In this document: one piece after another, positions 1-64,000 of the stretch
Numbering within the stretch: the first letter of the stretch is position 1
How the letters are laid out: every line of letters starts with the position of its first letter
Source: a virus
Direction: 5' to 3' (one strand)
DNA: 64,000 nucleotides
IMG/VR virus record: IMGVR_UViG_3300026534_000102
Coordinates: 1 to 64,000 of that record
Made by a program: the position numbers and the translations under genes
Notes under the pieces: model-generated
What the model was told of the DNA's origin: nothing
Seen by the model: the letters and a program-made list of their open reading frames with translations, nothing else
Database searches by the model: none

Positions 1-119
1 TCTTTTTCTATATCTAATTCTTTTTTCAACTCCTTAATTAATTTCCCATTTTTATAAATAATTATAGTTGATACAAAAAAGAATAAAAAAGTAATAATGT
101 TATAAATATAAATCAACAT
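1..119 (-). CDS. small membrane protein, runs off the window edge
   Basis: ATG at 119 overlaps the upstream gene's stop; MLIYIYNIITFLFFFVSTIII hydrophobic stretch followed by a Lys/Glu-rich tail. Confidence 0.5.
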   Translation of the reverse strand, partial: MLIYIYNIITFLFFFVSTIIIYKNGKLIKELKKELDIEK

Positions 120-673
120 TAACTATCCTTTCTACTTTGTTTATACTTTGCATTATAAAACAACCGATCACTAAGATACTCAGCTAATACAACACCTTCC
201 CATTGATGATTTCCAACCATGGAACGAAGAGGTCTAAAATTAAAAAACTGGCTATTCAAGAAACAATGAGAATATCTATCATGAACAATTTTTAAAGTAT
301 CTATATCTAATTCCTTTATTGCAAATAAAGTATTTAAATGAAATAATTGTGTAAATAATTGTTTGTTGTTTTCAACAACTACCTCAGAATCAATCCATTG
401 TCCAGTGTGCGCAACCTCAAACCCATGTTGTCGTAAAAATCGTTTAATACTAAAAATAAATTTTTCTAGACATCTAATAATGATATAATCCTCTTCATAA
501 AAAAAATGCCAAGTAGAATCACCTCTTAAAATTGTATGATTTAATTTTAAAAGCATTTCCCAAACCAAATCTTCTGTCATATCCTTCTTTATTTTAAACA
601 AAACTTCATGTAGTATAACATCATTTTTCGCCGGCTTCTTCATAATCCACCCTTTTTTGATAAGTTCCTTCAA
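119..673 (-). CDS. hypothetical protein (real start probably MKKPAK, near 643)
   Basis: 184-aa ORF in a tightly packed operon. Confidence 0.6.
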   Translation of the reverse strand: MKELIKKGWIMKKPAKNDVILHEVLFKIKKDMTEDLVWEMLLKLNHTILRGDSTWHFFYEEDYIIIRCLEKFIFSIKRFLRQHGFEVAHTGQWIDSEVVVENNKQLFTQLFHLNTLFAIKELDIDTLKIVHDRYSHCFLNSQFFNFRPLRSMVGNHQWEGVVLAEYLSDRLFYNAKYKQSRKDS

Positions 674-1355
674 GTTCTTTTGCCAAAGATAATTTTATTT
701 TTTTCAAATCACCTAATCTAATAACAACCTCATCAAGCTGACCATCATCTATCAGATAACTAATTGTATCTTCAATTAAATTTTTTGGATTAAATTTATT
801 TATTTGAATAAGAGATTTAGATCTAGCTTCAATTTGATCACAAATCATCAAAATAGCAGATTGAACAGAATTAGGTTTTTTTAGTTTATATCTATATTTA
901 TTTTCATCTGTTTCTTTAGATTTTTTGAAAAAATATTGCTGAATCATGTTTCCATGATGTTGAGCAATAATTTCTATTATTTCTCTAGAAAAATTTTTAT
1001 CAAATAACAAAATAGCTACAGAATCAGAAACGTGTCTAGTAATTATGTTATAACTTAAAAATGGAGGTAAATTTTTATGTAAATTTTCATCTTCTAGCTG
1101 GTTTTCAGTAAAAAATTTTGGATTCATAATTTTTCCAATATCATGATATAAAGCTGCAACCTTCATACATTTAATATCTAATCCTAAATCAATACTGATT
1201 CCTTCTATCATAGATGAAAGAGCCTGTGAATGTTTATATGTTCCTGGACAAAGCTCTCTAAACTTTTTTAATAATGGATAAGAAGAATCTAACAAAACAT
1301 CGTAAGTGCTATTTTCTTTAACTTCTTCTGTTGAATCTGTGGGTGCGTCCGTCAT
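621..1355 (-). CDS. HD/HDIG phosphohydrolase, PgpH-like catalytic domain without the 7TM region
   Basis: PGTYKHS, LYHDIGK..P.FFTENQ, IITRHV, IIAQHHG, ILMICD.IEA..SL motifs typical of the 7TM-HD family. Confidence 0.8.
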   Translation of the reverse strand: MTDAPTDSTEEVKENSTYDVLLDSSYPLLKKFRELCPGTYKHSQALSSMIEGISIDLGLDIKCMKVAALYHDIGKIMNPKFFTENQLEDENLHKNLPPFLSYNIITRHVSDSVAILLFDKNFSREIIEIIAQHHGNMIQQYFFKKSKETDENKYRYKLKKPNSVQSAILMICDQIEARSKSLIQINKFNPKNLIEDTISYLIDDGQLDEVVIRLGDLKKIKLSLAKELEGTYQKRVDYEEAGEK

Positions 1356-1367
1356 AAAATCACCGCC

Positions 1368-1550
1368 TTATAATATTTTTTCCTGCAATTCTCCGCCACA
1401 ATCTGCACAAATATAATGTGTTCCAAATTCAACATTTTTTATATATTGAATTTTTGAACATTCTATACAAATAAATCTCTTACCCTTCTCTTTAATTGCT
1501 GCATTTGTTTTAGTTGGTTTTTCTAGTCTACCATTTATTTTATTTGGCAT
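1368..1550 (-). CDS. small zinc-ribbon protein
   Basis: CIEC...CADC; SD-like GGGG before MPNK. Confidence 0.6.
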   Translation of the reverse strand: MPNKINGRLEKPTKTNAAIKEKGKRFICIECSKIQYIKNVEFGTHYICADCGGELQEKIL

Positions 1551-1560
1551 ATTATTCCCC

Positions 1561-2046
1561 TTATTCTGGTAAGTAGTCAAAAAAGCCCGGTTCTACAGAC
1601 ATTAAATAACCACTACTTACCCCGATTGTTTTAGTATTATAATCAATTAAAAACCTATATTTAGGTTTACCATCCCAAACTTTAATACGTTCTTTAATTA
1701 TTTTTTCACCATAATTATAATTTAAAATCAAATTTTTAAATGCTTGTGGGTTTTCATGTCTAAGCCAGATCATGTATCCGGCTTTAGACAATGTCCAAAT
1801 AATTTCTTCTTTCTTCTTAATTAAATCATCAGTTCTATCAATATAAATTTGAAACCACTCTTCATATGGGTCTATTCCAGGTTCTGGAAATTCAAAAAAT
1901 CGAGTGTCTATAACATGAACTACTGTTCCAAATTTGTCTATAATAAACTGAAATTGAATTTTTGAATTTGGATAATGCTCTTTTACTTCGACCCTTAAGG
2001 TTTTAAGAATGATTCTTACCTCATTACACATCTCATCAAATGTCAT
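1561..2046 (-). CDS. hypothetical protein
   Basis: 161-aa ORF, coupled to its neighbours. Confidence 0.6.
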   Translation of the reverse strand: MTFDEMCNEVRIILKTLRVEVKEHYPNSKIQFQFIIDKFGTVVHVIDTRFFEFPEPGIDPYEEWFQIYIDRTDDLIKKKEEIIWTLSKAGYMIWLRHENPQAFKNLILNYNYGEKIIKERIKVWDGKPKYRFLIDYNTKTIGVSSGYLMSVEPGFFDYLPE

Positions 2047-2048
2047 TA

Positions 2049-4001
2049 TTAAACTCCTAATCTCATTTCCTTTTCACAAACAGGGGCTTCCTCAGAGACC
2101 TCATTTTTTAAATTTTCAAATTCAAAAACTATTTCCCCCGACTTAGCAGTTACTTTCACTTTGCTTTTTCTACCTATATCTGTGTTCAATAGCTTCAATG
2201 CCAAGGGGGTAGATACACTCGTTTCAATGTATCTTTTTAATGGCCGAGCTCCGTATTCTTCATCAATGCCTTTTTTATAAATTAAGTTTTTAACTTTACT
2301 ATCAAAACTTAGAGAAACACCACTATATTCTGTAGCATTTGCTTTAAGATATTCATTAAGTTTGTTTAATTCTAATTCAATTATCTTTAAATAGTCTGCT
2401 TTTGTCAGAGTTTTAAAATGAATAACATTATCTAATCGATTTAAAAACTCTGGTTTAAAGGTTTTTCTCAGAGCCCCATCAAGAGCTGCATCTTTTTTTT
2501 CGTCAGTTAACTTAGCTACATCTCCAAAACCTATTGTTTTGCCAATCCTATTTACCTCTTCTACTCCTATGTTAGAAGTCAAGATTATAACAGCATCTCC
2601 AAAGGAAACACTCTTCCCTTTACCATCTGTTAAACGGCCCTCTTCTAAAACTTGTAAGAGGAGCTCATGAACTTTTTTACTTGCCTTTTCTATTTCATCA
2701 AACAATACGATACTAAATGGACGTGCTGCAAGTGCATTCGTAAGAAAACCACCACTTTCATGGCCCACGTATCCCGCCGGCGCCCCAATTAATTTAGAAT
2801 ATTCATGATCGGCCGTATACTCTGAACAATCTACTGTTATAATACCATCCCGTTCTTGAATGAGCTCCTGAGCCAAGACTTTAGAGGCAAGTGTTTTACC
2901 AACACCAGTACGACCTGCAAATAAGAAAGAACCAATTGGTTTTTCAGGGTTTTTTAAGCCAACACTTGCTCTTTGAATTGCACTTACAAGTTCATCTATA
3001 GCCTCATCTTGACCAATTAAAAACTTTTTCATGTTGGTGCCTAACTTTAAAAGAGACTCTTTAGAAACATCTCGAAATCGTTTTGCAGATTCTCTTTTAA
3101 GATAGTCAGTCATAGACGAAGTCTTGTAAGGAGAACGCCCTTTCTTAGTCTTTTTCTTTGAAGAAGGGTCTTCATCTGACAAAACTTGTGCGTTTTCAAA
3201 AGTCAAAAATGGGTTTTCAGACTTACATAAATCATAAAGCTCTTTCATAAGTATTTGCGGCGATACTCTATTCGAAACACCCATACTATCCAAAAGGCGA
3301 AACAAATCTTCAAAGTTTTCCACACAGACAGATACAACAAAAGTAAGGAAACTAACTCGACTATGAAAAAAACGAGATCTTAAAATACTTTCTTCATCTT
3401 TAGCATTGTACTTTTTTATAGTTACATATTGTCCTATACGTTTCCACCACTTTTTAATAAAAGTAGTTTTTAGTTCATCAATATCTTTCAAAGACTCTCT
3501 GGGCAGTTTAGGTCCTTTTTCGTCCTTTGGCGGTTTTGGTGGTTCGGGAGGAGTTTTTTTCTTCTTTTCCTCGTCATATACTTTTTCTATTTCATCATAA
3601 TAATTAGTGCTCCAGTGTTTATTGCTGGTTAGTGGTTTCTCTCCCTTTTTCAATTTCCCATCTGGTCTAATTTTAATGACATAGTTTTGATTAATTACAA
3701 GTACTTTTGGAGACAATAATGGATTAACATCAATAACCGCTTCCATTATTTTCTTTTTAATGGAAACAATACTTAGCCCCGAAGACGCCATTTTATTCAT
3801 ATGATGTAGTAATTGATTTATATTAGCTACACATGTTGCTATAACGAAATCCTCATAAAAACTTTTTGTAATTTGTCCTTTTTCTCGTGCTAAATACGTT
3901 AATTTATCCAGCAAGTCATCTTCCGGAATCCTCAATACCAAAAGATAAAAATCTATTTCCTCAATATATTTTTTGACCACTTCATATTTATCATTGGACA
4001 T
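2049..4001 (-). CDS. ClpB/ClpC-family AAA+ ATPase (D2 module only) with an unrecognised N-terminus
   Basis: IGQDEAI, GSFLFAGRTGVGKT, KLIGAPAGYVGHESGG, VLFDEIEKA, FKPEFLNRLD, YGARPLKR. Confidence 0.9.
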   Translation of the reverse strand: MSNDKYEVVKKYIEEIDFYLLVLRIPEDDLLDKLTYLAREKGQITKSFYEDFVIATCVANINQLLHHMNKMASSGLSIVSIKKKIMEAVIDVNPLLSPKVLVINQNYVIKIRPDGKLKKGEKPLTSNKHWSTNYYDEIEKVYDEEKKKKTPPEPPKPPKDEKGPKLPRESLKDIDELKTTFIKKWWKRIGQYVTIKKYNAKDEESILRSRFFHSRVSFLTFVVSVCVENFEDLFRLLDSMGVSNRVSPQILMKELYDLCKSENPFLTFENAQVLSDEDPSSKKKTKKGRSPYKTSSMTDYLKRESAKRFRDVSKESLLKLGTNMKKFLIGQDEAIDELVSAIQRASVGLKNPEKPIGSFLFAGRTGVGKTLASKVLAQELIQERDGIITVDCSEYTADHEYSKLIGAPAGYVGHESGGFLTNALAARPFSIVLFDEIEKASKKVHELLLQVLEEGRLTDGKGKSVSFGDAVIILTSNIGVEEVNRIGKTIGFGDVAKLTDEKKDAALDGALRKTFKPEFLNRLDNVIHFKTLTKADYLKIIELELNKLNEYLKANATEYSGVSLSFDSKVKNLIYKKGIDEEYGARPLKRYIETSVSTPLALKLLNTDIGRKSKVKVTAKSGEIVFEFENLKNEVSEEAPVCEKEMRLGV

Positions 4002-4018
4002 CTAAAGCTCTCCTTTTA

Positions 4019-5089
4019 TTAGGGATTATTTATTTTTTGGATTACACTAATAGCCTGTGTATGTGTTAAATTTTCAACCGTAGGAATTTCTTCCTTACTT
4101 AAATTTAGTGCTTCTGAAGCCACTTCTTCATAATTTAAGTTCTTCATTTCAATCAACCCTTCAATAGCCACTTTTTGAACGCTTGTAATCATATCTTCGT
4201 TTGCCGAAGTCTCGTTTGGTGTGTTCACTGTAGGCTGCCCTACGTTAGGCTCAGGAACAGCTGGCATAGTAGGTGCAGCAGTTTGTGGCGGTTGCTGCAC
4301 TTGTTCTTTTTTCTTAGCCTTCAACACTCTTTCAGCAGGACTTAAAGGCACATCCTTAGGTCTTGATGGCTGTTGTACTTCTACAGAAGGCGGAATCATT
4401 GGTGCCTCATTTGCGGCTGGAACTTCAACCGCCGGCGCTGACGAAGTATCTGTTTTTGGCACAGCTGCCTCTGATACCTCAGGGATATCAGGGGTTTGAG
4501 GAATTACTGGCGTTTCATTATTCTCAACCACTTCTTGTGTCACTACCGTAGTATTTTCTACAACAGGCGGTACGTTTGGTGGCAAAGGTGCAGCTGGTGG
4601 TGTCTCTACCGCCGCAGCAACAGGTGCCTGTGGTTGTTCTGGTGCTACTGGAGTAGGTGCTGTATTAGTCGTATCCTTTGCTGTATACGGTGTTGGAGGT
4701 GTACTTACAGAAATCTCTGATTCTTCTATATCGCTTTCTTTTAAATGCAAAGCCACCCCTAATTTTTTACAAGCGTCTTTCAATGCTTTAGAATAAGCTG
4801 ATTTGAAAGCATTTCCTGGTTCGTCACCGCTGTTTAAAAGAGCTCCTCCAAATCCTTCCTGAAAAAACCACTCTTTAGACTCAGGATGCTTAATTGTCAC
4901 TCTCACTCTTAAAATTACTTCACTGTTGATTACTTCTTGAAAAACTGCCTCACTTGACCATTCTATACCAAAGACCTGATTCATTCGATCCACTACATCT
5001 TGAAACCTCACAAATTTATAAAAACCACCGCGGCCTCTTCTCGTGGAAAGACTATTAAATGGTTCATATAATTTTTCTAAAATACCCAT
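4019..5089 (-). CDS. Rad52/22 (Sak-like) single-strand annealing protein with a long Pro-rich linker
   Basis: GRGG.YKFV...VVDRMNQVFG.EWS, AFKSAYSKALKDACKKLGV. Confidence 0.8.
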   Translation of the reverse strand: MGILEKLYEPFNSLSTRRGRGGFYKFVRFQDVVDRMNQVFGIEWSSEAVFQEVINSEVILRVRVTIKHPESKEWFFQEGFGGALLNSGDEPGNAFKSAYSKALKDACKKLGVALHLKESDIEESEISVSTPPTPYTAKDTTNTAPTPVAPEQPQAPVAAAVETPPAAPLPPNVPPVVENTTVVTQEVVENNETPVIPQTPDIPEVSEAAVPKTDTSSAPAVEVPAANEAPMIPPSVEVQQPSRPKDVPLSPAERVLKAKKKEQVQQPPQTAAPTMPAVPEPNVGQPTVNTPNETSANEDMITSVQKVAIEGLIEMKNLNYEEVASEALNLSKEEIPTVENLTHTQAISVIQKINNP

Positions 5090-5107
5090 TATTATATCTC
5101 CTCTATT

Positions 5108-5962
5108 TTATATCTCTTTGCTTATATTAATGTCGCAAAATAATTGAGAATTTGAAAAGCGCTTCTCCATTATTTCTATAGCCTCTTTCTTCTCATCAAT
5201 TAAAATACAACTTCTGCCATAACTAATTGCTGCTTGACCAAAAGTACCGCTACCTGCAAAAAGGTCTAACAAAAGACCTTCGGGGTTAGAATGCACTTTA
5301 ACGATTCTTTCCAATAATGCAACAGGTTTTTGTGTAGGATACCCTGTTTTTTCTTTTCCACAGACTATGGTATTCCACCAAACGTCTGTTAATATTTTTC
5401 CTTTAGATGCTTTTTCTTCTGTTACCAACGAAGGCGCCATGTAAGGAACTCGATCCATCTGATTATAATTAAAAATGTAATCGTTGCTATCTTTCACATA
5501 CCACAAAATAGTGTCATGTTTTGCTGGCCATCTGTTCTTAGGTTTAGCACCGTAATCATACGCCCATATAATTTCATTCATAAAGTTAGACTTACCAAAA
5601 ATTGGATCCATTACTTTTACTTTAACATCATGAATTTCTCTATAGTCCAAATGAATAAAAATACTTCCGTTAGGCGTAAGAATCCGATTACACTCTTCTA
5701 TACGTGGGTAGAGAAACTTAGATAAATCTTCAAAAGTATCATTATAACTAATATCTCCAATAACTTCGGCCTTATACAATTTATCTTTATACCCTTTTCG
5801 TTCTCCAACTTCAGAGGGCACCATTTTAAGAGAAACTTTATGTTGCTCTTTCTTAGTATTGAAAGGAGGGTCTGTGTAAATAAGTTGAACCTTAGAACTC
5901 GATAAAGATTTTAGAACTTCTAAATTATCACCTTGAATGATATCTAACGATACTCTACCCAT
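5108..5962 (-). CDS. site-specific DNA methyltransferase (N6A/N4C, beta class)
   Basis: DPPF precedes YPTQKP and LDLFAGSGT. Confidence 0.92.
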   Translation of the reverse strand: MGRVSLDIIQGDNLEVLKSLSSSKVQLIYTDPPFNTKKEQHKVSLKMVPSEVGERKGYKDKLYKAEVIGDISYNDTFEDLSKFLYPRIEECNRILTPNGSIFIHLDYREIHDVKVKVMDPIFGKSNFMNEIIWAYDYGAKPKNRWPAKHDTILWYVKDSNDYIFNYNQMDRVPYMAPSLVTEEKASKGKILTDVWWNTIVCGKEKTGYPTQKPVALLERIVKVHSNPEGLLLDLFAGSGTFGQAAISYGRSCILIDEKKEAIEIMEKRFSNSQLFCDINISKEI

Positions 5963-5973
5963 ATATAAAACCC

Positions 5974-6615
5974 CTACTTATTCAAAAGACCTGCTAAAAT
6001 TTTGTTATTTTCACACATAAGAGCATATTCTCGTTTTCTACGAGCAATCTCATATTTAGCAAATTCACCTTTATCCGACACATAATCTTCAATAAAAGCA
6101 TCTATAATTCTTCCACGAAGATTTTTATAAGAGCACCCAAACTTTGCAACGTCTCTGGGAGACACAGAAAAATTACAGCAGACCATACTATCCTGAGTAT
6201 GTTGTCCAGAATTTGGCAAAGCTTTTCTCAAAACATCTAAAGCAGAAAACACTAAACAATCACAACCAAATGCAGGCATGTTCTGCGTCACTATTACCAA
6301 CACGTTATACTTAAAAGGGCGTATCTGATTCGCAGTATAGTTAGTAACCTTGTAAATGTTTCTAGAAATTTTTGATTTTACCTCAACTCTTATTTCAGTG
6401 TTACCATTAATCGGTTTTATTAATGGAATTACCACATCACATATATTTCTATCGCTGGGTAATGTTCCATTAACGTGCCGCATAACTCGTTTTTCTGCCC
6501 ACCTGCTTGTGGCAGTAATACCCTTGCGAACAATTGGTCTATGCTGAACTTTTCCAATTGTCCGGCCCATTGTAGTCCGATGCCGTTCCGTTGCCATTCC
6601 TTTACTTCTTGTCAT
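5974..6615 (-). CDS. putative PD-(D/E)XK endonuclease, possible partner of the adjacent MTase
   Basis: WAE...CDVVI...VEVKSK; directly upstream of the MTase; SD AAGGAG before MTRSK. Confidence 0.45.
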   Translation of the reverse strand: MTRSKGMATERHRTTMGRTIGKVQHRPIVRKGITATSRWAEKRVMRHVNGTLPSDRNICDVVIPLIKPINGNTEIRVEVKSKISRNIYKVTNYTANQIRPFKYNVLVIVTQNMPAFGCDCLVFSALDVLRKALPNSGQHTQDSMVCCNFSVSPRDVAKFGCSYKNLRGRIIDAFIEDYVSDKGEFAKYEIARRKREYALMCENNKILAGLLNK

Positions 6616-6660
6616 TTTTTTTCTCCTTATGAATTTAATTTTTTCCCTTCCAACAATCAT

Positions 6661-6688
6661 ATTATAATCATTAATTACTATTTGTCAA
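6661..6688 (-). promoter_or_regulatory. sigma70-like promoter TTGACA-N16-TATAAT
   Basis: minus strand TTGACAAATAGTAATTAATGATTATAAT; one of 5 related copies. Confidence 0.75.
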
Positions 6689-7008
6689 GACCAAAATCCA
6701 AAAACCTGTTTTATCTTTGCCCATAACGAAAAAGACGGGCCTTGCTCTTCCATATTAACATAGTGCCTCATCTCAGATATTCCACCATTGGGAACATAAA
6801 TTGATTTTTCGGTTTCAGATATAGTCCCATTAGATACCTCTACAACGTAGTCTACTAAATTATGAAAATAAATATACCCATGTTTATCACACAACGCCGC
6901 TGGAAATCTTCTTAGTTTATGATATTTTTTTCCTTCTTTATTGTATAAACAATGACGAGCATTTATATTCCATAATTTATTTAATTTTCTACCTGTAACG
7001 CTTCTCAT
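6685..7008 (-). CDS. hypothetical protein
   Basis: 107-aa ORF; H.LY...G..YH.L..FPAAL.D..GYI.F pattern. Confidence 0.6.
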   Translation of the reverse strand: MRSVTGRKLNKLWNINARHCLYNKEGKKYHKLRRFPAALCDKHGYIYFHNLVDYVVEVSNGTISETEKSIYVPNGGISEMRHYVNMEEQGPSFSLWAKIKQVFGFWS

Positions 7009-7604
7009 TTTGCCTCCTTTTCCTCGTTCTGTACTTTATATTTATTCCATATTGCCAGATCGTATTCCGCTGGTGTAAACCCCATCCTTTTAGCAAACTT
7101 TAAAACTTTCTTTTCTAATCTTAAATAGGTTTTTTTAGACGCAGGAGTCGATTTAGGCACTTTTTTTACTCCCATTGCTTTTAAATGTTTCAACATATGT
7201 GTATCTAATCCTGCTACCTGAGCATTTTTTCTTGTGTGCAGAATAAAACACCGCGATGTTTTCATACCAATACCATAAATCTGCTCCAATTCTTCTGAAC
7301 TACATGTTTTCAAATCAATATCAGAATGAACAAGTTGATGAAAGGTTCTTGCTTTGTGTGTGTAACAACCTATCCCTGCCCATTTCATTAATTCTGTTAA
7401 AGGTTTAGGAACCTTAGTATTAATAATTTCCCTGATAACTCCAAACGGTGACTTGTTATTATAAGTAGTAGAAGATAAAAGTTTTTCTAAACATCTGGCG
7501 GCGGTGGTTCCGTTTTTGCCGGCCGCACAAATCCAAAAAAGAAGATGCTCTTCCAGTTCTGCATCAGTGAGTTTATAATTTGTAATATTAGCAGGATCTA
7601 TCAT
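7005..7604 (-). CDS. HhH-GPD DNA glycosylase (8-oxoguanine glycosylase-like)
   Basis: HhH motif LEQIYGIGMKTSRCF, catalytic LDTH, YLRLEK...DLAIW. Confidence 0.8.
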   Translation of the reverse strand: MIDPANITNYKLTDAELEEHLLFWICAAGKNGTTAARCLEKLLSSTTYNNKSPFGVIREIINTKVPKPLTELMKWAGIGCYTHKARTFHQLVHSDIDLKTCSSEELEQIYGIGMKTSRCFILHTRKNAQVAGLDTHMLKHLKAMGVKKVPKSTPASKKTYLRLEKKVLKFAKRMGFTPAEYDLAIWNKYKVQNEEKEAK

Positions 7605-7777
7605 AATTCTACCCTTATAGTAACATTTGCTATTTCAGAAATGATACCCATACTGGAAATACGTTCCAATGATATATTTTCTACACGAACACCCGTTTGT
7701 TTCTCATAATTTTTTAGCATTTCTAAAATCGTAGTTTGTAGTTCCCCTTTTAATTTCTTTGCTTTTTGAACATCCAT
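7601..7777 (-). CDS. small hypothetical protein (58 aa, not in the ORF track)
   Basis: MDVQKAKKLKGEL...; SD GAGGAG; TGA overlaps the next ATG. Confidence 0.6.
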   Translation of the reverse strand: MDVQKAKKLKGELQTTILEMLKNYEKQTGVRVENISLERISSMGIISEIANVTIRVEL

Positions 7778-7789
7778 TTTAGTTCTCCT

Positions 7790-8674
7790 CTATAAAAACA
7801 TACCCCTTATATTATTGATTCCGTCTAATCGTGCCTTAGCTACTTTAATAGAGTCAGGATCATTATCTATACCTATAAAACCGCGATTTAGAAGTTTACA
7901 AGCACAACCAGTGGAGCCTGTTCCACAAAAAGGATCTAATACTACTTGTTTTTCGTATGATGTCGTTAGATTAATCAACCACATCATAAGTTTTATTGGC
8001 TTTACTGTTTCGTGTTTATTCTTCACAAGACCATCTATGGTTTTTTCTTTAGATGTAGCCCTTGGAAAGTATTGTAAATTTACGGGTTCTCTTCCGCGTG
8101 AATCTGGAACCCATCCTTTCCTCCCCATTGTTTTGAATGTGTTACTTTTTTTTTCAGACTGATAATGTTTTTTACCAGTTTTGTTGTATTTGTCCATTAT
8201 ACTCGTATGATTACCTTTATATGGCTCTCTTACAACATCGATATTCAATAAATTTGTGTGATATTTTCGCCAATTATGTAGTTCTGAGATTTCTATCTGT
8301 TTTCTAAATACATAGATCGGATTGAAAACGTTTCGTATCCTACTACGAAAAAGACCTTCTGGGGTTTCCAATTTTATCCCTTTCGTATGTGTTCCCTGGT
8401 AATGCCAGACCCACATGTCTCTATATTCGAACTTAGTGGATGACATTACTTTAATTATATCGCATACCATACTTGGTTGACCGAATATTATACAATAACT
8501 GCCTGGTTTCAACACCCTATAACACTCATTCCAAATATCGTTTGACGGAACCGCATTATCCCAATTGGAATTTATCTTAACACCATAAGGAATATCGCTT
8601 ATAAGTACATCAATCGATTCATCATCAAATTTAGATACAGTGTCTTTAGCATCACCAAGAAATAATCTATACAT
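7790..8674 (-). CDS. site-specific DNA methyltransferase (beta class)
   Basis: SDIPY, HETVKP, VLDPFCGTGSTG. Confidence 0.9.
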   Translation of the reverse strand: MYRLFLGDAKDTVSKFDDESIDVLISDIPYGVKINSNWDNAVPSNDIWNECYRVLKPGSYCIIFGQPSMVCDIIKVMSSTKFEYRDMWVWHYQGTHTKGIKLETPEGLFRSRIRNVFNPIYVFRKQIEISELHNWRKYHTNLLNIDVVREPYKGNHTSIMDKYNKTGKKHYQSEKKSNTFKTMGRKGWVPDSRGREPVNLQYFPRATSKEKTIDGLVKNKHETVKPIKLMMWLINLTTSYEKQVVLDPFCGTGSTGCACKLLNRGFIGIDNDPDSIKVAKARLDGINNIRGMFL

Positions 8675-8680
8675 ACCTAT

Positions 8681-9523
8681 TTACACCTCGTCAAAAGTTG
8701 GATTCTTACAAGAAATTAATTTGCGTAATAGAAACTTTAGATTGTCATCTTCATCTTTTAATTTAGGAATAAATGTGTTCTCTGGATCACGCTCTGAAAG
8801 AATTCGTATAATTTTTCTACGCACATCCGAATCGTTTAGTGTATCGAATAGACGATGACAGCCTTTAAAATCTTTATACTCAAATCCCCAATAACTGCCA
8901 TCCACAATCCTATATCTAATTAATTTATTAGTTTTCTGTTCTCTATCTACGAATACAACTAATACATCCATGAATTCATCAAGAATGTCAGATCCATAAA
9001 GATTAATATAATATTCATGAAATTTACAGGGAACAACATCACGCACCTTTACTTCATTAGGGTATATAGTGGCATTAGTTAGTATATATCGATTCTTACT
9101 ATAGGTACCACCATCATGTAATAATTTTACATTAGAATTTTTGTTCTCTATAGCGACTCTGGCTTCAATTGAATATATATCAAAAGGACGTTGACTAGAA
9201 TTTTTTTTCCAACCCCAATCAGGAAATTCCTTTTCTAAATGTTCTCGCATTGAAGAGGAATGTAAATCCTCATACCCATTGCCCAAAACAGTACAATTTA
9301 ACATAAGAAAATCTTCTATAGCAATGGCTGTAATCTCCTTGTTCCCATTTGAATGGACACCATCACATATCTTAATACGGCAAGGGGAGCTTGTTTTAGA
9401 AATACAACCCTTCTCCCTTCTAGTTGAACGTGGCGTTAAATTGCTTCTGCTAATGTGATTACTACTAATAAATCCCACCTCAGTAGTAATAACTTTCTGC
9501 CTCTTACTTTCCATGTTATACAA
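8681..9523 (-). CDS. putative type II restriction endonuclease
   Basis: PFDI...AIENKN (PD...ExK), N.T.YP; immediately upstream of the MTase. Confidence 0.5.
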   Translation of the reverse strand: MYNMESKRQKVITTEVGFISSNHISRSNLTPRSTRREKGCISKTSSPCRIKICDGVHSNGNKEITAIAIEDFLMLNCTVLGNGYEDLHSSSMREHLEKEFPDWGWKKNSSQRPFDIYSIEARVAIENKNSNVKLLHDGGTYSKNRYILTNATIYPNEVKVRDVVPCKFHEYYINLYGSDILDEFMDVLVVFVDREQKTNKLIRYRIVDGSYWGFEYKDFKGCHRLFDTLNDSDVRRKIIRILSERDPENTFIPKLKDEDDNLKFLLRKLISCKNPTFDEV

Positions 9524-9579
9524 TCTCCTTTCTTATTTTGAGGTTATCTTATATCAAAGCCACCTATACCTTACACATA

Positions 9580-9607
9580 AACATAATCATTAAATTCCAT
9601 TTGTCAA
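9580..9607 (-). promoter_or_regulatory. promoter, repeated motif
   Basis: TTGACAAATGGAATTTAATGATTATGTT. Confidence 0.65.
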
Positions 9608-9623
9608 GCCCGTCATAAACCCG

Positions 9624-9662
9624 AAAAAGGCCATGAAGTAGCTATTCTACTACTGCATGGCC
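9624..9662 (-). terminator. intrinsic terminator after the LamG gene
   Basis: GGCCATG..AGTAG-AATAG-CTACT.CATGGCC followed by TTTTT. Confidence 0.65.
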
Positions 9663-9702
9663 CATTTTGTATCGCTTGTTGATATGTCTATACCTATCTT
9701 TC

Positions 9703-10530
9703 TTATAACGTTATAGGCGTAATATTACCAAAACTTTCCATAGCATCAGTACTATCTGATATTGCAGCCACATTCACCTTATCAGTATTATCAAATAAAT
9801 CCACCTCATAAGATCCAGAGGCCACATGTTTAACCCGTATAATTCTATTATCATTCTTATTCAGTATAATAATGTTGGCTGCATTATTTGTAGTACCAGA
9901 AATACCATAAAGTGTCCCCCATGTTCCATTGGAAATAGTACCATCATTAGAACCAGCTGTATCATTTGCAGTAGACCCTGTGCCTTCAGTTAAACGCCAT
10001 TTACCAACAGGTGTGTAAGATGTGCTAGTATAATCTCCTCTACTGTGAGCAGCTACAAAATTAGCTGAAAGTTCAGTATTATAAATAGCTACATCTTTTA
10101 TCCAACCATCAAAAGGAGAATTACCAACTCTATCTTCACCAACCCTCAAATTTTCGCCGGCGGAGGAAACTAAATTAGTAGTAGCATTACTACTTGCCAC
10201 AACATTACCATTTAAATAAATTTTATGTCTATTTGCTGTACTATTAATTGAAGCAACCACATGATAGATATTTCCCGTAGTAACCAAACCAGAATCAGAA
10301 AGCACCGTAACCCAACCAGCATTATACCATCTCATTTCAAGTGATCCATCGGATTTTACAGCTATATGATAGTTGACTTTTGTTGCCGAGCCTCGCTGTA
10401 TGATCATTGATAATGCTGATAATGTATTAAGGCTTATAGTCGCTTCCATTACTACAGTGCTTGTAAGTCCTAAAACATCTCCCATATTTACTACTGTATC
10501 AGAACCATTGAAATTTAATATTCCTGACAT
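9703..10530 (-). CDS. LamG/concanavalin-like domain protein, probably a virion appendage
   Basis: LNFNG, YHVVA, IYLNG, FDGWIKDVAIYNTELS, WRLTEGTGSTANDTAG.NDGTI. Confidence 0.85.
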   Translation of the reverse strand: MSGILNFNGSDTVVNMGDVLGLTSTVVMEATISLNTLSALSMIIQRGSATKVNYHIAVKSDGSLEMRWYNAGWVTVLSDSGLVTTGNIYHVVASINSTANRHKIYLNGNVVASSNATTNLVSSAGENLRVGEDRVGNSPFDGWIKDVAIYNTELSANFVAAHSRGDYTSTSYTPVGKWRLTEGTGSTANDTAGSNDGTISNGTWGTLYGISGTTNNAANIIILNKNDNRIIRVKHVASGSYEVDLFDNTDKVNVAAISDSTDAMESFGNITPITL

Positions 10531-10545
10531 TATGTGCTCCCTTAT

Positions 10546-10619
10546 TCGGGGCAGGAGGACTCGAACCTCCGGCCTGACGGCCCCAAACCGCCCGCTCTCC
10601 CAGACTGAGCTATGCCCCG
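10546..10619 (-). tRNA. tRNA-Pro(TGG)
   Basis: cloverleaf; GGCGG-TTTGGGG-CCGTC; GTTCGAGTC. Confidence 0.92.
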
Positions 10620-10627
10620 TATTATTA

Positions 10628-10704
10628 TGGGGTGATCGACGGGAATTGAACCCGTTTACACTGGAGCCACAATCCAGCCGCGTACCTGTATGCGTCCGAC
10701 CACC
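10628..10704 (-). tRNA. tRNA-His(GTG) with encoded G-1 and CCA
   Basis: CTGGA-TTGTGGC-TCCAG; G-1:C73. Confidence 0.9.
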
Positions 10705-10806
10705 ATACTAAGTATCCCTATATAAGACATAAAGAACAACAGCACCTAGACATATCACCGATGCTATTAATACTATTTTAAAAACTATAGCTATCATTAT
10801 TTTCCT

Positions 10807-10880
10807 TGGTGGGTCGAGAAGGAATCGAACCTTCATAGACTGGTTAAAAGCCAGCTATTCTACCATTGAATTACCGACCC
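10807..10880 (-). tRNA. tRNA-Lys(TTT)
   Basis: GCTGG-CTTTTAA-CCAGT; CCA encoded. Confidence 0.92.
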
Positions 10881-11164
10881 ATATTGTGTTTTCTATCATG
10901 ACATTTTTTACACCATGTTATCAGATGTTCCATGGGCTCGTTCCGTGGATACTTTTTGGTGTATTTTAAATGATGTACCACCAACATTCTCTTCTTACTG
11001 CCGCATTTTCGACATTTCCAACTATCTCTTTCAAAAACTTTTAGACGCCTCTTTTGCCATTTGGGGTCTTGTAATGCTTTATAGTATTGTTCTTTAGTTA
11101 ATTTGACAAATGCCTTCCTACGAATAGGTTTTTTAGCACGCGTTTTTTTCTTTTTGGGTTTCAT
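10871..11164 (-). CDS. small HNH endonuclease
   Basis: W...R..VFERD.W.CRKC...L.VHH......L.TWCKKCH..H. Confidence 0.85.
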   Translation of the reverse strand: MKPKKKKTRAKKPIRRKAFVKLTKEQYYKALQDPKWQKRRLKVFERDSWKCRKCGSKKRMLVVHHLKYTKKYPRNEPMEHLITWCKKCHDRKHNMGR

Positions 11165-11313
11165 CTTTAAAAGCCCTTAGTATTTTGAGAGTCTCCTCTC
11201 GCTGTGCAAAAAGAACTTTTCGATAGTTTTCTAAAGTTTTACTAGCTTTTAAACCAACCTTCATCATGTGTTCAAGTTCTTTGCTTATTTTACTCATCCT
11301 GTCTCCTTAACTA

Positions 11314-11389
11314 TGGAGCGGGAACTGAGATTCGAACTCAGACCCTCTGGTTGGAAACCAGAGATGCTAGCCATTAACACCATTCCCGC
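11314..11389 (-). tRNA. tRNA-Gly(TCC)
   Basis: TCTGG-TTTCCAA-CCAGA; GCGGGAA/TTCCCGC acceptor; TCCA. Confidence 0.92.
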
Positions 11390-11400
11390 AAAACAATAAG

Positions 11401-11478
11401 AGCGGACGTCCAGATTCGAACTGAAACCTTCTGCTCGGCAAGCAGAAATGCTACCATTAGCCGTTACACCACATCCGC
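11401..11478 (-). tRNA. tRNA-Gly(GCC), enlarged D-loop
   Basis: TCTGC-TTGCCGA-GCAGA; D-loop AACGGCTAATGGTA. Confidence 0.85.
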
Positions 11479-11489
11479 TGTACATCATA

Positions 11490-11732
11490 TTAAGTTTTAA
11501 GTTTATCAGCTAAATAATTTCTAAAACTGTCAAACTTACTTTTTGCCGATTCTGTTAATTCATTTAAGAAAGAGGTTTTTAATTCCTCTATCTGATTTTT
11601 TATATCATCTATTTCCTTTTTAAGTTCTGTTAATTTAACATGAATAGCTGTAAGACTTTCTTTCTCATTCATCTCTCTGTCCATGTCTGATTCTTTATTT
11701 ACTTCTTTCCTACCATCATCATAAGGACTCAT
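11490..11732 (-). CDS. small coiled-coil hypothetical protein
   Basis: SD AAGGAGG; heptad pattern. Confidence 0.65.
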   Translation of the reverse strand: MSPYDDGRKEVNKESDMDREMNEKESLTAIHVKLTELKKEIDDIKNQIEELKTSFLNELTESAKSKFDSFRNYLADKLKT

Positions 11733-11778
11733 TTATAATCCTCCTTTATTTTTTATCTTTTTGGTGGAGGCGACGGGA

Positions 11779-12060
11779 CAGGTGCCCCATAACTTTCATT
11801 ATGGCCTGGACTATTCCTTCATCTAATTTATAAACATTAGACGGGAAGCGTATTATGGTAGAATTCTGCCACATATACATGTTTTAATTCATCTACCATC
11901 CTAGTGATCCTTTGCTTTAAACTTTAGGACTCTATGAGTCTCTAGACGGCTTACTCTTTTCAGATTCACCGTACGGCGTTGGCACCGGCCGAACCGCTGA
12001 GCGTTCACCGTATGAGCTTCCTTTTCACCTAATTATCACTAATTAGGGCGACCGTTTAAA
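11779..12060 (-). mobile_element. ORF-less group I intron (IA-like, 282 nt) in the tmRNA T-loop
   Basis: P1 CGAU/GUCG with U.G at the splice site; P2 CCTAATTA-GTGA-TAATTAGG; P3 GGAAGC/GCTTCC; P7 GAGACT/AGTC; P9 CCATAAT-GAAA-GTTATGG; terminal G. Confidence 0.9.
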
Positions 12061-12191
12061 ATCGAACCCGTGTCCGCAATGCTTCTTCTAAAGGGTTGAC
12101 GATGATAATTTATAAAACAAGAGGTCAATTAATGAAATACAAGGAAAAACGATGTAAGATTCTGTTGCTAGGTTCTTACTCACCCCAAAGC

Positions 12192-12275
12192 TTAGGCGAC
12201 CGCCAAGGCTTTATTATGTAGCAGCTCTACTCCTTCAAGAGCATCAGCTGCAAAGTCCATCATCGAGTTGTTGTC
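12192..12275 (-). other. tmRNA tag reading frame (A)DNNSMMDFAADALEGVELLHNKALAVA*
   Basis: resume codon inferred after TTTAATC; hydrophobic LAVA C-terminus. Confidence 0.75.
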
Positions 12276-12378
12276 GATTAAATTTTAAGTGTCCAATTTT
12301 AACGATGATCGGTACCGTCATCGCATCGAGTCTTTAGCGTCATTCACCACGTCGAAGCCGTTTCGCCCCCAGTTTATA

Positions 12379-12915
12379 CTAGAAAATCCCTATATTTACT
12401 CGTCTATCTTTCCAACACTCCTGGCAAAAATTATTATTTAATTTTCTCACTGGAGCATCATCGCTTCCATTATTTGTTATAACAAATGGTACCTCAATAT
12501 TATTATCAATAAACCATTCCTCTACAGCATTAATACGTTTTTGACCAAGTGTTTTATTATATGCGGCAGAGCCTCTGAAATCACAGAATGCAGACAAAGC
12601 TATGCCAGTAACATTATGTTTTTTAACATAAGCCCGTATTTCATTTAAAATATTTAATTGGTCCTTTTTAATATCGGCTTTGTCAAAATCAAAGAAAATT
12701 ACAAACAGCCTAAGTTCTTTAGTTGTTGCTACTTTTACAACCACATTTTTGGCGCCACATACCCATATAGGTGCCTCTGTATTATAATAATCAATAGACA
12801 TGAAGCATGGGGAATTTACTCCGTAAAAAGATCCAAAACTTGTGTCATCTCCTGCAAAACTGGTACCAGCAATCATACATATCATACTAAGCGCTACAAT
12901 AAAATATTTAAACAT
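12379..12915 (-). CDS. secreted OmpA-family (peptidoglycan-binding) protein
   Basis: signal peptide; IFFDFDKA, AFCDFRGSAAYNKTLGQKR, DRRV. Confidence 0.85.
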   Translation of the reverse strand: MFKYFIVALSMICMIAGTSFAGDDTSFGSFYGVNSPCFMSIDYYNTEAPIWVCGAKNVVVKVATTKELRLFVIFFDFDKADIKKDQLNILNEIRAYVKKHNVTGIALSAFCDFRGSAAYNKTLGQKRINAVEEWFIDNNIEVPFVITNNGSDDAPVRKLNNNFCQECWKDRRVNIGIF

Positions 12916-12957
12916 AACTTCCTCCTTTTACTACTTCCTTATTTATCACAACCACAT

Positions 12958-13029
12958 CTGGGGCGGGAGGATTCGAACCCCCGAATACAAGGACCAAAAC
13001 CTTGTGTCTTACCACTTGACGACGCCCCA
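12958..13029 (-). tRNA. tRNA-Gln(TTG)
   Basis: CAAGG-TTTTGGT-CCTTG; T1-A72. Confidence 0.92.
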
Positions 13030-13036
13030 TTTTATT

Positions 13037-13119
13037 TGGCTCCGAGGGGAGGATTCGAACCTCCATATGTATTACACCTGGTTAACAGCCAGGCCTCTTG
13101 CCAATTAGAGTACCTCGGA
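13037..13119 (-). tRNA. tRNA-Asn(GTT) with an extended variable arm
   Basis: CCTGG-CTGTTAA-CCAGG; variable region TGTAATACATAT; GCCA end. Confidence 0.88.
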
Positions 13120-13146
13120 ATCTTTTTTTATCTCTCTCTATCTTAC

Positions 13147-13174
13147 AAGATAATCACTAAATAGTATTTGTCAA
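13147..13174 (-). promoter_or_regulatory. promoter, repeated motif, upstream of the tRNA/tmRNA block
   Basis: TTGACAAATACTATTTAGTGATTATCTT. Confidence 0.65.
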
Positions 13175-13175
13175 G

Positions 13176-13358
13176 TTATTTCCACCAAATTGTGTAAGCA
13201 AAATTTAAAGCTTGAATAATTCCTCCTAAAATACTAGCCCACAAAATTATTCTGTTTCTAATTTTTTGCTGAGTAATTTCATCGGTCGTATTAGCAATTT
13301 CTTGGCCCACAAGCCCATGAGTCAATTTAATTTTTGCTGTAGTAAGCTTTCCCATCAT
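13176..13358 (-). CDS. small protein with a C-terminal TM helix
   Basis: IILWASILGGIIQALNFAYTIWW. Confidence 0.6.
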   Translation of the reverse strand: MMGKLTTAKIKLTHGLVGQEIANTTDEITQQKIRNRIILWASILGGIIQALNFAYTIWWK

Positions 13359-14344
13359 AATCCCCCAAACACTTTTCTATTCAATAAATCTTTTTCACCA
13401 GTTAATTGTGGATCTTGTTCATAACCCAAAGACTTCAACTTACTTACTGTTTTAGAATAAGCACTTGTCCAACTGTCATCTTCAGACAGAGTAGCCACAA
13501 AAGAATATGTTAGAATCCCGTGCCAATTGTTATCAATAATCACACTCATAGAAGTCTGTGTAGATTTGCAACCACTTAATAGAACATGTCTCTGTGGTCT
13601 TCCATCCTCTCGTCTTCCTATCGAATTAGTAATTAAGTTTTTGGTAGTAAAAATAGCTTGCAAAAATTCCTGCGGCGGGACAATAAACCGCTCCATAGTA
13701 TTAAGGTCTTTACTTATTGTTCCACTATGACAAGAATCACTAATCATTGATAAGAAAACCCCCATAGGTAGTTTCTTAAAAATAGCTGCAATTTCATCAT
13801 CTACAATATAACCACCATCCCAATTAAAATCGTGCGGAATTAAAACTTCATCTAGTTTATCCACTTCATCCCCATTTATATCAGGAACTTGGCTACCATG
13901 TCCTGAAAAATGAAAAACAAGTTCGTCTCCTTTAACAGAAGCGGTAATCATTTTATCCAATTCAGTTAAAATATTGTTTTTAGTTGCTTTTTCATTTGTC
14001 AACAACACAATATTATTTTCATTAAATCCTCTATCTAACAGTACAGATTTTATTTGAAGAGCGTCAGCTACACATCCTTGAAGTCCCACTTTAGGATCAT
14101 TATACACATCTATTCCTACCAATAAAGCGTATTTTGTATCCCGTGTTTTTTCTACAGGAACTTCTGGTGTCGTAGAAGGTGTGTCTTCTAAACTTTCAGA
14201 ACTTTGATCAGGTTTAGAAACAACTATACTTATTTCATCTGGAGCTTCATCTACGTCTGAAGAAGGCTCTTCAGGTGCTTCTTCTATAATAGAGGACTTA
14301 AATAAATTTTGTATCCAATCTATAAAGGCTGCCCACCAAGTCAT
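13355..14344 (-). CDS. caspase-family peptidase C14 (metacaspase)
   Basis: YALLVGID, LQGCVADA, FHFSGHGSQ (catalytic His), ISDSCHSG (catalytic Cys), LSGC...QTS, Q.PQL. Confidence 0.92.
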   Translation of the reverse strand: MTWWAAFIDWIQNLFKSSIIEEAPEEPSSDVDEAPDEISIVVSKPDQSSESLEDTPSTTPEVPVEKTRDTKYALLVGIDVYNDPKVGLQGCVADALQIKSVLLDRGFNENNIVLLTNEKATKNNILTELDKMITASVKGDELVFHFSGHGSQVPDINGDEVDKLDEVLIPHDFNWDGGYIVDDEIAAIFKKLPMGVFLSMISDSCHSGTISKDLNTMERFIVPPQEFLQAIFTTKNLITNSIGRREDGRPQRHVLLSGCKSTQTSMSVIIDNNWHGILTYSFVATLSEDDSWTSAYSKTVSKLKSLGYEQDPQLTGEKDLLNRKVFGGL

Positions 14345-14433
14345 ATTTCTCTCCTTCTTAAATTTATTATGTCGCCAAAAACTATGCCCACAAATACCCA
14401 ATACCCAATATATTTTACATAAAATTAGACCAA

Positions 14434-14745
14434 TTAAGTTCGAGTGATTTGAATTGGCCCTGGGGCATCTGGAGCAATAAAATCTAAAGGGACGCCACTC
14501 ACCGTTGTCATATCACTTTCATTTCCCGCATCATCCACAGCTGTAACTCCAAGGTTAAATACACCATCTACATTCTTTAATGGATCAAGTGTATTAATAT
14601 TAACCGAATTATTTTTCCCAAGGTCAATAAACTGAGAATTGTATGACACTGGAGCTGGGGTTTCTTGAAAATAAAGTTTATAGCCTACTAAATCTGGAGC
14701 ATTTACTTCCGGGAATGTTAATGTTACATCTTTAATTTTAGACAT
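14434..14745 (-). CDS. fibronectin type III-like protein
   Basis: DLVGYKLY...VTAVDDAGNESD...DFIAP.AP. Confidence 0.75.
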   Translation of the reverse strand: MSKIKDVTLTFPEVNAPDLVGYKLYFQETPAPVSYNSQFIDLGKNNSVNINTLDPLKNVDGVFNLGVTAVDDAGNESDMTTVSGVPLDFIAPDAPGPIQITRT

Positions 14746-14756
14746 TTTTATCCTCC

Positions 14757-15203
14757 TTAACGACCAATTTGGTCTGGATTATTTAAACCAGTTACTCTTG
14801 AGATTACTATTGAACCAGGGGAAGCTATATGACCATATATCCACCAGCTTCTAGGCTTATTATTAACTACAGCATAAGTAGCATCAACAGACCTGGCCCA
14901 AGCACTACTGCTATATGAATTCACTGCTGCTACTTCAAATATATAATGACCACTTTTTGGCAACGTAATTGAAATTTGAGTAGAAGTTATACCACTAATA
15001 ATTGGTAAGTAGCGTTTTTGTTCAACAAAATACTCACGGACTTTGTAACTTGTAGCTCCATCTACCGGACTCCATGCTACAGTTATTGAATGATCAGTAG
15101 TTCCATAATAGGTTACGTAATCCTTAGCTTCCCAATTTGCAGCAAAACACAAAGAAGTCAATAAATACAAAATAAATAAAATTATAATTATATTTTTATA
15201 CAT
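14757..15203 (-). CDS. secreted fibronectin type III protein
   Basis: signal peptide; VAWSPVDGATSYKV...Y.FEVAAVN. Confidence 0.75.
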   Translation of the reverse strand: MYKNIIIILFILYLLTSLCFAANWEAKDYVTYYGTTDHSITVAWSPVDGATSYKVREYFVEQKRYLPIISGITSTQISITLPKSGHYIFEVAAVNSYSSSAWARSVDATYAVVNNKPRSWWIYGHIASPGSIVISRVTGLNNPDQIGR

Positions 15204-15208
15204 TTTTA

Positions 15209-18200
15209 TTATTCCCTAAGGTTCTTAAATAACAATGGAATTCCTTCATCAAATCCTGACGTTGTAGTCAATCCTTCATTATATGCAAAAGAGCCTGAAA
15301 TTACAGTAGGCATAATTTTACCATAAATAAGATGATTATAGTCAGGTTTCGACTCGTCATCTAGACAAACAACATAATGATGCTCACCGTAAGGTGTTTC
15401 TAACCAGAAATAACCAGTACCACTTGCAGACACAGCACTATCAACCAATGAGTGATCACTGCTTCTATATAAAGCAACCTCCCTTTGAACAGGCTGACCC
15501 TTTTCTTTTACATATCCTTCTATGAAGTACTTATTGTACTCTGGCCACTGATAGACATAAGCTGCACTATTAGTATAACTACCACCAGTCTTACGGGCTA
15601 CAAGATTTGTGTTGTCTTTGAACCAAAAGTAGTAGCTTCCTTCACCCCAAGCATTAGAACTACCTGTATATACTCTTCCTTGCCCTAGCATGTCTGATGT
15701 TATTATCATAGATCGACTGATGTCTATCGGCTCTTTGAGCTTTAGTGGATAAACACCAGATGCAGTAGTTGACAAGCCTACAAAATACTTCCTACTCATA
15801 AAATCTAAATCTGTATACATCTCTATGATTTCGCAGGCCCTGTGTTCCAAAGAATATGAAGAATAAGACCGATCAAACCTGATTCTATCACCATATAAAT
15901 CATAAATTCTATAAGTGCCTGCATCTGGTCTATAGCTTGTATAACTATGAGAATATGACGCTAAAAGCATGCTTTTAGAAAAAACAGGTTTATACTCTAC
16001 GGACATATCTACAGTGTTATTACTGTTACTTGTTGTCTCATATAAATGCTGAACGGTCCAATAGTTACTCTCATTTATACACTCTACTACATACCAACTA
16101 ATATATATATTGTCGCTTGAACTATTTCGTCTAAAAGCTATTTCTTCATCACTATTGAAGTGCCCAACCACGGCATTATATGCTGGACCATCACCGTAAG
16201 AATCTGAAAAAGCATAAAATAATAGAAACGCTCTATCCAGGTCTACTTTATCAATAGAGAGTGTTATAGTATTACCATTTGAATATCCGAAGCCGTGCTG
16301 AATTTTAATGTTATCATTAAACTCGACTATGTATACGGTTACATATCGTGAAGCGGCGGTGCCGAATCGTACTCTAAAACAATCAGGGTCTTCAAATCGA
16401 TAAATTGCCCTTGATCGACGAATGGCATCAGCATTTGAGGTTTGATTTGAATAGTTCATAAACGGGATACATTGTTTGATGTTTTGTCCTTTAGTCAAGT
16501 ATGCCTCAATAAGAGAAGAACTTGCATACTGTTTAAATACTTGTAACGATCTAATAAACCCTTTTGTTGGTACAGAAGGTCTTATACTATGTGCATCCTG
16601 ATAATGATACCCAGTCCAATTTATTAATCCAAAATTACCCTGACTACTTGTACCTGAACCTCCTTTGGCAACCTCAACTGTTTTTGTTTCATAATCCGAT
16701 ATGCGAATTGTACCAATAGCCTGTGACCATGTTGCTGAACTTGTGGAACATATCATAGTACTGGACTGTATATGATTGAAACAAGTTAGACCATCCTCCT
16801 CTAAAAAGTTGCTTACATATGTGAAAGTGTTAGTGGTATCTGTCTGAACGGAGTAAAAAGTATCAGTATGCCTTTTCTCATCTAAAAATTTAACGAATGT
16901 AACAGTAAAGTAAGCTGTGTAAGTAGCATAACCGCGAAAACAATCAAATCTAAAATCCAACCATAATCCAGCGCGCCATGCGGAAGCATCCATTCTTGTA
17001 GAAGAATAATTAGTAGCATAGGATGCTATGGAAAATGAATTATGACTTGACCATATGTAGTCATCGTTGTAAAAACTAAGACGAGTAGAAGAAGATGAAC
17101 TATTAGCATGTCGAGTAACAAAGTTATCTTTAAGATCCTCTACCACGAAAATAGATGTATCAACCTCATAGCTTGTACCAGCTTTATAAAACTCTACATG
17201 AGAAGTGTCTGTAAATCTAACCCTCACCATGCTATAACTCGGCCGCGCATCCCCCGATGTAAATGTTTTGGATAAAATGAAGCATTTATTAACATCAGAG
17301 ACTTCTTCTATCGGCAATGTAGTAGTTGTTTGGCCTGATACATACGTATTCTTATGCTGTACCTTGACTTGATTTGGCCAAAATTCTACTACACTTATAT
17401 CAACTCGAAGCTGCCCAGCTGTACTCCACCTCTTAACACAAACTATACCAGGAGAAACCAAATAAACATTAGCCATTTGATCTCTTAGGTTATTACCCGA
17501 AGTACTACTAGTTGATGCGAATACAGCACAATTTTCCCAATTTTGTCCTTTAGATAACTTACGGCACGCAAAATTCCTTTCGCCACTTATACGGAAATTT
17601 TCAACGGATTTGACAAACGATTTCCCAGGACCATTACCTTCTGGTATAGGATTAGAATTAGATCCAATATCTATTTGTATACCCGCCCAATCAACTACTA
17701 TTAAATATGATGGGTATGCAGTGTAACCACTACTACTTCTTTCTAAGAAAATACCGTCATCATTATTTAATTTAGCAGATACAAACATCTGATCTATAGC
17801 GCTGGTAGACGAAGTATTAACACGACACACTCCTTGCGCCATAGCACATACTATAGTAGAAGTATCTGTATTAACTGCAAACGGGACTCTATTAGAATCA
17901 TTTCCGTAAGTAAGTGTGTTAGAAGTAGATGTTGAATCAACACTAACTAGTTGATGAATAAACGGTGTATAGATCTTTTCTTTATCAAGAAATTCGACCA
18001 CTTGATATGCCCAGTAGATAGTATAGGATGCGTATCCACGATCACATCTTATTGATCCGTCAGAATACAAAAATATCCTTGCCATTCCAGCATCTGGTCT
18101 GGTGGCTGAGTAGTTAGTTGCACAACTGCCTATAATAAAAGTTCGCAAAGGATCGACGCAGTGCCTATCGGGATGCACAATAGTTGTCTCGCCTGTACCA

Positions 18201-18754
18201 CTGTAACTATGAGAATGATGCGTAACTCTAAAATTATTTTTTAAATCCTCAAATAAATACCAATGTCCTTGACAAGAAGCACCTGCATCATTTCTGTAAA
18301 AATCAATAGTTGATTCATTAACAACACGGCCCCTAACACAATGGTATCTAAAGTTTTGACTAGTTGAAGAACTCCACCAGAAATGAGTCATTGCAGCCCG
18401 ATCCGTACCACTTAAAGTTGTTCCTAGTGTTATTGCATCAGTGATCTGATCATTTAAATCAAAGGATCCTTGTTGAACTCTTACCTCTTCGGGATTAAAT
18501 TCTACAATATAACATCTAATAGTTAATGCATTACTTCGTTGTTTAATACGTTTGAAAACAATATTGGCTGTACTTTCAAAATAGATATCAAGCATATGAG
18601 AGTCTTGATAGTCACTTCCTCCATGAGCAGTCATGAATGGTATACAATTACTCAAATCAGGGGTACCACTTAAAGTAACAGAGCCGCTTAAAGAAGTGGC
18701 ACCTAAAGTGTATTCTACAAATTGTACTGATTCTACCCAACTAGATACAGCCAT
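15209..18754 (-). CDS. large repetitive beta-rich virion/tail-associated protein
   Basis: three large internal repeats (V.SV/L...KGQN...C.PF...VEF...VQ.G); Ser/Thr/Tyr-rich. Confidence 0.65.
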   Translation of the reverse strand: MAVSSWVESVQFVEYTLGATSLSGSVTLSGTPDLSNCIPFMTAHGGSDYQDSHMLDIYFESTANIVFKRIKQRSNALTIRCYIVEFNPEEVRVQQGSFDLNDQITDAITLGTTLSGTDRAAMTHFWWSSSTSQNFRYHCVRGRVVNESTIDFYRNDAGASCQGHWYLFEDLKNNFRVTHHSHSYSGTGETTIVHPDRHCVDPLRTFIIGSCATNYSATRPDAGMARIFLYSDGSIRCDRGYASYTIYWAYQVVEFLDKEKIYTPFIHQLVSVDSTSTSNTLTYGNDSNRVPFAVNTDTSTIVCAMAQGVCRVNTSSTSAIDQMFVSAKLNNDDGIFLERSSSGYTAYPSYLIVVDWAGIQIDIGSNSNPIPEGNGPGKSFVKSVENFRISGERNFACRKLSKGQNWENCAVFASTSSTSGNNLRDQMANVYLVSPGIVCVKRWSTAGQLRVDISVVEFWPNQVKVQHKNTYVSGQTTTTLPIEEVSDVNKCFILSKTFTSGDARPSYSMVRVRFTDTSHVEFYKAGTSYEVDTSIFVVEDLKDNFVTRHANSSSSSTRLSFYNDDYIWSSHNSFSIASYATNYSSTRMDASAWRAGLWLDFRFDCFRGYATYTAYFTVTFVKFLDEKRHTDTFYSVQTDTTNTFTYVSNFLEEDGLTCFNHIQSSTMICSTSSATWSQAIGTIRISDYETKTVEVAKGGSGTSSQGNFGLINWTGYHYQDAHSIRPSVPTKGFIRSLQVFKQYASSSLIEAYLTKGQNIKQCIPFMNYSNQTSNADAIRRSRAIYRFEDPDCFRVRFGTAASRYVTVYIVEFNDNIKIQHGFGYSNGNTITLSIDKVDLDRAFLLFYAFSDSYGDGPAYNAVVGHFNSDEEIAFRRNSSSDNIYISWYVVECINESNYWTVQHLYETTSNSNNTVDMSVEYKPVFSKSMLLASYSHSYTSYRPDAGTYRIYDLYGDRIRFDRSYSSYSLEHRACEIIEMYTDLDFMSRKYFVGLSTTASGVYPLKLKEPIDISRSMIITSDMLGQGRVYTGSSNAWGEGSYYFWFKDNTNLVARKTGGSYTNSAAYVYQWPEYNKYFIEGYVKEKGQPVQREVALYRSSDHSLVDSAVSASGTGYFWLETPYGEHHYVVCLDDESKPDYNHLIYGKIMPTVISGSFAYNEGLTTTSGFDEGIPLLFKNLRE

Positions 18755-18778
18755 AAAAGTTCCTTAAAGTTTATTTTG

Positions 18779-18811
18779 GTTTCAATCCACGCACCCCCTG
18801 CGGGGTGCGAC
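18779..18811 (-). CRISPR. solitary type I-C-like CRISPR repeat (no array and no cas genes in the window)
   Basis: GTCGCACCCCGCAGGGGGTGCGTGGATTGAAAC: GTCGC start, hairpin CGCACCCC/GGGGTGCG, 3' TGGATTGAAAC. Confidence 0.88.
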
Positions 18812-18826
18812 CCACTCGGCATCGAT

Positions 18827-18902
18827 TGGAGCCCCCGACAGGAATCGAACCCGTGACATCCTCATTACAAGTGAGGTGCTCTTCCAGCTGAGCTACGGAG
18901 GC
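18827..18902 (-). tRNA. tRNA-Thr(TGT)
   Basis: CCTCA-CTTGTAA-TGAGG; CCA encoded. Confidence 0.93.
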
Positions 18903-18981
18903 TTTTACTAATAAACTGGTTAGATAATTGGTGGGCTCTTCCCAATAACCATATTTAATTTTTTTTTGTGCCTAATCTTTA

Positions 18982-19460
18982 TTAGACACAAACCCCTCTG
19001 CCCCAAAGTTTAAACTCTTCAAATGTAAACATTAATACATCTTTATATAAGATTCCTTCACATCTAGATTTTAACCATGCTTTTGCACCGTGTTTATAAC
19101 CCTCCCCTTCAACTATAAGAATAACAATCCTTTCTTCAAACGCTAATGCGGTCTCAAAAAAATAAGGTAATTTTTCATCAACTGATCCTGCCACATTTTG
19201 AAAACGACATTCTATTCTAATATCTTTTTTACCATCTAGAGTTAAAACGAATTCTCCTCTACCATTACCTCCATATATTGTAATGTAAGGAACATTTTTT
19301 AATAGTAGTCCTTTGATTAATAACGGAAACTGTATACGATCGTGCACCCAATCAGAAAACATAATTGAGGTAATACCATGCTCCACAAAAAAAAGTCTCA
19401 ACCTTGTCTTCAAGCATTTTGCCTGCTTTGTTTTGCTAACTGTCCTTGATTCATTTCCAT
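18982..19460 (-). pseudogene. PD-(D/E)XK endonuclease with two apparent single-base insertions near the 5' end
   Basis: IEC.FQ..AGSVDEKLPY motif; the N-terminus is restored by deleting one base in each of two homopolymers. Confidence 0.65.
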
Positions 19461-19487
19461 TAATCTTCCCTTTTTTAAAAAATTAAA

Positions 19488-20288
19488 TTAATTATACACT
19501 ACTAACACTTCCTCTACCTTTCCTCTGCCGCTTGCCTTCGCACTTATAAATCTGTTTATAAACTTTCTATGACTACAATCACCATTTTTATACAATTCTT
19601 CAGTAATCTGAGGAATCCAATGATTTGATATTAATACCTTACATTCACTTGCCTCAGCACAAGCTACTAATTTCTTTTGGTGGTCAAAAGTAAATATTTT
19701 ATCAACATAACTGGTAAAATAAGAACTTGCACCTAAAGGTATATAAGGTGGATCACAATAAAAAACATCACCTTTCTGTTCACGATTAAATGTTTCTTCA
19801 AAATCACAACAAAGGAACTCAAACTTTTTTGCTTTCTTATGGAAAACCAACATCTCTTTATCTGGAAAGTAGACTGATTTGTATTTTCCAAAAGGCACAT
19901 TAAATTTACCGCTTAAATTATATCTACACAACCCATTAAAAGCATGACGATTTAAATAAAGAAATAAAGCAGCACGTTCTGTATTAAATGTTAATGAGTT
20001 GAATGTATCACGCCTACTGTAATAAACAGATTTATTATTTCCGTCTATGAAAAATTTTTGACAATAAGCAATAAAATCTGTTCCATTATTTTTTATATTC
20101 TCAAATAAATTAATTAAATCTTGGTTACAATCCGCCAATAAATAACTATCAGCATCAATATTTAATGACATTACCCCCGAACCCACAAATGGTTCAACAA
20201 ACCGTACTATTTTTTTTGGGAGTACTTCTTTGATAAAATCAATACTTTGTGTTTTACCACCAGCCCATTTTAAAAAAGACTTATTCAT
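19488..20288 (-). CDS. dam: Dam-family DNA adenine methyltransferase
   Basis: FLKWAGGK, FVEPFVGSG, FNGLCRYN.SG.FNVPFG.Y, YCDPPY. Confidence 0.95.
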   Translation of the reverse strand: MNKSFLKWAGGKTQSIDFIKEVLPKKIVRFVEPFVGSGVMSLNIDADSYLLADCNQDLINLFENIKNNGTDFIAYCQKFFIDGNNKSVYYSRRDTFNSLTFNTERAALFLYLNRHAFNGLCRYNLSGKFNVPFGKYKSVYFPDKEMLVFHKKAKKFEFLCCDFEETFNREQKGDVFYCDPPYIPLGASSYFTSYVDKIFTFDHQKKLVACAEASECKVLISNHWIPQITEELYKNGDCSHRKFINRFISAKASGRGKVEEVLVVYN

Positions 20289-20353
20289 AACATAAACTTT
20301 TGGTTCTTCGTATTAATAGTATAATACAGCTTAAAGAGTTGTCAGCCTTTTAT

Positions 20354-20444
20354 TGGCGGAAAGGGTGGGATTTGAACCCACGAACCGTTTTCACGATTGC
20401 TTCCTTAGCAGGGAAGTGCCTTCAGCCAACTCGGCCACCTTTCC
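20354..20444 (-). tRNA. tRNA-Ser(GCT)
   Basis: CTTCC-CTGCTAA-GGAAG; long variable arm. Confidence 0.93.
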
Positions 20445-20450
20445 ATATTG

Positions 20451-20533
20451 TGCCCAGGGTGAGAGTTGAACTCACATGTCTTAAAGACATCGGTTTTTGA
20501 GACCGACGTGTATACCAGTTCCACCACCTAGGC
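20451..20533 (-). tRNA. tRNA-Leu(CAA)
   Basis: TCGGT-CTCAAAA-ACCGA; variable arm. Confidence 0.9.
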
Positions 20534-20535
20534 AT

Positions 20536-20611
20536 TGGTGCCAGATCCTAGACTTGAACTAGGGACCACACGATTATCGGTCGTGGGCTCTACCAACTGA
20601 GCTAATCTGGC
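20536..20611 (-). tRNA. tRNA-Ile(GAT) with C33
   Basis: CACGA-CCGATAA-TCGTG; ACCA end. Confidence 0.88.
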
Positions 20612-20851
20612 TTATTCAAACCATGTTACAATGTATCCTTTATTATTTAAATCAAACATGCGACCGATCTGATATTTAAGACTGTATTCATCAAGCACAC
20701 TTATGACTATAGCTTGCATACTCCTACTGTTCCCGGTTATTATCTCAGCTTCTAAACCAGACCCCCAGTTATTTTCTATAAATCTGATAACCGCATAACG
20801 TGCATCTTCATGTCGTACTTTGTGAAGATCAATTGTCGGAATTACTATCAC
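20612..20851 (-). CDS. stand-alone Smr-domain protein
   Basis: IDLH.....A......FI......EIITGNS. Confidence 0.75.
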   Translation of the reverse strand: MIVIPTIDLHKVRHEDARYAVIRFIENNWGSGLEAEIITGNSRSMQAIVISVLDEYSLKYQIGRMFDLNNKGYIVTWFE

Positions 20852-21008
20852 TCAACACCTCTATAAGGTCTAGATTTTTTCCTCCCGCTCGCATATATAC
20901 ATCACCGCCATCAATAAATGTTTCATTATCACAGTTACAAGAAACAAAATCATGTATACGTTTAGATTCTAGTATGGTACCGCACTGCTTACATTTTATC
21001 TTACTCAT
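20829..21008 (-). CDS. small Cys-rich phage protein (59 aa, not in the ORF track)
   Basis: MSKIKCKQCGTILES...HDFVSCNC....IDGG..Y.R. Confidence 0.7.
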   Translation of the reverse strand: MSKIKCKQCGTILESKRIHDFVSCNCDNETFIDGGDVYMRAGGKNLDLIEVLSDSNSDN

Positions 21009-21021
21009 AATTTATCCCTTG

Positions 21022-21090
21022 CGGGCCAGCGAGGATTTGAACCCCGTCCTAGAGTTTTGGAGACTCTTTGGTCACCATGACCTCTGACCC
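21022..21090 (-). tRNA. tRNA-Trp(CCA), short D-arm
   Basis: AGAGT-CTCCAAA-ACTCT; GGTTCAAATCC. Confidence 0.8.
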
Positions 21091-21094
21091 TATT

Positions 21095-21265
21095 TTAAAT
21101 ATTCTCGGATTGAATTTTAATCTTAACTATATAAGACCTATTACATCTTGGACAATACGCTTGGTATACTTCATTATCAATTTTTTTATCAAAAGTTATA
21201 GTAACCTTGCACCTATGACAACTAAAGTTTCTCAATATTTCAATTTCATTCTTTTTCCACTCCAT
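21095..21265 (-). CDS. small zinc-ribbon protein (real start MEWKK)
   Basis: SD AAGGAG; CHRC...CPRC; the upstream part of the listed ORF overlaps tRNAs. Confidence 0.6.
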   Translation of the reverse strand: MEWKKNEIEILRNFSCHRCKVTITFDKKIDNEVYQAYCPRCNRSYIVKIKIQSENI

Positions 21266-21280
21266 ATAAAATTCTCCTTG

Positions 21281-21351
21281 CGGTCTGTAGGAGTATCGAT
21301 CTCCTGACTCCACCGTGACAGAGTGGCGTGATACCATTTCACCAACAGACC
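21281..21351 (-). tRNA. tRNA-Asp(GTC), atypical T-loop
   Basis: CCACT-CTGTCAC-GGTGG; T-loop ATCGATA. Confidence 0.85.
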
Positions 21352-21354
21352 CTG

Positions 21355-21426
21355 TGGTCGCTGCTGGATTTGAACCAGCGACATTCTGCTTGTAAGGCAG
21401 ACACTCTCCCACTGAGCTAAGCGACC
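21355..21426 (-). tRNA. tRNA-Val(TAC)
   Basis: TCTGC-CTTACAA-GCAGA. Confidence 0.92.
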
Positions 21427-21438
21427 TTGTGTATTTTT

Positions 21439-21495
21439 TGCAGGGGAAAGTTACGCCGCTTTCCCCTGCACGGCCAATAGCGGCGTCTACTGGCC
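21439..21495 (-). ncRNA. unassigned two-hairpin RNA with complementary (kissing) loops
   Basis: GGCCAGTAG-ACGCCG-CTATTGGCC G TGCAGGGGAAAG-CGGCGTAA-CTTTCCCCTGCA. Confidence 0.7.
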
Positions 21496-21504
21496 TAATA
21501 TTTG

Positions 21505-21577
21505 TGATACCGGGGAGAATTGAACTCACCATTTCCAGGTTGAAAGCCTGGTGTCCTAACCGTTAGACGACGGTACC
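21505..21577 (-). tRNA. tRNA-Glu(TTC)
   Basis: CCAGG-CTTTCAA-CCTGG. Confidence 0.9.
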
Positions 21578-21580
21578 GTG

Positions 21581-21662
21581 TGCTAGAGGAGAGATTCGAA
21601 CTCTCAAGCCTTACGGCACTGGTGTCTAAGACCAGCATGTATCCCAGTTCCATCACTCTAGC
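21581..21662 (-). tRNA. tRNA-Leu(TAG)
   Basis: CTGGT-CTTAGAC-ACCAG; variable arm GCC-GTAA-GGC. Confidence 0.92.
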
Positions 21663-21670
21663 TAAAGTAA

Positions 21671-21753
21671 GGTCGTAAGCAGGACTCACCGAAGATTCGC
21701 ATTCCATTCCCTCCTCGTGCCTAATACCAGTGGGTTTGTGGTTACTTACGACC
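21671..21753 (-). ncRNA. unassigned tRNA-sized structured RNA
   Basis: 11-bp closing stem GGTCGTAAGTA/TGCTTACGACC; inner stem CGAGGA/TCTTCG. Confidence 0.5.
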
Positions 21754-21757
21754 GAAG

Positions 21758-21857
21758 AATTGTGGGTACCAAACCTCACGATGCCAAGGGCTGATTTCTC
21801 AGATGTTTCCTTTATCTCAGAAGCGCTTCCCTCGGCCCCGATTCGAACAGGTTAACT
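21758..21857 (-). ncRNA. permuted tRNA-like (YrlA-like) RNA candidate
   Basis: T-arm CCTG-TTCGAAT-CGGG first, then closed stem GCCGAGGG/CCCTTGGC, then D-like GGT-TTGGT-ACC. Confidence 0.5.
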
Positions 21858-21867
21858 TGTTATTAAG

Positions 21868-21940
21868 AGGCGGTGACAGGAGTTGAACCCGTTATGAACT
21901 GGTTTGCAACCAGTCGCCTTTCCACATTGGCCACACCGCC
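21868..21940 (-). tRNA. tRNA-Cys(GCA)
   Basis: ACTGG-TTGCAAA-CCAGT; U73. Confidence 0.92.
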
Positions 21941-21949
21941 TACCTTATA

Positions 21950-22243
21950 TTAATAACAGCGCAAAAAGTATCTACTAGAATTTCTACGCATCATTCCAGG
22001 ATAAATATAATACTTCATTCTGTGTTGATAATGCATCATGTGACCGTATTGATTTTGAAGTATTCTGTTGTTATGCTGAGGCCAGTATTCATTCTTCCAA
22101 TAACTGCTGTGATGATCAAGGAAAGTATTATGCTCAGTATAACTATCAAACCCTTTACTTTTATATATTCCATCAGCATTAACAAGCACAGGTATCGAAC
22201 CAATAAACAACAATATGCTTAGTATTAAAATTATTTTTTTCAT
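21950..22243 (-). CDS. small secreted His/Tyr-rich hypothetical protein
   Basis: signal peptide MKKIILILSILL. Confidence 0.6.
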   Translation of the reverse strand: MKKIILILSILLFIGSIPVLVNADGIYKSKGFDSYTEHNTFLDHHSSYWKNEYWPQHNNRILQNQYGHMMHYQHRMKYYIYPGMMRRNSSRYFLRCY

Positions 22244-22482
22244 TTTATTTTTCCTTTTAATTCTTTAGTTAAAACCTCATATAGTAACTCTATCGCACCA
22301 CGATTTCTATCAAATTTTTTGATAATACCTGTTGAGTCATCACTTAAGGAATCGGTGTGTATTTTATATTTATATTTTCCAATAGAATCATTGCCGCCTA
22401 TATTAGCCACCTCTATTGTTCCTATAGTTCGTTTACAAGACTCCATCCCAAACGGTATTATTTCCGCAGTAAATCTTAGCAT
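22240..22482 (-). CDS. hypothetical protein (real start MLRF)
   Basis: SD AAGGAG; the listed upstream extension overlaps a tRNA. Confidence 0.65.
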   Translation of the reverse strand: MLRFTAEIIPFGMESCKRTIGTIEVANIGGNDSIGKYKYKIHTDSLSDDSTGIIKKFDRNRGAIELLYEVLTKELKGKIK

Positions 22483-22494
22483 TTTAATTCTCCT

Positions 22495-22564
22495 TTGCGG
22501 AGGTGGGAGTCGAACCCACGAAGGCAGGCGTATGAGACCTGCTTGAATGCCCATTCTCTCCGCT
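22495..22564 (-). tRNA. tRNA with CAT anticodon (Met/fMet-like, 1:72 mismatch, short D-arm)
   Basis: CAGGT-CTCATAC-GCCTG; GTGGG-TTCGACT-CCCAC. Confidence 0.78.
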
Positions 22565-22569
22565 ATAAA

Positions 22570-22935
22570 TTATCTCGTATCCATTGGAACAGCGTAATTA
22601 TGCTCCAAAATAACCGAATTAACAGACAGATCTAAATCATTGTTTTTAGAATCGTGGTAATCTGCAGGCAAATATATATCTCCCAACCACCTACCCCACT
22701 TTTCTTTTCTATCTTTATGGGTAACTACAACTATATCTTTACCTAAAACAAGTTTCCTAAGAAAATCGCGTGATTTAATCCCATCATCATGCTCTTCTCC
22801 TCGCAATTCAGGAGCATCAATTCTCGCTAATCTAATCTTCTGACCTCGAACCCACACTCCCAATCCTAAGTCTATATCTACAGTAATAGTATCCCCATCA
22901 TAAACCTTAGTAACATGTGCATTATAAGTGTACAT
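22570..22935 (-). CDS. thermonuclease (SNase-like)
   Basis: VYDGDT, IRLARIDAPE, KWGRWL, SVN. Confidence 0.9.
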   Translation of the reverse strand: MYTYNAHVTKVYDGDTITVDIDLGLGVWVRGQKIRLARIDAPELRGEEHDDGIKSRDFLRKLVLGKDIVVVTHKDRKEKWGRWLGDIYLPADYHDSKNNDLDLSVNSVILEHNYAVPMDTR

Positions 22936-22956
22936 TTTTAATTCTCCTTATTTATA

Positions 22957-22984
22957 ACTATAAGCACTAAATCTTATTTGTCAA
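22957..22984 (-). promoter_or_regulatory. promoter, repeated motif
   Basis: TTGACAAATAAGATTTAGTGCTTATAGT. Confidence 0.7.
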
Positions 22985-22994
22985 CTTATTTTTT

Positions 22995-23084
22995 TGGCGG
23001 AGGAGGTAGGATTCGAACCCACGGGGCTTGTTACACCTCACTGGTTTTCAAGACCAGCGCCTTAAACCACTCGGCCACTCCTCC
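22995..23084 (-). tRNA. tRNA-Ser(TGA)
   Basis: CTGGT-CTTGAAA-ACCAG; long variable arm; GCCA. Confidence 0.94.
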
Positions 23085-23099
23085 CCATTTATTATAATA

Positions 23100-24218
23100 T
23101 TAATGATGCACAATTATTGATTCAACACTTCTATTTTTCTGACGACCAGCATCAGTATCATTAGGAGCCAAAGGAGAGCTTTCTCCCAAAGGATCAATAA
23201 TAATACGATGCGCTCCAATACCCGCCTCTACTAGATATTTCTTTACAGCCTCGGCACGGCGTTTTGATAGTTCTAAATTATACTCAGCTGCGCCAACACT
23301 ATCAGCACGACCTTCTAATTTTAAATCTAATTCTCGATTAACAGACATAACTAGCGCCACATCATTTAAAATTGGATAGAATTCTGGCTTCACTTTATCA
23401 TTATCAAAATCAAATAGTGTAAGCTTAATAACCCAACAACCCTTTTCGTCCACCTTGGCTCCAATAGGAGTGTTAGGACACTGATCAGATGGATTCAACA
23501 CGCCGTCTTTATCGGCATCGCCAGCCGGTTTTAAAAATACAGATTTAATAAAATCACCCACATTAAAATTATCCATAGTTCTAGAAAAACCACAAATACC
23601 CGCTTTAGCCACATTATTAATTTCTCGTTGTCCAAATTTAGATGTACCAACAAAAATAGTATAAACACATAAATCTGGTCCCATTTCTTTCTTTAGTAAC
23701 TTCAATGCAGGAATAGCTTTTTCAATATATTCACCATCACTGATGATCACAAGAGCGGTTGTTCCCGGCAGACTCTTAATATCTTTTCTAAGTCCCAAAA
23801 TAGCTGCCGCTAAATCACTTGTGCCTCCTGTGCCTTTTATAGCATCTAATGCTAAATTAAACTTTTTTCGTGAATGAACCGGTGATAAATAATGTAATTT
23901 AGTAGAATTCCAGTCAAATAAACTCTGTCTTCCAAAAGTTCGTAAGGCACTCCCAAATCCCATGTCCATAGGAAGTGTGTTATTAAGGCCTCCGGCAACC
24001 ATTTTGGCTACCATAAACCGTGTGGTTTTCTTTGTATAAGCCTTTCCCATAGAACTGGAAGCATCTAGAATAACATACATATTGTTAAAATTACGCTCAT
24101 ATAGCTTACTATTTAAATATACACTTTTATAAAGGTTTTTATCAATAGTTTTATGAACAGGCGCGCAACCCACAGCCAATAGCGTCATTAGAAAAAAAAA
24201 TGCTATTTTTTTTACCAT
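23100..24218 (-). CDS. lipoprotein with vWA, TSP3-like and OmpA domains
   Basis: lipobox AVGC; ILDASSSM (MIDAS), IISDG; DADKDGV...DQCPNTP; FDFD...G.ADSVG...YN.ELS.RRA. Confidence 0.9.
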   Translation of the reverse strand: MVKKIAFFFLMTLLAVGCAPVHKTIDKNLYKSVYLNSKLYERNFNNMYVILDASSSMGKAYTKKTTRFMVAKMVAGGLNNTLPMDMGFGSALRTFGRQSLFDWNSTKLHYLSPVHSRKKFNLALDAIKGTGGTSDLAAAILGLRKDIKSLPGTTALVIISDGEYIEKAIPALKLLKKEMGPDLCVYTIFVGTSKFGQREINNVAKAGICGFSRTMDNFNVGDFIKSVFLKPAGDADKDGVLNPSDQCPNTPIGAKVDEKGCWVIKLTLFDFDNDKVKPEFYPILNDVALVMSVNRELDLKLEGRADSVGAAEYNLELSKRRAEAVKKYLVEAGIGAHRIIIDPLGESSPLAPNDTDAGRQKNRSVESIIVHH

Positions 24219-24658
24219 AATATTTGATCTCCTTTCTTATTAGTAGTGCTTTGTATTTTCTGTATCGATGCCGACATAACCCAAAAATCAGTATCATTAA
24301 TAGTACTTTTCAAATGGACAAAAGTCTGTGACGAATTAAATTTAGATATTCTTGTGTCAAGTATAATGAACCTCCCACCAGTGGGAAGTTTTAACAAGAA
24401 ACCCTGAGATTGTAATTCAGATGTAAGTTTAATTAGTATTCTAGGATCATCTGTTACTACTTGTTTGCATAAGACCAAAAATTCTAAAACATCAACATCT
24501 TCAGATAGATAACCATTAGAAATGGTTCTATACACAGTACTGCTCTTTCTATGAAAAAGAGACTTTACATCCACAGTTGTAAGTACACCCCCCGCTACAA
24601 TACCGATAACAAAAAACAAAAGCAGTGTTGGTAAAGCACGTTTAATAATCATGACCAT
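24212..24658 (-). CDS. membrane-anchored hypothetical protein
   Basis: N-terminal TM helix. Confidence 0.6.
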   Translation of the reverse strand: MVMIIKRALPTLLLFFVIGIVAGGVLTTVDVKSLFHRKSSTVYRTISNGYLSEDVDVLEFLVLCKQVVTDDPRILIKLTSELQSQGFLLKLPTGGRFIILDTRISKFNSSQTFVHLKSTINDTDFWVMSASIQKIQSTTNKKGDQILW

Positions 24659-25140
24659 AACTCATCTAAAACAAATTGTAATCCAGACCTTTTTAATTTT
24701 TTCTTCAAAAACTCTACTAAAGATGGGTTACGGGGGGATATATCGGGTTTTATATCACACCTATCGCCCTTTTTATTATTACAAGTTTTACAAGCTACAA
24801 CACAGTTTTCGAAAGTTGATCTACCGCCGCAAGCTTTGGGCAACACATGGTCAATAGTTAAGTCTTGTGTGCTTCCACAGTATTGACATGTGAAATTATC
24901 TCTAATGTACACATTTTTATATGAAAAAGGAACATTTTTACTCAACATCCCTTTCACAAATTTAAGTAGTCTAATGACCAATGGTACTTTAACCACAATT
25001 GATCTATCTACATTAGCTATCTCCTTGTCACTCTTACGTAAGCTTTCCGCTTTTTTCGTGATAATGTATGTAACGGCTTTTTTCCAAGAAACGGTGTTTA
25101 AATATGTATAATCCAAATTAAGAACGATTACGTTATTCAT
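24649..25140 (-). CDS. HNH endonuclease
   Basis: NVYIRD.FTCQYCG....LTIDHV.P...GG..TFEN.V.AC..CN.KK. Confidence 0.92.
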   Translation of the reverse strand: MNNVIVLNLDYTYLNTVSWKKAVTYIITKKAESLRKSDKEIANVDRSIVVKVPLVIRLLKFVKGMLSKNVPFSYKNVYIRDNFTCQYCGSTQDLTIDHVLPKACGGRSTFENCVVACKTCNNKKGDRCDIKPDISPRNPSLVEFLKKKLKRSGLQFVLDELWS

Positions 25141-25155
25141 CTATCTAATCCTCAA

Positions 25156-25329
25156 TCATTCAGTAGGTTTATTTTCTACAACTTGGCTAGAAGAGTCTGC
25201 GGGCTCTGATGGGTGCTTCTTAAACTTTGACATGATTTTATTCCAAAGCGATTTAACCCAAACTGGTTGAGGTAGAATATTCCAACCTATTATAAGACCT
25301 ACTATAAAACCAAAAATTAATTTACCCAT
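25156..25329 (-). CDS. small membrane protein (57 aa, not in the ORF track)
   Basis: MGKLIFGFIVGLIIGWNILPQP; SD GGAGG. Confidence 0.65.
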   Translation of the reverse strand: MGKLIFGFIVGLIIGWNILPQPVWVKSLWNKIMSKFKKHPSEPADSSSQVVENKPTE

Positions 25330-25904
25330 TATATACTTCCTCCTTTTATTATATGTAATGCTAAAGTAAAATCCTCAACAATTCTATCATAGTGTATATG
25401 CTTAGTACCACCGTTTCGTACAAAATACGAGGGGTGGTAGGTTGCTAACAAACTGATACTGTGTGTATATTGATATAATTTATTCCTCATTTTAAACATA
25501 GGTGTATTTAAAGGTTTGTTTAATAACGCCCTTGATGCGTCCGCCCCTAAACTTATTAACAATTTAGGGTTTACAATAGTTATTTCAGCAATAAAATAAG
25601 AAATACATGCAGCAATCCAACTATCTTTCAATGGAGTACCAGGAGCTACAAAACATTTAACAATATTAGTAATATAAACATCATCTAAAGATAATCCTGC
25701 ATCACTTAATACTCCATCCAATAACTGACCAGACTTTCCAACAAAAGGAACACCCTTTTCATTTTCTTTAGGGCCAGGACACATTCCACAAATAATAATA
25801 TCTGCTTTAGGATTTCCTTTTGAAAACACTGGAACGTTTCTATTTTTATATAGGTCGCATTGACAGCATGTACTAGCAGCATCGACCAATTCTTGAAATT
25901 CCAT
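25329..25904 (-). CDS. uracil-DNA glycosylase, family 4
   Basis: C..C.L, GMCPG..E...G.PFVG.SG, YITNIVKC, TYHPSY. Confidence 0.92.
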   Translation of the reverse strand: MEFQELVDAASTCCQCDLYKNRNVPVFSKGNPKADIIICGMCPGPKENEKGVPFVGKSGQLLDGVLSDAGLSLDDVYITNIVKCFVAPGTPLKDSWIAACISYFIAEITIVNPKLLISLGADASRALLNKPLNTPMFKMRNKLYQYTHSISLLATYHPSYFVRNGGTKHIHYDRIVEDFTLALHIIKGGSI

Positions 25905-25913
25905 TTTAACCCT

Positions 25914-26333
25914 TTATTTAGTAATCTGCTTTACGTAAAATTCGATATCCTTATCAGGATCTTTTATCGAAGCTTCAACAAGACGTTTTGTAGTAGCAAA
26001 AACATCAGAACTGTAAAGTTTCTTTTCTACATAAGATAATTCTATAAAAGCTTTGGCTTTTTTACTCACATCACAACCAAGTGCCTTGGCTTTACGATTG
26101 ATGCAGGCAGCAATCTTCTTTTTTGTCTCAGCAGAAAACTTAGATCTACTTAAATATGCCTTAGCAGCTGCTACATGTTTACAATCTGGAACAGGAAAGG
26201 ATCTACCAGGACCACAAAAAGTCCCACTTTTAAGTTTTTTTCTATCTTTGGTTGTTAATTTTTTACCCATCACTTCTCTAGCGCGCTCAATTAATTCACC
26301 CAAAGATTTGTCATTACAACTATCACAACCCAT
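25914..26333 (-). CDS. basic phage hypothetical protein
   Basis: R.KL....FCGPGRSFPVPD..H..AA pattern. Confidence 0.65.
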   Translation of the reverse strand: MGCDSCNDKSLGELIERAREVMGKKLTTKDRKKLKSGTFCGPGRSFPVPDCKHVAAAKAYLSRSKFSAETKKKIAACINRKAKALGCDVSKKAKAFIELSYVEKKLYSSDVFATTKRLVEASIKDPDKDIEFYVKQITK

Positions 26334-26354
26334 TTTTACCTCCTCTTACTTACA

Positions 26355-26954
26355 CTATTTTGCTTTGATTGGAAAGATAGAATTAAACTCCTCCATAAAT
26401 TCTTCGGGAGTATAAGGATCTAACCAGGCATAAACCAATCCATTCTCTTTCAAAACTTTTTTACAACCATTTGCCATATCTTTTATAAGAGGTAATGTAT
26501 CTTCGTCTATTCTATCGTAAAAATCCAAGAATATAAAATCGTATTTAAACTCAGTAGCATATAAATAACTTAAACCATCAATATGCAATACTATATGTTT
26601 TTTATTTTTTATTATCTTCTTATAATCTTTTGTATATAAATGGTCATAAATCTGTTCATGAACTCTTATCACATCCATGTTTTGTTCAACCGTAGTGACT
26701 GAATTGACTTTAGGAAAAGTTAAAAGATAACGAGACATGACCCCTAAACCCAAACCGATCTCTAGTACATCACCATTAGGTTTATCTCCTATTTGATTCA
26801 TGTAATCAAAAATTTCACTTTCTAATGCCCAAAGGGTATGTCCTTTTCCTATTTCTAAAAATAATTCATTATTCATTTTATATACTTTAACATCATTACT
26901 TTTAGCCAATAATTCACCATCTTCAAAATAAATTAGTCCTTTATTTCTCGACAT
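26355..26954 (-). CDS. class I SAM-dependent methyltransferase (spermidine-synthase-like fold)
   Basis: VLEIGLGLG, VTTVE, YDFIFLD. Confidence 0.8.
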   Translation of the reverse strand: MSRNKGLIYFEDGELLAKSNDVKVYKMNNELFLEIGKGHTLWALESEIFDYMNQIGDKPNGDVLEIGLGLGVMSRYLLTFPKVNSVTTVEQNMDVIRVHEQIYDHLYTKDYKKIIKNKKHIVLHIDGLSYLYATEFKYDFIFLDFYDRIDEDTLPLIKDMANGCKKVLKENGLVYAWLDPYTPEEFMEEFNSIFPIKAK

Positions 26955-27234
26955 TTGTTTCCTCTGAAGGTTTCTCTACATTATTTTTGGGCTTCTGTTT
27001 GAGAGGAGACTCAAAATTAAACATAAGATGTATCTCCACACCAGTATATTCACTTAAATCATATTCTTCAGCACCTTCATATTGTACTTTGATTGGGTGT
27101 ATATACTTTATACCTACGTTGCCACTAGCCGAAAAAGGCAAAAACGTATTTAATAATGCATTAACTTCTTGTTTTACATAACTTTCCCAAGTTGTTTTTT
27201 CCTCAAGTCGTTCAGTTTCAGTTGTTTTATCCAC
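26941..27234 (-). CDS. hypothetical protein
   Basis: operonic ORF. Confidence 0.55.
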   Translation of the reverse strand: MDKTTETERLEEKTTWESYVKQEVNALLNTFLPFSASGNVGIKYIHPIKVQYEGAEEYDLSEYTGVEIHLMFNFESPLKQKPKNNVEKPSEETNVEK

Positions 27235-27236
27235 TC

Positions 27237-27725
27237 CTACAACCCCCTTTTTATTTCTTTTTTTGAAGCCTTTGCCAATTCTCTTTCCTGCTCATAAACA
27301 TCTACTACAAGAGTTGATAGCTTCCGAGCCCATTCAGCATCATCCTCGTTCAATTTTAATTCTGCATAAAAATCCTCTATTTCATGCCCAATGACTTTTG
27401 GAATACCGTTTTCATTAATAAAAACATGTCTCAACTCATGAGAAATAATCCTCTTTTTATCCAAATCGCTAGCCAATTCCCATGCTTTCTTATCTACAGT
27501 TAACACATAATCATAACCATCAACTGCGATAGCGTCCTTTGAAAAAAACTTGATCTTCTCACTTGCTGTCTCTATGGAAGCAAGCATTATTTTACCTTGC
27601 TTAATTCTCTTTTTAAGATCAAAAATAAGTTTAAACTTAAGATTCCCATACGCAGGAAACCGTTCTTCTAAAATTTCCAAAAACACTTCCACTAAGCTAT
27701 CATCAGCTTCTTCATACCTTACCAT
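27237..27725 (-). CDS. putative phage metallopeptidase
   Basis: W...D..RIISHELRH...HEIEDF. Confidence 0.75.
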   Translation of the reverse strand: MVRYEEADDSLVEVFLEILEERFPAYGNLKFKLIFDLKKRIKQGKIMLASIETASEKIKFFSKDAIAVDGYDYVLTVDKKAWELASDLDKKRIISHELRHVFINENGIPKVIGHEIEDFYAELKLNEDDAEWARKLSTLVVDVYEQERELAKASKKEIKRGL

Positions 27726-27751
27726 AATTTCTCCTTTTCCATTACTTCATA

Positions 27752-27994
27752 TTAATTTTTATAGTGTTTGTCAAAATGTTTTTTCAACTTTAACAAGTCA
27801 GACATTAGGACTTTTGATGCACTAATTAGCTCATCATCTTTTTTAGATTTTTCTTTGCTCTTTGTTTTTACTTCGCTCACGTGACTTTTTCCTTTTTTAT
27901 CATAACAAATATGAATATATTTACGATTCTTTAATTTCTTAGTAACTACTTTCCCACCTGCATTTACACATTTTATAAAATCCGCGGGCATCAT
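27752..27994 (-). CDS. small basic hypothetical protein
   Basis: MPADF.KCV..GG.V.T pattern. Confidence 0.6.
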   Translation of the reverse strand: MMPADFIKCVNAGGKVVTKKLKNRKYIHICYDKKGKSHVSEVKTKSKEKSKKDDELISASKVLMSDLLKLKKHFDKHYKN

Positions 27995-28006
27995 TTCCCT
28001 CGCTTT

Positions 28007-28028
28007 GTAAAAGGCGCGGGCCTTTTAC
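28007..28028 (-). terminator. hairpin immediately after the hsp20 stop
   Basis: GTAAAAGGC-CCGC-GCCTTTTAC. Confidence 0.6.
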
Positions 28029-28520
28029 TTAATCTATTTTAATTTTAATTGAGTCTTTTTTATCTTCAAGAAGCAGCTTACTAATGGAACATACCACAAG
28101 TCCATCTTTGTACGAACACTCAATATCGCTACCATCAACTTTTTCAGGAAATCTTACAACACGACTAAAAGAACGTCGTGCAATTTCTCTGTAAATATAA
28201 TCATCCTCCGATTCTTTAGACTCATCTCTCTTATCTGCTTTAATCAAAAGACAATTATCCCGCAATTCAAGATCGATATCTGATTTATCGAATCCCGCAA
28301 CTGCTATTTCTACAACGTATTTATCATCCAAGGATCTTACATTAATTTTGGGAAATCTTCCTTTGGGCTGGATTTCCTCAAAAATTTTAGCATCCCAATT
28401 ATGGCCGCTCCAAAAGTAATCCATCATTCTATCCAACTGAGAAAAAATGTCGGGGAAACGACCCATAGGAAATGTTCTGCCCAAAGGGCCAGCTACATTT
28501 GTAGTTATAAGGTCTTTCAT
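28029..28520 (-). CDS. small heat-shock protein (Hsp20/IbpA-like)
   Basis: FPKINV, EIAVAGF, YIYREIARRSF.R...., YKDGLV. Confidence 0.93.
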   Translation of the reverse strand: MKDLITTNVAGPLGRTFPMGRFPDIFSQLDRMMDYFWSGHNWDAKIFEEIQPKGRFPKINVRSLDDKYVVEIAVAGFDKSDIDLELRDNCLLIKADKRDESKESEDDYIYREIARRSFSRVVRFPEKVDGSDIECSYKDGLVVCSISKLLLEDKKDSIKIKID

Positions 28521-28577
28521 AGTCTTATTCCTCCTTATTATTCAAAGATTTATAAGACCCGCGCCAATTACTCTAAT

Positions 28578-28605
28578 AAAATAAGACATAATTATTGTTT
28601 GTCAA
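28578..28605 (-). promoter_or_regulatory. promoter, weaker copy of the repeated motif, upstream of hsp20
   Basis: TTGACAAACAATAATTATGTCTTATTTT. Confidence 0.5.
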
Positions 28606-28952
28606 GTTAAATTTTCGATAAATTTAATAAAATTCTTACTGTTGTATGGAAACAAATAAGCCCGTGGCAACAAACTAGAAATCAACATTGCAGCGGGCGT
28701 ATTCCAGCTATGAACAACAACACAAGTAGAGTTGTTCTTATGATCATTAGTAGCTAAAAAGTTAGCAACATCAACACCCTCTCCGGCGTTAATTCCTAAA
28801 TCATTATCTAAAAAAATGACATCATACTTAGTCTTAATTAACGCATTTATAGCTTCCACAGCAGTTTGATATATGTCGCAACTCGTGGCCCCTAATTTGT
28901 TAATAAAAAACTTTACTCTATGACTATCATCTTCAAGTATAAAAAAATTCAT
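28602..28952 (-). CDS. stand-alone divergent receiver (REC-like) domain
   Basis: FILEDD..R, IFLDNDLG...G.DV, VHSWN. Confidence 0.75.
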   Translation of the reverse strand: MNFFILEDDSHRVKFFINKLGATSCDIYQTAVEAINALIKTKYDVIFLDNDLGINAGEGVDVANFLATNDHKNNSTCVVVHSWNTPAAMLISSLLPRAYLFPYNSKNFIKFIENLT

Positions 28953-28970
28953 AATTCTACAAAACCTTGA

Positions 28971-29450
28971 TTAAACTACACTGCCTGTAGGGATCCGTTG
29001 ACTAATATCAAACATGCTATAATGATCGACATTTTCAACGGATTTTATAAGTTTGGTAATATTAACTAGTGAACATATATATCCGATTATTCTATCAGCT
29101 TCTATTATAGGTGTTTTAGAATGTAAGTATTTTGATCCGCCCACATCAAAAACCTCTTTAAGAAAACCAGAACAATTCACACAAGAAGCGCAGGCGCAAT
29201 TTTCTTTTTTATCTACTTTACCGACTATAGAATGACAGGGCTGTCCCTCAATCTCTTTTTTATTAAGATTTAATTCTTTCTCCATAGCAATATTAACTAA
29301 TTCAATATCGCCGTCTTCATTTGTAATGAAAAGAGGAATTGGTAAAATATCTAATATATTCCGCCACCTCTTAACTACCAAACTAATATGTTGCTCTTGT
29401 TCCAATAATGATTCTGTAAGTTTTCTCAGTTCTGCTAAATCACTATTCAT
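28971..29450 (-). CDS. PAS-domain protein
   Basis: ILD.LP.PLFI.N.DG.IELVN......IEG.PCH...C..C. Confidence 0.8.
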   Translation of the reverse strand: MNSDLAELRKLTESLLEQEQHISLVVKRWRNILDILPIPLFITNEDGDIELVNIAMEKELNLNKKEIEGQPCHSIVGKVDKKENCACASCVNCSGFLKEVFDVGGSKYLHSKTPIIEADRIIGYICSLVNITKLIKSVENVDHYSMFDISQRIPTGSVV

Positions 29451-29463
29451 AGTAAGTATCCCT

Positions 29464-29979
29464 TTATTTTAAAGCCACTTTAAATAATACTGCGCAAAGT
29501 AATCCAAGGAGAACTCCCCAAACAGCTAACTTACCTCTTGATACCCATACTTCCTTTGAAAGAGGATCCAATTTAGTATCAAGTTTGGTATCGAGCTTGG
29601 TCTTAAGTTTTTCCATTTTTGCATTCACGTCATCTACAAATTTTTTATCCTTATCTGCTCTATTCATATGCTCCTCTATAAACTTTTTATCTATGGTTTT
29701 AATTAAATCCTCGGCTTCTTTAATTCTAGTTTCTAAAGCAGCAAATAATTCTTTAATTTCCTGTTTAAATTTATCTATTTCACCAGAAGTATAATTTCTC
29801 ATACTATCTTTTAACTCATAGTGCTCTTTAACTGCTTTATTAATTTCACTAAGCAACTCTTGTTTGTTTTTTACAACCTCATCTGCCAATTTTTCTACAT
29901 TAAACAAAACATGTTTAATCCATGTGTTTTGTAATGTCTGTGCTTCTTCTGGCTCAACATTTAATATACTCGGACTCAT
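29464..29979 (-). CDS. coiled-coil protein with a C-terminal TM helix
   Basis: heptads, KLDT repeats, hydrophobic C-terminus. Confidence 0.65.
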   Translation of the reverse strand: MSPSILNVEPEEAQTLQNTWIKHVLFNVEKLADEVVKNKQELLSEINKAVKEHYELKDSMRNYTSGEIDKFKQEIKELFAALETRIKEAEDLIKTIDKKFIEEHMNRADKDKKFVDDVNAKMEKLKTKLDTKLDTKLDPLSKEVWVSRGKLAVWGVLLGLLCAVLFKVALK

Positions 29980-29981
29980 TA

Positions 29982-30200
29982 TTATTTACTTTCAGAACTG
30001 CCTTCGGATTTAAGTTTTTTTCCACAAAAAGGACAAAAAATTATTTTTATACCATAACGTGACTTTACAATTCTATTATTACATGTACTTAAATCTAACC
30101 ATGAGATAACCCATCCATAAACTTCATCATGAACAAAAACAGAAGGATTGGTTTTACTTAGTTTGTCCCAATCATCACAATTACAAAAATTAATGTTCAT
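29982..30200 (-). CDS. small zinc-binding protein
   Basis: CNC...IIFCPFCGKKL. Confidence 0.65.
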   Translation of the reverse strand: MNINFCNCDDWDKLSKTNPSVFVHDEVYGWVISWLDLSTCNNRIVKSRYGIKIIFCPFCGKKLKSEGSSESK

Positions 30201-30206
30201 AGGATT

Positions 30207-30689
30207 TTACAATATGTTCCCTCTTAATTTACTACCCTGGTATGGAATGCTAAAGTCATTTTTGCGGCCAAAAGAACTCCAACCTTCTACAGGCATATAA
30301 ATTTCAACATCAGGTTCGGCCTGTTTCGTATCAGAAGTGTCAGCCGAAGGTGCACTGAAAAAAGCGCCACTTTCTTTGGACATCCCTAATCTAATAAACT
30401 GATCATCTCTAACTCGTTTAACCGTAGAATCCTCTAAGTATGGGTTTAAATCTCTCTCAGCTTCTTGCCATTCAGGGATAATACCTGCCCAATTAGACAA
30501 TCGTTCTTTATCTGCAAAACCTAAACTTGTTTTAGTATAGTCATCCCCTCGTCTAAGACCTACATACATAGCATTAAAATCAGAAACCTTCATATCAGCA
30601 TTGCGAGATTGATTCCCAATACCTAGTGTTTCATCATCTACTCCACTCTGTGGGATTTGAAAAAAATCGAATTGATTACCATTACTCAT
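30207..30689 (-). CDS. hypothetical protein
   Basis: SD AAGGAG; upstream TGGTATAAT extended -10. Confidence 0.65.
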   Translation of the reverse strand: MSNGNQFDFFQIPQSGVDDETLGIGNQSRNADMKVSDFNAMYVGLRRGDDYTKTSLGFADKERLSNWAGIIPEWQEAERDLNPYLEDSTVKRVRDDQFIRLGMSKESGAFFSAPSADTSDTKQAEPDVEIYMPVEGWSSFGRKNDFSIPYQGSKLRGNIL

Positions 30690-30779
30690 AATTGCATCTC
30701 CTTATTTAAAAGTTTGGCCGTTAAAACTCAGCCTCTACTATTATTATACCACAAAAACAATAAAATATTAAATATTTTT

Positions 30780-31631
30780 TTATTTTTCCAGAAATGAGTA
30801 TACCCTGACTTTCAAACCACTATTAGCCAATAAATAACTAGAATTAAGTTCGTCATAGAAAGTCATCCCAGTAACAATGATTTCTTCAACCCCAGCATTA
30901 ATTATCTCAACAAGACAAGGGCTACATGGAATATCGCAAGTCATATACATTTTAGTATCAATTGTAGAAATACCTTGTCTCGCAGCATTGATTAAAGCAT
31001 TCCGTTCAGCATGCCCTGCCACACATAGCTCCAACCCTTCTCCTGATTTAAATCCTAAAACATGGCGTGGGCATTTTTCCACAACGGTGTCTTTTGTTGA
31101 AAATTGTTTTTTGAAATTTGGATCAATTTCCCACCGTTTATCACAAGTAGGAATCCCACGTGGTGGTCCATTATATCCAGTACTAATAATACTCTTATCT
31201 TTAACCAGTATCGCGCCAATCTGTCTAGAAAAACACTTGGAATTTGACGCCACCACCTTACATACATTGAAAAAATATTTATCCCACCTGTCTCTATTCA
31301 TTCCTTTATCCATATCACCGCTCCTTAAATTAATTTTACAGACTTTTTTAAATTGTACGATATCTATTTGATAAATATATAACAACAATAAAGCCACTAT
31401 ACATTTAATATCCTTTAAACCAGTTAAATCAATAACATTTGATTTAAAATCCGAATAAGAAGCTCCTATAACATTTGACGTTTTCAATAAATTAAGCACA
31501 TCTATAGGATTTATCTGAGTATTAACATTAAACATCTCTTCAACATAGTTTCTTAATTTATCAACGACCAATTCTTCTTTTAAAAAAGAGACCTTTAAAT
31601 CATCTTTAAAATCATCGTTCAACTGAATCAT
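30780..31631 (-). CDS. dCMP deaminase with an N-terminal extension (internal start at 31313)
   Basis: WDKYF, S.C..RQIGA, STGYNG.P, HAE.NA, PCSPC. Confidence 0.9.
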   Translation of the reverse strand: MIQLNDDFKDDLKVSFLKEELVVDKLRNYVEEMFNVNTQINPIDVLNLLKTSNVIGASYSDFKSNVIDLTGLKDIKCIVALLLLYIYQIDIVQFKKVCKINLRSGDMDKGMNRDRWDKYFFNVCKVVASNSKCFSRQIGAILVKDKSIISTGYNGPPRGIPTCDKRWEIDPNFKKQFSTKDTVVEKCPRHVLGFKSGEGLELCVAGHAERNALINAARQGISTIDTKMYMTCDIPCSPCLVEIINAGVEEIIVTGMTFYDELNSSYLLANSGLKVRVYSFLEK

Positions 31632-31869
31632 TATATTTTTCCTCTACCACATTATTCAATATAATTGCTACGCCATAGTCCGTATTACTGTTTAATTTAC
31701 TTTCATCTGAAACTAGAATAATTCGTCTAGACTGACCACACATTGCGCATACTAGTTCTACTACTAAGGCCTCTTCATTGCCTAAAGGACGTATCAAACA
31801 AACACCAGTCGCTCCACAACTACAGGTGTAATAAATAGAATGTTTCTTATAATTTAATACATTAAGCAT
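31612..31869 (-). CDS. small zinc-binding protein
   Basis: CSCG...CAMCG. Confidence 0.6.
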   Translation of the reverse strand: MLNVLNYKKHSIYYTCSCGATGVCLIRPLGNEEALVVELVCAMCGQSRRIILVSDESKLNSNTDYGVAIILNNVVEEKYNDSVER

Positions 31870-31883
31870 GTTTTCCTCTTTTA

Positions 31884-32501
31884 TTATAACAATTTATAAC
31901 TTTTTCTATGAAAAATACTAGGCCCATATAATTTAATAGCCTCTCTATGTTTCTTTGTTAAATACCCTTTATTATGTTTCCAATCATAAATAGGAACTTT
32001 TCTATCTAACTTATATAAAATTTTATCTCTATACACCTTTGCCATAATAGATGCCGCTGCTATAGATAAGACAGTGTTGTCACCTTTAATTATTTGTTCA
32101 TTAGTTATACCATTCTTCAAAACGTCCTTAATTTTAAAATCACCATCTATAAGAACATAGTCTACGGAAGTAGATAATCTTTTAACTGCTTCAACCATTG
32201 CCAATTTCGTAGCTTCTAAAATGTTTATTTGATCTATAATCTCGTTACTAACAGCAAAAACACTACAATCACAAATTTCCAGAATCAAATCATAACACTC
32301 GTTGCGTTTATTTTCACTTAATTTTTTAGAATCCCTTACCTTTCCATATAATTTATCAACCGCTGAATAAGGCACCCTTACAGCAGCAGCTACAACAGGA
32401 CCTACGGCCGAGCCTCTGCCTGCCTCATCCACACCAACTATATATTTATAACCATTTGCAAAAAGTTCTGCTTCCCTATCAAATGGTGGGTAATCAGTCA
32501 T
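31884..32501 (-). CDS. rnhB: ribonuclease HII
   Basis: GVDEAGRG...GPVVAAA, DSKKLS, LIDG, KGD...SIAAASIMAKV.RD, KGY. Confidence 0.95.
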   Translation of the reverse strand: MTDYPPFDREAELFANGYKYIVGVDEAGRGSAVGPVVAAAVRVPYSAVDKLYGKVRDSKKLSENKRNECYDLILEICDCSVFAVSNEIIDQINILEATKLAMVEAVKRLSTSVDYVLIDGDFKIKDVLKNGITNEQIIKGDNTVLSIAAASIMAKVYRDKILYKLDRKVPIYDWKHNKGYLTKKHREAIKLYGPSIFHRKSYKLL

Positions 32502-32817
32502 CAGAATCCTCTTTAATTGTAGTTTTAAACGCATCTAAATCACCAGTAAGAGGATGTTTCTCATCCACTTTGGCAAAATATTGTTTTTTAAGTGCTTCTA
32601 ATTTAGCTGCTTTACGAGCCCGATATCTATGTTTTTTGGCTAATTCAGGTGGTAAAACTCTACGCGAGGGGAGAACTTGTCGTTCTTTTACCTTACTCTC
32701 ATCCAAAGAATAAAAATCACAGGTTCTTTTTTTTGCGACCGCAACTTTAACCTTTTTGATTTTACATTTTCCGTCTTCTAAATAATTTTTACATCTACCA
32801 CAACGTACATTTCTCAT
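32494..32817 (-). CDS. Cys-rich basic hypothetical protein
   Basis: C..C...C...C. Confidence 0.6.
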   Translation of the reverse strand: MRNVRCGRCKNYLEDGKCKIKKVKVAVAKKRTCDFYSLDESKVKERQVLPSRRVLPPELAKKHRYRARKAAKLEALKKQYFAKVDEKHPLTGDLDAFKTTIKEDSDD

Positions 32818-32831
32818 ACCAAAAGCTCCTT

Positions 32832-33440
32832 TTAAATTCTATTGTGTATGCCAAGATGTCTTTGCACAGCTTTCCAGTTTTTTAACCTCAAAAACTTGCT
32901 ACCATCAATATAAGCAGTATTCCAAGGTTTGTCAAGCAGACAAAGTCCTTTTCTCCATCTTTTTTTATATTTGTACAAAGAATATAAAGACTTTTCTAAG
33001 TCATCTAAGAAAAAATCCAAATTTAAAAGTCTGGCAATTTGCCCTTTTTCACCATTATGTCCTACAAAATGAACTGAATCAAACACCAGTTTATTTTTTC
33101 TCAACCAGTTTATAGTTATATCTTTAAATGCCTCACTTCTACTTGTAATAAAATGAATACTGTGGCTATTATGTTTTAACATCCTAATAATTTTCTGGGC
33201 TTCTTTATCCACAGGAGCCGATAATAAGGTTTTTTCATTATAAGCTTTCTCTAAAAAAAATTGAGTTACTTCGTCTACATGTCCGTGAACATCATTTATT
33301 TTAAAATTATAATCTTCAATAAATTTAAAAATTAAATCCAAACTTTCTTTCTTAGTCAACTCATATTCTTCAGAAAGTTCATCAGCAATCCTCTGGGATA
33401 ACAAACATACTACCTCATCTATATCAAATCCAAGCCTCAT
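32832..33440 (-). CDS. HAD-family 5'(3')-deoxyribonucleotidase-like protein
   Basis: GFDIDEV, FITSR, K......FLDD, PWN. Confidence 0.85.
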   Translation of the reverse strand: MRLGFDIDEVVCLLSQRIADELSEEYELTKKESLDLIFKFIEDYNFKINDVHGHVDEVTQFFLEKAYNEKTLLSAPVDKEAQKIIRMLKHNSHSIHFITSRSEAFKDITINWLRKNKLVFDSVHFVGHNGEKGQIARLLNLDFFLDDLEKSLYSLYKYKKRWRKGLCLLDKPWNTAYIDGSKFLRLKNWKAVQRHLGIHNRI

Positions 33441-33451
33441 GTATCCTCCTT

Positions 33452-35185
33452 TTATAATTCACACTTACCAGTACTGCAACGTACCGTCTCTGTGTCAGCA
33501 TTACTATCCATATTACCAGATTTAATATGTTTTTTTAATTCCTCTTTAGACACTTTATTCAAAACTTGTCCTTCTCGACTTCCATCTATATACACTGTAA
33601 CACCTTTGAGATCATAAATATATTCTAAAGTAAGATCACTTAGTTCCTCAGTAGTAGTCCCTGCTGGCATATTAATAGTTTTTGACACCGCTCCATCAGT
33701 ATATTTCTGCACAACAACTTGGGTTTCAAAATGATCAGTAGGCACAAGATCATCCGTATCAACAAACCAATCAGAAACATCTTTTGGATTTTCATTTTTA
33801 AGTATTGACTCGTACAGTGGATGAACGTAAATACGATCGCTAACTCTATCAGAACGCTTATATGCTTTTCTAAATAAAGGTTCAATACCAGATGTAACTT
33901 CTGGTAATAAACTAATAGTACCAGTTGGCGCCATAGCCATTAAAGTAACATTTCGAGTACCATGTTTTTTTATTTTCATTCTAAGAGACGCAGGCAAGCT
34001 TCTTATAAAATGTGCTTTTCCATACTGTGCAGCATCAAATTTTGGAAAGGCACCCTTTTCAATAGCTAATTCAACTGAGGCCTCATACGCCGTATCTCTA
34101 ATAAAACGCATAAGCCTTTCAATTTCATAAATGGCTTTTTTAGATCCATATCTTAATTTTTTAGCAAATAAGTATTCAGCTAAGCCCATAACCCCGAGCC
34201 CTATTCGACGAGCATTGTGTGCTTTAATATCTATTTCTCGTAAAACATATTTATTAATATCTATAATATTATCAAGAAATCTTACAGCTAATTTAATCAC
34301 CCTTTCAAGTTTTTTCCAATTAGTATTAACACTACCTGTAATAAAATTAGGAAGAACTAAAGAACCAAGGTCACACACACCGTAGCTGGCTAAGGGGACT
34401 TCTCCGCAAGGATTGGTCGATAATATGGGATCAAAATAGTACGAATTGTTACTTGTAAGATTTCCCCAATGTAATAGCCCTGGTTCAGCACACTTTACCA
34501 TGTTTTCTATAATCTTATCCCATATAACTCTGGCCCCCACTTTACCATAATCTTGCTGAGCAAAAGTAAATTTCCAATCTGCGTTACTCTCGACGGCTTC
34601 TAAAAATTTATCATCTACAGCTACGGATAAATTGAAATGATCTAATTTTCCATGAACTAATTTAGCATCAATAAATTCAAGTATATCTGGATGTGAAACA
34701 TGCATTCCGGCCAAAGCAGCTGCACGGCGAGAACCGCCAGATTCAATTGTTTTTGATACAGCATTAGCAGCTTCAAGAAAACTTACAGGACCAGAAGAAA
34801 CGCCGCCTTTGCCTCTAATTATGGCTCCTCGTGGTCGTAAGTGAGAGATGTTTACACCGACCCCACCCCCCTCACTCCAAAGAATTAAGGAGTCTTTAAT
34901 ATACTGACCTATTTCTTCAATGGAATCTCCGCAGGGAAGCACATAACAATTAAATAAAGAGCCTCTGGGCCTACCAATATTTCTTAAAATTCTTCCGCCG
35001 GGCAAAAAATCCAAACCACTTATCATTTCAAAAAAGTTGTCTATAAATATTTGTTTTTGACCATTTTCTACAGAAGCAGCATAGGTAGCAAGGCGTAGCG
35101 CAAGTTGTGGCCAAGTTTCTCCCTCCATAAAATATCGTTCCTCTGCTATTTTTAGTGCACTTTCAGACAAATTCTTTTTTGTCAT
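33452..35185 (-). CDS. nrdJ: class II (adenosylcobalamin-dependent) ribonucleotide reductase
   Basis: LFNCYV, GG.RRAA, TNPCGE.PL...CDLGS, APTGTIS, SKTIN, C-terminal C..GKC. Confidence 0.92.
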   Translation of the reverse strand: MTKKNLSESALKIAEERYFMEGETWPQLALRLATYAASVENGQKQIFIDNFFEMISGLDFLPGGRILRNIGRPRGSLFNCYVLPCGDSIEEIGQYIKDSLILWSEGGGVGVNISHLRPRGAIIRGKGGVSSGPVSFLEAANAVSKTIESGGSRRAAALAGMHVSHPDILEFIDAKLVHGKLDHFNLSVAVDDKFLEAVESNADWKFTFAQQDYGKVGARVIWDKIIENMVKCAEPGLLHWGNLTSNNSYYFDPILSTNPCGEVPLASYGVCDLGSLVLPNFITGSVNTNWKKLERVIKLAVRFLDNIIDINKYVLREIDIKAHNARRIGLGVMGLAEYLFAKKLRYGSKKAIYEIERLMRFIRDTAYEASVELAIEKGAFPKFDAAQYGKAHFIRSLPASLRMKIKKHGTRNVTLMAMAPTGTISLLPEVTSGIEPLFRKAYKRSDRVSDRIYVHPLYESILKNENPKDVSDWFVDTDDLVPTDHFETQVVVQKYTDGAVSKTINMPAGTTTEELSDLTLEYIYDLKGVTVYIDGSREGQVLNKVSKEELKKHIKSGNMDSNADTETVRCSTGKCEL

Positions 35186-35198
35186 ATAATTACCTCCT

Positions 35199-35645
35199 TT
35201 ATCTACCTGTGTGACCAAACCCGCCAACACCTCTATTTGTAACTTCTAAATTATCTACTTCTAAAAAATATCCTGTATAAACAGGTGAAAACTTCATTTG
35301 TGCTATTCTATCGCCTTTATTAATTTTGACAACATCATCACTTAAATTAATCATTGGAAGTTTTAGCTCCCCTCTATATTGAGAATCTATAGTTCCAACA
35401 CCATTTACCATAACTAGTCCTTGCCTCAAAGATAAACCACTACGAGATCTAATTTGTGCTTCAAATCCAGGTGGAATTTGAATAGCAATTCCAGTACAAA
35501 TTAGTTGCCTCTCCATAGATGTTAATATAACGCCCTCTACACTGTAAAGATCACAACAAGCATCTCCATCAAATGCATATGTTGGAACTATAGCATCCTT
35601 ATGGAGACGTTTAAATAAAACTTTTAAATTCCTACCAACTTCCAT
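35199..35645 (-). CDS. dut: trimeric dUTPase
   Basis: RSRSGL, GTIDSQYRGE, GDRIAQ, RGVGGFGHTG. Confidence 0.95.
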   Translation of the reverse strand: MEVGRNLKVLFKRLHKDAIVPTYAFDGDACCDLYSVEGVILTSMERQLICTGIAIQIPPGFEAQIRSRSGLSLRQGLVMVNGVGTIDSQYRGELKLPMINLSDDVVKINKGDRIAQMKFSPVYTGYFLEVDNLEVTNRGVGGFGHTGR

Positions 35646-35648
35646 ATC

Positions 35649-38600
35649 TTAAATCTCCTTTTTACACTTATTGCAAATCAATTTTGTTTTGTATTTCTTA
35701 TCTGGAACAAAAATCATTTCATCATTTCCACAATCACATTCACTTTTCAACCAACAAGGCCCAATTAAAGCATCAGTTTCCATAGGAATTTTGTGGAAGT
35801 AATGTCCAAACCCATCAATTAATGAATTTGCTACAAGTTTACCCACGTCATGTCTTTCTTCATGTTTACACTCTACAACTACTTCATCATGAACTGTTAA
35901 TATCAATTTAGCATCATAAGAGCTTTTTTCTAGTCTGTCAACTAAGTAAATCATAGATTGTTTAATAGTATCTGCATTTGAATTGTGGACTAACACACCA
36001 TTAGCTGTAAAATAATGAATATTATTGCACATTAAATCATAAGTCTTTTCTTTTCCTTTATAACTTATGTGTTTTTTCTTACAAAAATCAAAATTCAAAA
36101 ACCGAGAAAGTAGTTGTTTATTCGGTCCATTAGGAAGTTTATAATAAAATTTTCTCCAACTCACATAAGAACTTTTACCTAACTTAAATCTTCTTAAATG
36201 TGCTTTCTCTGGAAAGGACAATGATGCATAACGATCTTTGTTTTCCCTGAATGTTTTTTCTATAAGTTTTGGTATAAACTCAGGCACAACACCCCCATCA
36301 CCAAACATTGGAATGGAACTTTCTTCGTCAAGAATTTTATCTTTAATTTTTGTAGAAAAACCCACATATTTTTTAAATCTACTATTAAATCTTTTAGGAA
36401 TCTGTATTTTATAAACTCTATCATATATTTTCAAGTTAGAATTTATACCTAACGAAAATAGAAGTTGATGTACTGACTTTGCAAGCTGTTCAGAAGTAGT
36501 AGTAAAACTTGGACCTGATTCTTTAGTCATCTCACCACCTGTTGAAAACAGCCCATTTAACAAGGCCCCTTTATTTTCTATAGTTTCAGTATGAAAATAA
36601 TCAGGAATAGCTTTTTTATGATGAGACACATAATCAAGCCCTATATGTTTTAGAAAGCCACGTATTACTACAGAATTAACTTGTGACCAGGGTAACGGGT
36701 CCCTATTGGCATCATTTTTATGGCGCATCCTTATTTTTGATTTATACCCGAACTGATCGTACACCGCATTATTAAATTTCTCAAATAGCTCTTTTTGATT
36801 TTGTGGACAAACAAAAGCAAAGTGGTTGTGTTTTGTGTAACTACCGTTCCCTATCAGACACCCTATAATAAAAGCCAAATCAGCATTCATTTTAGAAGGT
36901 AAATTATAATTTACATAAGTTTCTCGGCGGTGGCCTTTTTCATACTTAAATCCTGACAAATTAGTAGTTCGGCCTGAAACAATATTTAAAGGAATTATTA
37001 ACAAATCGTCTTCTTCTAAGTCAGCTACCTTTACATCTTCTATATTATAATTGTCACCATATTGCTTGCATATGGGAATTTTATGATCCGATGTAATATC
37101 CAGTGTAGCTCCATTAGATAAAGTAAGTGTGAATACCTCCTTTTCTCCAGAATATACTCCAATAGCATTATCACTGCCTATACCTGTTTCTAAAGAACAC
37201 TGTACATTCTTAAGAGAGCCTATCTTACCCTGCCCTTTAATTATAGTATCGAATGACAAGCAACCTTGAATAGGGGCATTTTTAGCCCTGCGTTCAACAC
37301 TACTTTTTAATCTCCCGAAATCTGGATTGCCATACTCTGGTAAAGTGTAATATCTTTTTCTTCCGCTTATAGATCTGCTAAACCTATTCATGACTGCGTC
37401 TTTAGCAGCTTTTTCTAAATATTTTTTAACTCCTCTGTATCTTTTAAAGTATGTTGTTATCATCTGATCAGCTTTTGCTTCAGATATTTTTAGCCGCCGC
37501 GCGAGACCATATTTAGAAAGTCCATAACAATTATGAACCACAAAACCATTTGCAAGAAAATATGGATGTTCTTCTACAGATATATCATATACTTTCTTTA
37601 ATCCTTTACTTTTTATAGATCTGATTTCCAAAGGAACTATGCCTTTTTCGTAAAGCATCTTAAAAAGAGAATCATATTTAGAAAGCTCTTTTAAATAAAT
37701 ATCTCCGACAGAATCAGAAAATCTGCTTTTATAAAACCTGTCCTTTAATTGTTTACTTATTTCATAATTATGTACTGTGTGGTCTATTCTATCTTTATAT
37801 TTGCCAATAAAATATGAGGAAACATTATAATGCACTTCACTCTTACACTTACAATTTTTTAAATCTGTAACAAACCCAATATATTTAATAAACAATTCAG
37901 AACTATTTTGAGATATAACAGATAAAACATAATATGTATTATTATATCCTTCACGAGATTCCTCTATGATAGAAGACACAATACCTAAGTTTAAAAGCAT
38001 TAATTGTACGTCTTTAACAAGGTTATAAGAAGCACTACTATAGGTTATCTTATAACCAGCCCCATTTAACTTTACAGAACCATCCCCTTCGAATAACCAC
38101 TTTAAAAACTCTGTTTGATAACCTAAAGGTGCCCTTTTAATACAGCCCGGAACACCAACATCAAAAGTTTTATTTTTATTATTTATATCACAAACATTAA
38201 CAAGCCATTCTGCAAACAGTACTGAATTAATAGTATATCTTGTATACGTTCCCTCAGTCTTAGAAATGCGATCCTTAAATAAACGAAACAATAATTTATC
38301 TATTTTTGAAATGAATTCTTTATTTTCATTACTAAACCCAAAGGAAACAGTACTATAATGTTCGCGCCCTTTGGCTTTAAGTATACTTCCCTCAGCCACA
38401 AACAACCCTAAAAAAGCAGCTACATCTTTATTCATTTCATCTGGCAAAGGCATAGGTTTATAATTGGTTCCTTCAACTACTTTAAAATCACCAAATTTTG
38501 GTAACATTTCTGGAAACAAAAAAGAACCTTTTTTAATACAAATCAAGTCTTGTTTTATATCAATTTTATTTAATGGAACATCTACATACTCTCCATTAGC

Positions 38601-40112
38601 ATTTATAACTTTAACTATGTGATCAGAAGTTAACTCAATAGAATAACCGTATTTAGTCTGTATTTCGAAAACTTCCTTTTCTCCCATATATTGTTTATCT
38701 ATTATTTGATTGCTACCAAAATCATGTGCCACTACATCGTTCAAGTTGCTATGTATAATTTTTTTTATTCCACCGTTAGTAATAAGTTGAGTATCTGCAG
38801 TGGTACAAAGACCGAAGTTGATCGCCTTGGCAGCATTTCTCATATCCTTTGTAACTTTATCCATTGAAACATTAAAAACTTCAGATGCAGTTCGAGTATG
38901 TAGATCAATTCCAGTAGCGTAACATTCTATAAACACTGGGTCAGCAGACAAATTACCTAAAATACGTAATTCGGCACCAGACATGTCTGCTGTAATTAAA
39001 GAATTACCTTCTTCTGCTATAAAACATGATCTATATAATTGTTTCTTGGGTATGTTTTGTAAATTAGGACGGGCGCTGCTCATCCTTCCAGTAGAAACCA
39101 TTTGTTTGAAATCAGTATGTAGCCGGTTTGTAACTGAATGAATCTGATTTAACAATGCCTCGCCATAAGTTGAAATTAATTTATTTGCTTTTCTATATTT
39201 TAATAAGGTATCTATAACTGGAATCCCTTGAAATTTAGTTAGTGTGGCTTCATCTGTGCTATCAATGTTTGACAAACCATGATGACTCAATGCTTCTTTT
39301 AATTGGATTGGGCTATCAATATTAACCGAAGGCACACCAAATAAAAACCCTTGATCGGAACCCTTTGAAAGCATCTTAGATATATCAAAATGTAGTTTTT
39401 CCCGTTGCTCAGCAATGTTCTCCATTATAAGGTGCCATTTATCCACATCTATTTTAATTCCATTTAATTCCATTTCACACATAGGCTTAGTAAACTCAAA
39501 TTCAAGTCTGGCAGCATCTGTAAGTCCTTCTTTAACAATTTGACCCCATTGTAGTTCTTTTATGGTTGATAAAACCACCACGTCATTAGCAGCATATTCT
39601 AATTGAAAAGGTTTAAATTTTTGATAGTAGTCCTTAAACGTGTGGGCTGGTTCTTTTGGCATTGTTATGCCTAAATATTTTTTAACTAACTTTGCCAAGG
39701 ATGCACCAGCAAAAACTTTTCCCAAGCCCAGTAATTGTTCAATAAGCATAAGATCCACGATATTATTTATATAAAAACCATGATTAGCTTTTATCAATTT
39801 CATATCAAACACAGCATTTTGCAATAATTTTTGAATATGTGGATTTACTAATAAAGGCTCAAATAATGACAAGTCAACATTACTGAAATCTGTGTCTGAC
39901 CTTACATCAAACACATACACCTTCGTTGGGGTTCCAATTTGAAGTAATGACACCTTAGCATAAAATGGATCCAAATCAGTAGCCTCAGTATCAATAGCAA
40001 TACGATCAAACTTGCTTATCTCACTAAGAGCAGTCCGTGCTTTTTCTTCCGAAACAATGTAATCATACTCCGGTTTCGGCAGATAAATCTCTTTTGTTTC
40101 TACTAAAGACAT
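35649..40112 (-). CDS. polA: family A DNA polymerase (3'-5' exonuclease + polymerase) with two inteins
   Basis: AIDTEAT; TGRMSS.RPNLQNIP; ADMSGAELR; R.AAKAINFGL; NAPIQG|SNAD; TVHDE. Confidence 0.95.
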   Translation of the reverse strand: MSLVETKEIYLPKPEYDYIVSEEKARTALSEISKFDRIAIDTEATDLDPFYAKVSLLQIGTPTKVYVFDVRSDTDFSNVDLSLFEPLLVNPHIQKLLQNAVFDMKLIKANHGFYINNIVDLMLIEQLLGLGKVFAGASLAKLVKKYLGITMPKEPAHTFKDYYQKFKPFQLEYAANDVVVLSTIKELQWGQIVKEGLTDAARLEFEFTKPMCEMELNGIKIDVDKWHLIMENIAEQREKLHFDISKMLSKGSDQGFLFGVPSVNIDSPIQLKEALSHHGLSNIDSTDEATLTKFQGIPVIDTLLKYRKANKLISTYGEALLNQIHSVTNRLHTDFKQMVSTGRMSSARPNLQNIPKKQLYRSCFIAEEGNSLITADMSGAELRILGNLSADPVFIECYATGIDLHTRTASEVFNVSMDKVTKDMRNAAKAINFGLCTTADTQLITNGGIKKIIHSNLNDVVAHDFGSNQIIDKQYMGEKEVFEIQTKYGYSIELTSDHIVKVINANGEYVDVPLNKIDIKQDLICIKKGSFLFPEMLPKFGDFKVVEGTNYKPMPLPDEMNKDVAAFLGLFVAEGSILKAKGREHYSTVSFGFSNENKEFISKIDKLLFRLFKDRISKTEGTYTRYTINSVLFAEWLVNVCDINNKNKTFDVGVPGCIKRAPLGYQTEFLKWLFEGDGSVKLNGAGYKITYSSASYNLVKDVQLMLLNLGIVSSIIEESREGYNNTYYVLSVISQNSSELFIKYIGFVTDLKNCKCKSEVHYNVSSYFIGKYKDRIDHTVHNYEISKQLKDRFYKSRFSDSVGDIYLKELSKYDSLFKMLYEKGIVPLEIRSIKSKGLKKVYDISVEEHPYFLANGFVVHNCYGLSKYGLARRLKISEAKADQMITTYFKRYRGVKKYLEKAAKDAVMNRFSRSISGRKRYYTLPEYGNPDFGRLKSSVERRAKNAPIQGCLSFDTIIKGQGKIGSLKNVQCSLETGIGSDNAIGVYSGEKEVFTLTLSNGATLDITSDHKIPICKQYGDNYNIEDVKVADLEEDDLLIIPLNIVSGRTTNLSGFKYEKGHRRETYVNYNLPSKMNADLAFIIGCLIGNGSYTKHNHFAFVCPQNQKELFEKFNNAVYDQFGYKSKIRMRHKNDANRDPLPWSQVNSVVIRGFLKHIGLDYVSHHKKAIPDYFHTETIENKGALLNGLFSTGGEMTKESGPSFTTTSEQLAKSVHQLLFSLGINSNLKIYDRVYKIQIPKRFNSRFKKYVGFSTKIKDKILDEESSIPMFGDGGVVPEFIPKLIEKTFRENKDRYASLSFPEKAHLRRFKLGKSSYVSWRKFYYKLPNGPNKQLLSRFLNFDFCKKKHISYKGKEKTYDLMCNNIHYFTANGVLVHNSNADTIKQSMIYLVDRLEKSSYDAKLILTVHDEVVVECKHEERHDVGKLVANSLIDGFGHYFHKIPMETDALIGPCWLKSECDCGNDEMIFVPDKKYKTKLICNKCKKEI
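35982..37262 (-). mobile_element. intein 2 in the polymerase (427 aa, degenerate LAGLIDADG)
   Basis: PIQG|CLSFDT...LVHN|SNAD. Confidence 0.93.
37530..38807 (-). mobile_element. intein 1 in the polymerase (426 aa, LAGLIDADG)
   Basis: INFGL|CTTADT...VVHN|CYG; LGLFVAEG and LKWLFEGDG. Confidence 0.93.
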
Positions 40113-40115
40113 AAA

Positions 40116-41201
40116 TCACCTATTATATTTCTTAACTACAGAAACAATCTTATACATAATATTTATTAACAACGTGTCAGCTAATTTTCCTGTATCAGGA
40201 GAAAGATAGGAGGAAAGCAAAGTTAAAATTTCGCTGAACTTATCACCCTCTTTTACTGTTCTGGCGCCCTTTAGACATGCTAAAAAATAAAAAGCTACTG
40301 CTATTCTGACATTGTCTGCACCTTTTGTTTTTACTTTATCATAAAGTGATATTGCTTCCTTAAACTTGGCTTTATTTAAAGATCTACAAATCTCTATTAT
40401 CTGTGGATCTACTTCTTCAACTAATGTTCCAATAATTTTTTTTGCCACATCTAATTCCCAGCTACCATCGTCAATCACTTGTCGTAACCATTTAAGGGCT
40501 TTTCTGGGAATACCAGCTGCTTCGTCAGCTAAGTAAGTTATAACCTCTTTTTTATATTCAACCCCTTCCCACACACAAACTTCGCTTAATAATTGAAAAA
40601 TGTCTTCTGACGCAATTGGACCAAAATGCATTGTATAGCATCTATCAAGAAAAGCTTCCCCATCCTTTTTATTTTTACGAGTTTTAAGCTTTTCTGGATG
40701 ATTTGTACAAAAAATATAGTACACATGCTCATATCCATCTTCTATAGGTTTTAATAATAAATCTTGCGCAGCATCAGTAAGTTTATGAGCTTCATCAAAA
40801 ATCAAAACTTTATACCGTGTATTAAACGGTGCGGATGGTAAATCTGACACAATCTTATCGACATCTCCCTTGCCACCTGTCTGACCTACATTTATTTCCA
40901 ATACATCCACACTATTATAATCAATAACGGATTTACATGAAGGACATTTTAAACATGGGGTTGAAGTAGGCCCATTAAAGGACTCACAATTTAATCCTGT
41001 AGCAATAATTCTAGCCATCGTGGTTTTCCCACACCCAGCAGGACCAGTAAATAACAGAGTATGCGGCAAAGTTCCAGTGTCCAATCCTTTTTTTATAATC
41101 CTTTTATTAGAGACGTTTCCCAGAAGGTGTTCTAATTTATAAGGTCTATAAACTACATGTAAATCTCTGGAACCAGTAGCACTTTCATATTTAAAAATCA
41201 T
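40116..41201 (-). CDS. dnaX: clamp-loader ATPase, DNA pol III gamma/tau-like
   Basis: YRP, GPAGCGKTT.AR, C..C..C, IFDEAH.L...AQ..LLK..E. Confidence 0.9.
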   Translation of the reverse strand: MIFKYESATGSRDLHVVYRPYKLEHLLGNVSNKRIIKKGLDTGTLPHTLLFTGPAGCGKTTMARIIATGLNCESFNGPTSTPCLKCPSCKSVIDYNSVDVLEINVGQTGGKGDVDKIVSDLPSAPFNTRYKVLIFDEAHKLTDAAQDLLLKPIEDGYEHVYYIFCTNHPEKLKTRKNKKDGEAFLDRCYTMHFGPIASEDIFQLLSEVCVWEGVEYKKEVITYLADEAAGIPRKALKWLRQVIDDGSWELDVAKKIIGTLVEEVDPQIIEICRSLNKAKFKEAISLYDKVKTKGADNVRIAVAFYFLACLKGARTVKEGDKFSEILTLLSSYLSPDTGKLADTLLINIMYKIVSVVKKYNR

Positions 41202-41219
41202 TTGTGTGTATTAAACTCC

Positions 41220-42815
41220 TTATTTTATTTTGTAGTACACCACATCTTCATTCAATCTATCTGCTCTATTTTCACCAATAATAACTGCACCATTATTTGT
41301 CGCCAAAAAAACAGTATTCCCACTGGTAGAAGTTCTTTCCGTAATAAAAAAATCATTTATTTGGACTTCTTTAGGAAATATCTTGTCAATGCCTCTATAT
41401 ACATAATCTAAACTATCTTCTGTCCAATCTGAACTATTATCGTAGAGTACGTTTAAATTATTATAATACAGAAGCTGCTCTTTGTCAATACTACTAACAT
41501 GAATATTACTAGAATCATAAGTTCTTACCCGAATCCAATATAAATCAATATAAAAATTAGAGTCTGTTGACTCGCCGGCGAATAATTTTAATCTTCTTTC
41601 TGCTTTATTATTAGTTTCACCTATCCACACATCATTAATATACAACACATCGTTTTTTTCCACCCACATCTCTATTTTATTTTGAGAAATAGTAGTTGTA
41701 AACAAATATTTAGCAGTATCAGAAAAATTATTGTTAGTAGCTTTTCTATAAGCTACTTCATTAAACAAAACTTCTCTAGCAATACTATTCCCTTTATACC
41801 ACTGTATCCCTTCTTCATAAGGAACTATTGTATTTACATAATTAATTCTATCAGTAGTCCCATGATTTTTATATAAATATTGTTCTATAATTAGTGGAAA
41901 ATTCACAGTACCGCTACTCAATAAATAATCACCAGTAGTAGCTTTGTATCTTAAAGCACCATTTACTATTGAAAAAGAAGATGGATCACCAACAACAGTC
42001 CATTTATTAGTGTCTAAAGTTGTAGAATTAAAATCATCGTATAAAACAAAAACCTCATCAGGGTCACTTTCAGAAACCGTTAAATTCTCATCCCCATATA
42101 ACATATAGACATAAGAAGATCCGAAAGGCGGTTTTATCCAAATAACAGAACCTGTTGGTGACCATTTTTCTATGAAATAAGGAACTTTATTTCCCGCGGA
42201 ATCAAAAAATCTAATATCATACCCATACGTATGTGCGTGTGAATAATCAAAAGTAATAGAATTAAATTCAACTTTAATTTGATAATCATCTTTAGATACA
42301 GGACCAGAAAAATTTATTTTTTGAAAGTACTTTCCATTGTAGACCAAATTATGCTGTGTATGTTTTGTGGTGTAATACAATTCTCCCAGAGAGGTCTGAT
42401 AACATTTTTCAAATGCACAAAATAAACCACCACTTATAGAGGTTTTTATATGTGTGCCTGATGAAAATTTAATTTGGTCTACACCAGATACAGTGGTGGC
42501 ACACAAATAATCACCATTACCATGAATGTAATTTATACCATTGTTTGTAATATCTGGAAATTGTTTATAATAACTTAAATCATTAAATATACCACCAGAA
42601 ATAGAAGTTAGTGGGTGTTTTAATATACCTGATACTGTTGTACCGATATATAAAAATTCATTATTTGCCCAAACAGAAGAGGCCTTATCTTCTACTAAAA
42701 TAATCCCTTTAAAATTAGCATTAACATCGTAAACATTAACACCTGACACTACACAATGAAAAATATAGTCATCAGAAACCCATATGTTTCTATATTGTGG
42801 CTCAAGGACGCCCAT
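41220..42815 (-). CDS. DUF2341-like putative virion protein
   Basis: DIRFFD..G..VPYFIE.W....IWIK....YMLYG...F..YDDF...LD.NKW. Confidence 0.7.
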   Translation of the reverse strand: MGVLEPQYRNIWVSDDYIFHCVVSGVNVYDVNANFKGIILVEDKASSVWANNEFLYIGTTVSGILKHPLTSISGGIFNDLSYYKQFPDITNNGINYIHGNGDYLCATTVSGVDQIKFSSGTHIKTSISGGLFCAFEKCYQTSLGELYYTTKHTQHNLVYNGKYFQKINFSGPVSKDDYQIKVEFNSITFDYSHAHTYGYDIRFFDSAGNKVPYFIEKWSPTGSVIWIKPPFGSSYVYMLYGDENLTVSESDPDEVFVLYDDFNSTTLDTNKWTVVGDPSSFSIVNGALRYKATTGDYLLSSGTVNFPLIIEQYLYKNHGTTDRINYVNTIVPYEEGIQWYKGNSIAREVLFNEVAYRKATNNNFSDTAKYLFTTTISQNKIEMWVEKNDVLYINDVWIGETNNKAERRLKLFAGESTDSNFYIDLYWIRVRTYDSSNIHVSSIDKEQLLYYNNLNVLYDNSSDWTEDSLDYVYRGIDKIFPKEVQINDFFITERTSTSGNTVFLATNNGAVIIGENRADRLNEDVVYYKIK

Positions 42816-42818
42816 AAT

Positions 42819-43310
42819 CTACTCCATAATTTTGTTTCTAAGAATTTCATACACTTCACATAATACTCCATCACCACCATTAGATTTAAGAACAATGTCG
42901 GATAATGCTTTTATTTCGTATATAGCATCAGCTGGGCAAATTGAAATCTGTGCCATCTTAAATAAAGAGATATCTGAAAAACTACTACCTATATATAAAA
43001 CATTTTCTAATGTTACATTATATCTTCTAAGGGCAGCCAAAAATGCTTCTTTTTTTCCTTGCTCCGACCAAAAAAATGGTATATTTTTTCGGCGGCATAA
43101 GTGATAATTTATTCTATTATCAGACGATACGAAAATAAACTTATATCCACGTTTTTTTATCTCATTAATAGCTTCGAAGTCTTTAAAGTTATATGTCTTA
43201 AAAAGAGTATTTCCTAACTCATCAATAGGTGATGAGTGATTAGTTAAAATACCATCTATTTCACTTACGCAAATCTTAATATTATTCAACATGATTTGAT
43301 TATTTCCCAT
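42819..43310 (-). CDS. KdsC/CMAS C-terminal-like HAD protein (first Asp replaced by Glu)
   Basis: EIDGILT, K.YNFKD, YIG...SD, P.DA, GGDG..CE. Confidence 0.8.
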   Translation of the reverse strand: MGNNQIMLNNIKICVSEIDGILTNHSSPIDELGNTLFKTYNFKDFEAINEIKKRGYKFIFVSSDNRINYHLCRRKNIPFFWSEQGKKEAFLAALRRYNVTLENVLYIGSSFSDISLFKMAQISICPADAIYEIKALSDIVLKSNGGDGVLCEVYEILRNKIME

Positions 43311-44427
43311 TTAAAAAATTATCCAATAACACTGTGATAAACCTGACTTTTTCTCCAGAAAGATTAGGGTGCATTGGTAAAGACAGTAAAGTTTTACTTA
43401 ACTCCTCAGCAACTGGAAACACCTGTTTATTATATTCTTTATAAGCAGTTTGTTTATGACACGGAATAGGATAATGCAAAGCAGCTTCTACCCCATTAGA
43501 TTTTAAATACCTTTGAAGACTATCTCTAATGTTTCTAGACTTACACTTTACTTCATACAAATGGTATACATTACTTACTTTAAATTTAGATCTAACTGTA
43601 TGTTGTCTATCTAAATTTTTAATATTATCTATGCCAGTATTATACAACGTAGCAAAAAATGTTCTGAAAAAATTCCAAGTAGATATCTCATTTAGACAAT
43701 AATACAAAAATAAAGCATTAATAGAGTCTAGTCTTGAATTAAAACCTACGTATTGATATTCATAGTGGGAATCTTTAACTCGGCCAACGTTTGCTAAGCT
43801 CTCTATTTTATCTGCGAGTTCTTTACTGTCAGTAATTATTGCCCCACCTTGTCCTAAACCACCTAGATTTTTCGTTGGGTAAAAAGAAAATGCACCAATA
43901 TCTCCAAAAGTTCCAACTTTTTGATTATTATAAACAGCACCAATAGCTTGAGCACAATCTTCTATAACTTTTAAGTTATATTTATTAGCAATCTCTAATA
44001 CTTTTTTCATATCTACTGGATTACCATATAAATGTACAGGAATAATTGCTTTAGTTTTATCAGTAATAGCTTCTTCTATTTTTTCACAATCTATATTATA
44101 AGTTTTAGGGTCAGCATCTACAAAAACAACTTTTGCGCGCGCGTGGGAAACAGCAAAAGCTGTAGCAATAAAAGTATTAGCAGGAACAATTACTTCGTCT
44201 CCTGGACCAATATCTAATGCAAGTAAAGATAATAAAAGAGCATCTGTTCCAGAACCAACTCCAACGCAATAATTAACATCATGAAATTCAGCAAACGCCT
44301 TTTGAAACGTATCAACCCAATAACCACCTACGAACGTACCTCGTTCTATACACGTATATATATCAGAAATAATTAATGGTGCTATATTTTCATATTGTTT
44401 TTTCAGATCTACAAACGGTATTGTCAT
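43300..44427 (-). CDS. DegT/DnrJ/EryC1/StrS sugar aminotransferase
   Basis: SGTDAL, PVHLYG, EDCAQA.GA, FSFYPTKNLG. Confidence 0.95.
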   Translation of the reverse strand: MTIPFVDLKKQYENIAPLIISDIYTCIERGTFVGGYWVDTFQKAFAEFHDVNYCVGVGSGTDALLLSLLALDIGPGDEVIVPANTFIATAFAVSHARAKVVFVDADPKTYNIDCEKIEEAITDKTKAIIPVHLYGNPVDMKKVLEIANKYNLKVIEDCAQAIGAVYNNQKVGTFGDIGAFSFYPTKNLGGLGQGGAIITDSKELADKIESLANVGRVKDSHYEYQYVGFNSRLDSINALFLYYCLNEISTWNFFRTFFATLYNTGIDNIKNLDRQHTVRSKFKVSNVYHLYEVKCKSRNIRDSLQRYLKSNGVEAALHYPIPCHKQTAYKEYNKQVFPVAEELSKTLLSLPMHPNLSGEKVRFITVLLDNFLNGK

Positions 44428-44930
44428 TTATTACTTCCTTTCTTTTTTACTAACTTCACGGGAGTTCCGACATAAATACCTGGTTCAACTATATCATCTT
44501 TAACAAAAGAATTAGCACCAACTATGACATCATCACAAATTTTTGCTGAAGCAGAAATTTTAGTGCCCGCGCCAATAAAACAATTCTTTCCTATAATAGC
44601 CCCTATCTTTTTCTCTCTATCAGATTCGGCACCCAAAGTAATTACATTTGGACCTATAAAAGTGTTATTTCTTATCATAGCATAATCAGTTACAATAGTA
44701 CCATATTTGATAATAACATTATCTTCTATAACAGCATGGCTGCCTATTCTTATCCTACCTTGTATCAAACAACCATTTCCTATCATTACACCTGGTTCTA
44801 ACTCGCAATAACTACCCACACGAGTTCCTCTGCCAATAAAAACATCTTTCCAAATATGATTAAAATGACCGATCGAAACACCATTATCAATGCGATCTGA
44901 TTCTATAACGTTAAACTGTCCTATTTGCAT
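44424..44930 (-). CDS. hexapeptide-repeat acyltransferase
   Basis: left-handed beta-helix repeats; FIGPNV; YVGTPVK. Confidence 0.88.
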   Translation of the reverse strand: MQIGQFNVIESDRIDNGVSIGHFNHIWKDVFIGRGTRVGSYCELEPGVMIGNGCLIQGRIRIGSHAVIEDNVIIKYGTIVTDYAMIRNNTFIGPNVITLGAESDREKKIGAIIGKNCFIGAGTKISASAKICDDVIVGANSFVKDDIVEPGIYVGTPVKLVKKKGSNK

Positions 44931-45574
44931 CTGGTTTCCTCCACAGTTATATTTCTAACAACTTTAGCCGGCACACCCATGGCCAACACTCCCGCGGGAA
45001 TATCTTTGGACACTACAGCGCTTGCTGCTATGATAGAGTCAGCCCCTATAGTTACTCCAGGTAATACACTAACATTCATTCCAAGAGTCGCCCAATCCTG
45101 TATTTTTGGGCCAGTAAATGCAAAACCATCACCAGCATCATCTCGACCCATGCTATTATCATTGCCCATCATAACTCCTGGACCTATAAACACATTATTA
45201 CCTAAAACAGCATCACTAGATACATTTGTGAGATCCATTACTCTAGTATTACAACCTATAATTGTACGTGCACCTACTTTACAACTTATGCCAATTATGC
45301 TTCCATCTCCAATAGAAACGCCTTCTCTTATATAAACACCGTCACCTATTAAACAATCTTTGCCAATACTCACATTATTATATATAACGGAATTAGCTCC
45401 AATTATTGTGCCATCTCCAATATAGACAGGCAAAGATGCTAACTTAGAATAATCAATTTCGGTCCTCCCTTTGGGAGCCATTGGAGGACGTCCTAATACT
45501 ACATTGGGAAATATAGTAACGTTCTTCCCTATTTGTACATCACCAAAACTAATTAAATTGTTTGAATAAGTCAT
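44921..45574 (-). CDS. hexapeptide-repeat sugar N-acetyltransferase (WbpD-like)
   Basis: VFIGPGV...ND, LPGVTIG, GVPAK. Confidence 0.88.
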   Translation of the reverse strand: MTYSNNLISFGDVQIGKNVTIFPNVVLGRPPMAPKGRTEIDYSKLASLPVYIGDGTIIGANSVIYNNVSIGKDCLIGDGVYIREGVSIGDGSIIGISCKVGARTIIGCNTRVMDLTNVSSDAVLGNNVFIGPGVMMGNDNSMGRDDAGDGFAFTGPKIQDWATLGMNVSVLPGVTIGADSIIAASAVVSKDIPAGVLAMGVPAKVVRNITVEETRCK

Positions 45575-46532
45575 ATTCTATTTCAGTCCTATCTAATTTT
45601 TTATATAATTCCCTATGTTGGTTTGCCACACTTTCATTGTATTTCACAATAACATCAAAAAAAGATTTAATTTCGGGCAATGGCGCATCTGGAACTTCTC
45701 CTAAAACCCATTCTTTTCTAACTCTTGTCAATTTTAAAAATTGTTCATGCGCTAGTTTATATCCATTATAACCATTCCATTGAGAGGGGTGTGGTGGGTT
45801 CTTTATACTTGGCATCCCAATCGCCTGCCCATCTAAATTTAAACTATATCTAAACTGTCTATTTAATTTATTAGCTATTTTTTTGTGTGAGCTCATACCA
45901 TGATGTAAAACAACTAAAGGAAGTGGCTGCTTATCAGAAACAAAATTTATACTTGCAACTTTCATAGAACCATTGAACCTATTAGGCCTATGGGCTCCTT
46001 GATGTGCTACACTAACTCTGTACGGACCTACAAACTCCCACCCACTGTTATGCTTCCAACAGGAATTTGAGACACTTGTGATAACAGCATTGCCCCAAAT
46101 ACCATCTGATCTAAACCACCACTTAGAACGCCATAAATTAACTATAGGAAAACAAATCATATTTATATCTTTATCCATATAATATTCCAATCGTTCTCTA
46201 AATAAACTCTTACCATTTATGGCATAAAATGCTTTCGAATATGTCTGATCCATCGCACGCATTTCGATCCAATCAGGCTCAAACGTGGCACAGTACTTCG
46301 CTAACACCATCCATCTATTAAGTGAATAATTTTTTATACTATTTTTTTCATTTCTAAAGACATGTATGTGAGAGTATTTTTTTTCATACTGTAAAAGCTC
46401 TTCATAACCACCATCAGTACTACCATCATCTAAAAATACAATATGATCATGGTCTGTTAAAAGCAGATCATCAATTCGCTGCTTTATATAATCTATTTCA
46501 TTAAAACAAGGAATTCCAACAACAATTTTCAT
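45549..46532 (-). CDS. glycosyltransferase family 2
   Basis: IPCFNE, FLDDGSTDG. Confidence 0.8.
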   Translation of the reverse strand: MKIVVGIPCFNEIDYIKQRIDDLLLTDHDHIVFLDDGSTDGGYEELLQYEKKYSHIHVFRNEKNSIKNYSLNRWMVLAKYCATFEPDWIEMRAMDQTYSKAFYAINGKSLFRERLEYYMDKDINMICFPIVNLWRSKWWFRSDGIWGNAVITSVSNSCWKHNSGWEFVGPYRVSVAHQGAHRPNRFNGSMKVASINFVSDKQPLPLVVLHHGMSSHKKIANKLNRQFRYSLNLDGQAIGMPSIKNPPHPSQWNGYNGYKLAHEQFLKLTRVRKEWVLGEVPDAPLPEIKSFFDVIVKYNESVANQHRELYKKLDRTEIEYDLFKQFN

Positions 46533-46534
46533 AT

Positions 46535-47170
46535 TTACAACTTCTCCCCACTTTTATAAACAAAAAATCCCTTTATAAAGTCTGACGCAGTTATAATAAG
46601 ACTTTTTCTAATAAGTTTTGAAGCATGTCTATTTAAACCTACCTCATTAACTTTAATAGGCTTAGCAGGAACACCTGCCCAAATTACACCGTCTGGAGAA
46701 GTACCTTTAAAAAAAGCATTCGCGCCAATCATACAATAATTTCCAATTTTGGCTCTCTGATGTGTAGTAGAATTTAAACCAAAATAACAATAATCTCCTG
46801 AAACATGATGCCCTCCGATGATACTTTCTGTAGATAGCACACTATACTTACCCAAAATGGCATCATGCCCAACATGTGCCTTAGCCATTATGTAACTATG
46901 TTCTCCTATCCTGGTTTCCTCACTAAAAATAGGAGCATTTATAGTAACATACTCCCTTATTTCAACATTATCTTCTATAATAACTTTTCCGTTTTGATCA
47001 TCAGGATCATGTGGATGTTCTCCTGGCAATCCCAAAGAGGCATTATAAATCTTACAATTCTTACCAACTACAACTCTAGAAGATATATAAGTAAATGGGC
47101 CTATATAAGTTCCTTCTCCAATTTCTTCTGTTTCCACTACCGCAGTCGGATGTATAAAAACATTATTCAT
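46535..47170 (-). CDS. LpxA-like acyltransferase
   Basis: IHPTAVV, IREYVTIN, YIMAKAHVGHD, THQ...IG.Y.MIG. Confidence 0.8.
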   Translation of the reverse strand: MNNVFIHPTAVVETEEIGEGTYIGPFTYISSRVVVGKNCKIYNASLGLPGEHPHDPDDQNGKVIIEDNVEIREYVTINAPIFSEETRIGEHSYIMAKAHVGHDAILGKYSVLSTESIIGGHHVSGDYCYFGLNSTTHQRAKIGNYCMIGANAFFKGTSPDGVIWAGVPAKPIKVNEVGLNRHASKLIRKSLIITASDFIKGFFVYKSGEKL

Positions 47171-47173
47171 AAC

Positions 47174-48013
47174 TTAATTCTCCTTAAAACACCATAATTT
47201 ATTAATTTCCTTATCATCACATATATATTCAGTAGCTTGGTTTTTATGGTCTTCTATCCATTTGGAAACATATTTAGGATGACTTCCGGTAAAAACTTTA
47301 GCCCCGACTTTATCAAAAGCGTAACTGAAAGAACGAGGCTCTGCTAATTTACCACCTTTATATTCGGAGCTATATTGATATAAATCATCTGCCTTTTTTG
47401 ACTTCCTACCAAGCGCCCTTGGGTCTCTACAATTACCGTAATGATATAAAACAATGTTGGAAAGAAAACAACCAGCCATATGTGCGGTCATACCATTCGG
47501 CCAAATTAAATCATCCGCACAGCCCTTTTCAATATGATGGAGCCTAATTCCTGTACTACGTTTACATAACCTTGTGTGTCTTTTGTACCAAGCAGGGCCA
47601 TCTATATAATGTGTTGGTCTACCATAAAAATGTATAACTTTAAAAGAAACAGCAGGAATTCCTTTATTAGTTAGCTCACGTATAGCTAAAATATCATTTT
47701 CATGTATCACTTCATCTGCATCTATAAATATAACATAAGCATCAAAAGGTATTTTGTCAAGTAGGAAATTCTTCTGATCAGCCCACACACGCCTATTATG
47801 TTCCCACTCCCTTTCAAAAATCACAACACGGTCTTTACCATATTCTTTTTGCAAAGTATACAATAGGTCTAACGTGCCATCAGTAGATTTCCCATCATTA
47901 ATATAAATGTTATCACACAAGTCCATCATACTACGCACAGTGGCCTCTAAACAATAATCAAGGGTAAGACATTGGTGAGTTATTAAATGCGCTGAAATCA
48001 CACTTGAGCCCAT
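47174..48013 (-). CDS. glycosyltransferase family 2
   Basis: DGKSTDGT, FIDADE, YHYG. Confidence 0.85.
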   Translation of the reverse strand: MGSSVISAHLITHQCLTLDYCLEATVRSMMDLCDNIYINDGKSTDGTLDLLYTLQKEYGKDRVVIFEREWEHNRRVWADQKNFLLDKIPFDAYVIFIDADEVIHENDILAIRELTNKGIPAVSFKVIHFYGRPTHYIDGPAWYKRHTRLCKRSTGIRLHHIEKGCADDLIWPNGMTAHMAGCFLSNIVLYHYGNCRDPRALGRKSKKADDLYQYSSEYKGGKLAEPRSFSYAFDKVGAKVFTGSHPKYVSKWIEDHKNQATEYICDDKEINKLWCFKEN

Positions 48014-49008
48014 TTACCACCCTCCTTTAGTGATCGTTGCATCGCGGAAAGAGTTTTAACAACACTTACTCCAACTTCCGCTGAAGAGAGGGGTTGTTTA
48101 TTAGTTTTAATAGCATCAATAAAAACCTGGCATTCTTTCATTAGCGGCTCATAGTTTTCCAAATAAGGAATAATAGCGTCACCATATTTATAAAGCATCA
48201 TATGGGATGCAAAAGAACGACTTATTTTAGCCTCCTCTTCATCTATATCTACAGATTTATTATAAAGAGTTATTTTTTTAGGAGCTGATTCGCATACGGC
48301 CATTTGTTTTTCACCAACTACCACTAAACTCCTAATTTTTAGAGGGTCTAACCAACTTAAATGTAAATTACAAATCACTCCATTTTGATATTTCATATTT
48401 ATAAAAGCCACATCTTCTGACCCCTCAAGAATGTGTGCCTTAGCAAACACTTGCGTTTCTTTACATTTGTCTTCTAAAAGAAAATCAATAATGCTGATAT
48501 CGTGAGGAGCTAAATCTTCTATTACATTTGCTGGAGACTGTACTTTTCCTAAATTAAGTCTCTTAGTATAGATATATCTAATTTTACCAAAAGCTTTATT
48601 ACTTATAATTTCTTTCAATTTTAATATTTCAGGGCTGTATAAAAAGATATGTCCAACCATTACTATACTTTTATGCTTTTCTGCCAATTCTTGTATTTTT
48701 TCGGCTTCTTTCACATCCAAAGTCATTGGTTTTTCTATAAAAACATGTTTGCCGTTCATAATAGCTTTTTTAGCTATTTCATAATGAGTGTGCGGAGGTG
48801 TAGCTATAACAACTCCTTGAACATCTTTTTTACCAAGACACCTCTCCCAATCAGTATCAAAAAAAACATCTTTGTATTGGTTATTAGTTGCAAAATTTTT
48901 CAGCGCTTTTTCATTAATATCAAATGCTGCAGCTAAAGAGCCCATATTAAAAAAGGTTCTAAATAAATTTGGTCCCCAATACCCTAATCCAATTAAAACT
49001 ACTTTCAT
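47998..49008 (-). CDS. Gfo/Idh/MocA NAD-dependent oxidoreductase (WbpB/GnnA-like)
   Basis: IGLGYWG, IATPP..H, FIEKP, DLAPHD. Confidence 0.93.
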   Translation of the reverse strand: MKVVLIGLGYWGPNLFRTFFNMGSLAAAFDINEKALKNFATNNQYKDVFFDTDWERCLGKKDVQGVVIATPPHTHYEIAKKAIMNGKHVFIEKPMTLDVKEAEKIQELAEKHKSIVMVGHIFLYSPEILKLKEIISNKAFGKIRYIYTKRLNLGKVQSPANVIEDLAPHDISIIDFLLEDKCKETQVFAKAHILEGSEDVAFINMKYQNGVICNLHLSWLDPLKIRSLVVVGEKQMAVCESAPKKITLYNKSVDIDEEEAKISRSFASHMMLYKYGDAIIPYLENYEPLMKECQVFIDAIKTNKQPLSSAEVGVSVVKTLSAMQRSLKEGGKWAQV

Positions 49009-49021
49009 GTCTACTTCTTCT

Positions 49022-49675
49022 TCACATTTCATCAGGCCAAATATTACCTCCACCATCAATTTTTTGTTTTTCTTGCAAGGTTCTATAAAGCTCATTCATT
49101 TTGTCAAAATTATATTCTATTCTGGGCTTCCAGTACATATTAAAATGGTGTATATCCTGCTCAACTTTAATTTGTTTCCTCAACCCCATCGGCCATTCAT
49201 GGACATAATGCACTAAATGAATTCTTGGAAAATCATTTCTTATTAATCTAAGCTGCCAATCTGGATACCAATTCTGTTTAGTATATTCTTTTTTCATTTC
49301 AAGATCTTCCCAGTGCCGCCGAGGAAACCATACCCCATCTATATTAGTTTTATTAATTTCTTCTATTAAAGGAGCTAATTTTTCTCCAAACTCGGGCGTA
49401 ATACATTCATCAGGAGCAATGAATAAGGTCCAATCAGACTTACCTTTTAACCAATATAACAAAGTATTCCAAGTTTTACCAAAATTTTCAAATTTAAAAA
49501 ATTTGGTCTTACAACCCAAAGACTCTGCTATTTCTTTAGTGTTGTCAGTGGTAGTATCGTCTATAATTACATAACTTTCATCCACATAAGGTTGCACAGA
49601 ATCCAACATTTTTTCTATACAATGAGCTTCATTTTTCACAAAATTAGCACTAATAAGTTTCGACATATCAAACAT
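49022..49675 (-). CDS. glycosyltransferase family 2 (WaaE/KdtX-like)
   Basis: VKNEA..IE..L.SV, TDNT.EIA, PDE, YPDWQ.RL, VHE. Confidence 0.85.
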   Translation of the reverse strand: MFDMSKLISANFVKNEAHCIEKMLDSVQPYVDESYVIIDDTTTDNTKEIAESLGCKTKFFKFENFGKTWNTLLYWLKGKSDWTLFIAPDECITPEFGEKLAPLIEEINKTNIDGVWFPRRHWEDLEMKKEYTKQNWYPDWQLRLIRNDFPRIHLVHYVHEWPMGLRKQIKVEQDIHHFNMYWKPRIEYNFDKMNELYRTLQEKQKIDGGGNIWPDEM

Positions 49676-50204
49676 CCCTCACCTTTTTCATTTTAACAAC
49701 CATATTATAACCTTCCTTTTTCCAAGACTGTTCTTCCAACCCCACGTCTTTGCATATAAACTCAAAAAATCTCCTATCAAAACCTACATAATGAAAATTG
49801 CCTACATAATCTTGACCACCATATAGTAACCAAGAAAAATAATGTGCTATAGGAACACCTCCCTGCATGTCGCTCCTATTTTCTTGATGTCGTTTAACAT
49901 AGTCTTCACAAATAGCCAACAGGTTTGGCAACCTAAATTCTATAATCCCTTCTTTTTTTAAAACTCTAAGCCATTCTCTCATAACGGAAGTAGTTTCAGC
50001 AATAGGGAAGTGTTCTATGATATCACTGGCAAGGATATAATCAAAGTATCCATCTCGGAATGGCAGGTGTCTTACATCTCCTACTATATCGACACAGGGT
50101 AAGGGTCTAAAATCATAATTAGTACACCTATAAAAAGGATGAGGATAACCAGAATATACACGTTCTCCACATCCTATATTCAAAGTCATTTTACGCATAG
50201 TCAT
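49668..50204 (-). CDS. SAM-dependent methyltransferase (type 11)
   Basis: LNIGCG, LPF, IIEH, EW.RVLK. Confidence 0.85.
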   Translation of the reverse strand: MTMRKMTLNIGCGERVYSGYPHPFYRCTNYDFRPLPCVDIVGDVRHLPFRDGYFDYILASDIIEHFPIAETTSVMREWLRVLKKEGIIEFRLPNLLAICEDYVKRHQENRSDMQGGVPIAHYFSWLLYGGQDYVGNFHYVGFDRRFFEFICKDVGLEEQSWKKEGYNMVVKMKKVRDV

Positions 50205-50949
50205 ATCTTTCTAACTGTTCTATAAATTCATCAGATAAATTATTCATCAAATTAGGGTAAGTTTTCTTCCAGTTGAATTGTGTCGGTTTAAAGAAACTTT
50301 CTACCATTTTTACATCAGTTTCTATGAAACTTGACATTTGTTCTCTAAAATTAGATGGGTTAGTTAATAAATCTTCATATTTATAAAACATAATTCTATC
50401 TGTTTTATTTTGTAATTTATTAATCTTTTTCATAGAAGCTAACCAAAGATCTTCTGCTTCAGATATATCATTTCTATACCAGAATACATCAAAAATAGAA
50501 GGATCTTTAGCACGCCTTACCTGGGACTCCATTACATCTCTCCCATCCCTGATCAGTATTAAAATTTTCAAATTATTAAACATATCTAAAAATTCTTCTG
50601 CTCTATTCAAATAAGTAATGGGAAGTTTGTCACCAAAAATAGTCACTTTATCTGGACAATGCTCTATTACCTTTTCCAAACTTTGCTTACCAGTAGTTTT
50701 TTCTATCTCTAACCTTCTAGTAAATGAATAACCATGAATTCCTTTGTAATAAAAAATTCTATTATTAACAAGAGCCCGCATCATAGTATATATTCTCATA
50801 TAATTATTGGGGTCTTCCCACTCACTATAAAAGGCAAATTCAGCTGGAATTATAATTGAATCAGACATACTTAAAAACTCTGCCACAGCTGTAGTACCAG
50901 AACGAACACATCCTGTAATAAGCAAATGTGTTTTTACTTTATCAAGCAT
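50191..50949 (-). CDS. sulfotransferase
   Basis: ITGC.RSGTT (PAPS-binding), GDKLP, IRDGRDV..S, YEDL..NP. Confidence 0.9.
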   Translation of the reverse strand: MLDKVKTHLLITGCVRSGTTAVAEFLSMSDSIIIPAEFAFYSEWEDPNNYMRIYTMMRALVNNRIFYYKGIHGYSFTRRLEIEKTTGKQSLEKVIEHCPDKVTIFGDKLPITYLNRAEEFLDMFNNLKILILIRDGRDVMESQVRRAKDPSIFDVFWYRNDISEAEDLWLASMKKINKLQNKTDRIMFYKYEDLLTNPSNFREQMSSFIETDVKMVESFFKPTQFNWKKTYPNLMNNLSDEFIEQLERYDYA

Positions 50950-53189
50950 TATAGTTCTTCTATTTCCTTTACTATTTTATTTCCAATATGTTCCCAAGTA
51001 AAATTATCCGCTATATATTCTTTAATTTTTTGCCCGCGAGCGGCCGCTTCTTCTTGATCCTCATAAACATGTTTCATCAAATCAGAAGCATGCTTTACAT
51101 CTGGTTCGGCCCACAGTTGATCCCCTCGATACCATGGTGAATTACTTGAAGCAATACCATTTAAAATATAACTTCCTCCGTTTATAATATCTTCATCATC
51201 GTCTGGTTCTACGGAAATACTACATATAAATTCATTAGATGCTTCTAATAATTCTTTACCAGTAACTAACACACCAAAACCACCATCACTGCTGTCCTTC
51301 TTAAACCTACTACTGATCCTGTTGGCATTATTTATGCCCAAAATGGCATCAAACTTTTCATCTGAAACAGATATAATATAACTAATTCTACCATCAACCC
51401 TCTCACTCTTACGCAAGGAGGGTACAATTCCAAGGGACAGTAAAACATCCCGCACACACATAACTAGCTCTAGGGAAGCAGTTTCTGCTATACATTCGGG
51501 ACTAATACGTTTTTTACCGGTTTTTTTATTCTTGTACCCCTCTTTTCTTATATGACCATCACCATCCCAATATCCTCTTAACAAATCCTTGTTACAGGGG
51601 TTGAATTTAATAATGGGCGAAATAAACTTTTCGTGACTGCCACTACCGAAATTCTTCTTAAAGAACTTCGCCGCATTAGCATCATTAAACATCACCTCGT
51701 AACCATTACGATCGAGCATATCCCGTTCATAAATGTTGTCATCTTTGATAGAAAAAATATCTTTCATATAGTCTTTACATATCTTCCCTAAAGTATTTTT
51801 CTCGTTGATACGGAAGGAAAACGAAACATAACTGTAGTGTCTATGAATATAGCCCTCGGCTATATACAAACCTGATAGATACGATAATTTGGATAGCAAA
51901 TCAGTTTGGATAGGATGTATTGCTGATTTATCATCCCTGTATTGTATAGGTTGTTGGGAATTAATAGTGGGCTTGGGAATATATAAATAATCACCTACAT
52001 TAATGTCAACTACCGCTTTTCTAACTGGGACATTATTTTCACCTAATACATATAATTTATGTTCCCCAGTCAATTCTAATTTTTCTGGGCAAGAAAAACA
52101 CTTAAGTGTGTAAACATCCTCATGTTCTAAAAGGGGTCTAAACTCTACTTTATTAATCTGTTTTATCTGTAAATTTTTATTAACTACCGACATTCCACTA
52201 CGTAAATCACATGCCCTTTTGAAACCTTCGGTAGTTTTTACTAATGATTCCAATGACATACACCACGGCATTCCAAAAACTGGAGTTAGGCTATAATTTA
52301 CCAAATAAGAGTTGTCTTCCTTAGCATACTCTGTACTACCACCAAAACCAGTTACTATGATGGGATTACCACAAGCGCCGGCGGTAAAAGGGCTTAAACC
52401 AAAACCTTCACCCCTATCAAAAGATATATAACAATCACCTCTTGCATGTAGTCCCAAAATTTCTTCATTTGATAGTAAATTTAAGATTAAATAGATCTTT
52501 GGATACCGCTCCATAGGAGTTACGGCTTTAAGTCTTTTAATTGTAGTTCTAATAGCATCTTTTTCTGGTTCACTGTAGTCACTTCTATAAGTTTTTAATA
52601 CCAACGCAACATTTTCGTTATTTTGAAATGCATGCCAATAAGCTTTTACCATAGAAAGCGGATGTTTGCGTTCGGTCCATTGGAGAATACTATAGAACAT
52701 ATAGGTATCTTTTTCTACTCCCCGCACATCATACTCTTTAATACCATTAAATTCTGACATATCTATTCCATGGGGGACTACTCCAATAGGAATTGTAACA
52801 CCACTTTCTTCAAAAACTTCTTTATTCCAACTACATCCTACTAAAACTTTATCTACATTTTCATTAATATACCCAGGCCAGTCTGGATGTAATTTAGTAG
52901 TTTCCCAAATAGTATATCCTACATTAACTTTGTCCTTTTCTCTATATTTTTGCCAGAATTCAGGAGTCGTATGTATAAACACTACGTTATAATCAATCTT
53001 CTTATCAATTAAACTTTTTAAAATCTCGCCATTTTTACCTAAGCCAGGTCGAGCTGCCTCAAAAGATATCGGTGCTAAAGTAAGAGGAATCCCTTTGTTA
53101 TAAAGTGCCATTATGTTACCTCTACAAGCTTGAGCATACCCTGAATTATCAAAAATAGGACCAATATATTTTATACCAGTAATCTCCAT
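50949..53189 (-). CDS. glycosyltransferase family 4 (GT-B) containing an intein
   Basis: SGYA, WETTKL, PHG, ERK, RGEGFGL..F.A.ACG.P.I. Confidence 0.9.
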   Translation of the reverse strand: MEITGIKYIGPIFDNSGYAQACRGNIMALYNKGIPLTLAPISFEAARPGLGKNGEILKSLIDKKIDYNVVFIHTTPEFWQKYREKDKVNVGYTIWETTKLHPDWPGYINENVDKVLVGCSWNKEVFEESGVTIPIGVVPHGIDMSEFNGIKEYDVRGVEKDTYMFYSILQWTERKHPLSMVKAYWHAFQNNENVALVLKTYRSDYSEPEKDAIRTTIKRLKAVTPMERYPKIYLILNLLSNEEILGLHARGDCYISFDRGEGFGLSPFTAGACGNPIIVTGFGGSTEYAKEDNSYLVNYSLTPVFGMPWCMSLESLVKTTEGFKRACDLRSGMSVVNKNLQIKQINKVEFRPLLEHEDVYTLKCFSCPEKLELTGEHKLYVLGENNVPVRKAVVDINVGDYLYIPKPTINSQQPIQYRDDKSAIHPIQTDLLSKLSYLSGLYIAEGYIHRHYSYVSFSFRINEKNTLGKICKDYMKDIFSIKDDNIYERDMLDRNGYEVMFNDANAAKFFKKNFGSGSHEKFISPIIKFNPCNKDLLRGYWDGDGHIRKEGYKNKKTGKKRISPECIAETASLELVMCVRDVLLSLGIVPSLRKSERVDGRISYIISVSDEKFDAILGINNANRISSRFKKDSSDGGFGVLVTGKELLEASNEFICSISVEPDDDEDIINGGSYILNGIASSNSPWYRGDQLWAEPDVKHASDLMKHVYEDQEEAAARGQKIKEYIADNFTWEHIGNKIVKEIEEL
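51141..52262 (-). mobile_element. intein in the glycosyltransferase (374 aa, LAGLIDADG, ends Ser-Asn)
   Basis: MPW|CMSLES...LTGEH...GLYIAEG...LRGYWDGDG...NGIASSN|SPW. Confidence 0.88.
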
Positions 53190-53986
53190 TAATTATACTC
53201 CTCTTTCATACATCTTATCTTTGCCAAATCTTCTGCATATCCATAAATGTGTAAACCTTTACTTTCAACAATCATTTCCCCATCATCTACTCCTATTTCG
53301 CTGGCCATGAAAGATTTTAATTCTTGAATACCAGCAAGATTTGCGGGTAAACCTCCCCATAAATCCCAAGATCTAAAATAGACGAAAAAATGCAATTGAT
53401 TATCTTGAACACGTGTATCAATTCCTCTTAAACAAGGTGGGTCTTTCAATAAAATATCATCTGGCTTTGCAACCTGCAGCACCAATTGATTATTTCTATG
53501 CCCATGTTTTTTATATGTTTCTATAATATAATCTATTTGATTAACATACGGAGAAAAACCATCCCAATAAACGCCTCGATCATTATCTGTGTATAAAATA
53601 TTATCTGCTTCAAGTTCTCTAAATTCCATTATATCTTTACTTAATGTAAAGTGGGTTAGTCTTTCCCCATAAGTATAAGATTCTCCCGGTTCTTTTCTAT
53701 CTGTCATTATATATTCTATATAAGATCTATCATACCCTTCGCCACCATAAATATAAGCCTCCTCTACAGGCGCCGGTATGTTAAGATGTGGTGGAATCTC
53801 TGGAATTAAAGGTTTAATCCATGGCTTAGTAATATGTCCCGTAAAATAATCAAACTCTAATCGTGTCTGTCCTTCATAAGAACCCCGATCTATGGTTTCT
53901 TTACGACCATTTTCTAATAGTTGATAAACAGCTTGAAACCATAGGTCAGGCAATGTTATCGCATCTACTCTTATAATTTTCAACAT
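53189..53986 (-). CDS. thymidylate synthase family protein (archaeal-type ThyA)
   Basis: YTYGERL, DPPCLR, FRSWD...G.PAN, LHIY. Confidence 0.88.
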   Translation of the reverse strand: MLKIIRVDAITLPDLWFQAVYQLLENGRKETIDRGSYEGQTRLEFDYFTGHITKPWIKPLIPEIPPHLNIPAPVEEAYIYGGEGYDRSYIEYIMTDRKEPGESYTYGERLTHFTLSKDIMEFRELEADNILYTDNDRGVYWDGFSPYVNQIDYIIETYKKHGHRNNQLVLQVAKPDDILLKDPPCLRGIDTRVQDNQLHFFVYFRSWDLWGGLPANLAGIQELKSFMASEIGVDDGEMIVESKGLHIYGYAEDLAKIRCMKEEYN

Positions 53987-53988
53987 AT

Positions 53989-55266
53989 CTAAAATTCCTC
54001 TGTTTCAATAGACTTCTCTCCCTCAACAGGTGCTTTTTCCGATGCAGACGTGAGTTCATCATGTGCTTTATTAAAAACTTCTAACCATTTTGGAACAATG
54101 CTTTGTTGCCAATCCATTTTTGTAAGAACCCATTCATATGCTTTTTCTGCCTTCTTCAAAGCACCATCATAATCACCGTACACCGTCAACATTTTAGCAA
54201 CCATATCTTCCACATCAACCAAGGGACGTATAACCTCATTATCATGAGGCAATACAGTGAATAAACTAGAATTAGAGCCGCTATTAACAAGGTATCCTCG
54301 CTCATCAATAATATTTTCAGAAATAGCTGTATTATTGGGCATAATTACCGGAGTTTTAGTGGCCATGGCTTCAATCCAAGACAATCCCCAACCCTCCCCT
54401 AAACTAGTACTAATAACACAATCGCTAATATTATAGATCATATTAACAATTTGAATCGGGTAACCTTGATTGGGACCAAAATTCTCTGGAAAAATAACAT
54501 CATCATTAATATTAAAACCATAAGATTTACAGACTTCTGGCAAATGCCAGCCCTGATCTTGTCTAGCCATATGTAAGTACAACAATGATTCAGGTACATG
54601 TTTTCTAAACTCTGCAAAAGCTTGTATAGTTCTAGGTATATCTTTACGTTGCTGATTCCTATTAAGATTAGTAAAAATAAACCTATCACTATATTTACCA
54701 AAATATCTTTTTCTAAATTTTAATTTCTCATCATCATCCAAAGGGAAAAAATTAGTGGTATTAACTCCATGTGGGATAACAATAATATCCTTAGTCAAAT
54801 CTGGACAAGCTTTTTCTGCTTCTCGTTTACCATATTCAGAATACGCTACAGTAAAATCGGCAGCACTTACATTTTTAATCCATTGCTCTTTAGGAGCACC
54901 ATCAACTGGAAAATAACAAATACTTCTAAAAGGTTTAGAGTAGTTTGCTCTCAAATAGTCCATAAGCTCTGGAATAAAATCCATGATAAAAGAATCCTGC
55001 AGCAAGAATAAAATGTCAAAATCCATTCGAGGAATCATGTTGCAAATTTTTTTGCGGCCATACGGATCCCGCTCCGCATTAGTACCAGTTGGCCAAATTC
55101 TATAGGGAAAATTATGTGGATCTCCCCAATAATTTATACCAAGAATATCAATATCAAACCTACCAGTTCTATATAGTCCTTCAAAAATGTTACGACTAAC
55201 CGTTCCAAATCCTGTAGCACAGGTGGGTGAATCACAATATGCCAATACTTTAATCTTTTTGTCCAT
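53989..55266 (-). CDS. glycosyltransferase family 4 (GT-B)
   Basis: DSP...TGFG, IPHGV, NRNQ.RK, GEGWGL..IEAMA. Confidence 0.92.
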   Translation of the reverse strand: MDKKIKVLAYCDSPTCATGFGTVSRNIFEGLYRTGRFDIDILGINYWGDPHNFPYRIWPTGTNAERDPYGRKKICNMIPRMDFDILFLLQDSFIMDFIPELMDYLRANYSKPFRSICYFPVDGAPKEQWIKNVSAADFTVAYSEYGKREAEKACPDLTKDIIVIPHGVNTTNFFPLDDDEKLKFRKRYFGKYSDRFIFTNLNRNQQRKDIPRTIQAFAEFRKHVPESLLYLHMARQDQGWHLPEVCKSYGFNINDDVIFPENFGPNQGYPIQIVNMIYNISDCVISTSLGEGWGLSWIEAMATKTPVIMPNNTAISENIIDERGYLVNSGSNSSLFTVLPHDNEVIRPLVDVEDMVAKMLTVYGDYDGALKKAEKAYEWVLTKMDWQQSIVPKWLEVFNKAHDELTSASEKAPVEGEKSIETEEF

Positions 55267-55288
55267 TCTAATAAATTCTCCTATTCTT

Positions 55289-56446
55289 TTATAATTTTTT
55301 TACCGCCAAAAAAGGACTGGTATAATTAATATGCAAAGCTTCTTCCAATTTTTCCATTACAGCTGGATTAGCCTCCGCATATTTTTTTACTGCCTTATTA
55401 TTTAATGTTGACACTAAGGTAGCAAAAACCTCATGATCCGAAACACACTTTGCTACCTGCACCGGATCATAACTACTCCTGGAATTTTGTCGTATATACA
55501 ATTGCTGTTCTTCATCCTTTATCACACTATCATGATCTCGAATACGTTCCTGCATAAGCATGGAGAGTTCCCGTTCCCTTCCCTTCAGTAGAGACATAAC
55601 ATTTCTTATATTTTTCCACTCTTTAAACATCTCAGTACTGGACATATTAGAGGTTTGTAAAAATTTATAGTCTGATTTAGACAAAGTTTTCTTATATTCA
55701 TCGCAAAATTCTTTATATTCACACCAAGGACAGAAAAAGTTTAGCGTAGGAGTAGCATCCTTATCTGAAAAATTCATCATTTCTTTATGAATAGTAGTCA
55801 GATAGGACGAAAACTCTAATCGCTCCTCGGGTGTTCTGTAAGTATAAACTGGATCAAATTTTAACATATCTAAACTTAAAATAATACGTTTATAACCGGG
55901 AAAAATCTTAGATGAGACTAAGTCGTAGATAGAAAGCTGGATATCGTTTTTCAACTCATCTGCTGTGGGCACCATAGAAGAAGTCTTATAATCAGTTATA
56001 AGTAACGTATCTTCATTAATCTCACTAACCATATCCATTGCCCCAATTAAAGGCACTCCATCGTCCGTAGATACTTTATAAGTGTTTTTCCCCATCCCAA
56101 ATTTTATTTCCAAACCGATAATTTTTTTGCCCAAAACAAAATTATTAAGGCGTGCCTCTACCAAGTCCTTGCCCTTAGTATGAATAGCGAAATCGCTTAT
56201 ACCCTCTCTTACAGAGACCTCAGTATATTTTTGAATAATTTTCTTCTTATCAGCATCAGAAAATTTACCTTTTTTCATCCATATATTTCCTGCCAACTCT
56301 AAGGATTCATGACACGCTATACCTAATTTAAAAGCTGGGTTCGAAATTTTTGGCAATTTATCCACATACATAAACTTGTATTTTTGCTTACAAGATAGAA
56401 AAGTTTTAATTCTAGATGCACTTAATTTAACTACTTTTTTTGACAT
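55289..56446 (-). CDS. RecB/Cas4-like PD-(D/E)XK nuclease
   Basis: LSAS.I..F..C, G...H, G.MD...ITDYKT, QL.IY, C.WC.YK..C. Confidence 0.88.
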   Translation of the reverse strand: MSKKVVKLSASRIKTFLSCKQKYKFMYVDKLPKISNPAFKLGIACHESLELAGNIWMKKGKFSDADKKKIIQKYTEVSVREGISDFAIHTKGKDLVEARLNNFVLGKKIIGLEIKFGMGKNTYKVSTDDGVPLIGAMDMVSEINEDTLLITDYKTSSMVPTADELKNDIQLSIYDLVSSKIFPGYKRIILSLDMLKFDPVYTYRTPEERLEFSSYLTTIHKEMMNFSDKDATPTLNFFCPWCEYKEFCDEYKKTLSKSDYKFLQTSNMSSTEMFKEWKNIRNVMSLLKGRERELSMLMQERIRDHDSVIKDEEQQLYIRQNSRSSYDPVQVAKCVSDHEVFATLVSTLNNKAVKKYAEANPAVMEKLEEALHINYTSPFLAVKKL

Positions 56447-56449
56447 AAC

Positions 56450-56863
56450 CTAATTTCCCTCCATAGAAGCTTTATCTATGCTTTTTAATTGATATTCTAA
56501 AAGTTGTTTCAGTATTCCAAAAAACACTGTTGCATCTAAAACCACAATGGGCTCATGATGATTTCTTTTACATACCAACAACCAATTTGTATTTTCTTTT
56601 TGATTTGCTTTTGCTTGTTTTATCCAAGCTGGAAGTGACCACGTTTCTTGGTTTTTACATTCTACAGAATAATTAAACTTTTCTTGAGCCTCGCCAATTA
56701 ATCTTATATCAGTGCCACTTTGTCCCATTTCCCTAGAGGCAACAACACAATCTTTTCCCCAATCACAGCTTAATAACTTCGCAATTTGTTTAGCAGTCCA
56801 GTCTTGTAAGCGTCTTGCTTTAGCTTTTTTAGACGCCACACTTATAGTCTTCTTACTCATCAT
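56450..56863 (-). CDS. putative Holliday junction resolvase (PD-(D/E)XK)
   Basis: SKKAKARRLQ, GTDI, SVECKNQE, W.KQA. Confidence 0.8.
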   Translation of the reverse strand: MMSKKTISVASKKAKARRLQDWTAKQIAKLLSCDWGKDCVVASREMGQSGTDIRLIGEAQEKFNYSVECKNQETWSLPAWIKQAKANQKENTNWLLVCKRNHHEPIVVLDATVFFGILKQLLEYQLKSIDKASMEGN

Positions 56864-56874
56864 TATTTTTTCTC

Positions 56875-57636
56875 CTAATACGGTAATGTTCTTAAAAAGT
56901 CTTTTTGCTTCTCAGACATTATATTAACATCCGGGAAAAGCATAAAAATTTTAATAATTAACGTTCCTTTCGGCCCGCCAAAAACACCTGTAGCACCCTC
57001 TTGTGCAAAAGTTATAACCTGCCCATCATGAATCCCAGCCGGTAGGGTGAACTCAAAATGCTTGTGGGCTTTAATTGTACCACCTCCACTACACTCTGAA
57101 CAAGGTTTTACCGTTATCACTCCATTACCTTTACACTCGGGGCAGGGACGTGCAGATGAAATATTAAACCCTGGCGCTCTTGATACATGCTGAATAATTC
57201 CCAAACCCTGACAATTTGAACACGTTTTGGTTTCAGAAGCACCTAGCCCATCACATGTTGCACAAACATCAGTGTAATCAAAATCAATAGAATGCTGCTC
57301 ACCAAATAAAACTTTGTAGAAAGGCACTCTCACTATAAATCTAAGATCAGCTCCTGCTTTTGGTGCTCGCGGATTATGTCTACGTAAATTCGAGAAAGGA
57401 GAAGCGCCATCGAAAAAACTAAAGGGACTAGAAGAAAAAAGGTCATACTCTTTTCGCTTGTTCGCATCTGATAAAACCGAATAAGCTTCACTTATCTTTT
57501 TAAATTTTTCTTCAGCCTCAGAATTATTTGGATTACGGTCTGGGTGGTATTTCATAGATAACTTTCTGTACACCTTCTTTAAATCCGCTTGAGTAATATT
57601 TCTACTTACACCTAAAACATCATAATAATTACTCAC
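56875..57636 (-). CDS. dnaJ: DnaJ chaperone
   Basis: YY.VLGV, HPD, four CxxCxGxG repeats. Confidence 0.93.
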
Positions 57637-57961
57637 TTTTATAAACCTCCCAACTAAACCCACACTTCATACATTTAAAACTATTTTCTTTTACTTCAAA
57701 TGCATATTGATTACATCGCAAACACTTATGTAAATAATCCGACATACATTCCGATGTAGCAGAAGTAACCTCGACTATATCTATGTCATCATGATACAAA
57801 AGAAACGTATCTAGCTCTTCCATATCTTGAAACTCTACAAGTTGATATACAGAGTCATCTAAAGAAGTCATAAAACCACAAATTTTACATTCTAAATACA
57901 ACTCATCTTCATCCTTATCAATATGTTCGGTAAGAACTCTTCCACAATCTGGGCATATCAT
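57629..57961 (-). CDS. double zinc-ribbon protein
   Basis: four CxxC pairs. Confidence 0.65.
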
Positions 57962-58701
57962 ATAACAATCTCCTTATGTTTAATAGCTTCATATATAACC
58001 AAATCAATTATATAGGAATCTTCAAAAATTGAATCGCCAAACTCCAATGACATTTCCAACATAAATTTACTTAAATTAGTTTTATCCGGGTTAGTAAAAG
58101 TAATGTAAAAATTAACATCTGCCACTATTAATTTAGCTAAGTTGTTTTTCAATAGATTCCAATTTAATCTTCTTTGCGTATTCTTATAAAAATCTTCTGA
58201 TGTAACTCCTTTTATATTTACTGCTAATAATACATTATCCCTTCTTAATCTTAATAACCAATTAATATCATACTCTTTTTCTATTAACATTAAATCACTA
58301 TGAAAAATTGTATTTGTTGGCAACCTGTCCACAATGTCAGACCAATGCTCCAAATAAAGAGCAGGGGCGCCGCCCATCAGATGAAAGACATTAGTTCCAG
58401 AAGCCTCAAAAGCTTTTATAAGACTTTCTGTTGAATGGTGTTTTACTTTTCCAAATACTCCCGAATGTGTAACATAACAATAATGGCAATCAAGTGGACA
58501 TCCATATAACTGCACCACAAATTGCTTACTTAATTCAGACTCATCTAAATTAGGAAGTAAATTTCTTTTTTTACAGATTTTAGGAAACATATCATAACCA
58601 CCGCCACCACGGTATGTCTCACATAACCTAAAATCTCCAAATAAATCCTCTTGTCTAACATCTAATAACTGTCTTCCTTGTATCGGAACTACTTTCCACA
58701 T
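57958..58701 (-). CDS. radical SAM protein of unknown function
   Basis: GCPLDCHYC (CX3CX2C), HLMGGAP. Confidence 0.8.
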   Translation of the reverse strand: MWKVVPIQGRQLLDVRQEDLFGDFRLCETYRGGGGYDMFPKICKKRNLLPNLDESELSKQFVVQLYGCPLDCHYCYVTHSGVFGKVKHHSTESLIKAFEASGTNVFHLMGGAPALYLEHWSDIVDRLPTNTIFHSDLMLIEKEYDINWLLRLRRDNVLLAVNIKGVTSEDFYKNTQRRLNWNLLKNNLAKLIVADVNFYITFTNPDKTNLSKFMLEMSLEFGDSIFEDSYIIDLVIYEAIKHKEIVI

Positions 58702-58705
58702 AAAA

Positions 58706-59032
58706 TCACTCCTCTAGCACGATGAAGTTATCAACAACCACTTCAGTCCAATACTTCTTTTCATAGCCCCCACAATATCTGCATTTACCTGAATAAAAAC
58801 GCTCTTCAATATGTCCCTCAATTTGAACAAAAGTCCCATTTTCAAGTGGCTCCAAAGCATCAGCGCAAGAAAAAGATGAAATTTTAATATACTGAGCACC
58901 TTTTGCAGGAGCAGGTGCTGGTATAGCTAGTAAAGCGTTGAAAACCAATGAATTGTATTGGCCTACGCGCCTAACTTTAGCTTTCGTTATCTTACCCCTC
59001 AACCTTACATAATTTAATCCTGTTAACTCCAT
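58706..59032 (-). CDS. SSB-like OB-fold protein
   Basis: N.V.L.G, G..V.IEG.I..R.Y, TEVV.D. Confidence 0.75.
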   Translation of the reverse strand: MELTGLNYVRLRGKITKAKVRRVGQYNSLVFNALLAIPAPAPAKGAQYIKISSFSCADALEPLENGTFVQIEGHIEERFYSGKCRYCGGYEKKYWTEVVVDNFIVLEE

Positions 59033-59039
59033 TTCACAC

Positions 59040-60083
59040 CTATATATTCTTCAAAATTTTAAGTAGTTCATTCTCTTTTAAATCAGCTGGGTCTGTCCCC
59101 TCAGGCCCATACATGATTAAAGGAGTAATTTTAATTTTTTTACCCATCTCCACAAAAGCTTTGTTGGCACCAACAATACCTGGAACATCATTATCAAACA
59201 AAATCGCTATTCCCTTGTTAGCATATTTATAAATTAAACTTTGTTGACCCGGAGTAATTACAGAACCCATTACTGCGACCACGTTATACATCCCTATTTC
59301 ATATAACTTCCAAACACTTTTAAATCCTTCAACTACAATCAGCTTCTGAGTAGTTAAAAAATCTTTGGCGTTGTTTAAGTTGTACAAAACCCGATCTTTA
59401 AGTAAACCTGGAGTAATGATATATTTTTCTGAATCATCGATGTCCTTTATTCTACGAACATCACGTAAACTATACGCTAATAATGTGCCATCCACATCTC
59501 TTATAGGAATAATATCTCTAATATTCCCTTCTCCATCAACATAGCCGCCGCCTATTTCAAAATGGTCTAAGGTTTTTGGACTAAAACCATCCTTTAAAAA
59601 CCCATTAGATCTAAAGCTTAAATGTGCATGTAAATGTTCTTCTGATACATATGAGGGTTTATGATGCGTAGTACAATGCTCTCTTATAAAAGCTTTTTTC
59701 TCTTGTTCTATCTTCAATTTATTAAATACATCATCATTCAAGTCAACCGAACCTACTAACGTTTTTAAATAATTTACGGCGCCAAAAAAATCTAAATCTT
59801 TACTAACTCTTATTAAAGAAATTATATCTCTACCTAATATATCATGGCATTTATGAGTAAAACAAACCCAGGTGCGGCTTTCTCTGTTGAACCTAAAAGC
59901 AGAAGAATTATCCCCACCATGTATATGACAAGATGCCCTAAACTCTTTTGCTGTCTCCCGAACGATAGTAAAACCTAAAGACTCTAAAAGAACTCTACAA
60001 TCAACAGAATTCTTCAAGACCATCAATTCTTTCTTAAACGCTTCCCAATCTTCAAAAGTATTATTCTTAGATAAGTTCTTCAT
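59040..60083 (-). CDS. dnaG: DNA primase (CHC2 zinc finger + TOPRIM)
   Basis: CHIH...CFTHKC; IIPIRD; KY; VVEGF; FDND.PG; DPAD. Confidence 0.9.
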   Translation of the reverse strand: MKNLSKNNTFEDWEAFKKELMVLKNSVDCRVLLESLGFTIVRETAKEFRASCHIHGGDNSSAFRFNRESRTWVCFTHKCHDILGRDIISLIRVSKDLDFFGAVNYLKTLVGSVDLNDDVFNKLKIEQEKKAFIREHCTTHHKPSYVSEEHLHAHLSFRSNGFLKDGFSPKTLDHFEIGGGYVDGEGNIRDIIPIRDVDGTLLAYSLRDVRRIKDIDDSEKYIITPGLLKDRVLYNLNNAKDFLTTQKLIVVEGFKSVWKLYEIGMYNVVAVMGSVITPGQQSLIYKYANKGIAILFDNDVPGIVGANKAFVEMGKKIKITPLIMYGPEGTDPADLKENELLKILKNI

Positions 60084-61473
60084 CTGAATATGTTGCATCC
60101 GCACTATCCTCATTGAGTACATCGTCGTCTTTCATATAATTAATAAGCTGGTTTTCAGCGTCCACCTCTTTAATTCTTAGGTATTCTTTGAAAAAATAAT
60201 AACCTATACCAGCTTCCCCAGTACTGCCGCCTCTACGAGTATCTCTAATAAGAAGTTTATGAGTTCCACCTTTATAACCACCGGCCTCAATTTCTTCTTT
60301 TTCCTTTTTAAACCAATGAGCAATAATGTCAGCATATCGTGCTATTTTATCACTGTCCGCAACATCGTTGGCTCTATTTAATTGAACGGCACTTAGAATA
60401 GGGACATCTAACTCCCCCGACAAATCTTTCAGTTTAGTTGCCACGTCTCCTAAAATTTGGTATTCTTTTCTCTGTTTGTCAGAATTACCATAAATAGCAG
60501 GTTCTTTCAAATAATCAAACACTATCAAACCTATATTATGTTTTAGTTTAAACTTTTTACAAAGCGCTACTAATTTGTCAATACTATACCCAGGCATATA
60601 CTCATGAAATAAAAGACCATTCGCAATTAAATTTAAACATCGTTTGATAATATTATTATACTCGTCTTCACTGTAGCCACCATGTATAATAGTTCGTTCT
60701 TTTACACCAGACATTCCTGCTACCAATCTTGACCTAAATTGATGGAATGGAAGTTCAGTGTCAATATAAAGGGTGGGAACTCTCAACTTGTAAGCATCAT
60801 ATGTAGCTATATTGGTAAGTAAAGCACTTTTTCCCATTTTCTTACGAGCAGCTATAAACATTAAAGTGCCTGGGATTAAACCATCTATTTGTTTGTCTAA
60901 TATAGGATATCCAGTTGACAACCCAGACATCTCTATTTTATGTTCTTTTCGATCTTCAATCCATTCTTTAAGACCATCAGCAACATCCAAAGGTTCCTGA
61001 ATAGACCTGCTTTGCGTAGAAAGGTCTAAAATATAATTTTCAAGGCTTCCTATTAGTTCTTCGCTCGTTTTTTCATCATTTACGCTGTTTTTAATAGCTT
61101 TTTCATGCTCTAAAACAGCCTCATAGAGTTTACATTTTGTGCTAGACTCTAATACATTAAACAGAACCTTATCAAAATTTTCACCTTTAGTGCTTGTACC
61201 GACTACCCCATTAACATATTCATAGCCACCTAAATTGTCTATAATTCCTTGTTTACGGGCCTCATTTAATATGATAACTCCATCTAACTTTTTATAACCC
61301 GACAAGTATAAATCACTGATAAGTATAAAAAACAATCGATGTTCAGCATCCAAAAAATCCTCTGGCACAAGCTTAGATGCTACAGTATAATATAAATCTT
61401 GATCGGACAAACAAAAATTTAATAACAACCGCTCATCACCAGCAGAACAAAAAAGAGCCTTACCTTTGCCCAT
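60067..61473 (-). CDS. dnaB: replicative DNA helicase
   Basis: STGY..LD..IDG, AARKKMGKS, IVFDYL, QLNR. Confidence 0.92.
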   Translation of the reverse strand: MGKGKALFCSAGDERLLLNFCLSDQDLYYTVASKLVPEDFLDAEHRLFFILISDLYLSGYKKLDGVIILNEARKQGIIDNLGGYEYVNGVVGTSTKGENFDKVLFNVLESSTKCKLYEAVLEHEKAIKNSVNDEKTSEELIGSLENYILDLSTQSRSIQEPLDVADGLKEWIEDRKEHKIEMSGLSTGYPILDKQIDGLIPGTLMFIAARKKMGKSALLTNIATYDAYKLRVPTLYIDTELPFHQFRSRLVAGMSGVKERTIIHGGYSEDEYNNIIKRCLNLIANGLLFHEYMPGYSIDKLVALCKKFKLKHNIGLIVFDYLKEPAIYGNSDKQRKEYQILGDVATKLKDLSGELDVPILSAVQLNRANDVADSDKIARYADIIAHWFKKEKEEIEAGGYKGGTHKLLIRDTRRGGSTGEAGIGYYFFKEYLRIKEVDAENQLINYMKDDDVLNEDSADATYSDEELI

Positions 61474-61477
61474 CCAC

Positions 61478-61936
61478 TTACCTCCTATTCATTTTAGAAA
61501 ATGACAGTTCTTCGCCTCGCCGTGTCAATTCTCGTTTCAATGCGTTTATTAGTTCTAAAATAGTTTTATCCATTCCTTCAGTCATTATAAGCTCATAATT
61601 CAGTTTGTCAAGCGCTTTTCTCATGGAAGACAAGGACGCATTGTTACTAATTAAATATTCCCTAGCATCTGCCTTTGTTTTAAATTTTTTTAATATCTCT
61701 TGGCCTAACAAATGAAATACAATCCTTTCTATTTCTTGTTTAATCTTTAAAATTTTCATTTTTAATTTATTACGTTGATATCGCATATAAACTAAATACT
61801 GTGCCAGAGCAGCACAAAACTTACTTAGCTCGACACTTTCTAAACTATCTAATTTATTAAAATTGTAAGAAAAAGCCCGTTCCACCAAATCAAGTGTGGG
61901 CGCTATTTTTTTATACATAAAAATGGTTTGATCCAT
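61478..61936 (-). CDS. helical hypothetical protein (possible recombination mediator)
   Basis: coiled-coil pattern; lies between recA and dnaB. Confidence 0.55.
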   Translation of the reverse strand: MDQTIFMYKKIAPTLDLVERAFSYNFNKLDSLESVELSKFCAALAQYLVYMRYQRNKLKMKILKIKQEIERIVFHLLGQEILKKFKTKADAREYLISNNASLSSMRKALDKLNYELIMTEGMDKTILELINALKRELTRRGEELSFSKMNRR

Positions 61937-62184
61937 TAGGAAATTTCCTCATCTACTCCTTTAGTTTCCTCGGTAACATTCATTCCCGTACAAAAATAAT
62001 CAAACTCTAATTTTCCAGTTTCTTTATTAATGAACGATAACCAATCACTTTTCATATTAATTTGTCTACACAAAAGACTAAGAGAACAGTATTTAGTGTC
62101 TCCTACTTTGGTACCATCTTCCATTGGGCACCAATCCATACAATCCTTATTGTGTTTTTTATTTATGTTTATAATTTTACTCAT
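61936..62184 (-). CDS. small Cys-containing hypothetical protein
   Basis: operonic ORF. Confidence 0.55.
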   Translation of the reverse strand: MSKIININKKHNKDCMDWCPMEDGTKVGDTKYCSLSLLCRQINMKSDWLSFINKETGKLEFDYFCTGMNVTEETKGVDEEIS

Positions 62185-62533
62185 AAAAACCCCTATCTAA
62201 GGCTTTGTTTATTTTTTCTTTCACAAAAGCACCAGAAATTTTTTCGTTATAATAAAATCTAACCAAACTACGTGTATTGTCCTGTTGTATGTATTCTATT
62301 TTAAGATTATCTCTTTTCTTTTGGTTCAGAAAACGCTCTTTTGTACCATGGAAATGAAGATTAAATTTAACATGTTGCTGCCCCTGAACCTCTACATACA
62401 AATTAAATTCTTTTATATAAAAATCAAAAAACAACTTAGTATTTCGATAGTTCACATAAAGTTCAGGTATAATGGTATACCTGGGAAATAGAGCTTTCAA
62501 AATTTCATGAACACTATTTGCTATTTCGCTCAT
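62177..62533 (-). CDS. Vsr/DUF559-like endonuclease
   Basis: LFFDFYI.....VEVQG.QH, QKKRD..K. Confidence 0.75.
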   Translation of the reverse strand: MSEIANSVHEILKALFPRYTIIPELYVNYRNTKLFFDFYIKEFNLYVEVQGQQHVKFNLHFHGTKERFLNQKKRDNLKIEYIQQDNTRSLVRFYYNEKISGAFVKEKINKALDRGFYE

Positions 62534-63554
62534 ATTGTTCCTTTAGTCCAGTAAGCTCTACTATTTGAGTTCTAAGGGTTGAATAAAAGTCATCATGCTC
62601 TTTAAGATAAGCTACAGCATTTTCTTCTCCCTGCGCAAATTTTTCATCTGAATGATAATAATAAGCCCCCCTTTTTTCTATCAAACCTAACCCTTCGGAT
62701 AATACCAACACTTCCCTATAAACATCATATCCAACACCATAAATTAAAGGCACCTCCGCCGTACGATAAGGTGGCGCCAACTTATTTTTTCTAACCGTAA
62801 AAGTAGTCTTATGACCCAAAACTTCTCCTGTAATAGGATCAACAATTCTTTGATTTTTAAATGCGCCACCAGATACTTGAATACGGCCAGTTGCATAAAA
62901 ATCCAATGCGGCGCCGCCAGTAGTTGTAGTAGGATCGCCCCAACTCCCAATTTTAGTTCTTATCTGATTAATAAAAATAACCAATGTATTAGTTTCACTA
63001 GCAAGAGGACTAAAACGGCGCATTGCCTTACTCATAAGACGTGCTAACAACCCAATATGATCATCTCCTATGACTGAGTCTGCTTCCGCAGACGGCATAA
63101 GAGCAGAAACACTATCAATAACGGCAACATCTATTTCTCCTGTCTTTACTAATGTTTCTACGGCATCTAGATTTTCTTCGCCATTAAAAGCCCTAATTAG
63201 TTCAACCTCATCTATATTAACGCCCATAGATTTAAATAATTTAGGATCGGCTGCATGCTCGGCATCACAAAAACAACACTTCATACCCCGTTTTTGAGCT
63301 TGTGCCATTATACTCATAGCCAATGTGGTTTTTCCACAAGACGGCTCCCCAAATAATTCATAAATCCTACCCAGAGCCACTCCTCCACGGCCTAACGCAA
63401 TATCCAAACCTAAACATCCGGTTGAAACCGTGTTGATGTCTAAGTCGCCTTGTTCACCTAAAGTACTTATAATGCTACCATACTTTTTTATTATAGCCTT
63501 CTTGGCCAACTCTAAACTATTAATCTCTTTCTTAATACTTTTCTTTTTTGCCAT
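62514..63554 (-). CDS. recA: recombinase A
   Basis: STG.LGLDIALG.GG..GRI.E.FG...GKTT, DAEH, IDSV.AL, FINQIR, KNKLAPPYR. Confidence 0.97.
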   Translation of the reverse strand: MAKKKSIKKEINSLELAKKAIIKKYGSIISTLGEQGDLDINTVSTGCLGLDIALGRGGVALGRIYELFGEPSCGKTTLAMSIMAQAQKRGMKCCFCDAEHAADPKLFKSMGVNIDEVELIRAFNGEENLDAVETLVKTGEIDVAVIDSVSALMPSAEADSVIGDDHIGLLARLMSKAMRRFSPLASETNTLVIFINQIRTKIGSWGDPTTTTGGAALDFYATGRIQVSGGAFKNQRIVDPITGEVLGHKTTFTVRKNKLAPPYRTAEVPLIYGVGYDVYREVLVLSEGLGLIEKRGAYYYHSDEKFAQGEENAVAYLKEHDDFYSTLRTQIVELTGLKEQYERNSK

Positions 63555-63555
63555 A

Positions 63556-63969
63556 CTAAATCCCTTCCAACCTTAAGAATTCAACACCTTTTTCCTTTAA
63601 AATTTTGTCTAATATTTCTTTTTCAATACGTTCATCCAAACAACGTTGTTGTTCTTTATTTTTATCATGAATAATTCTAATTATTTTCTCAGTAACCCAT
63701 CCCATTTTTTGCTGACCAAAAATCCCAAAATTGCTAACAGGCCCATCAAAATTAAATTCAGAACTGTTTTTAAATAATGTCTCTATAATAAGGGAACATT
63801 CTTGAAGTGCTTCTTTCTTGGTTATAGAAGATGCATCCATTCTACTTTGTACAAAATCTTTGGCAATCTTCATATCTTTTTTAATGTTCCTATAGTAACC
63901 CACGGCTTGAGGATAGTGATAATCAACCAATGCATAAAACAACTGAACTAAATCTTTGGTATTTTTCAC
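63556..63969 (-). CDS. hypothetical protein (may start upstream of the window end)
   Basis: 137-aa ORF at the window edge. Confidence 0.55.
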   Translation of the reverse strand: MKNTKDLVQLFYALVDYHYPQAVGYYRNIKKDMKIAKDFVQSRMDASSITKKEALQECSLIIETLFKNSSEFNFDGPVSNFGIFGQQKMGWVTEKIIRIIHDKNKEQQRCLDERIEKEILDKILKEKGVEFLRLEGI

Positions 63970-64000
63970 ATTTGTATATTTCGGTTCAATTGGTTCAATG

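Follow-up and report, generated by a model that had tools for sequence, protein, structure and literature searches.

We identified a tmRNA gene that is split in its T-loop by a group I intron and is carried by a large phage. The gene lies on the minus strand (12370..11762) of the 64-kb stretch of DNA that was analyzed, here called the window, which corresponds to positions 1 to 64,000 of an IMG/VR virus record that is 115,311 bp long and has an estimated completeness of 44%. The intron is 282 nt long (12060..11779), has no open reading frame (ORF) of its own, and interrupts the gene between T-loop nucleotides 6 and 7. The original prediction had described a tmRNA gene with this interruption, and our analysis confirmed its extent to the base. 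Judging from the sequence, we consider it very probable that the gene yields a working tmRNA and that the intron occupies its universally conserved site as a selfish passenger.

The two exons account for all parts of a tmRNA. Exon 1 (310 nt; 12061..12370, minus strand) was recognized by its match to the Rfam tmRNA model RF00023 and by the ARAGORN call obtained once the gene was spliced. It contains the 5' strand of the acceptor stem (GGGGGCG), a D-like region, the pseudoknot body, the tag frame, helix 2, and, in its 3' part, the 5' strand of the T-stem followed by T-loop nucleotides 1 to 6 (ACGGG TTCGAT). Its 5' end is tmRNA-like (GGGGGCGAAACGGCTTCGACG, with the first base at 12370), and its 3' end at 12061 reads ...GCGGACACGGGTTCGAT, or in another writing ...ACGGGTTCGAT. 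Exon 2 (17 nt; 11762..11778, minus strand; TCCCGTCGCCTCCACCA) was read from the sequence and supplies T-loop nucleotide 7, the 3' strand of the T-stem, the 3' strand of the acceptor stem, and ACCA. Removal of 12060..11779 in silico gives a T-arm with a 5-bp stem and a 7-nt loop (ACGGG/TTCGATT/CCCGT) and a 7-bp acceptor stem (GGGGGCG/CGCCTCC) with a G3:U70 pair, a discriminator A, and CCA. All five T-stem pairs, which join exon 1 to exon 2, are present and covary across the intron family. The predicted ligated junction is GGGTTCGAT joined to TCCCGTCG (also written GGGTTCGAT joined to TCCCGTCGCC), and the corresponding intron-less T-arm sequence is GGGTTCGATTCCCG. Only one choice of splice sites gives a 7-nt T-loop together with a terminal G and a −1 U that pairs with G. 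Thus, the split T-loop, the restored T-arm, and the alanyl acceptor stem with G3:U70 were all found where they had been predicted to lie.

Default annotation passes over this gene. ARAGORN reported 19 tRNAs and no tmRNA in the 64-kb window, and it also did not find a tmRNA in the isolated, unspliced 661-nt region; after in silico splicing, it returned one complete 327-nt tmRNA with a 27-codon tag. An Rfam scan of the window at gathering thresholds reported tRNAs only, with neither the tmRNA nor the intron. Under an E-value threshold, the unspliced gene matched RF00023 at 12362..12058 on the minus strand (43.5 bits; E value, 7.5e-16; gathering score of 47 not reached). The group I intron model Intron_gpI (RF00028) matched at 12068..11787 on the minus strand over the full model, positions 1 to 253 (35.9 bits; E value, 2.4e-7; gathering score of 50 not reached). 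The two matches adjoin on the same strand. Because both scores fall under the gathering cutoffs, a default Rfam scan and ARAGORN together miss the gene, which bears out the earlier expectation that standard annotation overlooks genes of this kind.

The low scores themselves have an explanation. The RF00023 score of the unspliced gene is low because the intron displaces the 3' acceptor strand. The RF00028 score is expected to be low since the Rfam group I seed contains no bacterial introns (bioRxiv 10.1101/2020.01.27.920355), and it is no argument against the fold. In addition, the tmRNA_intron covariance model of the tmRNA database paper, which was applied there with criteria of ≥150 bits and ≥500 bp, is absent from Rfam (PMC11915505), and this absence helps Rfam-based annotation to miss intron-form genes. 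The covariance-model check proposed with the original prediction yielded both tmRNA and group I matches, but only below the curated Rfam cutoffs. The question was settled by a profile specific to the intron family, described below.

Intron-form tmRNA genes are already known. The tmRNA database paper (2025) distinguishes three gene forms, standard, permuted, and intron (PMC11915505), and the last is represented by 883 unique sequences from 21 phyla, all of them interrupted in the T-loop and most at internucleotide position 7. The catalogued introns follow a −1 U/omega-G rule, have a mean length of ∼293 nt, and carry an endonuclease gene in 4% of cases (PMC11915505). The founding member, a 287-nt intron in the Clostridium botulinum (C. 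botulinum) tmRNA, is cited as having earlier been shown to self-splice (PMC2729099). Our own narrow DNA pattern recovered more than 100 bacterial species genomes with an intron-form tmRNA among the matches listed. The view that T-loop introns are rare and confined to a few bacteria, which the original prediction had taken as background, is therefore outdated. On its sequence, the phage gene is a member of this known form, with the insertion at position 7. Carriage of an intron-form tmRNA by a phage is not mentioned in the searchable literature; the catalogue of PMC11915505 processed RefSeq viruses and may include phage cases.

To compare the phage intron with its bacterial counterparts, bacterial intron-form loci were gathered by a pattern in which the T-loop end was combined with both universal blocks of the group I core. 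When the matches listed were spliced automatically and passed to ARAGORN, 103 loci, 100 of them bacterial, yielded a complete tmRNA. An nhmmer profile of 110 tmRNA introns (108 bacterial and 2 from cyanophage records), from which the window sequence was left out, had a single match in the 64-kb window (12057..11779, minus strand; 132 bits; E value, 4e-40). This match spans profile positions 4 to 279 of 279 and ends on the inferred terminal G. We then considered an alignment of 53 family sequences at no more than about 82% identity, with the phage intron included. RNAalifold recovered 60 pairs from this alignment, 46 with compensatory changes, spanning the exon-exon T-stem, P1, P2, P3, P4, P5, P5a, P6, P7.1, P7.2, P9.0, and P9. 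The phage intron is canonical at 58 of the 60 consensus pairs, both misses being in the poorly aligned P5a. At the 94 columns where the other 52 sequences are ≥90% conserved, its base agrees with the consensus in every case, the highest agreement among the 53 rows. The insertion register (T-loop 6/7, −1 U, and terminal G) is identical in all 52 other sequences.

The individual helices of the intron, which was assigned from RF00028, the nhmmer profile, pairing, and conservation, could be placed on the minus strand throughout. P1 (12049..12064) pairs CGAUU (12064-12060) with GGUCG (12053-12049) at five of five positions and includes the splice-site wobble U12061.G12052; the U.G is invariant in the 53 sequences, and the +1 pair covaries (C-G, U-G, or U-A). 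This P1 is short, at 5 bp, and no convincing P10 candidate was found in the phage intron. P2 is a 7-bp hairpin with a GUGA (GNRA) loop (12029..12046; 7/7 pairs, all with compensatory changes in the family). P3 (12021-12016/11849-11844; 6/6 pairs) spans 11844..12021 and encloses P4, P5, P6, the 5' strand of P7, P7.1, and P7.2. Within it lie P4 (12011-12006/11978-11973; 6/6 pairs), P5 (2/2 pairs), P6 (11972-11968/11950-11946; 5/5 pairs), P7.1 (11930-11927/11910-11907; 4/4 pairs), and P7.2 (11899-11894/11860-11855; 6/6 pairs). Compensatory changes were seen in the family for P3, P4, P5, P6, P7.1, and P7.2. The location of P7.1 and P7.2 between the 5' strand of P7 and the 3' strand of P3 is that of subgroup IA.

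The 5' strand of P7 (GAGACU with a bulged A; 11937..11942) is part of the R element GUCUAGAGACUC and pairs with AGUCC (11812-11808), which is carried by the S element GAUGAAGGAAUAGUCC (also given as GAAGGAAUAGUCC). The AGAGACT block of the R element is invariant in all 53 sequences, as is the ATAGTCC block of the S element; P7 was read straight from the sequence, covariation being impossible. The P8 hairpin (UCUAAU, 11841-11836, with AUUAGA, 11827-11822) is followed by J8/7 and the 3' strand of P7 (together, 11808..11841) and was placed from the minimum free energy (MFE) fold and the Rfam consensus alignment. P9.0 (AGG, 11807-11805, with CCU, 11782-11780) covaries as AGG/CCU, AGC/GCU, ACG/CGU, and GGA/UCC. 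The P9 hairpin (11804-11798/11793-11787) has a GAAA loop and seven of seven pairs, and the omega-G is at 11779. The MFE fold of the phage intron taken as a single sequence yields P2, P3, P4, P5, P6, P7.2, P8, and P9. Between this fold and the family alignment, every structural element that had been named from the sequence was present: the U.G pair in P1, the GNRA-capped P2 and P9, P3, P7, the IA-type extension, and the terminal G. The longest ORF overlapping the intron has 44 aa.

ARAGORN predicts a tag frame at 12192..12275 on the minus strand (positions 96 to 179 of the spliced tmRNA), starting with the resume codon GAC at 12275 and running for 27 codons to a TAA that ends at 12192. The predicted tag is DNNSMMDFAADALEGVELLHNKALAVA, followed by the stop, and has a hydrophobic ALAVA end. 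The resume region aligns to the RF00023 consensus. ARAGORN flags the tag as matching no known tag. The predicted tag is also atypical in being unusually long, in having GAC rather than GCN as its first codon, and in having no relative for comparison.

The contig belongs to a true large phage, and the tmRNA is a gene of this phage, not part of a host flank. It is found in an array with 19 tRNAs, all on its strand. A ClpB-D2-like AAA+ protein (4001..2049), a Rad52-like protein, and DNA methyltransferases are encoded to one side, and a ribonucleotide reductase, a DNA polymerase, a clamp loader, a primase, and DnaB to the other. The nearest relative of DnaB in a cultured phage has only 31% identity. 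The 5' end of the tmRNA is 9 nt past the stop of an OmpA-like ORF (12915..12379), and its CCA is 30 nt ahead of an ATG at 11732. In a consensus scan, the best promoter-like site, and the sole good one, was TTGACA-16-TATCTT (13147..13174, minus strand), which precedes tRNA-Asn, tRNA-Gln, the OmpA-like ORF, and the tmRNA. Because this site lies ahead of the upstream tRNAs, the tmRNA is probably excised from a longer transcript. An HNH endonuclease ORF (97 aa; 11164..10871; PF01844, 25.2 bits; phrog_119, E value of 9e-16) is found in the same array, ∼600 bp downstream of the tmRNA. Neither an SmpB gene nor a second group I intron was found on the 115-kb record, which is ∼44% complete.

Relatives of the gene and of its carrier were sought in several collections. 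The whole gene had no match in a distant-mode blastn search of 50,697 deposited phage genomes, and an exact search of metagenome contigs with a 22-mer of the exon 1 end gave 0 matches. No relatives of the 1181-aa protein or of the caspase-like protein of the window were found in IMG/VR. DnaB had relatives at 51 IMG/VR loci (43 to 55% identity), and a search of 24 of the DnaB-related records, including a complete 268-kb genome, found no tmRNA, which suggests that the tmRNA is an accessory gene of this phage lineage. The group I introns of the DnaB-related records are at other locations and are unrelated to the tmRNA intron. In IMG/VR, a family-specific pattern identified only three other records. 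Two are cyanophage with a permuted tmRNA and an intron. The third, G001, is 78 kb long and has a standard tmRNA (99.6 bits) with an intron of 292 nt in the identical T-loop position; its neighbors are phage-type genes, including homing endonucleases, and an endonuclease VII/HNH-like ORF is located 53 nt from the intron-form tmRNA. The HNH ORF of the window showed no homology to this endonuclease.

In a tree of the introns, the phage copy falls in a clade with 99% SH-aLRT support and 37 rows, 31 of which are gammaproteobacterial (among the matches listed) and include Methylophaga, Pseudomonadales, and Chromatiales. We rejected a gammaproteobacterial host as a firm reading of this tree, given that the bacterial sample, among the matches listed, is dominated by Gammaproteobacteria. 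The 5' motif GGGGGCGAAACGGNTTCGACG was likewise rejected as a host signal. It is too general, being found in at least 120 bacterial genomes (Desulfobacterota, Acidobacteriota, Myxococcota, and others), and the matches examined were all ordinary intron-less tmRNAs with similarity at the tRNA-like ends only. The tmRNA body of the phage has 58 to 61% global identity to the nearest bacterial tmRNAs collected (shuffled baseline, ∼49%), and its intron has 67 to 69% identity to those of the nearest bacteria. For bacterial pairs with similar intron identity, exon identity had a median of 69% and a minimum of 53%. As the difference between intron and exons is within the range of bacterial pairs, we do not claim separate acquisition of the intron and the tmRNA.

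Taken together, these features are consistent with the following route to a mature tmRNA. The gene would be transcribed together with the surrounding tRNA array, and the intron would fold so that CGAU of the T-loop becomes part of P1, where the U12061.G12052 wobble would define the 5' splice site. Free guanosine would attack after U12061, and the freed 3' OH would then attack after the omega-G at 11779. Ligation of the exons would produce the 327-nt tmRNA, whose restored T-arm and G3:U70 acceptor stem should permit end processing and alanylation. The mature tmRNA would work with the SmpB of the host, and stalled nascent chains would be tagged with the 27-residue peptide ending in ALAVA. With T-loop bases sequestered in P1 and the 3' strand of the acceptor stem located past the intron, mature tmRNA would be obtained via splicing only. 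The dependence of a functional tmRNA on splicing that the original prediction had put forward is thus a reasonable reading of the anatomy.

Several other explanations can be weighed against a working tmRNA with a selfish intron. The gene could be a decaying relic that is simply carried along in the tRNA array, with an intron that has ceased to splice or a tmRNA that has ceased to function. The very divergent tmRNA body, the atypical tag, the Rfam scores under the cutoffs, and the DnaB relatives without the gene would all fit such a relic, and a CDS-less tmRNA of phage DS6A that inhibits the host tmRNA is cited in PMC11915505. We nonetheless regard decay as unlikely. With 58 of 60 pairs and 94 of 94 conserved columns kept, the intron looks intact; the acceptor stem, G3:U70, the T-arm, and CCA are perfect once spliced; and the tag frame is open and has an in-frame stop and the hydrophobic end. 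Nothing suggests decay of the intron; splicing activity is predicted, and self-splicing is cited for the C. botulinum member (PMC2729099). Far less credible is an origin of the tmRNA in host DNA, either as an ssrA gene flanking a prophage or through misassembly, which we consider extremely improbable. tmRNA genes are frequent sites of prophage integration, and four IMG/VR contigs with the 5' motif carry ordinary-looking standard tmRNAs. However, the gene lies 11.7 kb into the contig and is flanked on either side by phage genes, it shares its orientation with all of its neighbors and with the 19-tRNA array, its body matches none of the more than 200 bacterial tmRNAs collected, and no integrase was found nearby among the ORFs scanned.

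The remaining alternatives concern what the intron does. Splicing could act as a regulatory gate, with its rate or its dependence on conditions setting when active tmRNA appears, as the original prediction had proposed. Maturation must, by the anatomy, go through splicing, and since the tmRNA seems to lack its own promoter and to be part of a long tRNA/ORF transcript, posttranscriptional control is conceivable. On the other hand, the intron has no specific sensing feature, it is ORF-less and the most consensus-like member of its family (>100 bacterial species here and 883 catalogued sequences, PMC11915505), in bacteria such introns are read as invasions of a conserved site, and 24 records of DnaB-related phages manage without any tmRNA. 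A timing or condition gate is unsupported here. The intron is typical of a selfish-intron family that is widespread and whose target sequence is universally conserved; it is probably not a regulatory device, and we hold the gate to be quite unlikely. Very unlikely, in our estimation, is a role in immunity through collaborative homing, in which a free-standing HNH endonuclease would cut the intact T-arm DNA of the host or of competing phages and the intron would protect the phage copy. The HNH ORF ∼600 bp downstream in the same array and the endonuclease ORF 53 nt from the G001 tmRNA point in this direction, but an ORF and two tRNA genes lie between the HNH ORF of the window and the tmRNA, this HNH is small, generic, and unrelated to the G001 endonuclease, free-standing HNH genes often occur in the tRNA regions of phages, and a target site on the T-arm is unsupported. 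We would give even less credence to a private branch of trans-translation, suggested by gene co-occurrence, in which the 27-residue tag of the self-spliced tmRNA would route proteins to a phage factor (e.g., the ClpB-D2-like AAA+ protein) while the intron shields the allele from a T-arm-cutting endonuclease in hosts or rival phages. Most likely, then, the intron is a selfish passenger on the conserved T-arm sequence, as it is in bacteria.

Large phages, too, thus carry members of the tmRNA T-loop intron family that is abundant in bacteria. The intron could plausibly be spread by phages between bacteria that are only distantly related, which would fit its presence in 21 phyla. Because ARAGORN and Rfam in their default settings miss the gene, counts of phage tmRNAs are too low wherever the intron form occurs. 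It is important to note that the ribozyme class, the site, and the gene form have all been described already and that no new mechanism is opened here; the unusual aspect is the phage setting only, the gene form having been catalogued in hundreds of bacteria (PMC11915505).

Compared with bacterial intron-form tmRNAs, the phage gene has the same T-loop 6/7 site, the −1 U.G pair in P1, the omega-G, the same helices including P7.1 and P7.2, and GNRA loops on P2 and P9. Its intron length is close to that of the catalogued bacterial introns (282 nt versus a mean of 293 nt), and like 96% of them it is ORF-less. The intron is homologous by profile to the bacterial tmRNA introns (E value, 4e-40), and its identity to gammaproteobacterial copies reaches 82% over the P3-P7 core. 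In contrast to the bacterial genes, it has a phage carrier and is located inside a phage tRNA array, and its tmRNA body and 27-residue tag differ from those of bacterial carriers, which have ANDDNYALAA-type tags. As in other phage-encoded tmRNAs, for instance those of mycobacteriophages, the phage has its own ssrA-like gene beside tRNAs and presumably relies on the SmpB of its host. Unlike the CDS-less tmRNA of mycobacteriophage DS6A, as described in PMC11915505, the present gene is full length, has a tag frame, and is interrupted by an intron.

The intron shares its ribozyme class with other group I introns and, like them, interrupts a conserved hairpin within its loop, which lets pairing between exons (here in the T-stem) bring the splice sites together. 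It differs from the group I introns of anticodon loops and coding sequences in its tmRNA T-loop site and in having no endonuclease gene inside. The permuted tmRNAs of cyanophage (IMG/VR loci L005 and L007) are also interrupted at this T-loop site, by introns related to the present one. Those genes are in two pieces (circularly permuted), whereas the present gene is a standard one-piece tmRNA, and the cyanophage intron rows are much more divergent, matching 85% of the conserved columns, compared with 100% for the present phage intron.

In the window, a free-standing HNH endonuclease ORF of 97 amino acids (10871-11164, minus strand; PF01844, 25.2 bits; phrog_119, E value of 9e-16) is located within the tRNA array, ∼600 bp downstream of the tmRNA, and overlaps the 5' end of a tRNA-Lys gene by ∼10 nt. 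At the locus of a second viral record that carries an intron-form tmRNA (L316, from IMG/VR 3300033821_000019), an endonuclease VII/HNH-like ORF was found at 9007-9564 on the minus strand, and 53 nt separate the end of this ORF from the 3' end of the tmRNA. Nearby genes in that record also include homing endonucleases of the GIY-YIG and HNH types.

The generic pattern (GGTTCGAT ... AGAGACT ... ATAGTCC) additionally matched three IMG/VR contigs from related samples (L003, 2150-2413; L004, 3064-3327; L006, 1066-1329), for which neither Rfam nor ARAGORN called a tmRNA, a tRNA, or a group I intron. Three of the phages with a related DnaB carry a short group I intron core of a different kind, the three phages being G005, G020, and G022 (L313, 245-422; L314/L315, 1501-1643; RF00028, 30 to 47 bits). 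This core lies outside any tmRNA and probably sits in a protein gene.

Several other proteins were identified in the window, all encoded on the minus strand. A caspase-like Peptidase_C14 protein (13355-14401) and two OmpA-domain proteins (12379-12915 and 23100-24218), one of which additionally carries a VWA domain, are interspersed with the tRNA array, an odd gene set for a phage tRNA region. A 650-amino-acid protein (2049-4001) has a single ClpA/B-type D2 AAA+ module (AAA_2 and ClpB_D2-small; phrog annotation, "ATP-dependent protease") preceded by 300 N-terminal amino acids with no assigned domain, and is encoded 8 kb from the tmRNA, whose tag is unusually long. Finally, the DNA polymerase ORF (35649-40112; 1,487 amino acids) matched polymerases over three noncontiguous regions, and the intervening segments resemble recombinases and helicases; this split may reflect one or more inteins or insertions.

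Among bacteria, one narrow pattern recovered the intron-form tmRNA in at least 100 species-level genomes (contigs L135 to L254). The tree comprised 103 introns, and 76 of these, among the matches listed, were from Gammaproteobacteria, including Steroidobacteraceae, Methylophaga, and Chromatiales. The published summary of intron-form tmRNA emphasizes Bacillota, and either the pattern used or the order of the scan may account for the gammaproteobacterial excess. Two of the bacterial intron-form tmRNAs (L200, from an Omnitrophota MAG, and L215) have predicted tags of 25 to 28 residues, comparable to that of the phage; therefore, a long tag is not unique to the phage.

Follow-up and report, generated by a model that had tools for sequence, protein, structure and literature searches.

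A solitary type I-C CRISPR repeat between a tRNA-Thr and a conserved phage gene: a candidate RNA decoy probably acquired from a host array

The window analysed here is a 64,000-nucleotide stretch of DNA, positions 1 to 64,000 of the IMG/VR virus record IMGVR_UViG_3300026534_000102. Within it, a gene for tRNA-Thr is followed on the transcribed strand by a short linker, one complete repeat of CRISPR type, and the 5' UTR and start codon of a gene for an 1181-aa protein (Table 1). An initial annotation, made from the letters of the sequence, had described this succession of tRNA-Thr, 15 nt, a 33-nt repeat, 24 nt and ATG, and every element was found in its place, with the repeat starting 15 nt past the CCA of the tRNA. 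The repeat is intergenic, as no ORF of at least 50 aa covers it, and the strand that carries it in crRNA sense is the strand of all neighbouring genes and tRNAs.

Table 1. Features of the junction between tRNA-Thr and the gene for the 1181-aa protein, in window coordinates.
Feature	Position	Strand	Remarks
tRNA-Thr(tgt), encoded CCA 3' end	18827-18902	-	ARAGORN; Rfam tRNA 66.3 bits
Linker, 15 nt, ATCGATGCCGAGTGG	18812-18826	-	60% GC
Type I-C repeat, 33 nt, GTCGCACCCCGCAGGGGGTGCGTGGATTGAAAC	18779-18811	-	crRNA sense, complete
Insertion (linker plus repeat), 48 nt	18779-18826	-	gap in alignment with relatives
Repeat GU overhang	18810-18811	-	
Repeat stem, 8 bp	18802-18809 paired with 18790-18797	-	
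Repeat loop GCAG	18798-18801	-	
Repeat tail (handle), 11 nt, UGGAUUGAAAC	18779-18789	-	
Predicted Cas5c cut	between 18790 and 18789	-	determinants per PMC8524198
5' UTR of the 1181-aa gene, ancestral, 24 nt	18755-18778	-	homologous to CCA-ATG gap of L073-L075
Shine-Dalgarno AAGGA	18761-18765	-	
ATG of the 1181-aa ORF	18752-18754	-	
1181-aa ORF	15209-18754	-	

Linker and repeat together have a GC content of 65%, against 34% for the phage genome. The letters CCA/CA are present at both ends of this block, which leaves an uncertainty of 2-3 nt in the placing of its boundaries. In a chance test, 0 of 100 shuffled sequences matched the repeat with up to 3 mismatches. Local fold prediction is dominated by the hairpin of 8 bp and 4-nt loop, with the ribosome binding site left unpaired; the z-score of the local fold, -1.09, is not significant, and a pairing of linker with handle is present in the minimum free energy structure and missing from the centroid. 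The Rfam model CRISPR-DR9 matches exactly 18779-18811(-), with 19.5 bits, below its gathering score of 45, and no other CRISPR-DR family of Rfam matches between 10 and 24 kb.

The protein encoded downstream is conserved and virus-only, with roughly 50 homologues, some 1190 aa in length, on contigs of up to 318 kb. It has no sequence match in Pfam, PHROG or PDB. An AlphaFold model (pLDDT 86, pTM 0.79) is all-beta, with three repeated modules. Its best viral fold matches, at low TM, are a baseplate wedge initiator, a tail fibre and DUF7483, and the best in PDB, also at low TM, are Ig-like adhesin arrays; a major-tail-like fn3 protein is encoded downstream of the gene. Together, fold and neighbour make a tail or baseplate-type virion protein likely, on weak evidence.

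Exactly one copy of the repeat occurs in the window, and exactly one in the whole viral record of 115,311 bp, for which CheckV estimates a completeness of about 44%. The best degenerate copy elsewhere in the record agrees at 18 of 33 positions (55% identity). No second repeat lies one spacer length away, the upstream position at that distance falling inside the tRNA, and no array of at least two repeats with spacers was found within the 115-kb record, about 44% complete as it is. Six-frame searches of the record returned no match to Cas5d or Cas1, nor to the tyrosine integrase (PF00589) or serine recombinase (PF00239) families, and none of its other GC-rich islands resembles a second CRISPR repeat. 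The statement of the initial annotation that a second repeat and cas genes are absent therefore holds for all 115 kb. By the definition of viral solitary repeat units used in SRUFinder (PMC10651486), the element matches a known repeat, is intergenic, has no partial repeat above 70% in its 100-bp flanks and has no associated cas genes.

A pattern of stem plus tail with a free loop, applied to one genome per species, found 30 loci, most of them array-spaced, in Bacteroidales/Prevotella, Chloroflexi, Acidobacteria, Clostridia, Verrucomicrobia and others. At one of these loci, L028 in a Bacteroidales metagenome-assembled genome (MAG; genome G001), 39 copies are identical to the phage unit, GCAG loop included; the whole genome holds 40 copies, one of them with a single mismatch. 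The array is flanked by genes for Cas8c/Csd1, Cas7/Csd2, Cas4 and Cas1c, identified by NCBIfam models, together with a cas2-sized ORF and a leader. Its repeats read GTCGC...GAAAC along the direction of the cas genes, and the phage copy is therefore in crRNA sense. All features relevant to Cas5c are intact in the phage repeat: a 2-nt 5' overhang, the stem-loop, UGG directly past the cut and an 11-nt tail. Loop and 5' overhang are irrelevant for Cas5c (PMC8524198). I-C Cascade begins to assemble at the 5' handle, with Cas5c and Cas7.7 as the nucleating proteins, and binding of the backbone by Cas7 is non-specific (PMC7684278). Searches of viral contigs for the repeat with an exact stem gave no match beyond the phage's own record. 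The unit is a real type I-C repeat: the assignment first made from its layout is borne out by identity at 33 of 33 positions to a cas-flanked I-C array and by the presence of every published Cas5c determinant.

Relatives of the locus were found by means of an alignment of 20 homologues of the 1181-aa protein, which led to 29 related loci; the protein alone as query found no relatives in viral contigs or GenBank phages. In the nearest loci fetched (L073, L074 and L075), the protein is 65, 55 and 54% identical, respectively, a nearly identical tRNA-Thr(tgt) lies directly upstream, and the gap from CCA to ATG is 25, 27 and 26 nt. When these three loci are aligned with the phage, they have an uninterrupted gap at 18779-18826, and the stretch of 24 nt that follows the repeat aligns with the short UTR of the relatives. 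Two closer relatives, on contigs from two other hydrothermal-vent studies, are about 81-85% identical over the first 390 nt of the gene; they join 18754 to 18826 through 20 other letters, in the order tRNA, UTR with AAGGAG, and ATG. In total, five relatives have tRNA-Thr directly before the homologous gene, with 21-27 nt between CCA and ATG and no repeat. More distant relatives, at no more than 44% identity, lack the tRNA at this place and have the gene coupled to an upstream coding sequence. No I-C-type handle with hairpin is present in any relative locus, and the 35 nt on the 3' side of the repeat are poorly conserved in the known relatives. Because five relatives keep the pair of tRNA and gene without the repeat, the comparison indicates that the element is a recent, lineage-specific insertion of 48 nt, carried by a single lineage.

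This insertion ends exactly at the 3' end of the repeat, giving one exact repeat after 15 GC-rich nt. A foreign block of 65% GC that contains exactly one intact repeat, with an exact 3' end, makes capture of random host DNA unlikely. By its position, the linker probably represents the 3' tail of a spacer that stood before the captured repeat in its array. None of the 272 spacers collected from arrays of this repeat family ends in the linker, and matches to the linker in G001 are no more numerous than at control level. One X4 spacer shares ATCGATG with the linker, which was set aside as a coincidence.

The relatives also bear on the expectation that the linkage of tRNA and repeat would be conserved. 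That expectation fails, as the five relatives have tRNA-Thr beside the gene and no repeat. Since these relatives are only about 54-85% identical, we read the missing linkage as a recent gain rather than as a refutation. By the same alignments, the linkage to the tRNA is inherited from the landing site. The insert-free relatives provide a before-and-after picture of the birth of such an element and point to a host array as its source, and a clearly documented recent capture is the most useful feature of this case.

An independent Logan assembly of the run that is probably the source, taken from a hydrothermal vent metagenome, covers 18000-19600 and shows 0 differences, at a depth of about 12x, and the insert is at consensus frequency at this depth. 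The same reads underlie both assemblies, so that an artefact of the assembler is ruled out and one at the level of reads is not. A single read is longer than the insert, which is flanked left and right by phage sequence, so that a chimera, a worry raised together with the first description of the element, is unlikely.

The tRNA region of this phage is clearly plastic. It holds a cassette of Dam methylase and PD-(D/E)XK nuclease where relatives carry tRNA-Phe or short gaps, and a GC-rich double hairpin of 77 nt parts tRNA-Glu from tRNA-Val, where L075 has 3 nt. The upstream PD-(D/E)XK nuclease was considered as a Cas4 and rejected, since it has no Cys cluster and matches no Cas4 model.

Lone type I-C repeats are present in other viral contigs as well. 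In a first set, 0 of 28 lay near a tRNA. A second set comprised 81 single-copy I-C units (61 with a stable hairpin), of which only L134 has a tRNA at a distance of no more than 300 nt. The association of lone I-C repeats with tRNAs is rare in viral contigs at large, with one case among some 80 other lone I-C repeats. The adjacency seen here is that of an ancestral junction between tRNA and gene, and not of a purpose-made module of tRNA and repeat. Several unrelated viral lone I-C repeats sit 10-26 nt upstream of a ribosome binding site or ATG. The genes downstream of them are unrelated, encoding a 291-aa protein of no assigned function, a cement protein, a dUTPase and a 199-aa protein. Other viral units are mini-arrays, in which a 34-nt spacer separates a degenerate repeat upstream from a full one (L035, L046, L051 and others). 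The orientation of lone repeats relative to flanking ORFs was scored with crude ORF calls, which in GC-rich contigs were swamped by spurious antisense ORFs. tRNA genes of any kind are scarce in the flanks of these viral-contig units.

A genuine type I-C repeat that is solitary, in crRNA sense and intact in its Cas5c determinants makes a reading as an RNA anti-CRISPR (Racr) reasonable. We give about an even chance to the reading that the element is a Racr-like RNA decoy against type I-C immunity, by analogy with characterised elements. The initial annotation had raised an RNA anti-CRISPR among its proposals, and as a candidate this stands, with a validated I-C precedent in RacrIC1 (PMC10651486). 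In RacrIC1, a lone type I-C repeat is co-transcribed with acrIC5 and inhibits I-C interference; both RacrIF1 and RacrIC1 are precedents for competition of this kind, and a non-targeting crRNA competes too (PMC10651486). PMC10651486 credits Faure et al. 2019 with the first catalogue of solitary repeat units. The element is not new in kind, because lone repeats of phages are a validated class of RNA anti-CRISPR that includes type I-C.

In the decoy reading, a 48-nt piece of an array, made of the 15-nt end of a spacer and one whole repeat, would have landed between the CCA of tRNA-Thr and a short UTR. The transcript of the 1181-aa gene would contain both the tRNA and the repeat, the latter in crRNA sense. 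Because the repeat and the ATG are only 24 nt apart, every mRNA of the gene must include the repeat, and because the 21-27 nt between tRNA and gene in the relatives leave no room for a promoter, tRNA and gene should share a transcript. Racrs have a promoter within 250 bp or belong to an operon; here, shuffled sequence has as many sigma-70-like sites as the upstream region, and the scan found no terminator. Where the host has a matching I-C system, its Cas5c would recognise the base of the hairpin, the UGG and the 11-nt tail, and cut after G18790. One product would be a short hairpin trailing the tRNA; the other would be an RNA that starts with the crRNA 5' handle UGGAUUGAAAC and continues into phage UTR and mRNA, so that the UTR would occupy the position of a spacer, directly behind a crRNA-type handle. 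Cas5c and Cas7 would nucleate on the handle, and Cas7 would then coat the RNA without preference for sequence. Since this coating is non-specific, the handle-led RNA would tie up Cas5c and Cas7 unproductively and compete with real crRNAs, which is the way RacrIF1 acts. We infer transcription, cleavage, sequestration of Cas proteins and a benefit to the phage; the anatomy, the match to real repeats, the solitary state, the recent insertion and the full set of Cas5c determinants are observed. A crRNA handle placed by Cas5c at the 5' end of an mRNA, over its ribosome binding site, could show whether I-C decoys need a particular RNA downstream.

The likeness to RacrIC1 and to solitary repeat units in general is close. 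Each is a lone repeat of presumed host type in a viral genome, intergenic and in sense orientation, and neither cas genes nor another repeat accompany it; RacrIC1 shares in addition the type I-C assignment, the intact hairpin and handle, and co-transcription with a neighbouring gene, which is here predicted from the spacing. The differences concern the surroundings. RacrIC1 is the 3'-terminal element of an acr operon, whereas the present element stands 5' of a large virion-type gene, 24 nt from its ATG and directly behind a tRNA, with no recognisable acr gene nearby and with the insertion event visible. No recognisable anti-CRISPR gene was found in the neighbourhood, which consists of the Dam methylase, the small PD-(D/E)XK nuclease and the virion-type protein; Racrs often share a locus with acr genes, a supportive trait that the class does not require. 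Viral mini-arrays of repeat, spacer and repeat, often with one repeat degenerate, belong to the same I-C repeat family; unlike them, the present element cannot specify a defined guide, because a second repeat, even a degenerate one, is absent.

Several considerations temper the decoy reading. The insertion belongs to a single lineage, so a conservation signal for selection is absent, and its perfect identity may simply mean youth. A decoy that acts on assembly does little against Cascade loaded before a lytic infection, and the decoy RNA may reach its peak late if the 1181-aa gene is a late gene. A coat of Cas5c and Cas7 over the ribosome binding site of a conserved gene could be costly.

A serious rival, possible without being probable in our view, is that the insertion has no role. 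It would then be a neutral or nearly neutral scar, or an escape scar, left when a fragment of an array was copied by illegitimate, microhomology-mediated or spacer-protospacer recombination into a permissive place of the plastic tRNA region, too recently to have decayed; the initial annotation had listed a relic of recombination with an array among its alternatives. Phage-array recombination through spacer homology was reportedly shown by experiment in staphylococci by Varble and colleagues in 2019, and their work of 2019 and 2021 is said to include both recombination between phage and array and integration of prophages into CRISPR repeats. Such events offer a route of entry for a piece of spacer with a repeat, and explain the origin of the element at most; here no matching spacer, integrase or array-side product is seen. 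The distribution of the insert, present in one lineage and missing from five relatives, suits a scar, as does the perfect 33/33 identity, which fits a very recent event. The CCA/CA repeats at the junctions fit microhomology-mediated joining, the same tRNA region has received other lineage-specific insertions (the methylase/nuclease cassette and the 77-nt double hairpin), and no recognisable acr gene, as noted, lies nearby. Against a scar, arrays make up a tiny share of a genome, and the random capture of exactly one intact repeat, in sense orientation and with its end at the repeat boundary, is unexpected unless selection or a CRISPR-specific mechanism was involved. The conserved gene, moreover, should have no transcript other than the one with the insert, which stands at consensus frequency, and an intact repeat should, once expressed, bind Cas5c with or without selection for it.

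The Racr-like reading might also be widened. Lone repeats in the tRNA operons or 5' UTRs of large phages could form a distinct recurrent design, which would release Cas-binding RNAs from a heavily transcribed and processed region; the element described here would be a handle-capped "decoy mRNA" that also couples translation or stability of the gene to the CRISPR state of the host. We think this broader proposal unlikely. If it were true, the 15-nt spacer tail would document the birth of a decoy by direct capture from host arrays.

An improbable alternative is that the element acts in cis, the hairpin, with or without Cas5c, marking the boundary of tRNA and mRNA, setting or stabilising a 5' end (as a 5'-OH or through a protein cap), or coupling translation to CRISPR state. 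The geometry would permit it: after the cut, the handle would lie 13 nt from the Shine-Dalgarno sequence and 24 nt from the ATG, within the roughly 34 nt covered by Cas7, the ribosome binding site is otherwise unpaired in the predicted fold, and the other lone I-C repeats found 10-26 nt before a ribosome binding site or ATG have a similar setting. The genes behind other lone repeats, however, are mutually unrelated (cement protein, dUTPase, DUF3846), and the gene of the relatives works from a tRNA-ATG spacer of 21-27 nt. Because the relatives express the same gene without the element, it is not needed for processing, and tying a structural gene to the CRISPR status of the host has no obvious benefit.

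Mimicry of "self" is quite improbable. Here the insert would have replaced the PAM-side flank of a protospacer at the start of the gene, as an escape scar that Cascade takes for array DNA, or the handle followed by phage sequence would guide interference against insert-free sibling phages. Nothing of the insert extends past the repeat on its 3' side, so that phage sequence begins where a spacer would, and the 3 nt preceding it are now AAC and not TTC, the type I-C PAM according to PMC8406640. The relatives, however, have CCA, the end of the tRNA, at the PAM position, so that insert-free relatives would be good neither as original targets nor as targets of a guide. The 35 nt behind the repeat, furthermore, are too variable among known relatives to suit a guide, 0 of 272 spacers match the region, a downstream repeat to define a 3' end is missing, and point mutation would be a far simpler escape. 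A guide against siblings was for this reason, the CCA flank and diverged sequence, rejected as the main reading.

Highly improbable is that the element mimics a crlRNA, as a Cracr that represses cas genes, or that it serves the phage as an att site for entry into a CRISPR array. The Cracr class exists for type I systems (preprint 10.1101/2024.10.29.618823), and PMC10651486 puts forward, as a suggestion, that CRISPR repeats are sites of integration. A Cracr, like the decoy proposed here, is an RNA derived from a phage-borne repeat and engaging the type I Cas proteins of the host, and I-C examples are reported; it requires a spacer part that matches a cas or creT promoter at 9 or more PAM-proximal positions, and remnants of repeats usually flank it (10.1101/2024.10.29.618823). 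In the present case, by contrast, the spacer position is ancestral UTR, a flanking degenerate repeat is absent, and the target search, which covered one candidate genome (G001), found 6 matches to TTC plus the 10-nt seed against 10 for a reversed control, with none near the cas operon. An att-like site, which the initial annotation had also suggested, lacks the support of an integrase, there being no PF00589 or PF00239 match in the 115 kb of this partial record, and the tRNA-rich, apparently large phage argues against both ideas.

As to the host, the exact repeat was found in one Bacteroidales MAG only among the genomes scanned. A guess at Desulfobacterota, made with the first description of the element, finds no support, as that MAG is the sole exact match. 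Bacteroidota make little use of Shine-Dalgarno sites. A strong Shine-Dalgarno motif precedes 62% of the long ORFs of the phage versus 8% in the G001 loci, and from 0 to 14% in other Bacteroidales/Prevotella loci; this usage argues against a Bacteroidales host. Because the I-C repeats of the family are shared across phyla, identity of the repeat does not name the host. A comparison of the 272 spacers from arrays of the family with the phage returned matches of 13-20 nt at chance level. One other vent run contains a joint of repeat, 34 nt and repeat, and several contigs of that run match 18779-18811 only and then diverge, from which it follows that arrays of this repeat family live in vent communities.

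Among viral contigs, lone type I-C repeats recur immediately upstream of start codons. Four such cases, in contigs L033, L038, L040 and L042 (see the table), precede genes that are mutually unrelated, encoding an uncharacterised protein of 291 aa, a phage cement protein, a dUTPase and an uncharacterised protein of 199 aa; because these cases are independent, the start-codon-proximal placement is recurrent. Proximity to a tRNA is rare: in L134, the sole other tRNA-near lone I-C repeat found among viral contigs, tRNA-Met lies 80 nt downstream of the repeat. A separate family of viral contigs, L035, L046, L051, L053-L055, L057, L058 and L060, shares one I-C mini-array consisting of a degenerate repeat, a 34-nt spacer and a full repeat, in that order, with the spacer near-identical between contigs.

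Location of features in the window and of lone I-C repeats in other viral contigs
Feature	Location	Strand	Remarks
1181-aa protein gene	window 15209-18754	-	three internal repeats and a small C-terminal beta domain
Caspase-domain protein, 348 aa	window 13355-14401	-	Peptidase_C14, E 4e-23
GC-rich double hairpin, 77 nt	window 21427-21503	-	spacer between tRNA-Glu and tRNA-Val
Dam-family adenine methylase and PD-(D/E)XK nuclease	window 18982-20288	-	between tRNA-Ser(gct) and tRNA-Thr
Lone I-C repeat	L033:2183-2215		10-26 nt 5' of RBS/ATG (range for the four contigs)
Lone I-C repeat	L038:463-495		as for L033
Lone I-C repeat	L040:11367-11399		as for L033
Lone I-C repeat	L042:3972-4004		as for L033
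Lone I-C repeat and tRNA-Met	L134:1824-2010	both on one strand	49.8-kb viral contig

The gap between tRNA-Glu and tRNA-Val is 77 nt in the phage versus 3 nt in L075, a relative encoding a homologue of the 1181-aa protein, and this spacer is a second lineage-specific GC-rich insertion within the tRNA array. Its double hairpin had no match in Rfam and bears no resemblance to a CRISPR repeat. Where the methylase (266 aa) and small nuclease (143 aa, PF20472, not Cas4-like) are encoded, relatives have tRNA-Phe or short gaps instead; the pair looks like an inserted cassette of restriction-modification type or of anti-restriction function.

Each internal repeat of the 1181-aa protein, roughly 350 aa long, carries the same set of conserved motifs (LSKGQ..NC.PF, VVEF..V.VQ and a GHWFLFEDL-type motif). 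The family has no name, and its members are exclusively viral. The caspase-domain protein is encoded three genes downstream.

The only exact match to the phage repeat sits in a Bacteroidales MAG, but translation signals argue against a Bacteroidota host: across the whole 115,311-bp viral record, a strong Shine-Dalgarno 5-mer occurs between positions -20 and -4 in 62% of the ORFs that are at least 150 aa long, compared with 4% of random 17-mers.

An Rfam tmRNA match at 12058-12362 (-) scored 43.5 bits, slightly below the gathering score of 47, and an additional tmRNA 3' fragment was matched at 22503-22520.

Follow-up and report, generated by a model that had tools for sequence, protein, structure and literature searches.

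The tRNA array and its genomic setting

The stretch of DNA analysed here, hereafter the window, comprises the first 64 kb (64,000 nucleotides) of a 115-kb virus record in the IMG/VR collection (IMGVR_UViG_3300026534_000102), which is estimated to be 44% complete. The length of the record, taken together with this estimate, indicates a jumbo phage. The genome has a G+C content of ∼34% and all its genes are carried by the minus strand. A hydrothermal-vent metagenome is the only sequencing run that holds the full stretch and is probably its source. A second run holds a short identical piece from elsewhere in the tRNA array and does not cover the element described below; none of the runs that hold the sequence is on record as RNA.

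In the interval from 10.5 to 23.1 kb of the record, ARAGORN detects 19 minus-strand tRNA genes, with small ORFs and non-tRNA stretches in between. Two of these genes frame the element under study, and both are called by ARAGORN and Rfam. The upstream neighbour, tRNA-Glu(UUC) (21504–21577, minus strand; Rfam tRNA score 57.7 bits), has no encoded CCA: its discriminator A is followed by CAAAU. The downstream neighbour, tRNA-Val(UAC) (21354–21426, minus strand; 74.5 bits), is strongly conserved in an alignment with two metagenomic relatives, L055 and L056. The spacer that separates the two genes spans 77 nt (21427–21503), whereas many other junctions of the array measure 2–10 nt. Two ORFs that reach into this region, 21095–21532 and 21495–21779, were considered as coding sequences and rejected as spurious, as both overlap tRNA genes.

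The array contains another non-tRNA block, 204 nt in length, between tRNA-Cys and tRNA-Leu(UAG) (21663–21866, minus strand). A near-identical block is present at L056:4181–4384, and in L055 the same position is occupied by a shorter one of 109 nt. The 204-nt block includes a T-loop-like GGTTCGAATC and has no Rfam match at E ≤ 1. At 12058–12362 (minus strand) the Rfam tmRNA model scores 43.5 bits, below its gathering score of 47, and ARAGORN calls no tmRNA; at the syntenic location L055:12502–12824 ARAGORN reports a tmRNA with a 27-residue tag. This pattern fits a tmRNA gene that is interrupted or unusual in the window.

Directly downstream of tRNA-Thr lies an ORF of 1181 aa (15209–18754, minus strand) that belongs to no Pfam or PHROG family. 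Its product has more than 50 full-length metagenomic relatives, with identities of 26–65% and many invariant aromatic and glycine positions, and it looks internally repetitive, with recurring motifs of the VEF..P..V.VQ type. The gene just upstream of the array (23100–24218, minus strand) encodes a protein of 372 aa that has a VWA-like domain at its N terminus and a domain of the OmpA family at its C terminus; a second, shorter and paralogue-like ORF is located at 12379–12915. The DNA polymerase ORF (35649–40112, minus strand, 1487 aa) displays polymerase matches that are split by stretches assigned to helicase, recombinase and unknown-function families, an arrangement that suggests inteins or inserted domains.

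A double hairpin with complementary loops

A preliminary description of this locus had placed a 57-nt element between tRNA-Glu and tRNA-Val and had read it as two hairpins of 9 and 12 bp, one nucleotide apart, whose loops are exact complements. The analysis bears out each of these points: the element occupies 21495–21439 on the minus strand and its minimum free energy (MFE) fold reproduces the two hairpins exactly. The minus-strand sequence of the spacer is AAAUAUUA-GGCCAGUAG[ACGCCG]CUAUUGGCC-G-UGCAGGGGAAAG[CGGCGUAA]CUUUCCCCUGCA-AAAAAUACACAA, the loops being set in brackets. It opens with a single-stranded A/U flank of 8 nt (AAAUAUUA, 21496–21503), which leads into hairpin A (21472–21495). The 9 bp of this hairpin, one of which is a G·U pair, are formed by a 5′ arm at 21495–21487 and a 3′ arm at 21480–21472, and enclose the loop ACGCCG (21486–21481). 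A single unpaired nucleotide, the G at 21471, connects it to hairpin B (21439–21470), a perfect helix of 12 bp with its 5′ arm at 21470–21459, its 3′ arm at 21450–21439 and the loop CGGCGUAA at 21458–21451. Six nucleotides of this second loop, CGGCGU (21458–21453), are the complement of loop A. The spacer closes with a single-stranded, A-rich flank of 12 nt (AAAAAUACACAA, 21427–21438), which ends at the RNase P site of tRNA-Val.

In ViennaRNA the minus-strand MFE structure consists of exactly the two hairpins, has an energy of −36.6 kcal/mol and accounts for 71% of the ensemble; the fold has a z score of −6.54 and none of 200 shuffled sequences folds as well. The plus-strand fold is weaker (−33.4 kcal/mol), because the G·U pair turns into an A·C mismatch on that strand, an asymmetry that the earlier reading had already noticed. 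The core of the element contains ∼63% G+C, compared with ∼34% for the genome. The loop sequences ACGCCG and CGGCGU form an exact 6-nt complement with a duplex energy of −9.1 kcal/mol, and a complement of this length arises in 0.07–0.13% of trials with random loops of 6 and 8 nt. At the DNA level, ACGCCGC...GCGGCGT constitutes an inverted repeat. A partner hairpin acting in trans was considered and dropped: within the 115-kb record, the words CGCCG and CGGCG crown a comparably stable stem nowhere else, which leaves loops A and B as each other's only evident partner.

Several other identities were considered and discarded. The element is not a tRNA or a tRNA remnant: it is absent from the ARAGORN and Rfam tRNA calls and its sequence holds no GTTCRA T-loop. 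Neither is it an intrinsic terminator, in keeping with the preliminary description: hairpin B is directly followed by A6, no hairpin is followed by a U-tract on either strand, and no terminator-like site exists on either strand near 21439–21495. A repeat or mobile element was likewise rejected, the sequence being single-copy in the 115-kb record and lacking a target-site duplication.

A search of 16 kb around the array with Rfam 15 at E ≤ 1 returned tRNAs and the sub-threshold tmRNA, and no match overlapping 21427–21503. The same 16-kb region yielded no SRP or Alu match and no match to GOLLD or ROOL. When the element or its homologue (see below) was searched alone at E ≤ 10, the results were confined to miRNA and cow-rumen-4 hairpin noise at 15–20 bits, against thresholds of 48–90. 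There is no Rfam pRNA match to the region or to the element, which consists of two hairpins only. The covariance model built in this analysis, R1, scores at most 7 bits against the region of bacteriophage T4 that contains rnaC and rnaD. The preliminary description had been unable to assign the element to a known family, and that position is upheld by these covariance-model searches, in which the element reaches no gathering threshold of Rfam. Together with its homologue it makes up a new family that is very small, at two members, and distinct in its minimal architecture.

A homologue in the same slot and selection on the RNA

An alignment of 16 relatives of the 1181-aa protein encoded downstream of the array led to 21 metagenome contigs, three of which (L054, L055 and L056) carry the same tRNA array. 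The L054 contig ends before the Glu/Val junction. One homologue of the double hairpin was found, at L055:4680–4740, and it resides in the same slot: in this relative, tRNA-Glu is followed by 75 nt and then by tRNA-Val. The L055 spacer folds into a hairpin of 8 bp, a single A and a hairpin of 11 bp, with an energy of −32.6 kcal/mol and a z score of −6.5; the antisense fold reaches only −24.5 kcal/mol. Hairpin B is followed by UAAACUAU in L055, and the linker nucleotide, G in the window, is the A just mentioned.

The stems of the two copies have diverged in a manner that preserves pairing. Between the window and L055, hairpin A shows two double compensatory changes, in which a C-G pair becomes U-A and an A-U pair becomes G-C, together with two one-sided, wobble-compatible changes, from G·U to G-C and from U-A to U·G. 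The apical G-C pair of this hairpin is the sole pair broken in L055, where the 6-nt loop accordingly widens to 8 nt. Hairpin B has exchanged its basal U-A pair for A-U, one of its G-C pairs has become G·U, and one A-U pair has been deleted on both sides. In total, three pairs show double compensatory changes, three carry a one-sided change that is wobble-compatible, one is deleted as a pair and one is broken. This count was made by hand from both folds, because the MAFFT alignment puts the paired deletion of hairpin B in the wrong place. For 10 random stem substitutions, the probability of breaking at most one pair is P = 1.8 × 10⁻⁴, and that of obtaining at least three double compensatory pairs is P = 0.004. 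Read in the tRNA sense, every wobble pair is a G·U.

The loops are the best-conserved part of the element, as 13 of their 14 nucleotides are the same in the window and in L055: ACGCCG is identical, and CGGCGUAA and CGGCGAAA differ at one position. The cores CGCCG of loop A and CGGCG of loop B are unchanged. By comparison, the single-stranded flanks on both sides, AAAUAUUA and AAAAAUACACAA in the window, cannot be aligned with those of L055, and the neighbouring 1181-aa protein is 55% identical. As the stems are compensated and the loops are kept where the flanks are unalignable and the neighbouring protein has diverged to this extent, purifying selection, judging from this pair of sequences, acts on a real RNA structure of the tRNA strand, and the loops matter for their sequence. 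The preliminary description had taken the lone G·U pair as a pointer to selection on the RNA; that suggestion is strengthened by the compensatory stem changes and by the occurrence of G·U pairs solely in the tRNA sense in both homologues.

The sole loop difference, a change from U to A in loop B, drops the sixth kissing pair (A-U) without compensation, so that the complementarity of 6 bp in the window is reduced in L055 to the retained 5-bp core, which is all-GC and has an energy of −7.4 kcal/mol. In this comparison, which involves one homologue, the cores are invariant and the terminal A-U pair is lost: the loops display conservation without covariation. Kissing is therefore plausible but unproven.

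Distribution and cassette behaviour

The three arrays compared around this junction (window 21270–21580, L055:4590–5005 and L056:4540–4740) differ by whole cassettes. The tRNA-Glu of L055 belongs to a sequence lineage distinct from that of the window and L056, and L055 alone has an extra spacer of 108 nt between tRNA-Val and tRNA-Asp. In L056 a 5′-truncated tRNA-Asp remnant is fused to a tRNA-Trp that ARAGORN misses.

The double hairpin is absent from L056, in which tRNA-Glu and tRNA-Val are 3 nt apart, and a three-way alignment reveals a clean presence/absence boundary at the tRNA ends. The 3-nt junction identifies the element as a discrete, dispensable cassette and indicates that tRNA production is independent of it. 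The 1181-aa proteins of L055 and L056 share 67% identity, and either shares 55% with that of the window. As L055 and L056 are thus closer to each other, the element reaches across the deepest split of the group and lacks a representative in one inner lineage. Its absence from L056 is most simply explained by loss; exchange of cassettes between arrays may be an alternative, since the arrays have clearly been reshuffled.

Wider searches have located no additional member. Neither the GenBank phage collection nor IMG/VR holds a close relative, and a distant search matched tRNAs only. Exact and degenerate pattern scans of IMG/VR gave no match for hairpin A and none for hairpin B with free loops, and scans of the same collection with a 15-mer pattern and a two-loop pattern gave chance matches only, all of which failed the fold filter. 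Among 185,579 GTDB species genomes the two-loop pattern occurs at chance sites, mostly in high-GC genomes, and none of these folds like the element. A pattern anchored on tRNA-Val reached two unrelated phages, and relatives identified through the helicase gene have no comparable tRNA array. With covariance model R1, the phage's own record of 115 kb, L053, L054 and L056, and five related viral records of 116–269 kb yielded no additional copy. An unrelated genome, L307, contains at ∼20–101 (minus strand) a tandem unit, AGGGGAAGCGGCGAGACGCCGCUUCU, repeated ∼50 nt apart and forming a long hairpin of −50 kcal/mol; shared GC words alone brought it up, and it is not homologous to the element.

Proposed excision and self-association

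The element may be viewed as a small structured RNA gene, or cassette, located in a tRNA-sized slot of a tRNA operon. The double hairpin would be transcribed together with the tRNAs from the minus strand, a natural assumption in view of the gene order, the shared strand and the 2–3-nt junctions elsewhere in the array. Established tRNA processing would then release the spacer: the 3′ end of tRNA-Glu would be matured by an activity like that of RNase Z or RNase E, and the 5′ end of tRNA-Val by RNase P. A piece of ∼77 nt would thereby be set free, which exonucleases would trim to the two GC-rich hairpins, leaving an RNA of ∼57–60 nt.

The reading that we tentatively favour, and that we judge plausible if just short of probable, is that the excised spacer RNA self-associates through its GC-rich loops, mainly between molecules, into a closed dimer or a chain. 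The cores CGCCG of hairpin A and CGGCG of hairpin B would pair with each other: each exposes five unpaired G/C nucleotides in an AT-rich genome, and the two are conserved and mutually complementary. Loop A of one copy would engage loop B of another to produce either a closed antiparallel dimer or head-to-tail chains. The dimer can be pictured as two rods lying side by side, each composed of stem A (9 bp), the kiss (6 bp) and stem B (12 bp), 27 bp in total, with the 1-nt linkers joining them at both ends. Such assembly would yield an RNA particle that resists nucleases, resembles double-stranded RNA and might serve as a decoy or a scaffold. In kissing complexes such as TAR-TAR* and ColE1 RNAI/RNAII, the loop-loop helix forms a roughly end-to-end stack with the two stems. 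On geometric reasoning of our own, pairing between molecules is more likely than pairing within one, because the linker is 1 nt long, the kiss takes up every nucleotide of loop A and both stems are entirely regular. The preliminary description had named phi29 pRNA as a model for intermolecular loop pairing, and the proposal made here follows the same principle. The conservation of the loops would equally fit the binding of a protein or pairing to a third RNA.

A bolder version of the same idea, which we consider rather unlikely, holds that the element is a minimal natural self-assembling RNA tile, a 57-nt dumbbell with complementary GC loops that is set free in many copies from the tRNA precursor, joins loop A to loop B between molecules to build closed dimers, rings or filaments resembling double-stranded RNA, and acts as a miniature counterpart of GOLLD and ROOL. 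If true, the tile would perhaps be a decoy or sponge for host factors that sense or cut RNA.

Self-association between copies has as its first rival a kiss within a single molecule, in which the two hairpins would lie side by side and form a compact, pseudoknot-like knot that acts as a roadblock or recognition shape. Loop complementarity and loop conservation support this arrangement equally well. A precedent is provided by the enterovirus oriR, in which hairpins X and Y of the 3′ UTR are joined by a 6-bp kiss (domain K) and the kiss helix is stacked on one hairpin (PMC9189406): adjacent hairpins can thus kiss over 6 bp. The put RNA of phage HK022, whose hairpins are one nucleotide apart, indicates that a V shape is possible (PMC9378689), and both stems of the element shorten together in L055, from 9 and 12 to 8 and 11 bp. 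The geometry is less accommodating: all 6 nt of loop A are used in the window, loop B has 2 spare nucleotides, none of them on the 5′ side, and the hairpins are tethered by 1 nt. End-to-end stacking, reasoning from the known kissing complexes, would set the stem bases far apart, and the perfectly regular stems offer no bulge or kink for bending. We therefore regard the intramolecular kiss as possible but improbable.

A similarly low probability attaches to the proposal that the double hairpin acts in cis, as a processing or insulating element within the precursor, and that the complementarity of its loops has no function of its own. It might prevent misfolding of tRNA-Glu with tRNA-Val, stop 3′–5′ exonucleases, or present its loops to a phage or host protein that reads them. 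The location is apt, exactly between two tRNAs of an operon that is cut by RNase P and 3′-end nucleases; the AU-rich single-stranded flanks are typical of RNase E sites, and the conserved loops are possible protein contacts. Yet 2–3-nt spacers suffice in L056 and at most other junctions of the array, which implies that no insulator is needed. This proposal also leaves the exact loop complementarity as an unexplained coincidence, of the order of 0.1%, and five unpaired G/C nucleotides per loop are unusual for plain roadblock hairpins.

Untranslated operons are natural targets of Rho, and the tRNA/small-RNA transcript is long and untranslated. The nascent double hairpin could in principle bind RNA polymerase in the manner of put and suppress pausing and Rho-dependent termination, and the anatomy corresponds: put RNAs measure ∼60–70 nt and contain two stem-loops with a single unpaired G at the junction (PMC8632103, PMC9378689). 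We hold this to be very improbable. In HK022 put it is bulges, a triplex and non-canonical pairs in irregular stems that form the RNA polymerase interface, and the G35A substitution is inactive (PMC9378689); in contrast, both stems of the element are perfect, being regular A-form in the window and in L055, and its junction G is replaced by A in L055. Moreover, the element lies in the middle of an operon, where a weak 9/12 match ∼265 nt upstream is the closest promoter-like site on its strand. Covariance model R1 has no match in the immunity region of HK022, its best score across 23000–31000 being 9.8 bits (E = 0.14), loop complementarity is no feature of put, and the element is absent from L056.

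Finally, the inverted repeat and the indel-like presence and absence among relatives might point to a feature acting at the DNA level, such as a recombination scar, a cruciform or a protein operator whose half-sites are inverted copies of ACGCCG, or to a functionless chance pair of hairpins. This reading is barely credible, and the covariation in the stems already largely refutes it: the RNA sense, as opposed to the antisense, retains its pairing through compensatory and wobble-only substitutions. The core is conserved where the flanks are unalignable, and the element has neither further copies nor a target-site duplication.

Significance and comparison with known systems

That phage tRNA clusters harbour additional small RNAs of obscure purpose has been established since the work on T4, and recent cryo-EM has revealed that large RNAs situated beside phage tRNA islands build cages by means of kissing loops. 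The self-associating spacer RNA proposed here would be approximately the simplest possible version of such an assembly: two hairpins and one loop-loop pair, small enough for easy synthesis and mutation. If the loops pair between molecules, the element would provide a tractable system for asking why phages derive self-associating RNAs from their tRNA operons, and RNA nanostructures would gain a building block of natural origin; without such pairing, it amounts to a further conserved pair of spacer hairpins. With two known members, the element is a lead.

The closest parallels in genomic setting are rnaC (species 1, 139 nt) and rnaD (species 2, 119 nt) of T4, likewise non-tRNA RNAs inside a phage tRNA cluster. 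Like the element, they are encoded on the tRNA strand, abut tRNA genes and are presumably cut from the same precursor. They are twice as long and bear no similarity to it in sequence or structure; moreover, stable accumulation is documented for the T4 RNAs, whereas the element is described here from its sequence. Functional RNAs are also released by RNase E from the transcribed spacers of bacterial tRNA operons (PMC9514646). The 3′ETS-leuZ sponge and the ITS fragments of Escherichia coli are small RNAs of this type, freed by tRNA-processing nucleases (PMC9514646), which act through single-stranded seed pairing with Hfq-dependent sRNAs and, unlike the element, do not form a double hairpin with self-complementary loops.

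Self-association through loops has precedents of much larger size. GOLLD and ROOL, which are often found near phage tRNA islands, form homo-oligomers via intermolecular kissing loops (10.1101/2024.12.08.627333). They share with the element the tRNA-island setting and, if the proposal is correct, the kissing of loops between copies, but they are 500–800 nt or more in length, contain dozens of helices and assemble into cages of 8 to 14 subunits, compared with 57 nt and two hairpins. The pRNA of phi29 carries two mutually complementary loops that pair between molecules and close dimers and rings. The hexameric pRNA ring is described in PMC3753930. Like the element it is a small phage RNA with two mutually complementary loops; unlike the element, it measures ∼120–170 nt, is built around a three-way junction, relies on a 4-nt loop complement, binds the packaging motor and is encoded at a genome end.

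In its dimensions the element most resembles the enterovirus oriR, whose stems of ∼8 and 12 bp are close to its 9 and 12 bp. The resemblance is an architectural analogy only: oriR is the replication origin of a eukaryotic plus-strand RNA virus, located before the poly(A), and its loops have spare nucleotides. HK022 put is likewise a phage double hairpin, of ∼65–70 nt and with one unpaired junction nucleotide, and differs from the element in its irregular stems, its required junction G, its promoter-proximal position and its lack of loop complementarity. RNA dumbbells designed with kissing loops at both ends form rings by self-assembly (PMC11637918). These nanoring monomers, with loops of the ColE1 RNAI/RNAII type, have the topology that the element would adopt if coaxially stacked, with the chain ends in mid-helix. 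They are man-made, use 7-nt loops chosen for a 120-degree bend and require mixed monomers, whereas the element carries both partner loops. The kind of RNA to which the element belongs is thus already known, from T4 rnaC and rnaD, from the tRNA spacer RNAs of bacteria and from the kissing-loop RNAs of phage tRNA islands.
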